Source of the DNA: Bispira polyomma
Lineage: Eukaryota
Assembly: GCA_965649765.1 (NCBI GenBank)
Contig: OZ287754.1
Span: forward strand, 23,746,001 to 23,810,000
Reading direction: 5' to 3'
DNA: 64,000 nucleotides
This document shows, piece after piece, positions 1-64,000 of the stretch. The notes beneath the pieces are model-generated. The model was not told the DNA's origin and did not search any database. It saw only the letters and a list, made by a program, of their open reading frames with translations. Position 1 is the first letter of the stretch; each line of letters begins with the position of its first letter. A program made the position numbers and the translations under genes.

Positions 1-503
1 TACGAAAAATGAAATAAAAATAATATAAGGAAATAGTAAAAAGTGCTGTCCTAAACCTTCGAAAAAAAACAACATAATCTTCGATATAAACATCTCGATA
101 AAAAGTACCAATATAGAGTACCACAGTAGACTCCTAAAACAACCACCACTTGCTATCAGCAATGAACCAAACTCATTTTATTGGTTGTATTTATGTCTAT
201 GTTTTAAAGTGTAGTGAAAGCAGACATGTATAATATAAGGCCCTGTGAAATATCATTTACAGTAATATATATGTAATATATTATGCAAGCTCTGGTGTGC
301 TCTGGAAAAATAAAAATGTCAAGCATGCCTGTTATTGTGCATCTCACTAAATCATATGAAATTAGATTAGTTCATTTATTTGAATTGTACTTTACACAAA
401 ACTGAATGACTTGATAGCATTTGTATGAAGCTGATGTATTAAGAGAAATAAATGTTTACACTGGGTTGTGCTTTAAATACATTTATTGAAACTCCTATTT
501 CAG

Positions 504-3235
504 GTCTTATGTCAAGACTTCTTTGCAAAACCTACTTGTCAAATCATCAACCACTGTGTAAATATTCTAACCAAATTAGAATGATCAGTGTGGTTGAACT
601 AGTTCTACAGGATTCTATGTTCTACGTCAACAACTGTACATCCAATTCAATGGAATACCTGGAAACTCTGAATACTTTAGATATATTAGCAATATGCCAA
701 AGACCGGATTTAATGTTTGGCAAATTTACATTTGATTTTGACAAAATCTACATCAATAGATCTTCAATAAGATGGGAAATAACCAGCAAAAATGATGATC
801 AAATAGGTCTAAAGTCTTCACAAGAAAATTTCAATGATTTTCCACGTATCTTCCACATGACATATGTATGCAAGACAGATTCGAAGTTTGAAGTGATTCC
901 AATGAAAAGTGATGCAACTGTACAAACGTCGGACATGGTGTATATTGAAAGCCATACTGGATTGTTTCAAAATTGGAGCACAGGTGTTTATGATGAACCA
1001 AGAAATAACATAAGTGTTAAATCGTTCATGCATTATTACAACTACAGCGGCTAGTAGGTTTTATATTGGGGGACCAGGAACATTGTTTGAAACAGCACCT
1101 CCTGATAAAAATTCCAAAATTGTAATAAAACCCAGTAAAGGCGATACTGAGTATCATATATATCCTGGTGTAATCAGAAACTTACAAAGGATTTACATCA
1201 ATACTGGTACAGATGAAGAAAGCTTCAGTGTGCAGTACACAAATGATGCCAATTATGTTGATGTAGCAGTACATTTTATATTACCAGTCAGTGGTAAGTA
1301 CATTGCAATATGGTGCATCATTTTAAAATAAGCTAAATTAATGCTACACATTATTTAAATATGAATATTAAGTATAACAATTAGTGATATACAGTGAAAT
1401 TTATTTATATTGTCCAGAACAATATCATAGACACTTGTTGTTACACACAGGGAGTTGAACAATGGGTGAACCTTGTTATTCTCTAATATTAGTTGTAGAA
1501 CAAAAGGTAGGTACATTACAAGTAAAGTGTGGTGAAGCACAACCAACAAAGAGTACAACAAAGTCATCCTCGAGTTCTCCACATGCTTCAACTTCAACAC
1601 AAACAGTAGAGACAACCACAGAAACATTCACAACTTCAGTAACCAGAACTGCCAAGTTACAGTCCAATACATTATGCATGGGCTCAACTACATCTGCATC
1701 AACTATAGCAACAGAGTCAACTATTCTATCATCAACTTCTACACCAATGACAGGAATCTCTTTATCTTCTACAAAAGAATCTAATTCTGATAATCAGCAA
1801 CAAGTTACTACTTCTGGTATGTGTTTGGTGGAAGTATTTTTACATATTGAAAATTTAGTCTCTCTTGGACTGTCGGTTGAGGAATTGGTTTGGTGATTGG
1901 AAGGTCTCTAATTCGACTCCTGTCAATGATGGGATACATCCTTGAGCAAAATATGTGGTAGGACTATCACTTTCAGAGGATGAGCTCCTAAGAAAATGAT
2001 ATATCAATGGGCCCTATGATAATGTTAAAAAAAATAATAATAATAAAAAGGGGTAATATATTGATAACACATTGAAAACAATCTTCAATGAATTATTTCT
2101 AGTAAAATAAGGGACAGCTCTGAACTTGGTGAACCTTACATGTGACATCACCATTGAACTATATTTTGGTACATTTAGGAAAAAACACTGATAATATCAT
2201 TATACCAAATATATTACAAGGTCCAAAGTCTGTAAATAATGATATAGAAATTTTACAATGGAGCTTCATAGTATTATACGTCAAAAGTGTTTTGGGCTTT
2301 TCACAAAGCCAAAAAGTAGGTAGCTTCTGTGGAGCTAAACATGTTGTCCTAATAGCTTTCAATCTGTATCAGGTACAACAACAGCTATTGCAGCGAGTGT
2401 AGTTGTGACCATCATTGCCATTACTGTTACAGCGGTACTGTATTTCATTAGGCGGTAAGTACAAATATCCATACTTTGCTTATTATGAATATTCCACTCC
2501 TTATCCACAAAAATTATGTTATTGTTTAAACATAAAACAACAGAACTTCACTTAGCATATTAAAATAATTGTAATATAATATAAACTAATGCATATATAT
2601 ACAGCTTTTCTTAGCTTAATATGGAACTCCGATGCGATTCCTAAATGTCCGCGAAAGTGAAATATTGTTCACAAATGATTTCATTTATACAGGAAGAGAA
2701 AAGCAGCCAGGCAGTAAGAGACATATACTCCAAGTCATCCCTCTTTAGAACATAATTATGAAAATATGCCTCACCTTAACATGTCAAAGCAAACAGATCG
2801 CACAATAGAAGCCAGCAACAATGGTGTAATAAGTGTTAAATCTGAAGAAACAGGAATTTATGATACAGCAGAACCAACCGAAGAAAGTGGACATGGTACA
2901 AATAAACAAATGGAGGGTGATGTTACAAGGCAAGATAAAACCATGATCAAACAAGAATATATTAATACAATAGCAGCTAAACAAGCTAAACCGGAAGGCA
3001 GTTTCAATGTTCAAAATACATCCGGAATATACCTGAATGTTGATCAGTCATTGAGTCCAAAAAACAATGAATACGCTGCTTTCTTCGAATTCAAGTGAAA
3101 ATGAATACGCTGCATTACAGGTCGCACAAACCACAGGGAATGCCACCTCGCTGGTGGGAATGTCCAAGAAAACAACATATACGAGAATGGAAGTATGGTA
3201 CCGCATGTGGAAGTTTTACACGGACAATGAATAAA
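504..3235 (+). pseudogene. Disabled type I transmembrane receptor gene (unknown ectodomain, Ser/Thr stalk, TM, Tyr-motif tail); exons ~504-1293, 1418 (or 1499)-1816, 2373-2454, 2693-~3235
   Basis: Phase-compatible GT-AG junctions: tttcag|504, 1293|gtaagt, tgtccag|1418, 1816|gtatgt, tatcag|2373, 2454|gtaagt, atacag|2693. TM exon reads GTTTAIAASVVVTIIAITVTAVLYFIRR. Lesions: frameshift near 1050 (ORF 452-1054 hands over to 1014-1331), TGA 1456-1458 (only if the 1418 acceptor is used), TAA 2715-2717, frameshift near 3081. AATAAA at ~3230. Confidence 0.75.
2373..2454 (+). other. Transmembrane-helix exon of the + strand receptor pseudogene
   Basis: Hydrophobic stretch of ~22 aa followed by RR|KRK stop-transfer; canonical ag/gt boundaries, phase 1 to phase 2. 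Confidence 0.75.
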
Positions 3236-5678
3236 AAATCTGGCCTATATTAAAATTGTGATTTTATTATTTAATGTAACAGATATATGTAATATAGGCA
3301 TTTTAATAATCGCTGTTTGTTTAGAGATTCATTATAAACTTCACTTGTACAGTATTTTGGAATAATAAAAAAAATTTATATTAGTGCCTATGAACAGTGT
3401 AATGGTATGAATTCACTTGAGGAGTTCTTGATAGTTTTGCTATATCTGAAGTAATAACATGTGCACTGTTCTAAACTTTAGTTGCAGTCCACCATCTAAT
3501 AAATAATTCAATGATTAATTAAATTTCCTCGTCAAAGAGCGGAGAAATTTTTAACGAACTATACTAGCATTAAACCTTGTGCACATGGTCGGACTTAAAG
3601 TGCTTATGATCCTTTGTACGTTTAAGATTTGTGGATTGGAGATAAAGCCATATCGTAACAAAATTAGTGTAATACCCTGGGTGGCTATAGTTCAGCAGAC
3701 ATAAATAGATGAATATTGTCATAAAAATATGTTGGTTGACCAAATTGTAATGTTTTGTGGAGACGAGATAATGTCTACATAATTTAGTAAGCGTCAGAGT
3801 AGAAGGTGTAAGGTTTTAATTGTAGAGTTGTATTTGAAAAAACCTGAGAGATTAATTGAGCAATAAGTATTATGAAAGTAAAACAATGTTTTGACAAAGG
3901 TATTTCATGTAGTGGCTTGATTTACATATATCAGATAAATGCGCTGAAAAAGACCGACAAGCCAGAACTGCAGCAGTCGGCAGATCTAAAATACAGTGTA
4001 TTTCGATGAAGGCTCTCCATGTGGTACCAGCCTGGTGTACATATATGAGAGACATACACTATGTACAGTTATTTATATTAAACATCATGATACAAGTAAA
4101 TAACAATAGATATGAACACATCGAATTGGAATGAATCACACAAGACATTTTAATGCATTTCATAACGCTTTGTGTCCCCATCTAAGGATTACAAAACTAA
4201 CTCTCGTACACTAAAGTATAAAAAGTAAAGTTAAAAAACATGGAGATGAAGAGTGAATTCATAATAAAATTATATCAACTTTGTCGGAATACGCAACCCC
4301 TTAAACATACACCGTAGTTAATATGGTACAACAATGCACCCATGTAAGTCACTGGGCTTTTTCTTGTAATGCTGCATAGCTGTAGATTCACAGGTCCTCA
4401 TAAAGATTTTGTTTTTCAAAAGTTTTGTGTTAAAATAACTTTTTGTTACATTTAATAACCTACATGCAACACATCATAAGATTGTAATAGCTACAATACT
4501 GTAATATTGTAATACCTTGGCACTTCACATATTATTTAAACAATGGACCAAAGCGGCGTTTTATCATGCAACTAATTTTAATAAATTATGCATACTCTTA
4601 TACGGTATTTATGTGTCGGGTATAAACTAAATTAATGTTTTTGTGATGTGTAAAATGTACTGTATAGCATGTGAAGAGCTTAATGAAGTGTTATTGACCG
4701 GCTTCTGTTCCCTTTGGCTTATGAGGGTCAAGTATCTGATGGCCCAATGGTTTTTCATTGGCACAAATAGATGAAATGTTGAAACTCTGCAAGCTGTAAA
4801 AGTTTAATGTTTTCCTTTTTTGAATGGTGAAAATTTTTCCCAAATTTCAGTAGACAAGTTGTAGTAACTGAGAACAATACATAGGTGTTCAATTAATTGA
4901 GTTTTACATTTGCTTCATGTAAATGTGTACATCGTAAAGTGACCTCAGCTAAAGCTATAAAATGACCTGTGCTTGAGTGCTTGGCTGACGACTATACATA
5001 AACTAATATCAGAACTTGCAAGGACCTAGTGCTTTCATAATATGGCAGACATATGAAGGTTGTTTCAGTGAAAATTGATTGATCATTTCGTGTTAATACA
5101 GCTAAAAATAAGGAGTAATATCCATTTTAATTAATAGCATTTTTGGATTGACAGTTTTGGGAGAATCCCTTTTGTTTCCATGTACATAAACGTCATGATT
5201 TACCGAGTAACCATTAAATGCTCATATCTCTAGGAGTTCTAGATTTTCAGATTACATATTCGTGAAGAGATGAATACTACCTTTTCTTCGAAATTGATCA
5301 GAAAAACCGTTTTCGTTGTTTTGGGTGACCTATTTGTTTATACCTCTCTAAACAACCTTCATCCACACATCACGTATACATGAAAATAAAATCCCCAAAG
5401 AAGACGTTTATGTACTGTGCCCCTCTCTGGACCAAAATCGTTTGAAAATTCACCAATCTACATTACGACATATCTTTCCACCTATTGCAATATGTCAGGG
5501 CAATTAAGACTTATCTTCCGCCACGCCCGAGTTATCCTGTCATGTGCCAATGACAGAGCGTTTTATTCACCCCAATTGAAAAGATAACTCGGGGCAAACA
5601 AAGAATAGGTCGTTTGAGTGGCCAGAGTGAAAAAATAACTCTAGGGAACAAAAGATAAGTCTTTGGAGCCGCCCCAGT

Positions 5679-5899
5679 GAATTTGAATATTTAACGTCCA
5701 CTCTGTTACCGGTTTAGGATATATTGGGACGGGTAATTGGAAACACTGGAGGAAACACTGCATACAGTTGATCAAGATTCCTCACGGAAACCAGCGATCC
5801 ACAGTAAGGAACTATCACCTTTCCCACATAGGCATTGACGGGAGTCGAACCCACGCCAGCCGATCCCAAGATTTGCTAACCACTACGCCAGTGCGCCCC
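5679..5899 (-). mobile_element. tRNA-derived SINE, family A (diverged copy)
   Basis: Matches the ~250-bp element at 29326-29576, with substitutions and a deletion in the head. Confidence 0.8.
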
Positions 5900-6137
5900 A
5901 CCTCCCCCGGGTGAAAAATTAACTTGGGGGGAAACAAAAGATAGGTCAGGTGTCAAAAAGTAATTCTGAATCGGATTGGCCAACGAGTAAATACTGGGAC
6001 AGGACACAACTCTATGAAAGGTGGATGAGCCAGTATTCTTTATTCATTCAGTTACAGCATCTTATGAGAACACAAACTGCCGAAAAATATTGTAATTTTA
6101 TTTTTAGTGAAGAAAGGATTTTTTAGTTAAACTTATA

Positions 6138-6287
6138 ATGGCACCAACAAAGAGACCCAGAAAGAGGAGGATGAAGTCGGTAGATGATAAGCAGAGTCGG
6201 GAGTTCGACGTGGGGGAGGCAGCAGCAACAGCAGCAGATATGGCCAATCCAGACACACAGGAGGTGTCACAGGATGAAGAGACTTAG
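6138..6287 (+). other. Small 49-aa ORF, basic N-terminus and acidic C-terminus; coding status unknown
   Basis: ATAATGG start context; MAPTKRPRKRRMKSVDDKQSREFDVGEAAATAADMANPDTQEVSQDEET*; GC-richer than flanks. Confidence 0.25.
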
Positions 6288-6699
6288 GATATATACGTAG
6301 AAATCCGTGAATTGAAGAAATTAAAACAAACCGAACCATGTGTGACTATTAACATAATATTTTAATGTTCTAATTACAATGCTCCTATATTCATCGTTCT
6401 TTCATTTTTGAAACCAAAATTTTGAAGCAGACATGTGTGCGCAGGGCTCTCCTCCATCTCCTTTGAACCATATTCGTACCTTAGTCTCCGGATGGACAAA
6501 CTTATCTATTCTATTTTAAAATTTTATATTTATTGTCAGTGTAGTCTATGGTATGGTTTCTTGGTGAAGTTTCACAGAGCTACCATTTTCCTACATTGAT
6601 AAAACTTGGCAAGTTGGTCCTCCATCCAGTGTCCACCCAGACTAAGTCTAAATTTCAAAGTACCAGAAAATCTTCAAATTTCATAATTTTGTCTTGTCT

Positions 6700-7840
6700 A
6701 TGGTGTACTCCTAAATTTGAGTATGTATTTACCAAATTAACATGTGCTAAATGTGTACATAATTTACCAAATCATAACTTACTTCATCAAATATTAGAAC
6801 TAAAGGATGCCATTATTAATGATGCTGTAATGTACTAATGATGCTGCAACATTCTAATAGAGTACATTATTTACAAAATTAATGTGCTAAATGTGTACAT
6901 AATTAACAAAATAAGATGTTTCTATCAAGTATTATTACTTAAAGATAGTATATATACTACTTGCACAATTAATATCGAAATCTACTGCTTTGCAGGCGCA
7001 ATATCTTCCACGCAAAGGGAACTCTGCGCTAAAAACAATAAAATTATCCAAAATCATAGTCGAGGGACGCAACAGGTTGGTAATCCAGGATTGTGGGTGT
7101 GGTGGAGGGAAGTGCTAATATGTGTCAAATAATAACTGGCCATCAAATAATAGAACTAATGATTGCATTATTAATGATGCTATAACGTACTAATATAGTA
7201 CATCATTTACAAAATTAAATCTGTGCTAAATGTGTACATAATTAATCAAATAACGTGTTCTGTCTATTTTCATAACTACATTATTAAAGGTGCAATAATG
7301 TGCTCCTATATTTGAGTATGTTCCATTATTAACGAAGTTAATATGTGCAAAATGTGTACACCATAAACTAAATTACAACTAAATATGGCATTATTAATGA
7401 TGCTACAACGTACTAATACAGTAAATTAACAATATTAATATGTTCTGATGTGTACATAATTAACCAAATACTGCGTTGTATTTATTTTCAGAACTAAATT
7501 ATTGCATTATTTAAGATGCAATAATGTACTCGTATATTTGACTTTATGTACTAATACAGTACATTTTTTACAAAATTAAACTGTGCTAAATGTGAACATA
7601 ATGAACCAGACAATAAATGGCTCTGATCAAATATTACAACTAAATTATTGCATTATTAACAAAGCCATAATGTACTAATACAGTATATTATTTAGGAAAT
7701 TAAAACATGCCGTGAACAAAATCAAACCAATAGTAACTCGCTCTTATGAAATACAAGAACTAGAGGATTGTTTTATTAATGTAGCTAGAATGTACTAATA
7801 CAGTACATTATTTATAAAATCAATGTGTTAAATGCATACA
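6700..7840. repeat. Degenerate AT-rich tandem repeat (~100-110 bp units), with a further remnant at ~8345-8435
   Basis: Recurring gcattattaatgatgc...aatgtactaatacagtacat...tgtgctaaatgtgtacataatt. Confidence 0.75.
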
Positions 7841-10800
7841 TGTGTGAAAAATACTGGGTGAAACCCTACTGGATAACAAGCATCCATTGACTGATGAATT
7901 GGTCACTTACCCATTTCACTTAAGAGTAATTGTTATAGTGGGATATGTGTAGGAGGTGGGTCGCTCTAAATGATGAAAACAACTTGTCTCAGTAAAATGG
8001 CACCTCCCTGCAATTACCCTTAGTCATCTGCGATGTGGCCCCATGAACCACTCTTATCTTGTACAGAAGTGGATCTTCTAATTTTCTGACGTCTTCTATT
8101 ATCCAAACAAAATCTTTCCCTCTCCAAACAATGTTCTGATAATAGAGGTTCTCTAGTGTGCACATACAGATATACTGAAATCATCCGCAGAAGCACCCAC
8201 TAGGCGATATGTCGAAATCGAAGAGAAACCGGGGGGGTAGGCGATTACGTTAGCATGGACCGTTAAGATGAAGGACACCAGCAAAAAAGTACAATAAACT
8301 GTCACCAAAAAATACGTGGTTTGTTTTACGTTAAAAACACTGTATACAAAATATGGCATTACTTCTATTTTCAGAACTAAGGATTGCATTATTAATGATG
8401 CTATATTGGATTAATTTATGAAATTAATGTGCAGTAGTGTCTATAGTGTTATGTACTGTCATTTCTATTTGTCGATAGTGTTGCTTTATTTCTAAGCCTC
8501 TACTGCTTTACCCTCTAGTGTAGTTGAAACACTCTGTAGTCGTGGGTTAAAACTTGGCCCTGGTGTGGAGGTGGGAAAATTGGCAGTAGACTTGCCGAAG
8601 AACAGTGGTTTGCAGGGCAAAAACCTTGATCCAAATCAACTTGTTTTCACTTTCTAAATTGTCTTTACTGTGGTATTATACAGAAAAGCTTCTTTTGTTT
8701 CATCAACATTCCTTTATTCAAAAGGCATTGAGCTCTCCCAACATGGCCTGACCATAGAGGTTTTGTTTTTGCTTTACCATTAACTGTATTTATTACACTA
8801 ACCTACAGACTCAACTACCACAGATTTACCGGTACCTGTATTTATTACACCAATCTACACACTCAACTACCACGGATTTACCGGAAACTGTATTATTACA
8901 CCAATCTACACACTCAACTACAACTGTTTTACCCATAACCGATTGATTTCTCTAATCCACACACTCAACCACCACTGCTTTACCATTAACTGTATATATT
9001 ACACTAAGCTACACACTCAACTAATGTTGATTTACCGGTAACTGTATTTATTACACCAATCTACACACACAACTACCACTACTTTAACTGTAACTGAATA
9101 TAATACACTAATCTACACACTCAACTACAACTGTTATACCCTTATATTACACTAATCTACACACTCAACCACCACTGCTTTACTCTTAACTGTATTTATT
9201 ATACTAATCGACACTTAACTACCACTGCTTTACCCTCAACTGTATTTATTGCACTAATTCATACACTCAACTAGCACTGCTTTACCTGTAACTGTATTTA
9301 TTACACTAATCTGCACATTCAACTACCACTGGTTTACACTTAAGTATGTAAATTGGTGTAATAAACACAATTAACTACCACTTCCTTTCTTGTATTTTTT
9401 ACAACTATTTATAACCTTAAAATACACACTCCAATAACTACAATAATCATATATAATGTACTAATATACTATTTAAATACTTTCAATATGCACTCCTATA
9501 ATTATTTTTACCATACATAATGTACTAATATAGTACTTTATAAGCAGTTCCAATATGTACTCTCATTCTCTGATTATGTATCTTTAACTGTATTAAATAC
9601 AATAATCTACACATTCAACTACCACTGCTTTACCCTTAACTGTATTTTTTACACTACCCTTAACTGTATTTTTTACACTAATGTACAAACTCCACTACCA
9701 CTGATTTACCTGTAACTGTATTGATTACACTAATCTATACACTCAACTACCACTGTTTTAATCTTAACATTGTTTATTACACTAATCTACATACTCAACT
9801 ACCACTGTTTTAATCTTAACATTGTTTATTACACTAATCTACACACTCAGCTACCACTGCTCGACCCATTACTATATTTATTATACTAAACTACACACTC
9901 AACTACCACTGCTCTGCGCATTACTGTATTTATTATACTAAACTACACACTCAACTACCACTGTTTTACCCTTAACTGTATTGATTACAATAATCTACAC
10001 ACTGAAATAACACTGCTTTACTATTAACCGTATTTATTACACCAATTTACACACTTAACAACCACTGATTTACTATTAATATTATTTATTACACCAATCT
10101 ACACACTCAACTACCACCAATTTACTATTAACATTATTTATTACACCAAACTACACACTCAACTACCACTGTTTTAACCTTAACTGTATTCAATACAGTA
10201 ATATACACATTCAACTACCACTGCTATACCCTTAACTGTATTTATTACACTAATATACACACTCAACCATTAATTGTATTGATTATACCAACCTACACAC
10301 CTAACAACCACTGTTTTAAACTTAAATGTATTTATTACACTAATATACTCATTCAACTAACACTACTTTAGCCTTGCCTGTATTTATTACACTAATCAAA
10401 AAACAACTACTCGACCCTTAACTGTATTTATTATACTAATCTACACACTCAACTACCACTGCTTCCCCCGTAACGGTATTGATTATACTAATCTACACAC
10501 TCAACTACCACTGCTTTAACCTAACTGTATTCAATACACTAATCTACACACTCAACTACTACTGCTTTACCCTGTATTGATTAAACTAACCTATTCCAAT
10601 ATCTAGTTGATACATTCCTATACTTATTTTTATCACACAATGTACTCCTACACAACTATTTCCAACCTTGAAATATACACTCCAATAACTACATTAATCA
10701 TATATAATGTACCAAAATATTATTTAAATCCTTTCAATAAACACTCCTATAATTATTTTTGTCACACATAATGTACTAATATAGTACTTTATGAACAGTT

Positions 10801-13800
10801 CCATTATATGTTTTCAATCTGTGGTTATGTATGCTTAACTGTATAATACTCTACATACTCAACTACCACTGCTTTACCCTTAACTGTATTGATTACACTA
10901 AACTACACACTCAACTACCACTGCTTAATACAGTTAAGGATACATAACCAGAGAATGAAAATACATATTGGAACTGTTCATAAAGTACTATATATAATAA
11001 TCATAGGAGTGCATATTGAAAGGATTTAAATAATATTAGTACATTACATATGATTGATGTAGTTATTGGGGTGTATATTTTAAGGCTGTAAATATTTGTG
11101 GAGGAGTACATTATGTATGATAAAAATAAGCATAGGAATGTATCAACTAGATATTTAAATAGTACTGTACCAGTACAATATTTAGCACATTTATTGCACT
11201 TATAGTTGAATGTGTAAATAGTGTCATGAATACAATTGATACTATTACACTAAACTACACAGTACCACACATAAGGTACTATTATAGTACTTTATGAACA
11301 GTTCGAATATGTATTTTTATTCTCTGGTTTTGTATGCTTAACTGTATTAAATATAATACTCTACACACTCAACTACCACTGCTTTAGCCTTAACTGTATT
11401 CATTACACCAACCGATTTAAATATCTAGTTGATACATTCCTATACTTATCTTTTAATACACATAATGTACTCCTCCACAAGTAAATACACATAATGTACT
11501 CCTCCACAAGTATTTACAACTTTGAAATATATACTCCAATAACTTCATTAATCATATATAATGTACTAATATAATATTTAAATCCTTTCAATATGCACTC
11601 CTGTAATTATTTTTACCATACATAATGTACTAATATCGTACTTTATAAACAGTTCCAATATGTACTCTCATTCTCTGGTTATGTATCCTTAACTGTATTA
11701 AGCAGTGGTAGTTGAATGCGTGATTTAGTGTAATCATATATTATATTACACTAATATACACACTCAACTACCACTAATAGTGTTATAAATACGATTGATA
11801 CTATTACACTAAACTACACAGTTAACTACCACTGTTTTACCCTAAACTGTATTGATTACAATAATATACACACTAAACTACCACTGCTTCACCTATAACT
11901 GTATTTACTGCACTAATCTACACATTTAAGTACCACTGCTTTACCCTTAACTGTATTTATTACACTAATCGACACCCTCAACTACCACTGATTTACCTGT
12001 AAGTGTATTGAATACACTAATCTACACACTCAATTACAACTGCTTTACCCTTAACTGTATTGATTATACACAGTTAACTACCACTGTTTTAACATTAACT
12101 GTATTGATCATACTAATCTACAAATACAACTACTCGACCCTTAACTGTATTTATTACACTAATCTACACACACGACTACCTCTGCTTCGCCCGCAACGGT
12201 ATTGATTTTACTAATTTACACACTCAATCAGCACTGCTTTAACCTAACTGTATTTATTACACTATTCTACACAATCAACTACCCCTGCTTTACCCTTTAC
12301 TGTATTGATTACACTAAACCACACACTCAACTATCACTGCTTCACCCTTAACTGTATTTATAACACTAATTTAAACACACTCACCTATAACTGTTATAAA
12401 TGTGCTAAATAATGTACTAGTACAGTACTATTTAAATATCTAGCTGATACATTCCTATACTTATTTCTATTATACAAAATGTACTCCTCCACAACTATTC
12501 ACTACCTTGAAATATAATATGATTACACTAAATCACACACTCAACTACTACTGCTTTACCCTCAACTGTATTGATTACACCAACCGATTTGAATATCTAG
12601 TTGATACATTCCTATACTTATCTTTTATTACACATAATGTACTCCTCCACAACTATTTACAACCTTGAAATATACACTCCAATAACTACATTAATCATAT
12701 ATAATGTACTAATATAATATTTAAATCCTTTCAATATGCACTCCTGTAATTATTTTTACCATACATAATGTACTAATATAGTACTTTATAAACAGTTCTA
12801 ATATGTACTCTCATTCTCTGGTTATGTACCCTTAACTGTATTTAATACACTAATCTACACATTTAACTACCACTGCTTTACCCTTAACTGTATTGGTTAC
12901 ACTAAACTACAAACTCAACTACCACTGTTTTATCCTTAACTGTATTTATTACACTAATATACACAGTCAACTACCACTGCTTTAACCTTCATTGTATTAA
13001 ATACACTAAAATACACATTTAAGCACCACTGCATTTACCCTTAACTGTATTGATTAAACTAATCTACACACACAACTAACACTAATTTAGCCTTAAATAT
13101 ATTGATTATACCAAACAACACACTCAACTGCCACTGATTCACCTGTAAGTGTATTGAAAACACTAATCTACACAATCAACTACCACTGCTTTACCCTTAA
13201 CTATATTGATTACACTAAACTACACCCTCAACTACCACTGCTTTACCCTTAAATGTATTTATTACACTAATCGACACCCTCAACTACCACTGATTTACCT
13301 GTAAGTGTATTGAATACACTAATCTACACACTCAATTACAACTGCTTTACCCTTAACTGTATTTAACACACTAAACTACACACTAAACTACACACTCAAC
13401 TACCACTGTTTTACCCTTAACTGTATTTATTATACTAAACTACACACTCAACTACCACTGCTTTACCCTAAACTGTATTGATTACAATAATATACACACT
13501 CAAATACCACTGCTTTACCCTAAACTGTATTTATTACACTAATTTACACACTCAACTACCACTGCTTTACCCTCAACTATATTCATTACACCAATCTACA
13601 CACTTAACTACCACTGCTTTACCCTTAACTATATTGATTACACTAAACTACACACTCAACTACCACTGCTTTACCCTTAACTATATTGATTACACTAAAC
13701 TACACACTCAACTACACACTCAACTACCACTGCTTTACCCTTAACTGTATTTATTACACTAATCGACACCCTCAACTACCACTGATTCACCAGTAAGTGT

Positions 13801-16736
13801 ATTGAATACACTAATCTACACACTCAATTACAACCGCTTTACCCTTAACTGTATTTATTATACTAAACTACACATTCAACTACTACTGCTTTACCCTAAA
13901 CTGTATTGATTACACCAATCTACACACTGAACTACCACTGCTTTACCCTTAACTGTATTAATTAAACCAACCGATTTAAATATCTAGTTGATGCATTCCT
14001 ATACTTATTTTTTATTATACATAATGTACTCTTCCACAACTATTTACAACCTTGAAATATAATATATGATTACACTAAATCACACACTCAAATACTACTG
14101 CTTTACCCTTAACTGTATTGATTAAACTAATCTACACACTCAACTAATACTGATTTATCCTTAAATATATTGATTACACCAAACTACACACTCAACTACC
14201 ACTGATTCACGTGTAACTGAATTTAATGCACTAATCTACACACTCAACTACCACTGAGTTACCAGTAAGTGTATTTATTACACTAATCTACACACTCAAA
14301 TACCACTGCTTTACCCTTAACTGTATTGATTACACTAAACTACACACTCAAATACCACTGCTTTACCATTAACTGTATTTATTACACTAATCTACACACT
14401 CAACTACCACTGCTTTACAAATTACTGTATTTATTATACTAATCTACACACTCAACTACCACTGCTTTACCCTTAACTGTATTGATTACACTAATCTACA
14501 CACTCAACTACCACTGCTTTACCCTTAACTGTATTGATTACACTAAACTACACAGTTAACTACCACTGCTTTACCCTAAACTGTATTGATTACAATAATA
14601 TACAAACTCAAATACAGCTGCTTTACCATCAACTGTATTCATTACACCAATCTACACACTCAACTACCACTGCTTTACCCTGAACTGTATTGATTACACT
14701 AATCTACACACTCAACTACCAGTGCTTTACCATTAACTGTATTGATTATACCAATCTACACACCTAACTACCACTGTTTTAAACTTAACTGTATTTATTA
14801 CACTAATATACTCATTCAACTAACACTACTTTAGCCTTGCCTGTATTTATTACACTAATCAACAAAGAACTACTCGACCCTTAACTGTATTTATTATACT
14901 AATCTACACACTCAACTACCACTGCTTCCCCCGTAACGGTATTGATTATACTAATCTACACTCAACTACCACTGCTTTAACCTAACTGTATTCAATACAC
15001 TAATCTACACACTCAACTACCACTGCTTTAACCTAACTGTATTCAATACACTAATCTACACACTCAACTACCACTGCTTTACTCTTAACTGTATTTATTA
15101 CACCAATCTACACACTCAACTACCACTGCTTTACCCTGTATTGATTAAACTAACCTATTTAAATATCTAGTTGATACATTCCTATACTTATTTTTATCAC
15201 ACAATGTACTCCTACACAACTACTTCCAACCTTGAAATATACACTCCAATAACTACATTAATCATATATAATGTACCAATGTATTATTTAAATCCTTTCA
15301 ATATACACCTCCATAATTATTTTTGTCACACATAATGTACTAATATAGTACTTTATGAACAGTTCCATATATTATATGTTTTCAATCTGTGGTTATGTAT
15401 GCTTAACTGTATAATACTGTACATACTCAACTACCACTGCTTCACCCTTAACCGTATTGATTACACTAATTTACACATTCAACTACCACTGCTTTACCCT
15501 TAACTGTATTGATTATATTAAACTACACACTCAACTACCACTGCTTAATACAGTTAAGGATACATAACCAGAGAATAAAAATACATATTGGAACTGTTCA
15601 TAAAGTACTATATTAGTACATTATGTATGGTAAAAATAATCATAGGAGTGCATATTGAAAGGATTTAAATAATATTAGTACATTACATATGATTGATGTT
15701 GTTATTGGGGTGTATATTTTAAGGTTGTAAATATTTGTGGAGGAGTACATTATGTATGATAAAAATGAGCATAGGAATGTATCAACTAGATATTTAAATA
15801 GTACTGTACTAGTACAATATTTAGCACATTTATTGCACTTATAGTTGAATGTGTAAATAGTGTTATAAATACGATTGATACTATTACACTAAACTACACA
15901 GTTAACTACCACTGCTTTACCCTAAACTGTATTGATTACAATAATATACAAACTCAAATACAGCTGCTTTACCATCAACTGTATTCATTACACCAATCTA
16001 CACACTCAGCTACTATTGCTTTACCTTCAACTGTATTAATTAAACCAACCGATTTAAATATCTAGTTGATGCATTCCTATACTTATTTTTTATCATACAT
16101 AATGTACTCCTCCACAACTATTTACAACCTTGAAATATAGTATATGATTACACTAAATCACACACTCAACTACAACTGCTTTACCCTTAACTGGATTAAT
16201 TACACTAAACTACACTCAACTACCACTGCTTTACCCTTAACTATATTGATTAAACTAATCTACACACTCAACTAACACTGATTTAGCCTTAAATATATTG
16301 ATTACACTAAACTACACACTCAACTACCACTGCTTTACACTTAACTGTATTTAATACACTAATCTACACACTCAACTAACACTGCTTTACACTTAACTTT
16401 ATCACACTAATCTACACACTCAACTACCACTGCTTTACCCTTAACTGTATTTATTACACTAATCTACACACTCAACTACCACTGCTTTACCCTTAACTGT
16501 ATTGATTACACTAAATCACACACTCACCTACCACTGCTTTACCCTTAACTGTATTGATTACACTAATCTACACACTCAATTACCACTGCTTCACACTTAA
16601 CTGTATTGATTACACTAATCTACACACTCAATTACCACTGCTTCACACTTAACTGTATTGATTACACTAATCTACACACTCAACTACCACTGCTTTACCC
16701 TTAACTGTATTGATTACACTAATCTACACACTCAAC

Positions 16737-16986
16737 TTGAATTTGGATATTTAACGTCCACTCTAGTACCTTTTAGTAGGTTATACTGGGACGGGTATTT
16801 GGAAATGCTGGAGGAAACACTGCATACAGTTGATCAAGGTTCTGCACTGAAACCAGCGGCCCACAGTAAGGAACTACAACCTTTCCCACATAGGTATCGA
16901 CGGGATTCGAACTCACACCGCTCAGAGGTGAGAGACCAGTGATTGTGAAGCGCAATGCTTGCTAACCACTAGGCCACCGTGGCCCC
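16737..16986 (-). mobile_element. tRNA-derived SINE, family A, full length, inserted in the satellite
   Basis: A box (TGGCCTAGTGG) and B box (GTTCGAATCCC) on the minus strand; approximate TSD acacactcaact/actcactcaact. Confidence 0.9.
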
Positions 16987-17214
16987 ACTCACTCAACTAC
17001 CACTGCTTTAACCTTAACTGTATTTATTACACTAATATACACACTCAACTAACATTGCTTTACCTGTAACTGTATTAAATACACTAATATACACATTTGA
17101 GTACCACTGCTTCACCCTTAACTGTATTGATTAAACTAATCTACACACACAACTAACACTAATTTAGCCTTAAATATATTGATTACACCAAACAACACAC
17201 TCAACTACCACTGA

Positions 17215-17356
17215 TTCTTTACTGTGGGCCGCTGGTTTCAGTGCAGAACCTTGATCAACTGTATGTAATGTTTCCTCTAGCGTTTCCAACTACCCGTCCC
17301 AATATAACCTTAAACAGGTACTAGAGTGGACGTTAAATATCCAAATTCTAATTCTA
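17215..17356 (+). mobile_element. SINE family A, 5'-truncated copy
   Basis: 3' half of the element, ending ...gacgttaaatatccaaattctaattct. Confidence 0.85.
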
Positions 17357-17931
17357 AAACCACTGCTTTACCCTTAACTGTATTTATTACACTAATCAAC
17401 ACCCTCAACTATCACTGCTTTACCTGTAAGTGTATTGAATACACTAATCTACAAACTTAATTACAACTGCTTTACTCTTAAATGTATTTATTACACTAAT
17501 CTACACACTCAACTACCACTGATTTACTAGTAAGTGTATTGATTACACTAATCTACACACTCAACTAACACTGATTTAGCCTTAAATATATTGATTACAC
17601 CAAACTTCACACTCAACTACCACTGCTTTACCTGTAAGTGTATTGAATACACTAATCTACACACTTAATTACAACTGCTTTACTCTTAAATGTATTTATT
17701 ACACTAATCTACACATTCAACTACCACTGCTCTACTCAATACTGTATTTATTATACTAAACTACACACTCAAATTCCATTGTTTTACCTTTAACTCTGTT
17801 GATTACAATAATTTACACACTCAAATACCACTGCTTTACCCTAAACTGTATTGATTACACTAATCTACACACTCAACTACCACTACTTTACCCTTAACTG
17901 TATTCACTACACCAATCTACACACTCAACTA

Positions 17932-18190
17932 GGGGCCGTGGTGGCCTAGTGGTTAGCAAGCACTGTGCTTCACAATCACTGGTCTCTCACCTCTGGGCGG
18001 CGTGAGTCCGAATCCCGTCGATGCCTTTGTGGGAAAGGTGGTAGTTCCTTACTGTGGGCCGCTGGTTTCAGTGCAGAACCTTGATCAACTGTATGTAATG
18101 TTTCCTCCAGCGTTTCCAACTACCCGTTCCAATATAACCTAAACAGGTACTAGAGTGGACGTTAAATATCCGAATTCAAATTCAAAATTC
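17932..18190 (+). mobile_element. tRNA-derived SINE, family A, full length (3' body resembles Meta-domain SINEs)
   Basis: ggggccgtggtggcctagtggttag head, gtccgaatccc B box, gtttcctcc...atataacct...gtggacgttaaa body, (aattca)n tail. Confidence 0.9.
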
Positions 18191-18494
18191 TTTGTGTGTG
18201 CTGTGTGTCCCACTAATCTACACAATTAACTACCAGCGGGTCATATCGACGAAAGGTCTTGGTCTAAACTTAGTGAAAAGTTTAAGATTTTGGACTTTGT
18301 TACTGGGATGAAGACCAAAATCTTGACCTTTGCGGCAAAAATCAGTGACAAAATATCTTTCTTTGTGATAACTTTGCCCTTTACACCAAGGCTAGCAGTA
18401 AGCTGTCTTAAATATTTTAGACTTAAATGTTAAGCTGAAGACGGAGTTAAGACTAACACCTTTTTATGAATATGGCACCAGTGTTTCTTTTCTT

Positions 18495-18830
18495 AGCCTG
18501 GGCTTCCTTTCAGCATTCACCGACGTCAGCTGATTTATTAAAATCTGAGCCGATACAACGTTGACTGATGTAGAGCTTCCTTTCATCAGATATGTTGTAA
18601 ATATTTCATCATATAATTTTTTTTTCTCAATTTTTGTTTAAGAATCAGACCGACCTCCAAATTTTTTCCCTCCATGACCGATAAGGTATGTTGGGGCAAC
18701 AGACATCAGCCGACGTCTGATATGATCTGCTGCAAATATGATAAAAGGAAGCACTTGGTTATATTATGTAATGACTGACAAAATTGGCTGACGTCAGCCG
18801 AAAAAAAGATGCTGAAAGGAAGCCCAGGCT
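18495..18830. mobile_element. MITE with perfect 22-bp TIRs (possibly PIF/Harbinger-like)
   Basis: agcctgggcttcctttcagcat ... atgctgaaaggaagcccaggct, plus imperfect internal inverted symmetry. Confidence 0.8.
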
Positions 18831-18963
18831 TTGATAAGCTTTAGCACATTCTGAACATATTACTATAACTGCTTTTTTCTCTTGCACAACCTGCAGGGTA
18901 GTATTCACCTTCACAGCACCAAGATACCTAAAATGATAAGAAATATTATCACTTGTATATTAT

Positions 18964-19987
18964 AACTAGACCTAGCACATTAGAGAAGCGATGCATATTT
19001 GTATCCACCAAAAAGACAAAGCACCCTCGGTAGCAAGCACTCTAGCTAGCACCCAAGCTAGAAGCCTATAATTTCCTATAGGGCATTTATGCTAAGGCCT
19101 TAAATAGCACAAATGGGTTTGACATTGCAAATCTGTGGGACCAATAGTAAGTCTGTGATAGGGACTTTAAAGTTTGGCCTACTCGTTTGACCTTGCATGA
19201 GGGATCCAAGGTTAAATGTGACCAAAAGATTATCAGCCCATGTTTCCTGTAAGTTGGTTTCACATCCAAAACCTCTATGACCATAATTTCCTTAGCTTGG
19301 TTTGTATTCCAATTCTCTAGGACCAATAATAAACGAGTTATAAGCATTTTTAAATTTAGCTACCATTATTTGACTTTTAAGGAGGGGCCCAAGGTCAAAC
19401 CTGACTAACTCAGAAGATTCCCAGCCCATGATTTCCTATAGGTTGGTTTAACATCCCAAAACTGTAGGACCAATAATAAGCCAGTTATAAGCACTTTTAA
19501 ATTTGGCTACCCTCATCTGACCTTGAAGGAGGGGCCCAAGGTCAAACCTGACCACATCAGAAAATTCCCAGCCCATGATTTCCTATAGATTGGCTTCACA
19601 TGCCAAACCTCTAGGACCAATAATAAGAGAGATATAGGCACTTTTAAAGTCTGCTACGTGGAGTAGTTTGGCACTCCGTGGATGACCTTGAATGAAGAGC
19701 TTCAAGGTCAACTGTCTGCATGTTTGTAGAGGATATATACATCTGTTACACATATCACCTATGAAGAGATTCAACCTTCTAGTTATGAGAACCAGCCAGT
19801 AGAAAAAGGTAGATAATTTTCAAAGAAATGCCCATGGCGGCCATCTTGTTTTTCAGAATGAGGCTAATTTCAGTCGCAGCGATGCTTACGTCCCAATGAA
19901 GATATCCTGCAACTTTGGTTAAGCTAGCTGGTCTAGTTTTTCGCTGAGACTGTTAACAACAAAAATCTCTGCGGCGGCAGAGATATT
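18964..19987 (-). mobile_element. Helentron/HINE-like non-autonomous element with internal ~120-bp tandem repeats
   Basis: Minus-strand 3' end is a hairpin followed by CTAGT; internal ttgaccttg...aaggtcaaa repeats; second copy at 43778-44660. Confidence 0.6.
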
Positions 19988-22900
19988 TCTATATTTATAA
20001 TACATGACTAAGTATCAATGGCATATCAGGACCAAAGAAACGCAAAAATTCAAGATGGCCGTCAAAAGTTCACACATCAGCCCTATATGGGTCAAAAATT
20101 AGCTCGAAATCACTCTATCTAACACCGTGTCCGAGATAACAGACATTACTCGACAACATAGGGGCCAACAGGTTCAGAACATATCAGTCTGGATGAATGA
20201 GTTTATCAGTTTGAAGGTTTGAATAACAAAAGTTTGGATAATACAGGTTTTATACAAAGTGTAAATTTGAAGGTTTGGATAACAGAAGTTTATATAATAA
20301 GAGGTTCTACCATATTACCTTTTTGAGGCTGGTACTAGCACCATCCAGGCTTCTATTGCAGTTCGCACAATCACGAGTCACATATGAAAAGATAAAAAAG
20401 AACTCGTATACTTAGCTAAAATACACTCACAACTGTTTCTATGTACCAAAGTCCAGTCCATTCCAATTTTCGGTCACAATTTTCAATGTCACAATTAAGA
20501 TACTTTACACATGAAAATGACAATGCAAAACAATTCAAATCTTTGTAATAGAAAGAGTTAATATAAATATGCATAATTTGGTGATGAGAGATACATGCTC
20601 TCAAATGTTTTAAATTGCCAGGATATAAAACAGATGCACAACTTTATAATAGATTGGAAAGTGGTACTACCATCATACTGTTTTTTAAAACTTGGAATTA
20701 TAGTGAAAACAACCCAATAATTTACATTATTAAATCTTATCTGCCAACAAAGTTTGTCAACTGAAAGGAGGTTCATCAAATTGAAGAGACAGACTGGATA
20801 ATAGAAGTTGTACTTATAAAATTGTAACTTTAAAAGAAAAAGTTTGTCACTATCACATGCAGTTAAGTCAACCATACAGAAACCTGATTATGTAACCACC
20901 TTAACATTACTCAGCAGTGGATTTTCTAAGAACTCATCTTCAGTCCTGGTATCAGCTAACCCTTAATTTAAAAACTAGCAGTGGATTTCTATACAGTTTA
21001 GGATCACAACCTTAAACTTATCTTATCTTGAACTAATTCCTTAATTGCCATCTTATCTAGCAGTGGCTTTCTTGGTCTTTTTTTGCTCTGACGTGTACAA
21101 ATGTCAACAACTATAGTACTAAGATACATTTAACCTTAAACAAATAAAGAATCGACAAGAAATATCTACTTATCCAGTAAATTATGTATCATTTCTTTAT
21201 GAACAAACTTAATCTGCCAAGTTGGCTGGATCAAAGTTAATCCATAATTTGATAAAAAGAATACAGATCAAATTTTTTGTGAATACCAACCTGCGCAGAT
21301 TTCAAAAACATTTATCTTTGTTTATCAAATTTAATCTGATTTTGAATACTTCTGGCGTTCAATAATGGCATCTCATAGAATTTTTTAAACAGGGAAGTCT
21401 GCTTTACTAGCAATTTCCTATTGCAAGGAACTAAAAGTAAAATCATTTTTTTACGGTGTCTGCTTGCCAAAAGACATAGGCTCTGGGGGTAATAACTGCT
21501 GTTGACTGCTACATGAGGCCAGCCTTAATGTATTAATGTAAATGTGAAGTGAAGTAGCTTTCTAGCCATAACAAGACACACTTATTTCTATATTTATAAT
21601 ACATGATCAAATATCAATGGTATATCAGGACCAAAGAAATGCAGAAATTCAAGATGGCCGCCAAAATCGAAAATTACTTGAAAAGTTCACATCTAGTTTA
21701 TGAGAACCAGCCAGTAGAAAAAGGTAGATAATTTTCAAAGAAATGCCCATGGCGGCCATCTTGTTTTTCAGAATGAGGCTAATTTCAGTCGCAGCGATGC
21801 TTACGTCCCAATGAAAATATCCTGCAACTTTGGTTAAGCTAGCTGGTCTAGTTTTCCGCTGAGACTGTTAACAACAAAAATCTCTGCGGCGGCAGACATA
21901 TTTCTATATTTATAATACATGACTAAGTATCAATGGCATATCAGGACCAAAGAAACGCAAAAATTCAAGATGGCCGTCAAAAGTTCACACATCAGCCCTA
22001 TGAGTCAAAAATTAGCTCGAAATTGCTCTATCCAGCACCGTTTCCGAAAAAACGGATATTACTCGACAACATAGGGGTCAACAGGTTCAGAACATATCAG
22101 TCTAGACAAATGAGTTATCAGTTTGAAGGTTTGAATACCAAAAGTTTGAATAATAGAGGTTTTATACAAAGTGTAAATTTGAAGGTTTGGATAACAGAAG
22201 TTTACATAATAGAGGTTCTACCATATTGCCTTTTTGGGGCTGGTACGAGCACCATCCAGGCTTCCATTGCAGTTTGCACAAGCACGGGTCATACATAAAA
22301 AAATAAAAAAGAACTCATATACTTAAAACATTGGCTAAAATACATTGATATAGGTGTCTATGTACCAAAGTCCAGTCTATTCCACTATTCGGTCACAATT
22401 TTTAATGTCACAATTAAGATGCTTTACACATGAAAATGACAACACAAAACTTCAAATCTTTGAAATAGAAATGGGAGTTAATATAAATATGCACAATTTG
22501 GTGATAAATTGCTCTCAAATGTTTTTAACTGCTATGATATAAAACAGATACACAACTTTATAATATATTGGAAAGGGGTACCACCATCATAGTGCTTTTT
22601 AAAATTTGGAATTATAGTGAAAACAGCCCAGTAATTTACATTATTAAATCTCATCTGTCAACAAAGTTTGTCAACTGAAGAAGGTTTTATCAAATTGAAG
22701 AGACAGACTGGATGATAGAAGTTATACTTACAAAATTGGAACTTGAAAAGAAAAAGTCTCACTATCACATGCAGTTAAGTCAACCATATATCAACCTTAT
22801 TATGTAACCACCTTAACTTATACTAAGCAGTGGATTTTCTAAGAATTCATCTTCAGTCCTGGTATCAGCTAACCCTTAATTTAAAAACTAGCAGTGGATT

Positions 22901-23192
22901 TCTATACAGTTCAGGAGCATAACCTTAAACTTATCTTGAACTAATTCCTTAATTGCTATCTTATCTAGCAGTGGCTTTCTTGGTCTCTACACAAACCTAG
23001 ACCATATGGTCGACTTTCACTGCATGTCACAGCTAAACTTTAAGTTCACTTACAATTTCGTTTTTTGTTTTAGTCTTTGTTTATTTGCTCTGACATGTAC
23101 AAAGGTCAACAATTATAGTACTAAGATACATTGAACCTTAAACAAATAAAGAATCGAAAAGAAATATCTACTTATCCAGTAAATCGTGTATC
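19777..23192. repeat. Tandem segmental duplication of ~1.4 kb (19777-21190 vs 21692-23192)
   Basis: Collinear near-identical sequence from tctagtt(t)atgagaaccagccagtag to acttatccagtaaat; partial third copy at ~21584-21690. Confidence 0.9.
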
Positions 23193-24429
23193 TTTCTGAA
23201 CTTGTTCCATTTTCATAACCTGACAAAGTTTGATGTTCATAACTTAATTTTTTATTTGAACGTTCATTTATAAACATATCATGTGGGTTGTTTTCATCTT
23301 TTCATGAACCCCTTCTATTATCCAGTCAATAGCTTAACTTTCTAAGATGTTTGAGAAAATAAATTTAACAATAAAAAGGTACTTCCCGTTGATTTGTTTC
23401 ATCACGTGTAGAAAATGTGTTTGATGGGAACCTTCTATTATCCAAACACAATCTTACTCCCCATAAATGTTCAGATAATAGAATTAAAATTTAATTCAAA
23501 TTTAGTCAGGTTTTCTTATGTTTGTTTTCAATATGTTAAGTTCATGTCCAGTTGTTGGCATGGACACATAATCTAAGTGTACCTGGCTAGGATCATAAAA
23601 TAGCTACCGATACTTAGGGAATACTTGACTTAACAAGAGATATTTTCCAACTATTTCAATGATTGACATGAACAAAGAGTTCTAGATTGTGGTACATTAG
23701 AAAATAGATCTGTAGTTTGACAAACCTTCTGTTATCCAAATGAAATCTTTTGCTCTCTCAACGGGACCATCTCCAATGATTTTCCTCAACCATTGGACAG
23801 TCTAAAATAAATAGAATGTTACAGATCACTAGTAGTCTACTACTTTTATTAAAGGAAGATCTATTGGCTTAAAACTCGTTTTACTGATCAACAAATTATG
23901 ACAAATGATGAAATAAATAGTAAATTTCAGATGGAACCTGTTATCCAAACTTTTATTATCCAAATATCTTTATCAAACTTTTACTTCACAAATATGCATG
24001 TTTTCCACTTGTTGATGTAACCAAAATGCCTCTTTGCTCATATTTTATAAACCTTCTACTACCAAAATAAAATACAATATGAGGTTCTACTCCATACCTT
24101 TTGCAACTGGTTCCATCCTCGGAGTTTCTATTCCAGTTCTCACAATCATATGCATGTATGAAAAAATAGATAATAAAAAATAAACAAAAGCTTCTATTAA
24201 AACATACAAATACATGTACAAATCTAATCGTTCAAATATCTGTATTGTTTTGTTTTAGTATTTTAAATAACAAAAACACAATAAAAATAAAACTAAAAAA
24301 AATTTCCATTGAAAAAAGTTGTCAAATTCCTGGTATATTATTCTAATATATTCAGACTTAAAACAACCACTATGAAAAGTGTAGGAAATAATAGCATGGC
24401 CAGAGAATAGTTTTAAACCATTATGTAAC

Positions 24430-24630
24430 CTAGTGGTTAACACATTCGCTAAGGAACACAGAGGACCTGGGTTCAATCCCGGCCCTAGAGTGACCAGGTA
24501 CAGGCAGATACATAGTGGCTCGGATTGACCACTTAAATTGGCGGTCCTATTCCCAATGGCAGGATCAAAGATCATGGGCATGTTCACAAATGGTGTCATT
24601 ATCCCCAAGCTATATCTCTTCAGTAAGGGG
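24430..24630 (+). mobile_element. Older tRNA-derived SINE (separate family; relatives at ~56045-56285, ~1870-1960, ~59250-59360)
   Basis: ctagtggttaa A-box-like and gggttcaatccc B box; shared tgaccacttaaa..gg.ggtcc...tctcttcagt body. Confidence 0.55.
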
Positions 24631-25149
24631 AATGGTAGTTAACTAATGCTGATACAATGTTTGCGGTTAAAAACAATGTTAATTAGCACACTTTGTCAAC
24701 TAGATAAAGGTACAATTATATAATGTACTGAGTATATAGATATGTATACAGCAATACCATACAGTTATTTTATTATATGACTTTAACTCTTTTGCAACCG
24801 AGGGAGCAGTATTTCCCTGTACCAAAGGAAATTCAAGGTACAGCTAGTCACTAAAACACACAACTGATGACTTTCACATTTCATGTATATTTTGTTTAAA
24901 CATAGAATTCAGCAGTAGTCACAAGTTGTAAATTGGCTGTACTGAAATGAAAGAAAATTAATAATATGGGGTTATCGACTGCTTGCCCATTGACATCGTA
25001 CCTGTTAATAAGACAAACTTTTATTCAATGGGGAAAATTTGGATTTGCATAATACTGCAAAAAGAATAAAAACCAAAAACATATTACCAAAATGCTTAAA
25101 ACTTGTCCCTATGGCCATCTAGATAATAACTTGGATCAACTAATTGGAT

Positions 25150-25960
25150 AGGGTGGAGGGGGTTGTGGGTAGGGGAAGAGGGATATGGGACAAGGGACAG
25201 GGAAGGGGGGGATGAGGTTTGGGTAGGGATGGGGACAGGGGGGGATGGGAACAGGGACAGGGGTGGGGATGGGTTTTAGGTGGGGATGGGGACAGGGGTT
25301 GGAATAGGGTTTGAGTGGGGATAGGGACAGGGGAGGGGACGGGGTTTGGGTGGGGATGGGTACAGGGGAGGGGATGGGGTTTGGATGAGGATAGGGACAA
25401 GGGTGGGGATGGGGTTTGTGTGGGGATGGGGTTTGGGTGAGGATGGGGACAAGGGAGGGGATGGGAACCGAGGTGTGGATGGGGACAGGGGAGGGGATGG
25501 GGTTTGAGTGGGGATGGGGTTTGGGTGGGGATGGGTCAGGGGAGGGGATGGGGATAGGGGTGGGGATAGGGATAGGGGTGGGGATGAGGACTGGGGAGGG
25601 AATGGGGTTTGGGTGGGGATGGGGACAATGGAGGGGATGGGGTTTGGGTAGGGATGGGGGATAGGGGATGGGGACAGGGGAGGGGATGTGGTTTGGGTGG
25701 CGATGGGGACAAGGGAGGGGATGGGGTTTGGGTAGGGATGGGGGTTGGGCGGGGATGGGGACATGGGAGGGGATGGGATTTGGGTAGGGATGGGGACAAG
25801 GGAGGGGATGGGGGTTGGGCAGGGATGGGGGCAGGGGAGGGGATGGGGGTTGGGCGGGGATGGGACCAGGGGAGGGGATGGGGGTTTGAGTGGGGATGGG
25901 GCTAGGGTGGCCGAGTGAGGGGGGAGGGGGATAGGGAGGGGATTGGGTCTTGAGGGGGTT
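25150..25960 (+). repeat. G-rich minisatellite/low-complexity tract (GGGGAT/GGGGAC/GGGTTT units) with G-quadruplex potential
   Basis: About 800 bp of G3-G5 runs separated by 1-3 nt loops. Confidence 0.9.
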
Positions 25961-28254
25961 TGGAGGGTTTCACACTGGGGGCAGTGAGCAGGAGTTGCAT
26001 ATATCCTGATGTACATCTGGGGTCCAATCTCTGTAGTCGGACATTGGGTTTTACAAGGTGAGCGATTACCAAATGTACCCATAGAAATATAAACCCGATG
26101 ATGGCAACCCATCCCCATGAATTTTAATAAAGTCTCATTTAAGATATTGCAAGATACTATTGTAAACTGGTAGGTAAAACAAAACGAGTCCAACTCAAAT
26201 TAAACAGGAAGTGAAAACCACTAAATTGTCATACATGGAAACACAATTAAAGCAACAGTTTTTGTCCAAATTAGAAAAGATTTGCAGAGACAAGTCATCA
26301 AGTTACATAGGCACATAGGGGTGGATAACAAGATGAGAATGTAGTGGCCTTCAGGCCGCATAATTTTCTGACTGAAGACACAGACCAAACCAACAGACAA
26401 ATATGAGAATAAACTCTGGGCCTAAACTCTGTCTTCAGACGAAATTGATAAAAAAAAAATTTGCAAGTCCACCATTGCTGTTAAAAGTACAGTGTCTAGT
26501 TTGTTCTATTTTTGCTCACACTATGAAAACGGCAAACTAAAAAATAAACGCTGCAAAAATCTTACCATAAGCAGAGTACTTTTGCAAAGGCAATTTCCTT
26601 ATAATCCCAACTAGTAATGAATTAAATAATGATTTAAGAGATGATCCGATTTCTGAAAAAGGGGCCATTTTGAGAGACGGTTTAATTTTAGAGATGAAGA
26701 CGTTTAATGACTAGGGCTACCAATGCCCCTGTGTCCCTTGTAGTTTTTAAGGCAGTTTTACCATATACTTTACATTCATACATACAGTTTCAAAATATCA
26801 ACCTTTAACACATTAAGGTCACCTTAAGAACCAATAACTAGTCATTAGGTCAGGTAATTTTTAGGAGAACATATAATAGGTGCTCTGACAGCACAAGAAA
26901 AATGTCCTAAGTTAATGTTACCTTAGACTAAGGATTAAGCTTAAGGAAATGTATGTGATAATATGTGATATTTATGTATTTTATGGAGTGTTATAAAATA
27001 AACAACCCAAACATAAAAATGGGCCACTACATAAATACATTTATGATGGTGAAGTATTGTCACAGAAAAATACAGTTCCATCTGTATTTTAAATGTTATA
27101 ACAAGGTTTAGATGGGTTTGAGCTAAAATAAAACATGCCATCATTGAAACTATTTTCCTGGCTTTTTATTACTCCAGGGTAATTTCACTACCTACGTGTA
27201 TAGTATATTTGTGTACAAATGGCTCTCCTGACTATTGCTTTAATAGCAGTGACATATTAATGTAGAACATTAGAATTCACCTGGATTTATCACTAATTAT
27301 TTCCAGAGAGGGTCACAGTGCTGGACGTTTAAAAGTGTTTTATTATTTTAAAAGTATCAATTCTCCCTAGTTTTAAGTGTTTTAATTGACCTCAGTAATA
27401 ATCACAAAATAAAATTTTGACTTAACCTTATTGGTATACATGTATATCGCTTAATAACCTTATATTGTAGTCAATCTCAAGCTGTTATCTGAGCACCTTA
27501 ACAATTCTATTATTTACGATAAATATTAAATATCAGTATAAATATTGGACCTATGTTTTTTTTAAATGTGGTATCACTGATCACCGGCAAATTAATTAGC
27601 CGTGGATTCTCAACCACATAAGAACTTACTGGTATATATTTATTAATATTTTTTGCCACACCATGTATTTCAATGGTGGTATTTTATAATTTTTATTTTT
27701 GGTTTGAGCTACTTTTAAGGGCCTTGTTATGGTTCTGAACGGCCATCGCCTTAAATACTTTAGCAACCACCTTAGCAACCACACCACAACTTCCCAATTT
27801 TTTCACAGTTGAAAGTTAGTAGCTTAGTTTAGTTAAGCTTGGGTCTAACATCACACTTTTAGCTTAGTTTATTTAAACTTGGATGTAACATCACGCTTTC
27901 ATCGCGGTTATTTTCAACGAACAGTTTATTGGTGGAGAAAATCAGAAATTAGGTTTAAGACGGTCAAGATTTCTGTTCTGCAAACCACAACTCTTCAGCA
28001 CCTTTACCACACGTGCTATGGTCGAGTTAGGAATTGTGGATTAATCATAGTATTTTGATTCAATATCTTTATTAACGAACAAGAATTCAATATAGTTTTA
28101 AACAAATTAATTTAACTAACTGCTGTGCCATAAAAGACCCAGAAATCTGTAAGTGTACACGGTAAAGACCGCTGATCTATGGCATTGGTCTCTGACGTAC
28201 TTTCCCCAACATGAAGGAAGCAGTGGGATTCAAACCACAGTAACAACCATTAAT

Positions 28255-28625
28255 TGATATCGATAGAACCATTGATCACAGTATGTTGATTCAGTATCAA
28301 TATTAACCCACAAGAAATCAATATTGTTTTGAACAAACTAATTAAATTAAATCCTAAGAATGCTGATAAAATGAAGATAAACAGTTCATGTATGTGCTGA
28401 TAAAATATTGAATTAGGTAGATTTTCCATTTAAACAATATCAACTTACTTAATCTATCAGTAACTTGCTTCTAATAAGGACATATTACTCGAACTTAAAT
28501 TTGACAAAACAGTCTATATCACACAGACAACATTTTACAACGTAAAAACAATACTTCAATATCAAGCGATGTTGTCCACTGTATTTCACTTTGATATATA
28601 TCAATATTGATCAAATTCAATCAAT
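28255..28625 (+). repeat. Dispersed ~370-bp repeat; inverted copy at ~42088-42460
   Basis: taacttgcttctaataaggacata (~28461) is the reverse complement of tatgtccttattagaagcaagtta (~42229); flanks are collinear. Confidence 0.7.
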
Positions 28626-28805
28626 CCCTACTCTAATTCAAAACCACTGTCCTAAAAGCAGGGGAGAGCCAAGTCCTCAATAATAATTTATGTACCCCAT
28701 TATATACAACAGGTACCTACCAAATTATAGAACAAAGAGAATAAAAAAAGATATGCACAACTGTGCTACACCAAGTCACCCAAATTATGCTGTTGTGTTG
28801 ACGAA

Positions 28806-28980
28806 TCTGAATTTGATGTGGGATATTTAATGTCCACTCTAGTACCTGTTAAGGAGGAAACACTGCATACAGTTGATTAAGGTTCTGCACTGAAACCAAC
28901 AGCCCACAGTAAGGAATTACAACCTTTCCCACACAGGCATCGACGGGAGTCGAACCCACGCCAGCCGATCCTAGAGGTCA
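28806..28980 (-). mobile_element. SINE family A, internally deleted copy
   Basis: Matches the family A body and B box. Confidence 0.75.
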
Positions 28981-29019
28981 AGTGTTGACGAGAAGCTAGA
29001 TCAATCATGTTGGGATTTA

Positions 29020-29227
29020 AATTTGGTTTGGTTTTACAGCTTTTTTTTTAAAAGCTTAGGTCATATTGTGATGGCCAGATTCAATGGTTGAAGAAATCAG
29101 TGCTGAAGCCACTGTGTACACCACCGATATACAGCAAGTACCTGACAAAGGAATGAACTAGCTTCACATGGATGGGGAGCTAGTGATTGTGAAGCTAATG
29201 CTTCTAACCACTCGCCCACTTCAGCCC
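29020..29227 (-). mobile_element. SINE family B (related head, different body); other fragments at ~34520-34632, 42800-42910, 49250-49410, 53245-53523, 56610-56762
   Basis: Shared gcttaggtcatat...ggccagattcaatggt.gaagaa..cagtgctgaagcc...gcaagtacctgacaaa motif. Confidence 0.65.
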
Positions 29228-29325
29228 TTTTTCATTTTTTTCCTTTCTGTATCATGTTTCATGTATACAAGAATAAAGATTATTATTATTAATGCCTATG
29301 TACGAGAAGCTTGAGCATTGATGCT

Positions 29326-29576
29326 TTTGAATTTGGATATTTAACGTCCACTCTAGTACCTTTTAGTAGGTTATATTGGGACAGGTAGTTGGAAACGCTG
29401 GAGGAAACACTGCATACAGTCGGTCAAGGTTCTGCAGAGAAACCAGCGGCCCACAGTAAGGAACTACCACCTTTCCCACATAGGCATCGACGGGATTCAA
29501 ACTCACGGCGCCCAGAGGTGAGAGACAAGTGATTGTGAAGCGCAATGCTTGCTAACCACTAGGCCACCGCGGCCCC
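29326..29576 (-). mobile_element. tRNA-derived SINE, family A, full length with perfect 14-bp TSD
   Basis: TSD tgagcattgatgct at 29312-29325 and 29577-29590; A/B boxes present. Confidence 0.95.
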
Positions 29577-30810
29577 TGAGCATTGATGCTAGGGGATCAC
29601 ATGATATTAAATACAATAATTACTTTCACCAAGGAGATTGTGTTTTCACCTGATTCCGTTTTGTATGTTACTAGAATTATACACATCCAAAAAACACTAC
29701 ACCGATTCACATGTAATTTAGTGGAGTGATGGCGCATCATGACCCCAGAAAAATATCCATTCAATTTTTTTAGCAGCCAATTCAGATGGCTAGTAGATCC
29801 AGCATTCCTTTTCTTGGAGAAGGTATGCACTCTAAGGGGTTTCCATTCTAGTAAGCAATATCAGGTGACAGTTCTAGTAACGAATTAAATATAGTCAATT
29901 GACTCAAATCTGGTCCAATCCAATTTTCGGTCCAAAAGTTTTTAACAGATCACATTTAAGAGGTATTGCACATGATGTCACGGTCGACACAACCTTAATA
30001 TTTGTTAAAAGTAGAAATATTAGTTTTTGTTGTTACAATGTTACAAAATAAATGCTCCAAAACGTTTTTTACTCTTGTGATATAAGAGCCCTACACAATA
30101 TTTTTAATGGACTGGAAAATGATACAACCAATATAAACTTCATTGCCCAATGACAGGCCATATATATATATCCAGTTGTGGATACACATCCTTGAGAAGT
30201 TATACCTGTGTGTGTGTGTGTGTGTGATGTCATTAGTTGTTTATGTGGAGGATTTCAAAGAGATGTTGTTCAAATTATATGCCAGGAATTACTTAGTTCA
30301 CAGCAAGTCTATATTTGTACCAATATCTTGCAGTTGGTGCAACAATAAGTGGTCAAAATATTTTCACAAACCTCTTTGTCTCAACTTAAGATTTTAGCAA
30401 TTGATTTTCGTAGAAAAGGTTAAGATTTTGGTAGAAAAGGTTACGATTTTGGTCTTAGTCCCAGTGACAGTAACAAAAGATCTTTTGTGAAAGTCAACTT
30501 TGCTCTTAACACAAAGGCTAGCAGTCGGCAGTTTTAGATATTTTATGACCTCAGTTCAGACTTAAAATACCTTTTGTGAATACGGTACCTGTAATATAAA
30601 AGACCCTACACAATATTTTAACATACTGGAAAACTCATTCCCAATCTTCAAAATTTTCTGTTTCTCCATTGGTTTAAAGAGAGATGGCTCTTCCTATTTT
30701 TTATGACCCTTTTTATTATCCAAACAAAATCTTGGGTCTTTCCCTTACCATGGTTGGATAATGGAGGTTCTACTGTACAACCGTATTATACGTCACAAAG
30801 AACAACATCT

Positions 30811-30918
30811 GGGGCCGTATTCAATAACAGATTTAGTCAGATCTTCAGCTTACATCAGTATACTTTTGTGCTAGATTTAAGCCTAACACCTGGCTAAGTC
30901 CCTTAGTGAATACGGGCC
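30811..30918. mobile_element. Short Harbinger-like MITE (relatives at ~18238-18480 and ~30350-30590)
   Basis: gggccgtattca...tgaatacgggcc termini flanked by ctg/ctg. Confidence 0.6.
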
Positions 30919-31539
30919 CTGCTCACTAACGGATCATTCGGCCCACACTACACACAACAATATAGCAGTACATCATTTCTTTAACAACCACAACTGTTGT
31001 TGTACATTGTATGTAGTACATTATGACAAATGTGTACATAATACTTGACATACAAGTTATTAAAAGACAATATTCATTGTAAAAACTCTCAGATACTGTA
31101 AACGTGGAAACTGTTGACTATATAAATTGATTTTATTTATTTTGTCTATTTTAGCCTGGATTTGATTTGATTTTAACGTCGCTTTTTAACACATTGTGTT
31201 TTGGTCATACCATGATGGGCAGTTTCAGTGCTGGAGGATTTAACTAGTGTATATTAGTTGGTCAAGATTCTACACTGTAAAGTAGTGACCATGAGTAAGT
31301 AACTGCTAACATTCCCACTTTAAGCCCCAGCCAAGATTCAAAACAGGACTATAGAGCCTAGATTTGAAAACAAAATAAAAATAACTTTCTGGTTAAAAAG
31401 TTAAACTTGGAATTAATCCTCAAAAGCAAAAGATCACCAATAGTGAAAAAATAAATTTCAGTGTAAATTGGTTAGAAAGTTTAATTGTTAAATAATTTCC
31501 ATATATTTACAGTATCATATCACTAGCAGTAACACTTCT

Positions 31540-31697
31540 CAGTAGAACCTCTATTATCCGAACATTTTACTCACAAGCAGGATTTTGTTCACATAATACA
31601 AAACAAGAAAAAATAAAACATATTTAGAAAGTGGAAAAAAAATATACTGAAATATTGTTGTTGTATAACAGCCATTTAGATAATAGAGGTGCTGCTG
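31540..31697. mobile_element. Tc1/pogo-like MITE of the cagtagaacctctattatcc family (many fragments across the window)
   Basis: Imperfect TIR pair cagtagaacctctattatc / gataatagaggtgctgctg; the same motif recurs at ~8140, 30760, 38075, 46455, 48240-48427. Confidence 0.55.
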
Positions 31698-32109
31698 TTT
31701 AACTCAAAATGTAACAATGCACAATTAAGTGTAAACCAGTTTAATCCTGCAGTAAAATGCAGGAAAAAGTTGTTTAAGTGAACAGAACTTGACAGGTACA
31801 AACACCTTTTTTTTCTATTTTTTTTTCTATTTTTTTTTATTATTATTTTTTCTATTTTTTTTTAATGTATTTTTTGTGTAATGTTTTTTTTTTTTCTTTA
31901 CTTTTTTTTTTTTTTTAATTTAACCTTTATATTCTGTTTGTAACCTTTTGTCCTGTCAAAAGTTTATAATTTTTTTTTTTTTACTTCTGTTAAAAGTGTA
32001 ACACTTAAATAAATAAAACAAACTCCAATTACATTTTGGCTGCCACCAATGACAGCAAAAAAATAGTTCAACCATCACAAGCATGTTTAGCACGACTCAT
32101 AGATATACA

Positions 32110-32960
32110 AGAGTGTCAAGGTATTAGGGTCAAGGTCACTTTTCTAACATACAGAACCGCCTATTAGTCAAGGCCATTCCACTGAGATACAGATCTGTCA
32201 AGATGTTGGGGTCAAGGACACTCAACTGAGATACAGACCTAAAAAGATGTTAGGTCAAGGACAATGGACTGAGATACAGATCTAGAAAGATGTCAGGGTC
32301 AACGACACTGGACTGAGATACAGAAATGTCAAGATTTGGGTCAAGCTCATTTAATTGAATAACAAAATTGTCAAGATGTTTGGGTGAAGGTCATTTTTCT
32401 GACATACAGAACTGCCTATTAGTCAAGGTCATTCCACTGAGATACAGATCTGTCAAGATGTTGGGGTCAAGGACACTCAACTGAGATACAGACCTACAAA
32501 GATGTCAGGGTCAAGGACAATGGACTGAGATACAGACCTACAAAGATATCAGGATCAAGGACAATCGACTGAGATACAGATCTACAAAGATGTCAGGGTC
32601 AAGGACACTGGACTGAGATACAGATCTACAAAGATGTCAGGGTCAACGACACTGGACTGAGATAGAGAACTGTCAAGATTTAGGTCAAGCTCATTTGATT
32701 GAATAACAAAATTGTCAAGATGTTTAGGTCAACGTCATTTGATTGAAAAACAAAATTGTCAAGAGGTTACAGTGAAGGTCATCTGACTAATAAACAGAAC
32801 CTCCAACTTAAAAGGGTCAAGGTTAATTAACCAACATACTGCAAAGATATTAGGGTCAAGGACATTCGACTGAGATACAGAAGTTTCAAGAGATTACAGT
32901 CAAGGTCATTTTACTAAGATGCAAGAGGGACAACATAATTATTAAGGTTACAAGGTCATA
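32110..32960. repeat. 44-bp tandem repeat (~19 degenerate copies)
   Basis: gggtcaaggacactggactgagatacagatctacaaagatgtca; period 44 (32581 to 32625). Confidence 0.9.
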
Positions 32961-34630
32961 CAGCCATAAACAACCTAAAAATAATAAGTATTTATAAATA
33001 CAGTACACGTATACAGTTGAACCACTCAGGTGAACCTAAAATGATCCGGAAAACACCTGTACTTAGGCAGGATTTCCATTCAACAAGGTAGTTTATAAAC
33101 ATTTTGGGGTCTACAAATTTATCTCCATATAAAGATGGACTCAATTTCTGTGTAAAGGGGTTCAACTGTGTATTAACAATAACCAAATAGAAATCAGGAA
33201 AAACAGACTTTGAATGACAGTTTGCAACTCTCTCGTCAGAGAGCAACACTTTTCTAAACAAACTTTACTGATGACGTTGCCATTACACTAAACTGGAACA
33301 AAATAACACATTTGCAACAGATTACTGTAAAAGTGGAAATTTCTGCTGAAATTAAAGTCCCCTACATCTTAATTTTACAAAAATTTAGTAGATTTGCAAT
33401 TACCCAATTGCTCTTTCCTTATGGAATTTTCAATATCCCCAAGTGTATAAGAGATAAATTAGTTTAAATAATTCCCAGTGGCATTTCCAATTAAACAGTA
33501 ACTAACATTTTGCTTCTGACATTATTATTTGTTTAAAATCTATTAAAACCAATTATAACAAAATGTAGATAAAATAGGCAGATTAAAATACAATACAAAT
33601 ATTTCTTAAAAAAAATATTGACAGTTGTAAAATGAAAAAAAACAAAAAAACATTTAACTTTTTTAAAATAAAGGATACAAACACACATCAGGAAATCTCT
33701 ATCCAACAATCGTTTTGTGTAGATTCCAAAATGGTTATATTGTTTAGTACAGCAACTTGTTTAGGTGTAGATTCCAAAAATAGTTTTTCTGTTTGAAGCA
33801 GTAGCAAGGAGGTCAACATTAGCTGTAAGGACAAACATATTAGGTGATTAGACATTTGTTTATTTATTTGTAAAATACATAATGGTAACAACAACAAAAC
33901 ATCGTAAAACAAGAAAAATAGCTCCCCCCCCCACCCCCCCCACCCACACCTAAAAATTAAAAAAAAATGGATGAACAAGTAAATTAATACAAAAAATAAG
34001 GAAAACTAAAAAAAACATAAAATCTCTTACAATAGCCAAGTCAACAATACTGCCTGCAATTTTTTTTATTAGATTGATACTTTCGTCTATATGATTTATC
34101 TGCGATATCCATATATTGATATGCATTTACTATTAGTTTTCTATTCTTCAATTTATTACTGCATCTCATGGTTAGGGAAGATATATATATATACATGTAC
34201 TTTGTTCCTGTACGACATACTGTAAAACTACAAAGTTACACACACCAGTTATAATTTGTACTAATTCATGCTACCTAAAACAACAGTGCCAAATAGAAAA
34301 GTGATGCTCATTATTAAAGTAATTAGTGAAATGTATTATGCACTCTATGGCCTGCATAATATACAATGAAATCATAACTTTTACAACATGATTGAGAAAT
34401 AGACTAAACATGGTTCTACTTAAAGGGGGTTTGAGACTGTAATTCAAATCATATATACAGCAGTTATTTAAGCTTTCCTGTATGTCTTTATTATTCCAAA
34501 TTGTATTTGAACTTTTTAGGAGGGTTTTAAATTGCCTGCAACAGCTCAGGTCATATCACGACGGCCAGATTTAATGGTGGAAGAAATCAGTGATGAAGCT
34601 CTGAAAAAACACCAGCCTACAGCAAGTACC

Positions 34631-34877
34631 TGAATTGGGATATTTAACATTCACTCTAGTACCTGTTTAGGTTATATTGGGACGGGTAGTTGGAAACGCT
34701 GGAGGAAACACTGCATACAGTTGATCAAGGTTCTGCACTGAAACCAGCGGCCCACAGTAAGGAACTACCACCTTTCCCACATAGGCATTAATGGGAGTCG
34801 AACTCATGCCGCCCAGAGGTGAGAGACCAGTGATTGTGAAGCGCAATGCTTGCTAACCATTAGGCCACAGCGACCCC
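34631..34877 (-). mobile_element. SINE family A, full length, abutting a family B fragment
   Basis: Near identity to 29326-29576. Confidence 0.9.
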
Positions 34878-35629
34878 CTATACTGGAGTAGGCCTTACAT
34901 TGGAGGCTTGCTAAATATGTGTACTTATTAAGTTTATAATTGTTACAATGAAATAATGCATACCCATGTGAATGAAGTCATTGTATTCTCAAACCTCACC
35001 AAACCTGGAACTCCCTCAGCTCTACCTTGACCTCACTCGTAGTTCAAGTTACAACAATCTAAAACAAATTATATTCACCTGTCAAAGAAATATACGCAGC
35101 TCAAGATCCTCTGATGTACATCAGGGAACAGATGTGATTGCTTTGGGGAGTCATTCTGACAGGAACACAGCATCATCAACAAGGAAGGGCGAGTTAAAAC
35201 TCAATTCAGTGGCGTTTAAAATGTGTAAAACACATGCCATCAAGTGGGCGCAGAAATAGATATAGATGTGCCACACAACCTAGAAATAAGGATAGAACAA
35301 AAAATGTAAAACCACATGTTAAACAATTCTACATAATTTGCTTTAGTATTCAGAAAAAGAAAGATTATCTCTTAAAAATACAAACAGGTAAAGAAGACTG
35401 TCTCAAACATATAACAGTAGAAGTTCTATTATCCATACATCTTGGAAGCGTAATATTATTTATTTGGATTATCGTATTTTGCATTTTTAAAATGCCGCAT
35501 TTATGCGAGGCACCCTCTGAAGCGTATCAACAGAATCAATTAACCAATTTAGAAGCAAACAAAACGTAGCCATGGTCATAAGGAAGGGGGTGGGCGTGTA
35601 CAGGGAGAGAATTAGGAGGGGGGGAATTT

Positions 35630-36325
35630 TAAGAGGTAGGTTTCAAGTTTTTTCCTGAACCCAAAAATAGTTTCTAGTGATCCAAGCTCAATTGGAAGAC
35701 TATTCCAGAACATTTGAGAAGGTTCTAGATCTAGCCCTCTTTATGAGTTTTGCAGAGCAAACAGAAAGTGTCCATCTTCTTTTGAGGTTACTGAAGGAAA
35801 GATGAATAGCAAGGTAGGAGGGCGTATTGAGAGACAACAGCTTTGACAGTGGGGACATGGATTTTAAAGAAAATTTGATAGTTTATAGTGCAAGTCAGTG
35901 CAAGTTTTAAAGGTATGAAAAAAGAGATTTAAGTATGGATGCCCAGGCGAGAAATGACTTGACACATCATTAGTTTTAAATGGACTGTACTGTAATTGTA
36001 ATTAAACTTTTATAGCGCTTAATCTCCCCTTAATGAAGGGGACTCTTAGGCGCAACAGCACAAAAGACAGTAATCCGATATCAATATCCAGGGAGAGAAA
36101 AGGGTCGAGCACCACAGAGCGAGCCGGGGGATGATTGGGACTAAGGTGGGTATGCTCTGGTGTACAAGTGGGTTTTAAGCTGCCTTCTAAAAGAGGCTAG
36201 TGAGGGGGACGCACGAATCACATCAGGAAGAGCATTTCTAACAATGGGAGCATCAAAAGGAAAGCTGTGACCAAACTGTTTGACTGACTTTTGAGTAAAC
36301 GGGTGGAACTTTGGAACTACTTTAT
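35630..36325 (-). mobile_element. Two adjacent L2/CR1-clade LINE 3' fragments
   Basis: Minus strand gives WNSLP-like and FRRQLKTHL-like ORF2 C-terminal motifs; 3' UTR gcgcctaagagtc...aagcgctataaaagtt resembles 58495-58540. Confidence 0.65.
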
Positions 36326-39300
36326 GACTTTATGTTATTAATGTGGAAGAATTATAAAAAATAGAAAAAATTGTACAGAACTGATATTTTTAAAAGAAAC
36401 AAAATACGAAAAAAACTAAAAATTTGAATCCCATTTAACTAGAACTGTGTAGTCCCCAACATGTTCGCCCTGCTGTTTTTACTAATGAATGAATCTTTTG
36501 AACTCATGTTTAGGTGAAATCTTAAAGGACTATGACAACAATTCTACTTGAGCAAGATTTCCGCATTGTAGACTTAATTAATAAATCAAAACAGCTTTGG
36601 TAATGACTACAAATTTTCTCCAAATAAAAAGAATGATATTGACTTAAAACAAGTCTACTTTAAGGGCTCTGACTGTAAAGACACTTTTGTATCATCAATT
36701 TACAACCAATAAAATTTGAAAACTACAAAAATAACACTAAACTCACTTTATATTTAGGATTTTCAATGTCCATAGCAGGACCTTGTTTTTTTTTCAATCG
36801 TAGCGTCCTGCTTGGTATCCCGTATTTCTGAAATATTAAAAATATGAAACACTTACACAATTAAATCAATTGTAAAAAGAACACAGAAACTAATGCATAA
36901 ACGCAAGAGATTTAGACAACAAAAAATAAACACCTTTTACCCTGAAACATTGCCAATACAGTCCCATTTGTGTCATGTATACTTATACTATTAGTATTTT
37001 TAGTTAGCTTAACCTGCATCTCTGAATTTACAACTACTGAGATGTTCATAATTTGTAGACACTTTATGTGAATAGTTTTTTCCCAAAATTCCCCAATGCA
37101 AATTTGTCTAATGTACATATTAAGGGTTTAGTAACGTAAACACAAAAACATGACGGCAATAAAGTATGATGCTTTACGAATGCTTATTTCTACTCTGTAT
37201 GACAACTATGATGGCTTTAAAAGTATACTTTAGTGAGATTTTTAACTATTTTTATATGTCCAAACTAATGAAAAGGTTAACTTTGCTATAAAACTATAAA
37301 AACACCCATATAATGATTCTTGTATTGCGACGTCACACAATTTGAAAAACTATGTAGAACGTCATATCTGTAAACAAATCTCGCAGAGAGCCCTGTCTAT
37401 TGTGACATAATAAGAGTATTGATCCAGTTTATATCAGTACAAGATATACGCTACACAACTTTATAAAACATGTATATTATTTCTAGTGATTTACATTTTT
37501 CAATATGTTTCCTAATTTTATAAAAACAAAGAATATAAAAAATCTTTCTGTTTAGAAGAGTGTAAGTTTAATGTTTTTCTAAAACAAGCCCAGTTTTTGT
37601 GCTTTTATTGAAAAACGAATTCATTCAAAATAATGCTGATGTTTTTCTTTTTCTAGTCATGTACAATACTTCAGTGTTGATCCCTTCTTGGTATATGAAT
37701 TGTGTCATGTTTGTGAAGCATGTACTTTGAAAATATTACCCATTTTTGTTACAATTTAACACACTGCTATATGTATTGGATGTCTCAAGATACCTATTGA
37801 AATGATACGTGAAAAATATAAATTAGTATATAATTAGAATATATGTCATTCTTTATTATTTCTACTAATGCAAATGTAAAAATGTTATCTATAAATCGAC
37901 TTTAAGGCCACCCCCCAAAAAATGTGCTGTTTCTGAGAAGCTCGACCTCTCATAACGTGGTTATCGGCGATCGTTTTATGCGTTTACGTTACTAAAGCCT
38001 TAAGTAAATAGTTCTTTTGATTGATGCATTTTCTATTATCCAAGCTAACTATTTTATCATCAACACTTGTTCGGATAATAGAGGTTCTACTGTATTTATC
38101 AAGGTTAAATAAAACATATAATTTACCTATAACTTCACAGTCCGCCACTTCTGGCTAGTGACCATTTTATAGAAATATTGATGGAAAAATGAAACTACCT
38201 CAGAAATCATCAGTCCTAATCCTAAATAAACAAAAAATAAGATAAACAACAAACATTAATTAAGTAGATTGATTTTAAATTTACCGACATTAATAACAAC
38301 TGTGTATCACATTGTAACAGCTAGTTTTATTGGTGGAGAAAAATGAGTACAGGATCATTGGTCAAGATTTCCTGCACTGCAAACTACCAGCCTTCAGCAA
38401 TTCTACTGCCAAACTTACCACATACAGACCACATGGCTGAGAATCAAATCCCATCTGCAAAGGTGGTAAGAGTGTTAGTGTTACACCACGACTGAAGCCT
38501 CCGCCACTGAAAGTGGCCTTATTGGGCACAATGCCAGCTAACACCTAAAAACATAAATGTTCCGTAATAATAGAAAGTAGCAACTTTACTTTATACACAC
38601 CAGGACCGAGATTTGAACCCACAACTGCAGAACTGGGAGGGGAGTCTGTTACCTATACAACAGTAAGGCCCCTCACAAAATACCAAGAATAAATACCTGT
38701 GTTTTTTCACCAGTGAATTCTGACATTTAAGTCTATATGTCAAAAAACCATACATATTTCATTTTTCTTCTTAACATTTAATCCATATAAAGTAATATAT
38801 TGTTGATATGCTGATAATCATAAACACTAACTGGAAAGTGTTGTTTATTTAATATAATATCATCACTTGTTGATGATCAAAAATATCCAAGGATTTAGCA
38901 AAATCTTACAAACTTACTTTTTGTTTCACTGTCAGAAGGCTGCTTAAGCATTCCCTCTCTCAGAATCTCCAATTACTGGGCTGTCTGTAGTACACCACTT
39001 GGAATGGCCATCACATCATGACCAGGTCATCAGTAACAACACAGCAAGCAAATCATTTGTTTCCTCCTGGTAGTGTAAGCATCTTCACATCATATTCATG
39101 GACCTGTAGGTTCCGTCAGCAGAGGCACTATTTATAGCGATTAATCTTCTTCATAGTGACAAAACTTTGCAAGGCACTGCAAGTGATGAAAGTACATATT
39201 TGATATGCAGTCTAATAATCCAGTAGTATCTCTCTCTTTCAGCATTCTAACTTCTGTAGAAGCGAAGTCCAAGGACCAACACTCGCTACAGGGAGTGTGT

Positions 39301-41138
39301 GTTGACAGGGACACTTCAAGAATATATTTTCATATATATTCTCCAACAGCCAATGTATGACCTCATAATTTTACAGTCAATTGTGGCTTGAGGTAAATTG
39401 TTTGTTTTACATTGTTTGATTCCATAGAATAAAGTATCTGTTTATACCATTTATCCCTCTAAAATCTGTTTTCGTTGATTTTTTGTTTTGCAGTCTTTTG
39501 TAGTGGTTAATGTAGGTAGTCCTTTTCTCCTATGTGGATCTCCTGATGGTTTTTGTACAATCAAAATTATTTAAAAAACACTTATTTGTTGCTTGAGATT
39601 TCACAATAATCTTTCTTTGTAGCAAGTTTGTTTTTCCTTTTTCACCAGTGATTCAGTTAAACTGGTTTTGATGTGTGTGTTGTTCACATATACTAGTTTT
39701 TGGGAACAACGATTTCCTTATAAATTCACACAATATTAATTATCCCCACAAAACCCTACAAAACTCTATAACGAAGGCATAAATACACTGTGTATACACA
39801 CATAAATGGCCAAAAAAATTTAAATAAATTTAAAATTGGCATTTATATAGCCTCTTAAATTAGTTGAATTATTAAAAACTGTGAAAACTTCAAACTGACC
39901 AGTAATTATCTACTTTTTTTCACAGACAATTACTTTAGATTTTTTATTGGCATGTAATAACTATGAATATTGTTAAAACACAGAATTTCCAGCTGGTATT
40001 TATGCAACTCCATCATGAATAAGAATACATTTCCGTCGATTCATTTTTTTTTTTTTTGCAGAAATATTTTTGCTCTACATGAGGAACTGTAATTTTATCT
40101 GGCTTTGACAAACAATTATTATAAGAAGAACAAAAACACTAAAGATGTACAGTAGTTGGGAAAACACGAGATGTACAGTAGTCACAAAAAGACTAACGAA
40201 CAGTAGTCACAAAAAGATTATATAACCTTGCAAACACAAACATACCTACACCTAACATTTTTAAAACATAAAAACAAGGTTCAACCTAGTTAGGTATACA
40301 ACTGTTCAGTTTATATTTTTGCACCACGGAAATTAATTGGGGCTCTTTCTGCCAATGTGTTATATATATCACTAAGTCAATTTTTTTTCCAGGCCAAGGT
40401 CATAGCTCAAGTTTCAATTAAGGTCAATGTTATATTTTTCAAAATCAAGCTTTTATGGTCAAAGTCAAAGGTAATAGGTCAAATTTAGTTAAAAATATAT
40501 ACCAACCCAATAAATATTAGTGCCAAATATGAGCTTCCTCCTACAAGTAGTGGTAGGTTTTTAGTCCGTTCAGTCAAGGTTTTCTTTAGGTCAAGGTCAT
40601 AACTTTGAAGTCATAGGTGGCAAGAAGTTAGACCCGACCATCGCACAGTTACACCAACTGAAAAATATTGGTACACATATAAAGTTCCTGTAACAAGTAT
40701 TACTGGAAATATAATCTGAGCAATATCTCTTTGAAGTCCTCTAAACAAACAACTAAATTATATCGCACATACACAGGTATAACTCTGAAGTATGTGTAAC
40801 CACACAACTGGATATATATATTGCCTTTATTTTGGCAACATAGTTCATAATGGTTGTATCACATTCAAGTCCACTAAAAAAAATTACACAGGGTTTTTAG
40901 ATCACAGGAGTAATAACATTTCAGAGCATTTGTTTTTCACCACAAATTGTACATATAATAACTACCATTTTTACTTTTTAACAATATTTAAGTTTGTTGT
41001 CAGTATTTTCATCATGTGCAAAACCTCTTAAATGTGATCAGTTAGAAACGCTTGGACTGGAGAAATTGAGATGGAACAGATTTTGGTACACATTGATTGT
41101 ATTTAACTATTTCCTAGAAGTGTGACCCATTACTGTTT

Positions 41139-41370
41139 ACTAGAAAGAGCACTCTCCCGAGTGCATTATCTCCTCCGCTAAGGAGAAAATATCCTGGATC
41201 CACTACTATACAGATTTGCTTCAAAAAATTAAATGGATTTTTGCCGGGGCCCATGTACCATCCCTCCACTATATTTCATGTCACTTGGTTCAGTGTTTTT
41301 GTGTGTGTGTAATTCTGGTGACAAACAAACGGACTCGAGTGAAACGACAATCTCCTTGGTAGAGGTAATT
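41139..41370 (-). mobile_element. HINE/DINE-1-like Helentron-associated element (~230 bp)
   Basis: Minus strand: ttacctctaccaagg subTIR, (gttt)n, ccttagcggagg subTIR, gcactc-ggga-gagtgc hairpin, CTAGT end. Confidence 0.7.
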
Positions 41371-41727
41371 AATACATACAATATGTAATTTACTGGACTT
41401 TAGTCTCTAATTTAATCCACTATGTGACTGTATGAGCTAAAAGGCAGAGCCCTCTCTAGCTCAGACAAACACAGTGACTAGATGGTGAATGTTGCAATAT
41501 CAGTGCATATGAGAGCATTAAACACTCAGGCTTCAGGGGGTTTGACCTTCAGTTCAAATGTTAGTGTACTGGGCTATTGATCTTAGGATCTGTGATAGCC
41601 AGGCTTTAATCCCAGCAGAAGCAAGCATCTTTCTAAGTTTACATGGTGCAGATGCTTTAAGATCCCCTCTCTCAGCAAAGCGAGTTCCATAGTAGAATCA
41701 TAACTCCATGAATTTTTTTTTTTTTTT

Positions 41728-41978
41728 TAATCGGGATATTTAACGTTCACTTTAGTACCTGTTTAGGTTATGTTGGGACGGGTAGTTGGAAATGCTGGAG
41801 GAAATACTGCATATAGTTGATCAAGGTTCTGCACTGAAACCAGCGGCCCACAGTAAGGAACTACCACCTTTCCCACATAGGCATCAACTGGAGTCAAACC
41901 CATGCAGCCAATCCCAGAGGTGAGAGACCAGTGATTGTGAAGCGTAATGCTTGCTAACCACTAGGCCACCGCAGCCCC
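41728..41978 (-). mobile_element. SINE family A, full length, with poly(A)-type tail
   Basis: Family A sequence preceded on + by a T-run at ~41713-41728. Confidence 0.9.
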
Positions 41979-42999
41979 CATATAACTTCGAGAACTGGCA
42001 TACTTAGACAGCTCAAGGTATACACAAGTTTGCATAAAGGACTTGGCTCTTCCCTGTTGAGGACAATGATTTTAAAAATAGATGAGGGATTGATTTCAAT
42101 TATCACTATCGATATCAAAGTGAAATACAGCTCACCATATAGATTGATATTGAAATATTGTTTTACACCATAAAATGTGGTCTATGTGTTATATAGACTT
42201 GTTATGTGATCTCAATAATTCCAAGTCATATGTCCTTATTAGAAGCAAGTTACTAATAGATTATTAAGTTAAGATTGTTCAAATGGTAAATAGACCAAAC
42301 ACAAATAGATGTATAGCATATTCATAAACTTTATCGTCATTTTTACAGCATTTTGAATATTAAATTAAATAAGTTTATTCATAACGATATTGATTTCTTG
42401 CTGGTCAATATTCTTACTGAAACAACATAATGTGAACGATCGATATAACGATATCTATATATGGTTCCTACTGTGGTTTTAACCCCACAACTTCCTTGGT
42501 GCTTGGGGAACGTATTCCAAGGCTCGTCGTTGATTACATTTGTCTATCTATAATAAAATTTATATTTATCTAATTATTAATTTAACTAGACAAACTCCAT
42601 AACCATTAGGCAAGATGCGACTACTATAATGGAACTATATTAACTTTTTTATTGTTAATATTTATTCTATAAAGTAATATTTAATTGTAATGTACTTAAT
42701 TGTAAATATGCTAATAATCCTAAATTTACAAGAAAATATTGTTTATTTTTTATGATATCAAATTTTGATATGATTATTAAACCTGGTGATGTAAACAATC
42801 AAATTTAGTTGGGCTTGACGTCCCCTTCAACGGCTTAGGTCATATTATGATGACCAGGTTTAATGGAGGAACAAAACCAGTGCTAATAAAGCCCTGCAAA
42901 CCACCAACAAGATATTTAACTAAACTTAAAGGATTTTGTCACTATTCAATTATGTGCTCTGGCAAAAAGCCAAAAGAATAACCCAGATTAATTCCCTGC

Positions 43000-43222
43000 C
43001 AATTATAATGCATTATTATATTATTATTATAATGCTTATAATATATTGATATTATAATTGGTATTATAATGCATTATTATTATATTATTAGTATTATAAT
43101 TGGTATTATAATGCATTATTATATTATTATAATGCTTATAATAATATATTATATTATAATGCTTATATTATTATTATTATTATTATTATTATAATGCATT
43201 ATTATATTATTATTATAATGCT
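43000..43222. repeat. AT-rich low-complexity/(TAT)n repeat
   Basis: attataatgc/tattat reiterations. Confidence 0.85.
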
Positions 43223-43777
43223 ACTTGCTGCAATAGTCAGCACATGATTTATACAACATCCTCTCATTTTATTTATAAATATTTTTGGATAATCATTTAA
43301 CTGTATTATATGCACAAAGTCATCTGCACCATTGTTATTGTTTTAAAATCTAGATGACACAAGCTTTTGCTGCAGTAAAAAGGCCTTACAAGTAGAAAAA
43401 CGTTTTTGGTGAAGGGACATTAAATTTGACATATAAACTTGAAAAGGAGACTACAGCATGTACTTGTACTCACGATATAGTCGTAAGCCTGAGAGCTGTA
43501 GAACTAGGTTCATTATATAAGACACAAAAATATTTAGCCTATAATGTCCCATTGAAGATGTACTGTTTTTATGTTCTTTTCTGACTGTGCATGTATTTGT
43601 CAAAAACATCTGGATGGCAAGACAAATTGTAAAGATTGCAAAATAGAAAACATCTACATTGTAGTTATGTTAATGCAAATACCTAAGATGTGCTGATATA
43701 TGCACAAAGACAGCTGGGGGCCAATAGCAAGCCTAATTGAGTGTCTGATTGTGACTTACAACACTAAAACGAATCAT

Positions 43778-44660
43778 AACTAGACCTAGCGCATCGGAGA
43801 ACCGATGCATATTTGTATCCACCAAAAAGACAAAGCGCCCTAGATTGTAAGGACCTAGCTAGCACTCAAGCTAGAAGCCTATGATTTCATATAGGGCATT
43901 TATGCTAAAACCTTAAATGGCACATGTGGGTTTCACATTGCAAACCTCTAGGACCAATAATAAGTATGAGATAGGCACTTTAAAGTTTGGCCCACCCGTT
44001 TGATCTTGCACAAGGGTTCTAAGGTCAAATCTGACCACAGCAAAAGATTACCAGCCTATGATTACCTATAGGTTGGTTTAACATCCCAAACCTCAACGAC
44101 CAATAATAAGCGAGATATAGACACTTTTAAGTTTGGCCATCCACATTTGACCTTGAACAAGGGGCCCAAGGTCAAATCTGAGCACATCAAAAGATTCCCA
44201 GCCCATGATTTTCTATAGGCTGGGTTGGCACTCTAAACCTTTGGGACCAATAATAAGTGAGATATAGGCACTATAAAGTTTGGCCATTTACATTTGATCG
44301 GACCACATCCATAGATTCCCAGGCCATGATTTCCTATAGGTTGGTTTCACATCCAACAGCTGTTTGGCCAAAAATAAGTGAGATATAGGCACTTTTAAGT
44401 TTGACCATCCCTGTTTGACCTTAAAAGAGAGGCCCAAGGGTAAATTTGAGCACACCAAAAGATTTCCTGATCATGATTTCCGATAGGTTGGATGTAGATC
44501 CCTCTAGGACCAATATTAAGCGAGATATAGGCTCTTTTATATTTGGCCAAAATCAGTCACTTGGGTTACTTTGGCACTGTCGATGACCTTCAATGAGGAG
44601 ATTCAAGGTCAATTGTCTGCATGCTTATACAGGACATATAGCTTGTGTAAATCCTGTAGG
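43778..44660 (-). mobile_element. Second copy of the Helentron/HINE-like element (longer internal repeat array)
   Basis: actagacctagcgcatcggagaaccgatgcatatttgtatccacc start with perfect gcatcgg/ccgatgc stem; collinear with 18964-19750. Confidence 0.65.
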
Positions 44661-44779
44661 AGCTGAGACTGAACAATTGGTTGACAAGTGAAAGAATCCA
44701 GGCTGGGGGTGTAAATTGTAATGTCGGATGAGTCCTGAATCTGGAGGTTATATCAGACTTTAAACCTACAAACATTTAC

Positions 44780-45360
44780 AATAGAAGATAAGAAGAGAAG
44801 AGAGCAGTGGATAGGACATTGTAGTGTTTTGATATGTTGTTACCTTATTGTTAAGTTGTATATATAACCACAGGAGATCATCAAGGAGAATGTGTTTCTT
44901 CTGCTACTTTATTGATAGAAGTGATAACTCACAAAAGTAGTGCATGTATTAACTCACTATAAGATATATTACATACAATAGTGCGTATGTGGGCAGAGTG
45001 TAGTCTGATTCCATCCCAGTCTGACCAAAGAGACCTAGGAAGACCAATAGAGGCTGATTTGAAGCAAACATGTGGGGGTGCAAGTGACACACTCGGCCAA
45101 GGACAGACAACACTGGCACTCAAGAGGATTAAGCAAATAAATACAGAGAGAAACAGTTTTGGACAAGCACTTTTTAGTTTAGTGTAGTTCTTTGGGGTTT
45201 AACATTGCTTCCAACACATAAATCAGGTCACTGGTGGAGGCCACCAGAGCAGGGTATAGCTGGTTAAGTAATGCACTGGCAAGTATATTGGATTCCACAG
45301 CAGAAGAGGTAAGAACAAGCCAAGTCCGAGTATTATAGTCTCGCAGGTGAAAATCCATCA
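44780..45360 (-). mobile_element. Probable decayed LINE 3' fragment
   Basis: GC-richer coding-like segment with a Cys/His cluster on the minus strand, ending in a (TCT)n-like tail; clade not assignable by eye. Confidence 0.35.
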
Positions 45361-48300
45361 ATGGGTTTGGTCAGTAGCAAGGACACAAAGGCCAAAAAGA
45401 CCATAAACTTCAAACAAACAGTCACCATGGCAACTGTTTTCATGGGACCCTGACCAAAACTTAATCAGCTCTAGTTTCTCAGTAATCAGCAGATACACCT
45501 GTCCACCAAATTTGTTAAGCAGTTACAAATTTATGGCTCAGGTTAAAGTTTTTGTGAGATTTAATGCCCCCACTTTTCAGCTTGAGTGGTAGTGGTAAGG
45601 AGGCAAAAATAGAGAAAGGCAGACAAACATATGGCTTCATCTTGGAGATCTAGAAAATAACAGAAGGTGGTGCAGTGTTAATGATACTAGAAACCTGCAA
45701 GTGTCTTTGGTAAAAAAGTCAGATGTGGAGATAAGGGTCTGTGGCCAGTGTGGCTGACAGGGGATCAACAGACACAAGTCAAGTAGGTTATTTGGATACC
45801 ACAAATCATTTAAGCTAGAATATCGATGACTTTTCATCAATACCACAATAACATGGAAAAAGATTGTGGAAGGAATACAGAACGCTAAACCCCAAGGATA
45901 ACAATAAACCCCAATGCCGAATAGTCGGGAGAACTATTTTTCAATATAGCTACACTCTGTTTAGTCCATTTCAGAATTTACAAAAGATTTGTTATTCTGT
46001 AATGTAACATGCATGGACCACTGGTGCATTCTACAGATATGTCTCCACAACTTTAACGACAAAAATGGTGAAAATATGTTTGTAGATGGCTGAAAAGTTG
46101 CAGGCACACCTGTATGTAGCACTAAATGTGTAGGTTTTATCATCAGTATAGATGAACAGAAAATGAAAACCACAAAATAGTGTATATACTTTTACAAGAA
46201 CATGAATAGAAGAAAGTGGCAAGCACACTTGTATATTACTAAATGCATCTTTCACAGGTTCAAAATAAATCAAGTTCCTTCTGAGTAAATTCCAAAACCA
46301 AGCACTCTCCGGTCACAAGTAACATTTGGTTCAGATAATAGAATTTTCATAACAAAAACTGTATTAAGAAGATTTCTTGGTTCATATTAATGGGAAACAA
46401 TTTAAGAGTCACAAAATTAGTTATTAAATTGAATATTCTGATGAGAGAAGGTTTGATATAAGAGGTTCTACTGTATCCTTGAACTCAAACCAAAGGCCTT
46501 GTGAGTGAAATAGTGTTTAAGGAAACTACCAAGGACTTTTTAGATTAGAAGAAAAAAACCTTGAATTAAGCTTGTAACAAAAAGTTAAAAGTACTTTAAA
46601 GTGTAAATTTAGTTAAGCCCCCAAAAAGTTGATGTGCCTATGTAACTAGATTTGTTAACCTCCAAACAGGTTATAAATACAATGGAGTCACTAAAACACA
46701 CACCACAAGCGATGTTATCATACAATGCAAGATACATGTAATTTACAAAATTAGTAATACAGTACAACACAAATCACTGAGGCGTAAGACGCACAACAAT
46801 AAATATTGTCAATATTGAGACCTTTTTAGCATCAATCCTTCATGGTACATCACTGTAACCCTAAATTATGCTCAAGAAGTAAAACCATAAATAAATGTCA
46901 ATAAAGCAATTTTATCCACCAACATTTTACCATCACTCTAACCCCCAAAATATGTGGAGCCCAATGTCCAACTACACATTGAATTGACTTAAACCCCAGT
47001 GTCTGGTGACAGATATATTCAACCCTACTCCTACCCCCCAGATATATTCAACCCTACTCCTACCCCCCTTTCTTTTAGGGTGAGGGGCGGGGGTTGGGGA
47101 GGGGGTGGCCCTCCCATGGAGTCCAGGGATTCAAGGGACAACATATATCGGGATATAACCATCCATTTTGTTACATCCAAGTTAAGAGCTAGATAGCCGG
47201 CTAATATATATCTAATAACATTCATTTTGATCATTAATGGATCAATGAATACAACATTATTTAGTTAAAATACTGTATCAGCAGAAATCTTCCTTGTGAA
47301 TGACAAATTTGTTTTTAAACCCTCTTCTAATACACTAAATATGCAAACAAATTGTATAATGGCCAGCTAAAAATATTACAAAAACAATTGTATTTGTATC
47401 TTATCAGCAAAATAGAAACCAAACAGATTGACTACTTAGGAGAATAACCATGTTCCAATAAAATTCCAAGGAACTAGCCAAATTTTTAGTCCAGCTAAGA
47501 TTTCCACTGACACAGTATTAGACAAAATGGCAGCACACTGTTGAACCCCTAATTAAAGTCTGATCTTAAAGTATCACAGAAAAAGTCCTCCACTTAAACA
47601 TAATTTGTCACGTTCAAAAAAAGTAGAATACAAGCAGAAAATATTTGAGTGGGATTTTTCATATGCTCCCCCCCCCCCCTCCACTAATAAGAGGTAAATT
47701 GAGTTCACAGAGTTCTACTTAAGAGGAGTTCAACTGTATCTAATTAGGCACTGTGGCTATTTTTTGGGTGTATATATTTTTAACCACGGTTCAGGCATAT
47801 TGATCTGCGACAGTTTTAAACTTAAAACAAAGAAAATATTACTTTTTCTTATTCAAAAACAAAGAAAATATTACTTATTTTTTTTCAAAAATAAGGTCAT
47901 CAGTTGAAAGTTCAAATAAAATATTTCAATTATATTAATTTGGCAGAGATGCAAATATTTGACAAACTAGATAGAAATGAATTGAGAATTCAAACGAAAC
48001 TATTTCAATTATATATTAATTTTGTGGAAATGCAAATATGTGACCCAAAATATATTTAGAAAAATTACAAATTAATTTCTCAAATAGGGTGAAATGTAAC
48101 ATTATATTCCATCAGAAATTTCAGAAAAAACTGACGTAATGCAAGACAAAAACATAAAATGATGCACGCTACTGTTAGTAATGGCCGACTGAGATCCCAC
48201 AAACCACAGTGACCAATTAAAGCCATTAGTCGTCACATTAGAACCTCTATTATCTGAATAACCTGAGGGCGAGGGTAATATTTTGATTAGATAACAGAAG

Positions 48301-51300
48301 GTCCACTACCAAAACAGAAAATAAAGAGGCCTTTCTAAAATCAAATATTTAGAGAGTGAATAAATAAGTTTCATGTGCTTTTATATCCGGATACACCAGA
48401 AGTTCAGATAATGAAAGTTCTACTGTTATTATATAAAAGAAACATGCAAATCAACATGGACAGTATATTTTGTGTAAAATACACAGTAAATAGAGCGGTT
48501 TCTACTGTCGAACCCGAAAATAACAGTAACATTTATATACACAGAAAATCTATAAATGCATATACATGTATACTGTATCAGTTAAGGCCTACCCTGAAAT
48601 TTATGGTTAATATCTCCGAAAAGCATTGATATTTTTAAACAAATAATGTGGCATTGACAACAAAACGCCACACTAAATGGACAATTGAAAATATATTGAA
48701 AAGCAATATTTAAAGATTTATCTCCACTGAAACAATGGGTGGGCCTTAATTGATAGCGGGCCTAAACTATTACAGCACCAGTATGTATATAATAAAGTTC
48801 AAAACATTAACCTTCCTTTGACTTTGCAATAGAGGGGCCAAATGTAAAACCTGACCAGTTCAAAAGATTGCCAGATTCCCATGATGTTCCCATCACTTAG
48901 TATCACATACCAAAGTAGCGGGGGCGGTAGGAGATAAAAATAACATCACCTTGTATGGGGATGTTGTAACAGAGAAGTGATCCAAACGTCTTTCTGTTCA
49001 GGTCTTGCTTCTCAAAATCCTTTCACTTGCCTTCTCTTTTTAAAACATGAACTCGTTGAAGTGTTGGCCTCACCACTTTCTTCTCTGAATAAATAAATAA
49101 ATACCAACAGAGTTTAGTTCAGTTACTGGTTGTCAAATGAACACTCTTGTGTCATAACAAATTGCATGCGGAGATGGTGGTCTTTTGTGGTGATAAACTA
49201 AATCAAGAATACTATCTATTTATGTAACAATGTACCTGAAGTAACCACTTTGAATTTAAATTTAGTTCGGGTTTCGTGTCACCTTTAACAGATCACAACG
49301 GCCAGATTCAATGGTTGAAGAAGCCAGTGCTGAAGCCACTGTAAAACATGGCAGGTACCAGACAAACTTTTCCCACATTGAAGGAACGTACAGGATTTAA
49401 ATCCACCTTGGTGCGAGTGTCTTATAAGCTGGCCATAAGTTATAATATTTTATGCAGTTCTGTACGGCTATTGGAAATAATAGTCAAGAGAATTTTTCCA
49501 CCCCAAATAAACCGGTGCACTGTATAGATCGATTTTATGGAATTTAATTGATTTTAAAAGTTGTATCTATATGCATACAGTAAACTGTTGTTTTAAGAAT
49601 ACCATTTCAGAACATTCATGCCATTTTTTTTTTGTTTAAAAAAATCGCCAACCTAGTAAATTAACAATTTCAGTTGGTTTTATTTTAAAAATACAGCTCC
49701 TTTCTTTACAGTACATATTATACAGCATATATATAAATACCGTGCATATACATTACAAAAAGACAACAGCTAATAATTTACCTGATAAACATATAAAACC
49801 TTGAACTATCCCGTCTTGGTCCAAGCAAATATTCGTTTTCCATCCTTTGCACGTATGAAGCAACTTCTCCATTTTTAGGGGTTAACGTGTCACACTATAG
49901 TGTGTGTGTGTGTGGTAGTGTGAACATCTAACATTAACTTTCAACACACACTGTATCAACTTTAATTGGTCTGCCCTTTGTTGCCGCCACAAAAACTAAA
50001 CCCACATGTCTGACATTTTGTTCAGTGACCATAGTTAAGGTTGCCTTAGAAATTTGCACTGAGCAGATATTTAATTAAAAAGAAAACCCACCAGACTAAA
50101 TTTTTTGTTTCATTAAAATAATTTACAAATATTTTTAATTAAATGTACAATAATTTGTGATACAGCACCGTTGGTAATGGTATACATATATGGTAAGTTA
50201 TATACCTTGTTTGTATAGCTTAAAATAATGTATATAGTATCTATATGTTTCAAGGGACACCCCAAAAAGGTTGCAACTTTTGTGGACGAATAATGTGTGT
50301 GAAAGCTTCGTCTGGCGACGTCCGTTCTACGGTTAAAATAACCCCACTACTAGAGAGCCATATATGCTTCTATTTTGGAGGTAAAAACAAAATTTCATTG
50401 GTTCTTTACATTTCCACAGGCTAGTATTATATAATGTAAAGCTTTTTAGTGGATTTTTTTTATTTTTTGTAAATCATCAACTTTCTCATATTGGTAGCGT
50501 GCCCGATCTATATGAGTGCATTGTGGTTAATACCATCTTAAATATGCAACTTTAAACGAGTATATTCTACGGGATGATTTTACACAATTTTTTTTTGTAT
50601 ATGATAACTTTATGATATGATAACTTTATGATAACTTTTAGTTATGTTTTAGTTATGTTAGTAAATAAATTATATAATAATTATATTAATTGTTTTGTCC
50701 AATAAAAAACCTTTCCTCGATGAACTAGAAGAAGACATTATGATATCCCGTGTGGTAGAATTTTTAGTGATTTTTTTTTTTTTTTTTCACCTACTTTATT
50801 TTGATTTTTGGAGGGTTATTGTCAAAAATCCACTTACTCAATTTTTGCTTCTAATAAAAATAATAAGACAATTTAAATAATGGAGAATACAGTGCATTTA
50901 CATGTGCATTTACGCTCTTTAAGCACTAGATGAGGCCATTATGATGTGTTGGGCCGCCACAATTGAAGACTATGCAGTAAATCGGTTTTGTTTTTTGTAA
51001 CTCAGACACCAGTCAAAAACTTGATTTTTTTCTATCTATGAATTAAAATTCACAGAATCCATACAAAGTAACTCAAATAAAACGAAATGATTAATGTTTG
51101 AATTCGATTAGAGATCTTAAATGAGTACATTGTTAGACCATGTTTGGGGGTGGAAAATGAAAAAGTTTGAATTCGATTACATATCTTAAATGGGTACATT
51201 GTTGAACCATGTCGGGGTGGAATATATTTGTTGTAAAATCAGGGAAAAAAATAAAGCGTTCTCAGGGGATGATAAAAGTTTAAATGCCTACACTATTGAA

Positions 51301-52034
51301 CCTATGGAGCCCCTTTTGGGGCATCAGAATATTTTTTTCCTATCGGATTAAGTGGTGTTCACAAGATGCTATGATGAGCATGACTTATGCAAGTAAGTCA
51401 TTATCATGAGTAGACCAAGTTTTCTGTCCTCAACAATTCTTTGATTTACTGATGGTGCATGGTGAGGGACAGAGTTGTTTACCATACCAAATTGTTGTTA
51501 TTGTGACAACCTAAAATATGCCACACATACCACTACAGCTGATGAGCAGGGGCTTCACGGTTAGGAGTGTCAATGGTTTGGAATGCTTGCACTGTCACTG
51601 GCCTCTCAATAATGTTTGTTTGAATCCCGTTTGTTCCTTTATGTGGAAAAATTTGTCTGTATACTCACAGATGGTGGGCTTAAGTTTGACTTCGGCATCT
51701 CCACCATGTTTATTCCACACCCTGGGATACTAAAGGGTGTAGCTATATGTAGATCCAGAATGTAGGGTAAAGTCCAATTAATATACAATACATATTTCTC
51801 ATAAAGTACAAAGCAATGGATCGGTATAGCTCTACACCATGTAACGAGTTCTTTCATTTTGATTTATGATTTTAGCTCTCCCCAAAAAACAATGCCAGAT
51901 GTAGATTAAGAGTGTGTGAGACCCCAGCAGCTTAGCTGTGTCCCTGGTATTTATATGTAATGCCTCTTCACCCATAGGCTGATTATTGGTCCAATAAGAA
52001 TTTAGATAAAATAGTATGTGATTAGCCCACTTAA

Positions 52035-52769
52035 CCCTTTCAACCCCCAGGTTGTCGGCAAAGAACCTGACGACATTTGTTACTCCCAGAACCTACGTCT
52101 GTCCGCAAGACGTCGACACCCTCCAAAAATTATTATTTTCTTTTCTTTCAATTCCTCCCATTAGGAAATTGTTAGTACAGCAGACCTCTCTTCTCAAAAA
52201 AAATTATAGTTGAGGTCATTATTGGATGGCGGAAGTAGTCTATGGTGTATGTTCTAGTGACTTCAGCTATGTGTAACCTATTGCCTTAAAATTCCCTTAG
52301 GGGCTACAAGTCATCTTTGGTACACATAGTGCCTAAGACATATAAATTTATTTATTTATTATATAAATTTTATTAGTTTGGCCTGTGAGTTGTGATCTTG
52401 ACCTTAAAATCTTGTGAGGGGGCTCGGTGGTCAAAATACTCGCCTCTACCTCTAAGGTGGGGCCGCGGTGGCCTAGTTGTTAGCAAGCATTGTTCTTCAC
52501 AATCACTGGTCTCTCACCTCTGAACGTCGTGAGTTTGAATCCCGTCGATGCCTATGTGAGAAAGGTGGTAGTTCCTTTCTGTGGGCCGCTGGTTTCAGTG
52601 CCGAACCTTGATCAACTGTATGCAGTGTTTCCTCCAGCGTTTCCAACTACCCTTCCCAATATAACCTGAACAGGTACTAGAGTGGACGTTAAATATCCAA
52701 ATTCAATTCAATTCAACTTAAAATTCCCTTCATTTCCCGGTGATAGTTTTCTCCCTGTCATGGAAAGGG
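52035..52769. mobile_element. piggyBac-like non-autonomous element (TTAA TSD) carrying a nested SINE insertion
   Basis: TTAA|CCCTTTC at 52031-52041 and GAAAGGG|TTAA at 52763-52773. Confidence 0.55.
52459..52716 (+). mobile_element. SINE family A, full length
   Basis: ggggccgcggtggcctagt head, (aattc)n tail. Confidence 0.9.
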
Positions 52770-54979
52770 TTAATGATTGATAGCACAAACTCTGCTCCGG
52801 TTTTAGGATATTGTTTTAGTTCAGTCTTTTGTTTTGGTATAAGGCAGTATAATCTCACACAACAGCCACGCTTTACGTCATTTACCAATGTACTGCAGCA
52901 GAGTACCTAAAGCCCTGGTCACACTTGTTCGTTTTTAGGTTTGTTTCATGATATTTAAAAAAAAAATGTAAGCAAACAGCAAGTGATATTCGGTAAACAT
53001 AAGAACAAATCAATATATGGGCTGTTTTGTACACATTTGTACACCCATGCAACACGTTTTTTATAGCCGTTTCAATTACATTGAGCTGTTAGCCACGTTT
53101 CTAAATTCATTAGCCATTTATTTGGTAGAGGAAACCAGTAGTAAGTATTTGTAAAGGAGAACCACCGACCTACGACAATTAGCCGGCAAATTACCCCACA
53201 TGAAGGAATGAGTGGTAGTCGAACCCAATATTCTTACAGGTGAATGTGAATTTAGTTGTGTTTTACATCAGTCTCAACACCTTAGGTCATATATCATGAC
53301 GATCAGTTTTAAATTCAAACCAGTGTTGAAGAACTGTAAACCACCAATCTATGACAAGTAGCTGACAAAATGTTCCCACATGGAATTAACAAATGGGATT
53401 CAAATCCATATATGTGAGAAGCAAGGGATTCTACTCGATAAGCCCTCACGGCATCTATTCTGAGAAGTGTGAGGCTAGTGATATTAGAAAAGATGTGTAT
53501 AGCCACTAGGCCATGACCTCCCCTAACATGATCCATAGGCTTGTATACACTGATTTATACATACAGTTTATGACCTTATTACATTTAGCAACAAAATATA
53601 TACACTTATCATGCTGATTAATTTACATTATTGCTCACATGGTATACAGATATGTACAAGCATTTGTGTATGCATTCAGGTTGGCAAAGCTACTTGGTGG
53701 ATAACCTTTCGAATAGATAGTTACAGTAATCGAGATGACTGGCTCCTTAGCAAAGCATTTGCCAACATCTCTACACCTGGATATCATTTACAGAACATCA
53801 TTTAAGCCGCATTTGAGATTGTCATAAATACATTTTTCTATTTGACAGAATTGTGTGTTGTAATCAGAATAGTTAGACCTATGCGAGTCTGTAACATGGT
53901 TCACGGGTAAATTGTGTAAAGAAAATAAGACTAGAAAACACTGAGGAGCAGCCAAACTGAAAATGAAGAACCAATCTTGACTGCCCACGGACAGATTCAA
54001 AATCTAGTGTCTAACAACCCAATTTTAACAATATTAAGTTCACCATATATTCCAGCCACAAAGGAGGCAAACCGACAAGGCTGCAATTCAAAGGAAGCCT
54101 GCTATGATGGAAAGTGTCAAAAGCGGCAGATAAATTAAAAAAACACTATTGCTGTGAACACCACCTTTTGACAGGTAAATATGTATTACATTTTTCATAG
54201 ATAATAACAGAGCATCTAGCATGTGCCTATTTTTATTAGTACATTAGAAGCAGTTTTCTGTATTCCTTAATTTGATCTGCAACAAGTTGAAGTGAAACTT
54301 CTATATGACACCAGTCTACAGTGTTCCTTTAGTATGGATGTCAGTAATAATACGTTCAATAGCAATCCCCCACTGATGATTTACTTATTAACAATAAAAG
54401 TTACCATAAAGAGACACTGATTTGACTAGGTTAAAATATAAACACAAATCAACCTTTCAAGCATTTAGTCTCTATACTAGCATACTCTAAATCATGGCCA
54501 TAACCTCCGCAACACCTGGATTACAAGGCAGCAATGAAGAAGTAAGCCATCTTAACCAAAATGCTCCTGAAGAAACATAATAAGGGAACAGACATCATTC
54601 CATAATTTGGATGTCATATGGGAAACTGCTTAAACAAAAGAAACCTGTACTAAAGCACTGTAAACCTCCGACCTATGGCTAATATCTGACAAACTTTCCC
54701 CACATAAAGGAATATATGGGATTCAAACCCACATTTGTGAGAGGCCACAGCCCTTTCCTTTTGACACATCACACAGGATAAAACAATGATAAAACAAGGG
54801 ATCTTATGGATTAAGGGTACAGAGGGCAGACTTAAGGACCGTTTAAGGAGACTTTAAGTGGGTTTACTATGGCTTGTGTTGATTTCTCCAGTGTAAAGTG
54901 ATAGATAATATTATGAGAACCTAATATTTATACAATAAGGTAACAGTTTTACCCAGTCTCACAGTATCTTCTTGGATAA

Positions 54980-55483
54980 TGTTGCATTCACACTGTCCAT
55001 GTTCTCTGTCCCCGTTCTCCCCCGTTCTCAGAACTTGAACAAACTAAGAAACTGGGCATAAACGGGGGTAGAACTGGGATGAACCCGGGCGTACATCAAG
55101 AACAGATGCTGCAGCCGGAAATTTTGAACATGTTCAAAACTTCCATGGCAGGACGGCTCTGAAAACACATCTTGAGAGAACTTGAGAAAACGGCAATGCC
55201 GGGGCATGAACGGGAGTTGAACTGCTCAGAACTTGTGTAAATGGGGCTTAAACTGCTTAGAACTTGTGTGATCTGGCCGGAACCGGAGATAACTTGAGAA
55301 AACGTAACATAACCTGGGCATAAACGGGGCTAAATGGGTCTAAAACAGGGCTAAAATGGGTTATAAACGGGAGATGCAAAATGGCCAAGTTCAGCCAAGT
55401 TCTTCAGGTCTTGAGTAAACGGCAATGCCGGGACGATGTCGGGGCGATGCCGGGGCATGAACATGGAAAATGTGAATGCCTCA
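54980..55483. mobile_element. PIF/Harbinger-like MITE (~504 bp) just downstream of the receptor stop codon
   Basis: TAA|tgttgcattcacactgtccatgttc ... gaacatggaaaatgtgaatgcctca|TAA; internal palindrome ttttgaacatgttcaaaa. Confidence 0.75.
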
Positions 55484-55593
55484 TAAGGTAGCAGTTGTCA
55501 AATATAAAAAAGACCTTATCAGGCAATATGGTAGCAGTTTTAAGGATTGTCGGTGTACCTCTTCTTAGATAAAGGTAGCAGTTTTCAAAATTG

Positions 55594-55848
55594 TCAGCAG
55601 TTTTTATAAGGATTCCAGACATTAGGATTTGGAGGTTGTTGCCCAGTTTCTTCCATTGTCTTGTATACATGTAGATAGTCCTGGTCGCCAGCGGTCTGCA
55701 AGCATTCATAGGTAGTGGGGCCTTTCTTTTCCATCTCATTCAAGTGGTCCATATTCTTGTAGATGTGGTTATCCAACTGGTTCCCATTTCTCTTCAGTGA
55801 CTCATAGGTTGTTGTTGTCACATCCTTCTTTTGTATGACGTCATTATA
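55594..55848 (-). CDS. D8C receptor terminal exon (tyrosine motifs)
   Basis: T-rich tract then gaaaag|TATAAT; 255 nt ending TGA; contains YESL, YKNM, YECL, YLHV, YKTM, YKNC. Confidence 0.8.
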   Translation of the reverse strand, partial: YNDVIQKKDVTTTTYESLKRNGNQLDNHIYKNMDHLNEMEKKGPTTYECLQTAGDQDYLHVYKTMEETGQQPPNPNVWNPYKNC

Positions 55849-58800
55849 CTTTTCAAAAAGTGACAAAAAATAAATAAAAAAAATAATAACTAAAAAATAA
55901 ATAAACAAAAATAGTTCATGCGTCGAACAACTCCTAGTCTATGGCAAATTTTACTGAATAAGGAGAAATAATGCATATATTTATATGGCTAGCTAGTTCA
56001 AAAATAGACTTATATATTTATATAAGGAGATATTTATTAATTGTGGTCCCCCGGTGGTCTAGGGGTTAGGGGGTTGGTCTGATGATCAGAAGGAAATGGG
56101 AACGACTAGTTTTATTGATGGGATAACATCCTTTGAGCAAGATGTGCACACACGTTTGCCTAGTGGCTTGGATGACCACTTAAAATGGGGGTCCTCTCTT
56201 AGTAGGTCCTTCCCCAGTGGCAGGCTAACGATTCCTTGGGGACGTTAATAAATGGCAATATACAAGTCTCTCTCTTCAGTTAGAAGAATGACAGTGACTA
56301 AGGTAGTTGACTGTTGCAGTTAGGAAAGGGTAAATTAGTGCTCTGAATACCAGATGAAGGTAGATAAATGCGCTGAGTATAAATCTGATTCCAATTACAA
56401 TTGTATAGAATCTGGAACTGATCTATATAACCTTGTACCCACCTCGGGCAGAGGTTCTGCAAGATGTTTCTCCCCAAATAAAAATCTAATTTAGATTGAA
56501 ACTTGGATGATGCTTTGCTCAATGGGACATTACTTTCGGGATTTGAATTTATTAAAATTTTTAAGCCAGTGCTTTTTTTTTTTTTTTTTTTTGGGGGGGG
56601 GGGGGATTTAGTGCTGGAGCACTGTAAATCACGGACAAACGACAAGTACCTGACAAACTTTTGCATGTGAAGAAGGAAGAAGGAAGGGATTCGATCTCCA
56701 GAGGTGAGAGACCAGTGATTTTAAAGCAGACGCTTATAACCACTAGGCCACTGCGGGCCCCCATTACTTTAAGATAAGAAACCCTTATATATTATTGAAG
56801 CATTTATACAGTGCCCTATTGCTATATCATCCTCTCGGGGATAGTCATGCCACATAGCCTGGTTCATCAACACAAGGCAATGATGCATTTACATCTTGCC
56901 CAAGGATGTCATTTCACCAATGAACCTAGTGGCATTGGCAGGGGTCAAACTAGGGACATATTTTCCAATCTCCAGACCAAATTTATGGTCACCTGGTTAT
57001 AACATTTAAACAATATTTATATGATAAGACTCCTAACAAAATTAACGTATCTTAAACCAGCCGGCCAGTTTTGACCTACGAGACATTTAGGATATAGTCA
57101 TTTGAATTTGAAGGATAAACTAGTTATAGTAATTTTTATAACATAATTAAGTGATTGTGTTCCAAGAGTGCACAGTATATTGTTCAAAGCCTTTCATTAT
57201 GCTAGTTTTAGACATACATGTATGTACTTCTGCCACAGACATGACACCATTACCTGCTTTAGTTTACCCATGCCTTAATCACTTGTTTTTTTAATTGTGC
57301 CAAGATTGTCTAGAAATCTTAATGGGAGTTAAGTCTGGTTTGATGCCATTCCAAACTTACCAAAACAGCCATGTTGTTGTTGTTATATTATTACCTGGAA
57401 ATCATCTATATTGTGGTAGACGCCTTCTTCTGCATTGTCTTTCCCTGGCAAGTAATCATTGGAAACCACAGACAGTGTAGGTCTTACTGAATGCTGCTTA
57501 TCTGTCTTTGGTAGGGAACCCGGATGGCTGAGGTGACCAAAAACAATAAGACACTTCACCTGTATCTTAGATTCTGATTAGTTAGAAAGCATGGCAAATA
57601 CATCATGGATCCTCTTATCAAGAGTTGTCTTATAAAAAACGTTGATATTGCCACTATATATACTGAGGCCTACTTGGCACCCCCTACAAATATTAATCTG
57701 ACACTCCCTTGGACGAGTTTATTATTTCCAGCCAATCCATGAAGACCTTACATATTATTTCTAAAAAAAGTAGCCTCTTATTTGGTGGCGCTATCTTCAC
57801 AATGAAAACAACGGCATAGCCTGACAAAAACTACTAACAAAACTTCTGTCAGTTATATGAATGGTACTACACTTCAAAACTACACTTTAGAAGATACCTT
57901 GCATCAAATAAGGCGCATTATAAAAATACATCACAATACGTAATAATTGTTCCAGGCTACTAATTAGATCTGTGTAATAAATGTATTCCAACTATGGTAA
58001 GTTAATATTTATATGTGTGTTAGATTACATATACCATTATAAACATTGTGTACAGCAATGAATAGGATAGTAATAAGAAGGTTCAAGTTTAGCCACATTA
58101 CTCCTGTTTTAAAAAAAACCCTCCACTGGCTGCCTATTGAATATAAGAACAATATGCTATGTTAGTCTATAAATATCTCAACTCAGGTCTCCCTCAGTAT
58201 TTTAGTCCTTACTTGTCTCCCTATACAAGGCGTAGTAATGTCCCTACCTTTGTACCATCAGTTCACAAGTTAAAAAGACATTTTAACAATAGTTTCTCAT
58301 ATGATGCTCCTAAGCTGTGGAATTGTCTGCCTCATGATACTTGCACTGCCTCCTCACTTGCCTGTTTTAGGAAAAAGCTCAAAACCTACCTATTTAGCAA
58401 GGCTTTTCCACCTTACCTTTTTCTGGTGTCTCTGTGGTCACAACCCCTGTACGTCCGATGGCTATATGAAATTGTCAAATGATTTTGTGTCTCATGCGCC
58501 TTAGAATCTGCTAAGACAGAGATAAGCACTATAAAAGTTAGATTAGATTAGATAGATTACAGCAAGAGGTAAACCCTTACCCCTCTCCCACCTCCTTGTG
58601 GGGCTTCTTCCTGCAGCACCAGATAGCAACTCCTGCTATCACTACCAGTATCAACACCACTATAACAGCCACCAGAGCTGCAATGATTACAGTTGTGTTG
58701 TCGGTTTTACCATCATTCTCATCTTCACCTGATACAAATTGACCATCAGAATCTGGGATTTGTTTGGAAATGGTAGAGCTTTGCACAATGACCCCAGCAA

Positions 58801-61800
58801 GACTAGTTCCTTCGAACGACACGCTCACGGATGATTCATGTATGGATGTTACATATGTAGCTTGGGTTGATGCTTCTGCTGTTGGAGTAGTTACTGGTTC
58901 AGTGAGTTGCTCTGTTGTAGAAGTTATGCTTTTATCTTCTTCAGTATGTATGGATGTTATATCTGTGGATTGGGTTGATGATTCTATTGTCTTGCTACCT
59001 TGTGGAATGTTTACTGAGCAGTATGCCATCTCACAGGAAGGCGGCGGCTTTAATTGGTACACATATGACAGTGTGGTGGGCATACTAGAGTTTACACACA
59101 GCTTCACCTGAATAGTCTCTGTCCAGAAGTGACAGTCTCCAAAATAGCTCCCAGACACAGTGGCCGTGACTGGTCCAGGCTCCTCAACTAAAATAGATGG
59201 TTATGGAGTTAATTTAGGGATCAGAAGGCCTTGGGTTCAACTGCCAGTTGGGGAGTTGACTTGGTGATTGCAAGGTTCCAGGTTCGACTCCTGCTAAATG
59301 TCACCTAGGTTAATCGGTGGGATAAAAAGCTTGGGCAAGATGTCAACACGTCATTGCCTACTGCTATCAACCCAGGTTATGTTGTAGGACACTTGATTGG
59401 TTGATTGATTCAGTTGTTGCACTTTAGAAGATGCCTGGCATCAGTAAGGCATTTTAAAAATCCAAAATACTATACAATTTAGATTAACCTTTGGGTTTAA
59501 TGCCCCTTTCAAGTTTAAACACGTCTTATGTTGTATGTTATTCTATGTTCCTAAACCACATATACAACAGCTACAGTTTGTCAGTCAGGAGCATTTCAAA
59601 GTCTACACAAGGAGTCAAAAATGCAAATACTAAAAAAAAGATATCCAATGGCAGCCTAGGAATGCTTGGGGAGAACATTCCCTCATGGTCAAGCTAATTA
59701 TAATCAAATTAAAATCATATATATTAAATTAAAAAATGGTTTATTTTCCCTTACTAGTATGAAAGAATTCAAATGTTTTGTTACTCTGTAAAATTGTTAT
59801 ATTTTATGTTTTGTAACAATGTGCACAATCTACCCTGCGAGGTCTAGTGTTTTGTAAAGTCCCTGAGAGAAGGTTGCAACATCTCCCCTCTGCGTAGGGT
59901 GTCTAAAAAATGTTTTTAATAGGAGAAATTAACCTTTTTTATAAATATATATATATATAACAACAGCAAAAGTAATTTAGGAGAGGGATATAAATAAATA
60001 TTTAAATGACTGTAGATTCAGGGGTAGTTTTCTATTCTAGAATACTGCCCTTCCTCTATTTGAGGACATAAAAAGACTTAAAAATAAGTGACATACAGTA
60101 TCAATATGCAGCTATCATCTGTATCAAAGGATGCAGATGATAGCTGTACAACAAACATACTATAATATCCTAGTGTATGTGTGCGCATTCATAACTTGTG
60201 CTACCGGGATTTCCACTTTAGCTCAACTGTTAAGCGTTTGTCTTGTGAGCGACAGGTCCACAGATTGAAACATGCCCGAGCTGTATAATTTCATTTCATT
60301 CTTGCACAATACTGCACATCAACTTACTTGTGGGGTGTTGACCATCCAAGTACAGTGTTGCCATGGTGCCGCAGTGGAAAACAGGGGTACATGACTCCGC
60401 CATCCGGTCACCTGGTGCATGCTCCAGGCTGTACCAATAACCTGAAGGCAGGTAAAACAGGAGTGGTTGAAATGTGTATTCTGTGTCTGAAGGGCCATAG
60501 TTATCAAATGTCTTAAACTCACAATCATCTCAGAAATATATCCCGCCATATCTTTGCATGAAAATGATGTCTAAATTGTAAAGACATATTTGAGTTCCTT
60601 GCTGCTGGAATTTCTTATAAATGAATAGTAAAATGTCCAGGTTACTGATCACATATAATATGGAAAATCTATACATGTGGTTTGAGTTTAAGTATAAGTT
60701 TACGACCTTTGATAAATACGGGCCCTGGACAAACAAGGGTATAAAACCTGATGGTATGTACTTTCTTCCAGAACACTGGAAATACATAAGACAAATTTGA
60801 ATTAAGTAGGTATTGGAAATAATACATAAACATCAACCAATCTCTGGTATCTGGTTTATGTTTTGGTGTGCTTTAGCATCCGCTAGGCTCAATCCTGTAC
60901 ATGTCACAACTATTGATGTTACTTACCAGGGACAATCCTGTACACGTCACAACTATTTATATTACATACCAGGGACAATCCTATACATGTCACAACTATT
61001 GGTATTACATACCAAGGACAATCCTGCACACATCACAACTGATAATATTACATACCAGGGACAATCCTTAGCACGTCAAAACTATTAATATTACAAACCA
61101 TGGACAATCCTATACACGTCACAACTAATAATATTACATACCAGGGACAATCCTGTACACGTCACAACTATTAATATTACATACCAAGGACAATCCTGTA
61201 CATGTCACAATTATTGATATTACATATCAGGGACAATCCTGTACACGTCACAACTATTGATATTACATACCAGGGACAATCCTGCACACGTCACAACTGA
61301 TAATATTACATACCAGGGACAATCCTTTACACGTCACAACTATTGGTATTACATACCAGGGATAATGCTGTACACGTCACAATTATTAATATTACATACC
61401 AGGGACAATCCTGTACACGTTACAACTATTAATATTACAAACACCAGGGACAATCCTGTACACGTCAAAACTATTAATATTACATACCAGGGACAATCCT
61501 GTACATGTCACAATTATTGATATTACATATCAGGGACAATCCTGTACACGTCACAACTATTGGTATTACATACCAGGGATAATCCTGTACACATCACAAT
61601 TATTAATATTACATATGAGGGACAATCCTGTACACGTCACAACTACTTATATTACATACCAGGGACAATCCTTTACACGTCACAACTATTTATATTACAT
61701 ACCAGGGTCAATCCTTTACACGTCACAACTATTTATATTACATACCAGGGTCAATCCTGTACACGTCACAACTATTTATATTACATACCAGGGTCAATCC

Positions 61801-62446
61801 TTTACATGTCACAACTATTGGTATTACATACCAGGGCCAATCCTATACATGTCACAACTATTGGTATTACATACCAGGGACAATCCTGTACACGTCACAA
61901 CTATTAATATTACATACCAGGGATAATCCTATACACGTCACAACTATTGATATTACATACCAGGGACAATCCTGTACACGTCACAACTAATAATATTACA
62001 TTCCAGGGACAATCGTGTACACGTCTCAACTATTGTTATGACATACCAGGGATAATGCTGTACACGTCACAATTATTGATATTACATACCAGGGACAATC
62101 CTGTACATATTACAACTATTAATATTACAAACACCAGGGACAATCCTGTATACGTCACAACTATTAATATTACATACCAGGGACAATCCTATACTCGTCA
62201 CAACTATTAATATTACATACCAGGGACAATCCTATACATGTCACAACTATTAATGTTACATACCAGGGACAATCCTATACATGTCACAGCTATTAATATT
62301 ACATACCAGGGACATACCAGGGATAATCCTGTGCGCGTCACAGAGGTAAGAGTCCCCTGACTCATCATTTTCCACTGATCTTCTGGCATCACTGATGTTA
62401 ATGGCTTCTGAGCAAGGATCTGAGGCTGTCACTATGGATAGAGCAC
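55594..62446 (-). CDS. Multi-exon gene (5' partial): UMOD/GP2/OIT3-like D8C (D10C) domain single-pass receptor with mucin stalk and tyrosine-motif tail, ~410 aa visible; join 62446-62318, 60441-60328, 59187-58581, 57527-57395, 55848-55594
   Basis: All five exons have AG/GT ends and compatible phases (1,1,2,0) with no stops. The spliced product reads DPC..ISDARRSV..LCD..GYWY..G.RM.ESC...HCGT....LDGQHP...V...C....IQVKLC....YVYQL.PP.SCEMAYC, the D8C pattern. Confidence 0.88.
57395..57527 (-). CDS. D8C receptor exon D (cytoplasmic)
   Basis: cacctcag|CCATCCG...TTCCAG|gtaata; 133 nt; HPGSLPKTDKQHSVRPTLSVVSNDYLPGKDNAEEGVYHNIDDFQ. Confidence 0.75.
58070..58560 (+). mobile_element. L2/CR1-clade LINE 3' end, intronic and antisense to the receptor gene
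   Basis: HITPVL..LHWLPI..., LVYKYL, FSYDAPKLWNCLP, FRKKLKTYLFSKAF motifs, then a 3' UTR and (gatta)n tail. Confidence 0.85.
58581..59187 (-). CDS. D8C receptor exon C (D8C C-terminal part, Ser/Thr/Glu stalk, TM, CCRKK)
   Basis: attttag|TTGAGGAG...GAGGG|gtaagg; 607 nt; TM VIIAALVAVIVVLILVVIAGVAIW. Confidence 0.9.
60328..60441 (-). CDS. D8C receptor exon B (not in the ORF-track frame)
   Basis: cttcag|GTTATTGG...CCCACAA|gtaagt; 114 nt; GYWYSLEHAPGDRMAESCTPVFHCGTMATLYLDGQHPT. Confidence 0.9.
60891..62342. repeat. 43-bp minisatellite (~33 copies) derived from the exon A/intron junction
   Basis: Unit cataccagggacaatcctgtacacgtcacaactattaatatta; its reverse complement is TGTGACGTGTACAGGATTGTCCCTG|GTATGT..., matching the exon end TGTGACGCGCACAGGATTATCCCTG|GTATGT. 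Confidence 0.95.
62318..62446 (-). CDS. D8C receptor exon A (end of signal peptide, D8C N-terminal part)
   Basis: ggcaacag|GTGCT...ATCCCTG|gtatgt; 129 nt; GALSIVTASDPCSEAINISDARRSVENDESGDSYLCDAHRIIP. Confidence 0.85.
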
Positions 62447-64000
62447 CTGTTGCCATAGAAACAAGAACACATTGGCATTGTTTGTTATTTATGTATTATA
62501 TCATATTCACATTGTTTGTATTGTTGTACTGACAAAATATTGAATAAAAGTGTTACTTTCAAGACAGAGAAATACAAAGAAAAAGCAATCTTTCCCAGAA
62601 TCCCTGGTACATCAGTCCCATTGTACACATTCAAACAATACGAAACACATGAGAGGCTAAATGTATTCTTGCAGTAATAGGACATTACATTTCTTACATT
62701 TAGACCATAATATACTCTTGAGAACAAATTTGTGGTAGCATTTTTAATATAACATGTTTGTTTTTTTGTCTTGTTATATTGTCTATGTATTGATGTAATT
62801 GGTCTGTTTGTAAAATTGTCACCTATATTGTCCATTTGTTTATATGTGTATGTACTGTGTAATGTAAAAAAAAGCAACGATTAAAAACAACAAAAAAACA
62901 TAAAACAAATGAGAAGCTACAATATTGTAAACAACAGACATAACTTTGCTCTCCTGTAAACTTGTTAAGAGGCTTGCTACTGCTGGGATTCATTCCACGG
63001 ACTTTGCCGATCTTAAGATTAATAGTCCAGTACACTATCAGTTAAGCTAAAGCTGGGGAACAATTGCCAAACTAGGAAGGGGGAGAAGGAGGAGAGGAGG
63101 GGGGAGAGGAGGGGAGAGGGAAAAAAAGGAAGAGAAAAAAAAAAGAAAAAGGGAATATCCCCACTTTCCAGAATCTGGAATTCTTCCCCATAACTTAATT
63201 TTTTCTTGCTTATTACATGTTTTTCTACAGTAAATATATTGCAGTAGCTTTCCTCTAATTTGATTGGCCAATAAGTATATATTTTACTTCTCACTCATTG
63301 GCTTAAAATCTGTCAATAACAATTGGGCACTACATTTGATGATAGGGACAATGCTTTAAACGCCAAATTCAAGTTATTTCAACACTTCTTAAGTCCTGAC
63401 ACCTGTTTTGTACTATTATTCTTATTAAATATATAAATTTAAATTTAATGCAGGAAAACATTCCTCAACATTCTATTGAGCAAGTAAGAGACATGTCATA
63501 AATCTATTTGAAATTTATGATATTATTTTGGTTTTTCATACTTTCCAACAAGGAAGGTTACGTATTTGACACATGATAAAACCTCACAATGTATTTCAAT
63601 AGATTTTAGATTTTCTATGTGCACAGTCATTTAGAGAAATACAATTGGGTATCAAACTTTGTGAAATATTTCTTTACAATTGAACAAACACAGGTTTTTT
63701 GGCCTAAATAAATCAAGCACTCTTTTTAATGTAGAGTTTAATTTTGTGGAAACAAATAGGGTTTTAAAAAAATAGACTTTGCAGGCAAAATTTGTAATTG
63801 TAGAAAATCTTTTCTAAAACATTTTCTAAATTTTGAAAAGTGACATCATCATTATTAACAAGAGACAATCTCCCATTAAATACGTCTACAGTCAATTATA
63901 TCATTAGGTAGCCCAAGGTTTAAACCTAGTTTTTGGTTTGTATTTTTAATGTTAATGGTTTTGCTTTTATAGGGCCACAATGGATGACCAGGCATCCTCT

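Follow-up and report, generated by a model that had tools for sequence, protein, structure and literature searches.

The locus described here raises the question of whether a D10C (D8C) domain, of the kind present in UMOD and GP2, can serve as the head of a transmembrane protein with a tyrosine-rich cytoplasmic tail. To our knowledge, all proteins described so far with this domain are matrix and decoy proteins that are secreted or GPI-anchored, and we know of no function of D10C itself outside UMOD and GP2. It is medically important through these two proteins, which trap bacteria bearing FimH; UMOD mutations cause kidney disease. The gene of interest lies on the minus strand within positions 55594-62446 of a 64,000-nt stretch of the Bispira polyomma genome (the window). 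An initial annotation, made from the letters alone, had described it as a candidate D10C microbe sensor joined to an ITAM-like signaling tail, and its claims are taken up below where the evidence bears on them.

Gene model, orthologue, and 5' end

The gene has five exons with canonical splice sites, separated by four introns. The features are as follows.

62318-62446, minus strand: exon 1, both boundaries in phase 1, acceptor cag followed by GT; contains A-L-S-I-V-T-A, S-D-P-C (C1), an R-R-S motif, and Y-L-C-D (C2)
60890-62314, no strand assigned: minisatellite in intron 1, 43 bp x 33 copies, 88% matches, score 2140
60328-60441, minus strand: exon 2, core of the D10C domain, comprising (G)YWY, C3 and C4 (H-C-G-T), and H-P-T at its end
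58581-59187, minus strand: exon 3, D10C C-terminal half, stalk, transmembrane (TM) helix, and first, basic residues of the tail
59012-59187, minus strand: D10C C-terminal half, with C6, C8, C9, and C10
58691-59011, minus strand: Ser/Thr/Glu-rich stalk, 107 aa, with an NTT sequon at its end
58613-58690, minus strand: TM helix and juxtamembrane Cys-Cys, predicted from hydropathy
58581-58612, minus strand: first residues of the cytoplasmic tail, basic (R-K-K-P-H-K), with a phase 2 donor
57395-57527, minus strand: exon 4, tail piece with D-Y-L-P and V-Y-H-N-I
55594-55848, minus strand: exon 5, tail end, with a TGA stop at 55594-55596

The introns begin, in order, with GTATGT, GTAAGT, GTAAGG, and GTAATA, and all four acceptors have a pyrimidine tract and AG. 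Phases across the junctions are 1, 1, 2, and 0 (junction codons GGT, ATT, and GGC) and every exon is open, so that the five phase-compatible exons proposed initially hold up. At 207 codons, the open frame of exon 3 ranks third in length among the 8440 stop-to-stop frames of the window (35% G+C), and exon 5 is single-copy in the genome. Each unit of the intron 1 minisatellite is a copy of the final exon 1 bases together with the GTATGT donor; no such minisatellite occurs in intron 1 of the orthologue described below. No tRNA genes or Rfam families were found in the locus. The stretch at 55872-55919 in intron 4 is A-rich. Two HSP70 proteins of this genome had no exact counterpart in a look-up, and by HSP70 homology (75-78% identity to molluscs, a brachiopod, and a nemertean) the genome falls broadly within the lophotrochozoans.

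A collinear, intact orthologue is present in a second, distant species (ENA contig L010), with the same phases, cysteine pattern, and TM helix, and with most of the tail tyrosines. The gene is carried by two genomes only, and the conservation statistics given here, which rest on this pair, are thin. Identity is 55% in exon 1 (where the acceptor position is also shared), 70% in exon 2, and 60% in the D10C half of exon 3, and the domain dN/dS is 0.16, at a saturated dS of ~1.7. The orthologue stalk has the same length and character at low identity, and forms a separate exon after a 5.9-kb intron. The TM segments are 57% identical, that of the orthologue with W-C-R-K. The counterpart of exon 4 likewise runs from phase 2 to phase 0, and both of its tyrosines align.

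The 5' end is less complete. An in-frame ATG (62454-62456) just upstream of the exon 1 acceptor would give a coding length of 1248 nt (415 codons). The orthologue has Ile at this position, with an in-frame TAA just upstream, and because the ATG is not conserved, the model probably lacks a 5' exon for the signal peptide. Thus, the end coordinate of 62446 given initially does mark an exon start after an AG acceptor, whereas the gene model that it closes is probably incomplete at its 5' end. In exon 1, S-D-P-C is preceded by just seven residues, all hydrophobic or small. The V-T-A at this point is kept in the orthologue and fits a signal-peptidase site, and the hydrophobic stretch A-x-S-x-V-T-A is probably the end of a signal peptide. 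The upstream exon would then probably be short, carrying the first part of the signal peptide; a search for it returned unverifiable candidates only.

These observations bear on whether the gene model could be an artefact, or the locus a silent relic or the 3' end of a larger gene whose further domains lie upstream, which we regard as very unlikely. The start codon that is not conserved and the signal-peptide exon without a verifiable candidate would fit such an explanation, as would the absence of the exact protein from the public collections searched. Three sequencing runs match the locus, all from one study and none on record as RNA; as they cover >80% of a mostly intronic stretch, we take them to be DNA. 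However, all exons are open and their phases conserved in two species with saturated silent sites, and A-x-S-x-V-T-A before S-D-P-C resembles the end of a signal peptide. Furthermore, no additional domain block (no further D8C, ZP, SRCR, or conserved coding block) was found in the window plus 10 kb upstream, nor in the 4.3 kb upstream of the orthologue. Judged from the sequence, the locus is a genuine protein-coding gene; its product is a lineage-restricted, receptor-like protein of type I, to which a function can be ascribed by inference.

Identity and cysteines of the D10C domain

The domain was identified exon by exon. Exon 1 scores 20.1 bits against a profile of C1-C2 segments from 36 D10C relatives, where the best of 3000 shuffles reaches 9.1. 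This family-specific profile was needed: searched against the PDB, alone or as a two-sequence profile, exon 1 gave no UMOD match. In phmmer searches of the PDB, exon 2 matches human UMOD 202-237 (E 1.9e-5) and GP2 (E 2e-3), and the first part of exon 3 matches UMOD 241-289 (E 3e-3). Exon-wise matches to Pfam PF23283 cover positions 11-36 (exon 2, 16.5 bits) and 55-88 (exon 3, 15.5 bits); each is below the gathering score of 27 bits, and the two are collinear, with a simple sum of 32. We assign the domain to D10C because three separate exon-wise tests are collinear on human UMOD/GP2.

A library of 1.84 billion representatives yielded 33 matches, all over the D8C half except one (P0031), which covers the stalk/TM region only. 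All ten of the library matches that were scanned with Pfam are bona fide D8C proteins. With UMOD as the top PDB match for exons 2 and 3, D8C proteins as library relatives, and the exon 1 profile score, the initial D8C assignment is supported. Word searches with exons 3 and 5 found nothing, atlas look-alike scores were below meaningful levels (0.83 for exon 5 and 0.76 for exon 3), and a metagenome scan gave one weak match (38%). Weak Pfam matches to dystroglycan, MGC-24-type, adenovirus E3 CR2, RAMP, and other families reflect stalk/TM composition and were rejected as homologies. The other D8C domains of this genome sit in a VWDE-like gene.

The D10C fold has five disulfides, C1-C8, C2-C9, C3-C6, C4-C10, and C5-C7 (PMC8930769). 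Eight of the 10 cysteines are present in the Bispira protein; the residues aligned to UMOD C248 (C5) and C256 (C7) are Ser and His, and the orthologue shows the same C5/C7 loss. Because the two lost cysteines are partners of one disulfide, we consider the variant derived but coherent, and not a damaged domain. That the C5-C7 disulfide is missing in both species shows which part of the fold can be dispensed with.

Sequons occur in exon 1 (NIS), after KLC (NSS), and at the end of the stalk (NTT), the first two within the domain, as noted initially. The NSS sequon lies in a 6-residue insertion, two residues after C8, and is kept in both species.

Stalk, membrane helix, and tyrosine motifs

The stalk (36% Ser+Thr over 107 aa) is probably O-glycosylated and extended. 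It is followed by a 26-residue hydrophobic run, within which the best 19-residue hydropathy is 3.71, and which ends in CC, then RKK. The Cys-Cys is probably palmitoylated, and the basic R-K-K-P-H-K is consistent with a cytoplasmic side in the predicted topology. The tail of ~139 aa has nine tyrosines, two encoded in exon 4 and seven in exon 5, and the order of stalk, TM, CC, RKK, and tail is thus as first described.

The exon 5 tyrosine motifs are YNDV, YESL, YKNM, YECL, YLHV, YKTM, and YKNC, and include an internally duplicated module, YE[SC]L-x11-YK[NT]M. Across the tail, seven of nine tyrosines have I, L, V, or M at +3 (binomial p 0.0013), and by its motifs the tail is an array of YxxΦ elements (YE[SC]L, YKNM, and YKTM). 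In the orthologue, YESI, YHTI, and YESL are kept, and L-H-V-Y-K-T-M-E is unchanged; six of seven aligned tail tyrosines are conserved, against an overall identity of 37% (hypergeometric p ~0.01, from two genomes). Relatives of the tail were not detectable beyond one species.

The tail had been called ITAM-like, and this label does not survive comparison with the definition of an ITAM as YxxI/L-x6-12-YxxI/L in a cytoplasmic tail (PMC6219719). There is no such pair in the Bispira polyomma tail, where the three YxxI/L motifs (YHNI, YESL, and YECL) are spaced 18 and 28 residues apart. The nearest pairs, YHNI-x4-YNDV and YECL-x7-YLHV, both have Val at +3, and the YLHV tyrosine is not conserved. The orthologue does have ITAM-consensus pairs (YESI-x8-YESI and YESI-x12-YHTI).

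The YxxΦ motif is also a classical adaptor-binding sorting signal. An alternative is that the protein is a non-signaling surface glycoprotein whose YxxΦ motifs serve AP-2/AP-1 sorting only, making it a recycling or scavenger carrier or a component of a mucin-like coat. The fit of seven of nine tyrosines to YxxΦ, the mucin-like character of the long Ser/Thr stalk, and the failure of the tail to satisfy the ITAM consensus (PMC6219719) all agree with this. However, trafficking requires no more than one or two sorting motifs, whereas five or six are conserved here at a regular spacing of 10-13 residues, and Glu at +1 in acidic surroundings is what kinase substrates and SH2 ligands typically show. 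Signaling and sorting are, moreover, not mutually exclusive. We give pure sorting a minor, though appreciable, share of the probability.

FimH decoys, proposed function, and comparable systems

In UMOD and GP2, the FimH glycan, of the high-mannose type, occupies a groove that has a beta-hairpin on one side and D10C on the other. It could be imagined that the Bispira protein is a membrane-bound version of such a decoy, in which bacterial lectins (FimH) grasp a D10C glycan and an ITAM-like tail signals, i.e., a microbe-sensing immunoreceptor. The D10C homology is real, the NSS sequon is conserved in both species, and ITAM-consensus pairs exist, although in the orthologue and not in the Bispira protein. 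The glycan sites themselves argue otherwise. Both species have Gln where UMOD has N275. The GP2 glycan (N65) is attached at D-P-C-x-N (sequence D-P-C-Q-N-Y-T), i.e., at C1+2 (PMC8930769), whereas exon 1 reads D-P-C-S-E-A-I-N-I-S at the matching place, with the NIS asparagine shifted to C1+5 and this sequon lost in the orthologue. Nor is there a beta-hairpin ahead of D10C to form the groove; D10C appears to start the mature protein (the upstream exon leaves small doubt). Given also the Bispira tail without an ITAM, we find this explanation unlikely, and the link to FimH decoys that had been drawn initially is not upheld. The microbe sensing and phosphotyrosine signaling proposed along with it stay at the level of motifs.

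The absence of ZP and EGF domains nearby, also pointed out initially, agrees with our searches: a genome-wide search with the ZP-C profile (PF00100) gave matches only on C8, C9, and C13 (sequence labels here, not cysteines), and tblastn with ZP- and SRCR-bearing relatives over the window plus 10 kb found D8C exons alone.

The reading that we favor, and think somewhat probable, is that of a type I membrane glycoprotein with a D10C head on a stalk and a YxxΦ tail, most likely a cell-surface receptor whose working mode is deduced from its motifs. The mature protein would start directly with one D10C of the UMOD/GP2/VWDE kind, minus one of its five disulfides, lifted above the membrane by the extended, probably O-glycosylated stalk of ~107 residues. 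One TM helix would lead, through the probably palmitoylated Cys-Cys, into a disordered tail of ~139 residues with its regular YxxΦ array. The head would engage an extracellular ligand, Src-family kinases would phosphorylate tail tyrosines, and SH2 proteins would dock there. Assigned from established motif knowledge of SH2 specificities, YE[SC]L would fit Src-family and Syk-type SH2 domains, YKNM and YKTM would fit PI3K p85, and YKNM could also fit Grb2. These motifs could likewise drive internalization through AP-2.

A more specific proposal, that D10C is the sole ligand-binding head of a phosphotyrosine-signaling or engulfment receptor, is tentative. If true, this would be the first D10C coupled directly to intracellular signaling, and would hint that D10C captured ligands before the vertebrate FimH decoys arose. 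As far as the domain layout goes, D10C plus stalk, TM, and tyrosine-motif tail is a new architecture for a known domain; the initial annotation did not recognize it as described, and we likewise found no description. The claim extends to the two genomes that carry the gene, with function read from motifs. With its single D10C and conserved tyrosine tail, such a minimal protein makes it possible to ask, in a simple setting, which partners D10C binds and whether the binding is relayed to the cell interior.

Among known systems, the best domain relatives (E to 3e-21) are the VWDE-like gene and tandem-D8C proteins of corals, fish, and frogs (e.g., Acropora palmata XP_074623711 and Oreochromis A0A669D4B1), the coral repeats being especially close to the Bispira N-terminal C1-C2 segment. 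Unlike the single domain of the Bispira protein, the tandem proteins have two to nine D8C repeats with ZP or SRCR modules, and the VWDE-like gene has VWD. These relatives also retain C5 and the C6-C7 doublet that the Bispira protein has lost in part (it is without C5 and C7), and a long tail is absent from them; in the coral protein, only 26 residues follow the TM.

The Bispira domain is collinear with D10C of UMOD and GP2 (PDB 7P6R for GP2; 6TQK/7Q3N; PF23283) from D-P-C (C1) to A-Y-C (C10). It shares the residues that are identical between GP2 and UMOD, namely D-P-C, Arg at C1+11, C-D, and W-Y (PMC8930769), plus C-G-T/C-x-T, H-P, and V-Y-x-L. In contrast to their five disulfides, four are possible in the Bispira protein, which has the 6-residue insertion after C8 and is without the beta-hairpin, EGF domain, ZP module, GPI signal, and either FimH-glycan sequon, its anchor being instead a TM helix that is followed by a long cytoplasmic tail.

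In its working principle, the protein may be closer to Draper-type engulfment receptors and palmitoylated TM adaptors than to the secreted decoy filaments of UMOD/GP2. Draper/CED-1/MEGF10 are likewise invertebrate type I receptors with many tail tyrosines, acting via Src-family and Syk-family kinases. They have no sequence relation to the Bispira protein, and Draper has EMI/EGF repeats, a defined ITAM, and an NPxY motif, whereas the Bispira tail has neither ITAM nor NPxY. Palmitoylated adaptors and YxNM co-stimulators (LAT/PAG; DAP10 and CD28) belong to vertebrate families and differ in having minimal or Ig ectodomains; they show no detectable homology, and the likeness is at the level of motifs. 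It consists of juxtamembrane cysteines followed by basic residues, disordered tails with several SH2-docking motifs, as proposed for the Bispira tail, and, in YKNM, the YxNM form, a form that binds both p85 and Grb2.

A conserved D10C gene on the minus strand

The gene is real and conserved, and its predicted product is a lineage-restricted type I membrane protein. The window is AT-rich (35% G+C) and gene-poor, and five coding exons were located in it by reading and by script:

62318-62446, minus strand, exon 1
60328-60441, minus strand, exon 2
58581-59187, minus strand, exon 3
57395-57527, minus strand, exon 4
55594-55848, minus strand, exon 5, with the TGA stop at 55594-55596

The intron donors are GTATGT, GTAAGT, GTAAGG and GTAATA, a pyrimidine tract precedes each acceptor, and the splice phases are 1, 1, 2 and 0, with junction-split codons GGT (Gly), ATT (Ile) and GGC (Gly). 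Starting at an in-frame ATG at 62456, the frame runs for 1248 nt (415 codons). The open frame of exon 3 (207 codons) ranks third by length among the 8440 stop-to-stop frames of the window, so its stalk part is coding sequence rather than a retained intron. The parts described in the initial annotation are all there: a stalk of 107 aa (Ser+Thr 36%), a 26-residue hydrophobic run with CC at its end followed by RKK, nine tyrosines within ~139 residues of cytoplasmic tail, and both sequons (NIS and NSS). Tail, exon 1 and stalk/TM are each single-copy in the Bispira polyomma genome. By homology of its HSP70, which shares 75-78% identity with molluscan, brachiopod and nemertean proteins and had no nearer match, this genome falls among lophotrochozoan invertebrates, in a group that has been little sampled.

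Assignment of the extracellular part to the D8C (D10C) domain holds up in exon-wise matches of exons 1, 2 and 3, the spliced model having been searched one exon at a time. In the PDB, exon 2 best matches human uromodulin (UMOD) 202-237 (E 1.9e-5) and exon 3 UMOD 241-289 (E 3e-3), with GP2 next in both cases. Their partial matches to Pfam D8C_UMOD are collinear (profile positions 11-36, 16.5 bits, and 55-88, 15.5 bits), each below the 27-bit cut-off. Exon 1 had no PDB match; on a purpose-built profile of C1-to-C2 segments from 36 D10C relatives it scored 20.1 bits, vs a maximum of 9.1 among 3000 shuffles. When exon 3 was run with HMMER against the full set of 1.84 billion representatives, 33 matches came back, 32 of them confined to the D8C half; the exception, protein P0031, matches stalk/TM only.

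Cysteines C1, C2, C3, C4, C6, C8, C9 and C10 are retained (disulfide map from PMC8930769), and the positions of UMOD C248 (C5) and C256 (C7) align with Ser and His. This loss is coherent because C5 and C7 partner in a single disulfide, as in the GP2 structure (PMC8930769). Other family residues are also kept (D-P-C, Arg at C1+11, C-D after C2, a W-Y motif, C-G-T, H-P, V-Y-x-L and A-Y-C).

Immediately 3' of the stop, copies of the plus-strand decamer GGTAGCAGTT lie at 55487, 55530 and 55574, ~43-44 nt apart (window 55487-55602), and a fourth, diverged copy overlaps the stop codon. No AATAAA was found near this array, which could be a repeat of the 3' UTR or a set of regulatory sites. Downstream of the gene lies a larger, G+C-richer repeated block (55000-55470). 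The short tandem repeats within it are degenerate, have 22-bp and 11-bp units, and span 55320-55368 and 55421-55456. The window's other long ORFs encode 305 aa (25276-26193, minus), 200 aa (452-1054, plus) and 144 aa (1462-1896, plus); none of them matches Pfam, and they may be orphan exons or remnants of transposons.

The orthologous locus and the 5' end

Library match P0002, which likewise lacks C5 and C7, comes from another species (contig ENA ERZ22147071, locus L010), where the gene is collinear with this one and has the same splice phases.

Identity between the L010 orthologue and this gene

Exon 1: 55%
Exon 2: 70%
Exon 3, D10C part: 60%
TM helix: 57%
Tail exons: 34-39%

With silent sites saturated (dS ~1.7) and a dN/dS of 0.16 over the domain, the two intact copies argue for function. 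At L010 the stalk and TM form their own exon behind an extra 5.9-kb intron (10239-16179, carrying LINE fragments), whereas exon 3 here is uninterrupted at that site (~59000), with CAAG|GT retained at the codon and the frame continuing; either exon 3 contains a cryptic donor here, or an intron is present in one species and absent from the other.

The introns share LINE/reverse-transcriptase family fragments (window 58080-58410 and the upstream locus L009, 64100-68150, vs L010 12316-13693), and a SINE-like element is common to both loci (window 52516-52668, L010 8898-9050). Therefore, the two species share transposon families despite the saturated silent sites.

The ATG at 62456 corresponds to Ile in the orthologue, with an in-frame TAA immediately upstream there, and a phase 1 AG acceptor stands at the matching position of the two genes. 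A hydrophobic stretch closing in V-T-A directly before S-D-P-C is conserved in both and resembles the end of a signal peptide. We infer that the start codon lies on a short upstream exon and that the mature protein begins directly with D10C. Candidates for such an exon are present in both species; tblastx detected no conserved coding block upstream.

Intron 1 (60890-62314) is filled by a minisatellite (43 bp x 33 copies, 88% matches) that is absent from L010 intron 1. Its unit copies the last exon 1 bases plus the GTATGT donor, and the intron therefore holds ~33 decoy donor sites; splicing from the copy near 62268 would lengthen the coding sequence by 54 nt without a frame change (18 residues, including two extra Cys).

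Tyrosine motifs of the tail

At seven of the nine tail tyrosines, the +3 residue is I, L, V or M (p 0.0013), and six of seven tyrosines aligned with L010 are conserved, vs 37% overall identity. L-H-V-Y-K-T-M-E is identical in both genes, and within exon 5 the module YE[SC]L-x11-YK[NT]M is duplicated.

YE-x-L/I is a fit for SH2 domains of the Src-family and Syk type, YxxM for PI3K p85, and YKNM for Grb2 as well; these motifs double as AP-2 sorting signals. Judged by these motifs, tyrosine-based signalling would be the likeliest mechanism. The tail had been called ITAM-like, but no ITAM as defined for Draper (YxxI/L-x6-12-YxxI/L; PMC6219719) occurs in it, YHNI, YESL and YECL being spaced 18 and 28 residues apart. 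Because the L010 orthologue has ITAM-consensus pairs (YESI-x8-YESI and YESI-x12-YHTI), an ITAM may have decayed in this gene.

Comparison with known D10C proteins

The ITAM reading and the FimH-decoy parallel to UMOD and GP2 both fail their sequence tests. In those proteins the FimH-binding glycan, on UMOD N275 or on GP2 N65 within D-P-C-Q-N-Y-T, lies in the groove that separates a β-hairpin from D10C (PMC8930769). Here, Gln aligns with N275 in both orthologues, NIS stands at C1+5 instead of at the N65 sequon and is missing from L010, and the β-hairpin is not encoded; thus, the specific decoy mechanism is unsupported. NSS, which lies in an insertion of six residues behind C8, is the sole conserved sequon, and interaction with a ligand via glycan or protein is possible.

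Other D8C exons of this genome (sequence C7 at 14.15-14.29 Mb and 49.85 Mb, sequence C2 at 21.47 Mb) keep the usual cysteine doublet, and none of these loci has a similar tail. Near-identical paralogues with the normal doublet lie at C7:49846129-49846314 and C2:21472156-21472290. At the C2 locus (L019), D8C exons occur in both orientations (3071-3178 and 7866-7973), which suggests a recent inverted duplication.

The reported lack of a ZP domain is confirmed: the ZP-C profile had no match anywhere on the chromosome, and tblastn with ZP- and SRCR-bearing relatives across the window and 10 kb upstream returned the three D10C exons and nothing else. In the literature searched, papers naming the "D8C domain" appear to concern vertebrate UMOD, GP2 or OIT3, and a search for invertebrate D8C proteins led only to the UMOD structure papers. 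The architecture had seemed unfamiliar at first reading, and no description of a D10C-TM-tyrosine-tail protein was found in the literature searched. The exon 3 relatives from the library come from fish, a frog and a coral; they are tandem-D8C proteins that also carry ZP or SRCR modules. The protein described here has a known domain, D10C, in a new architecture.
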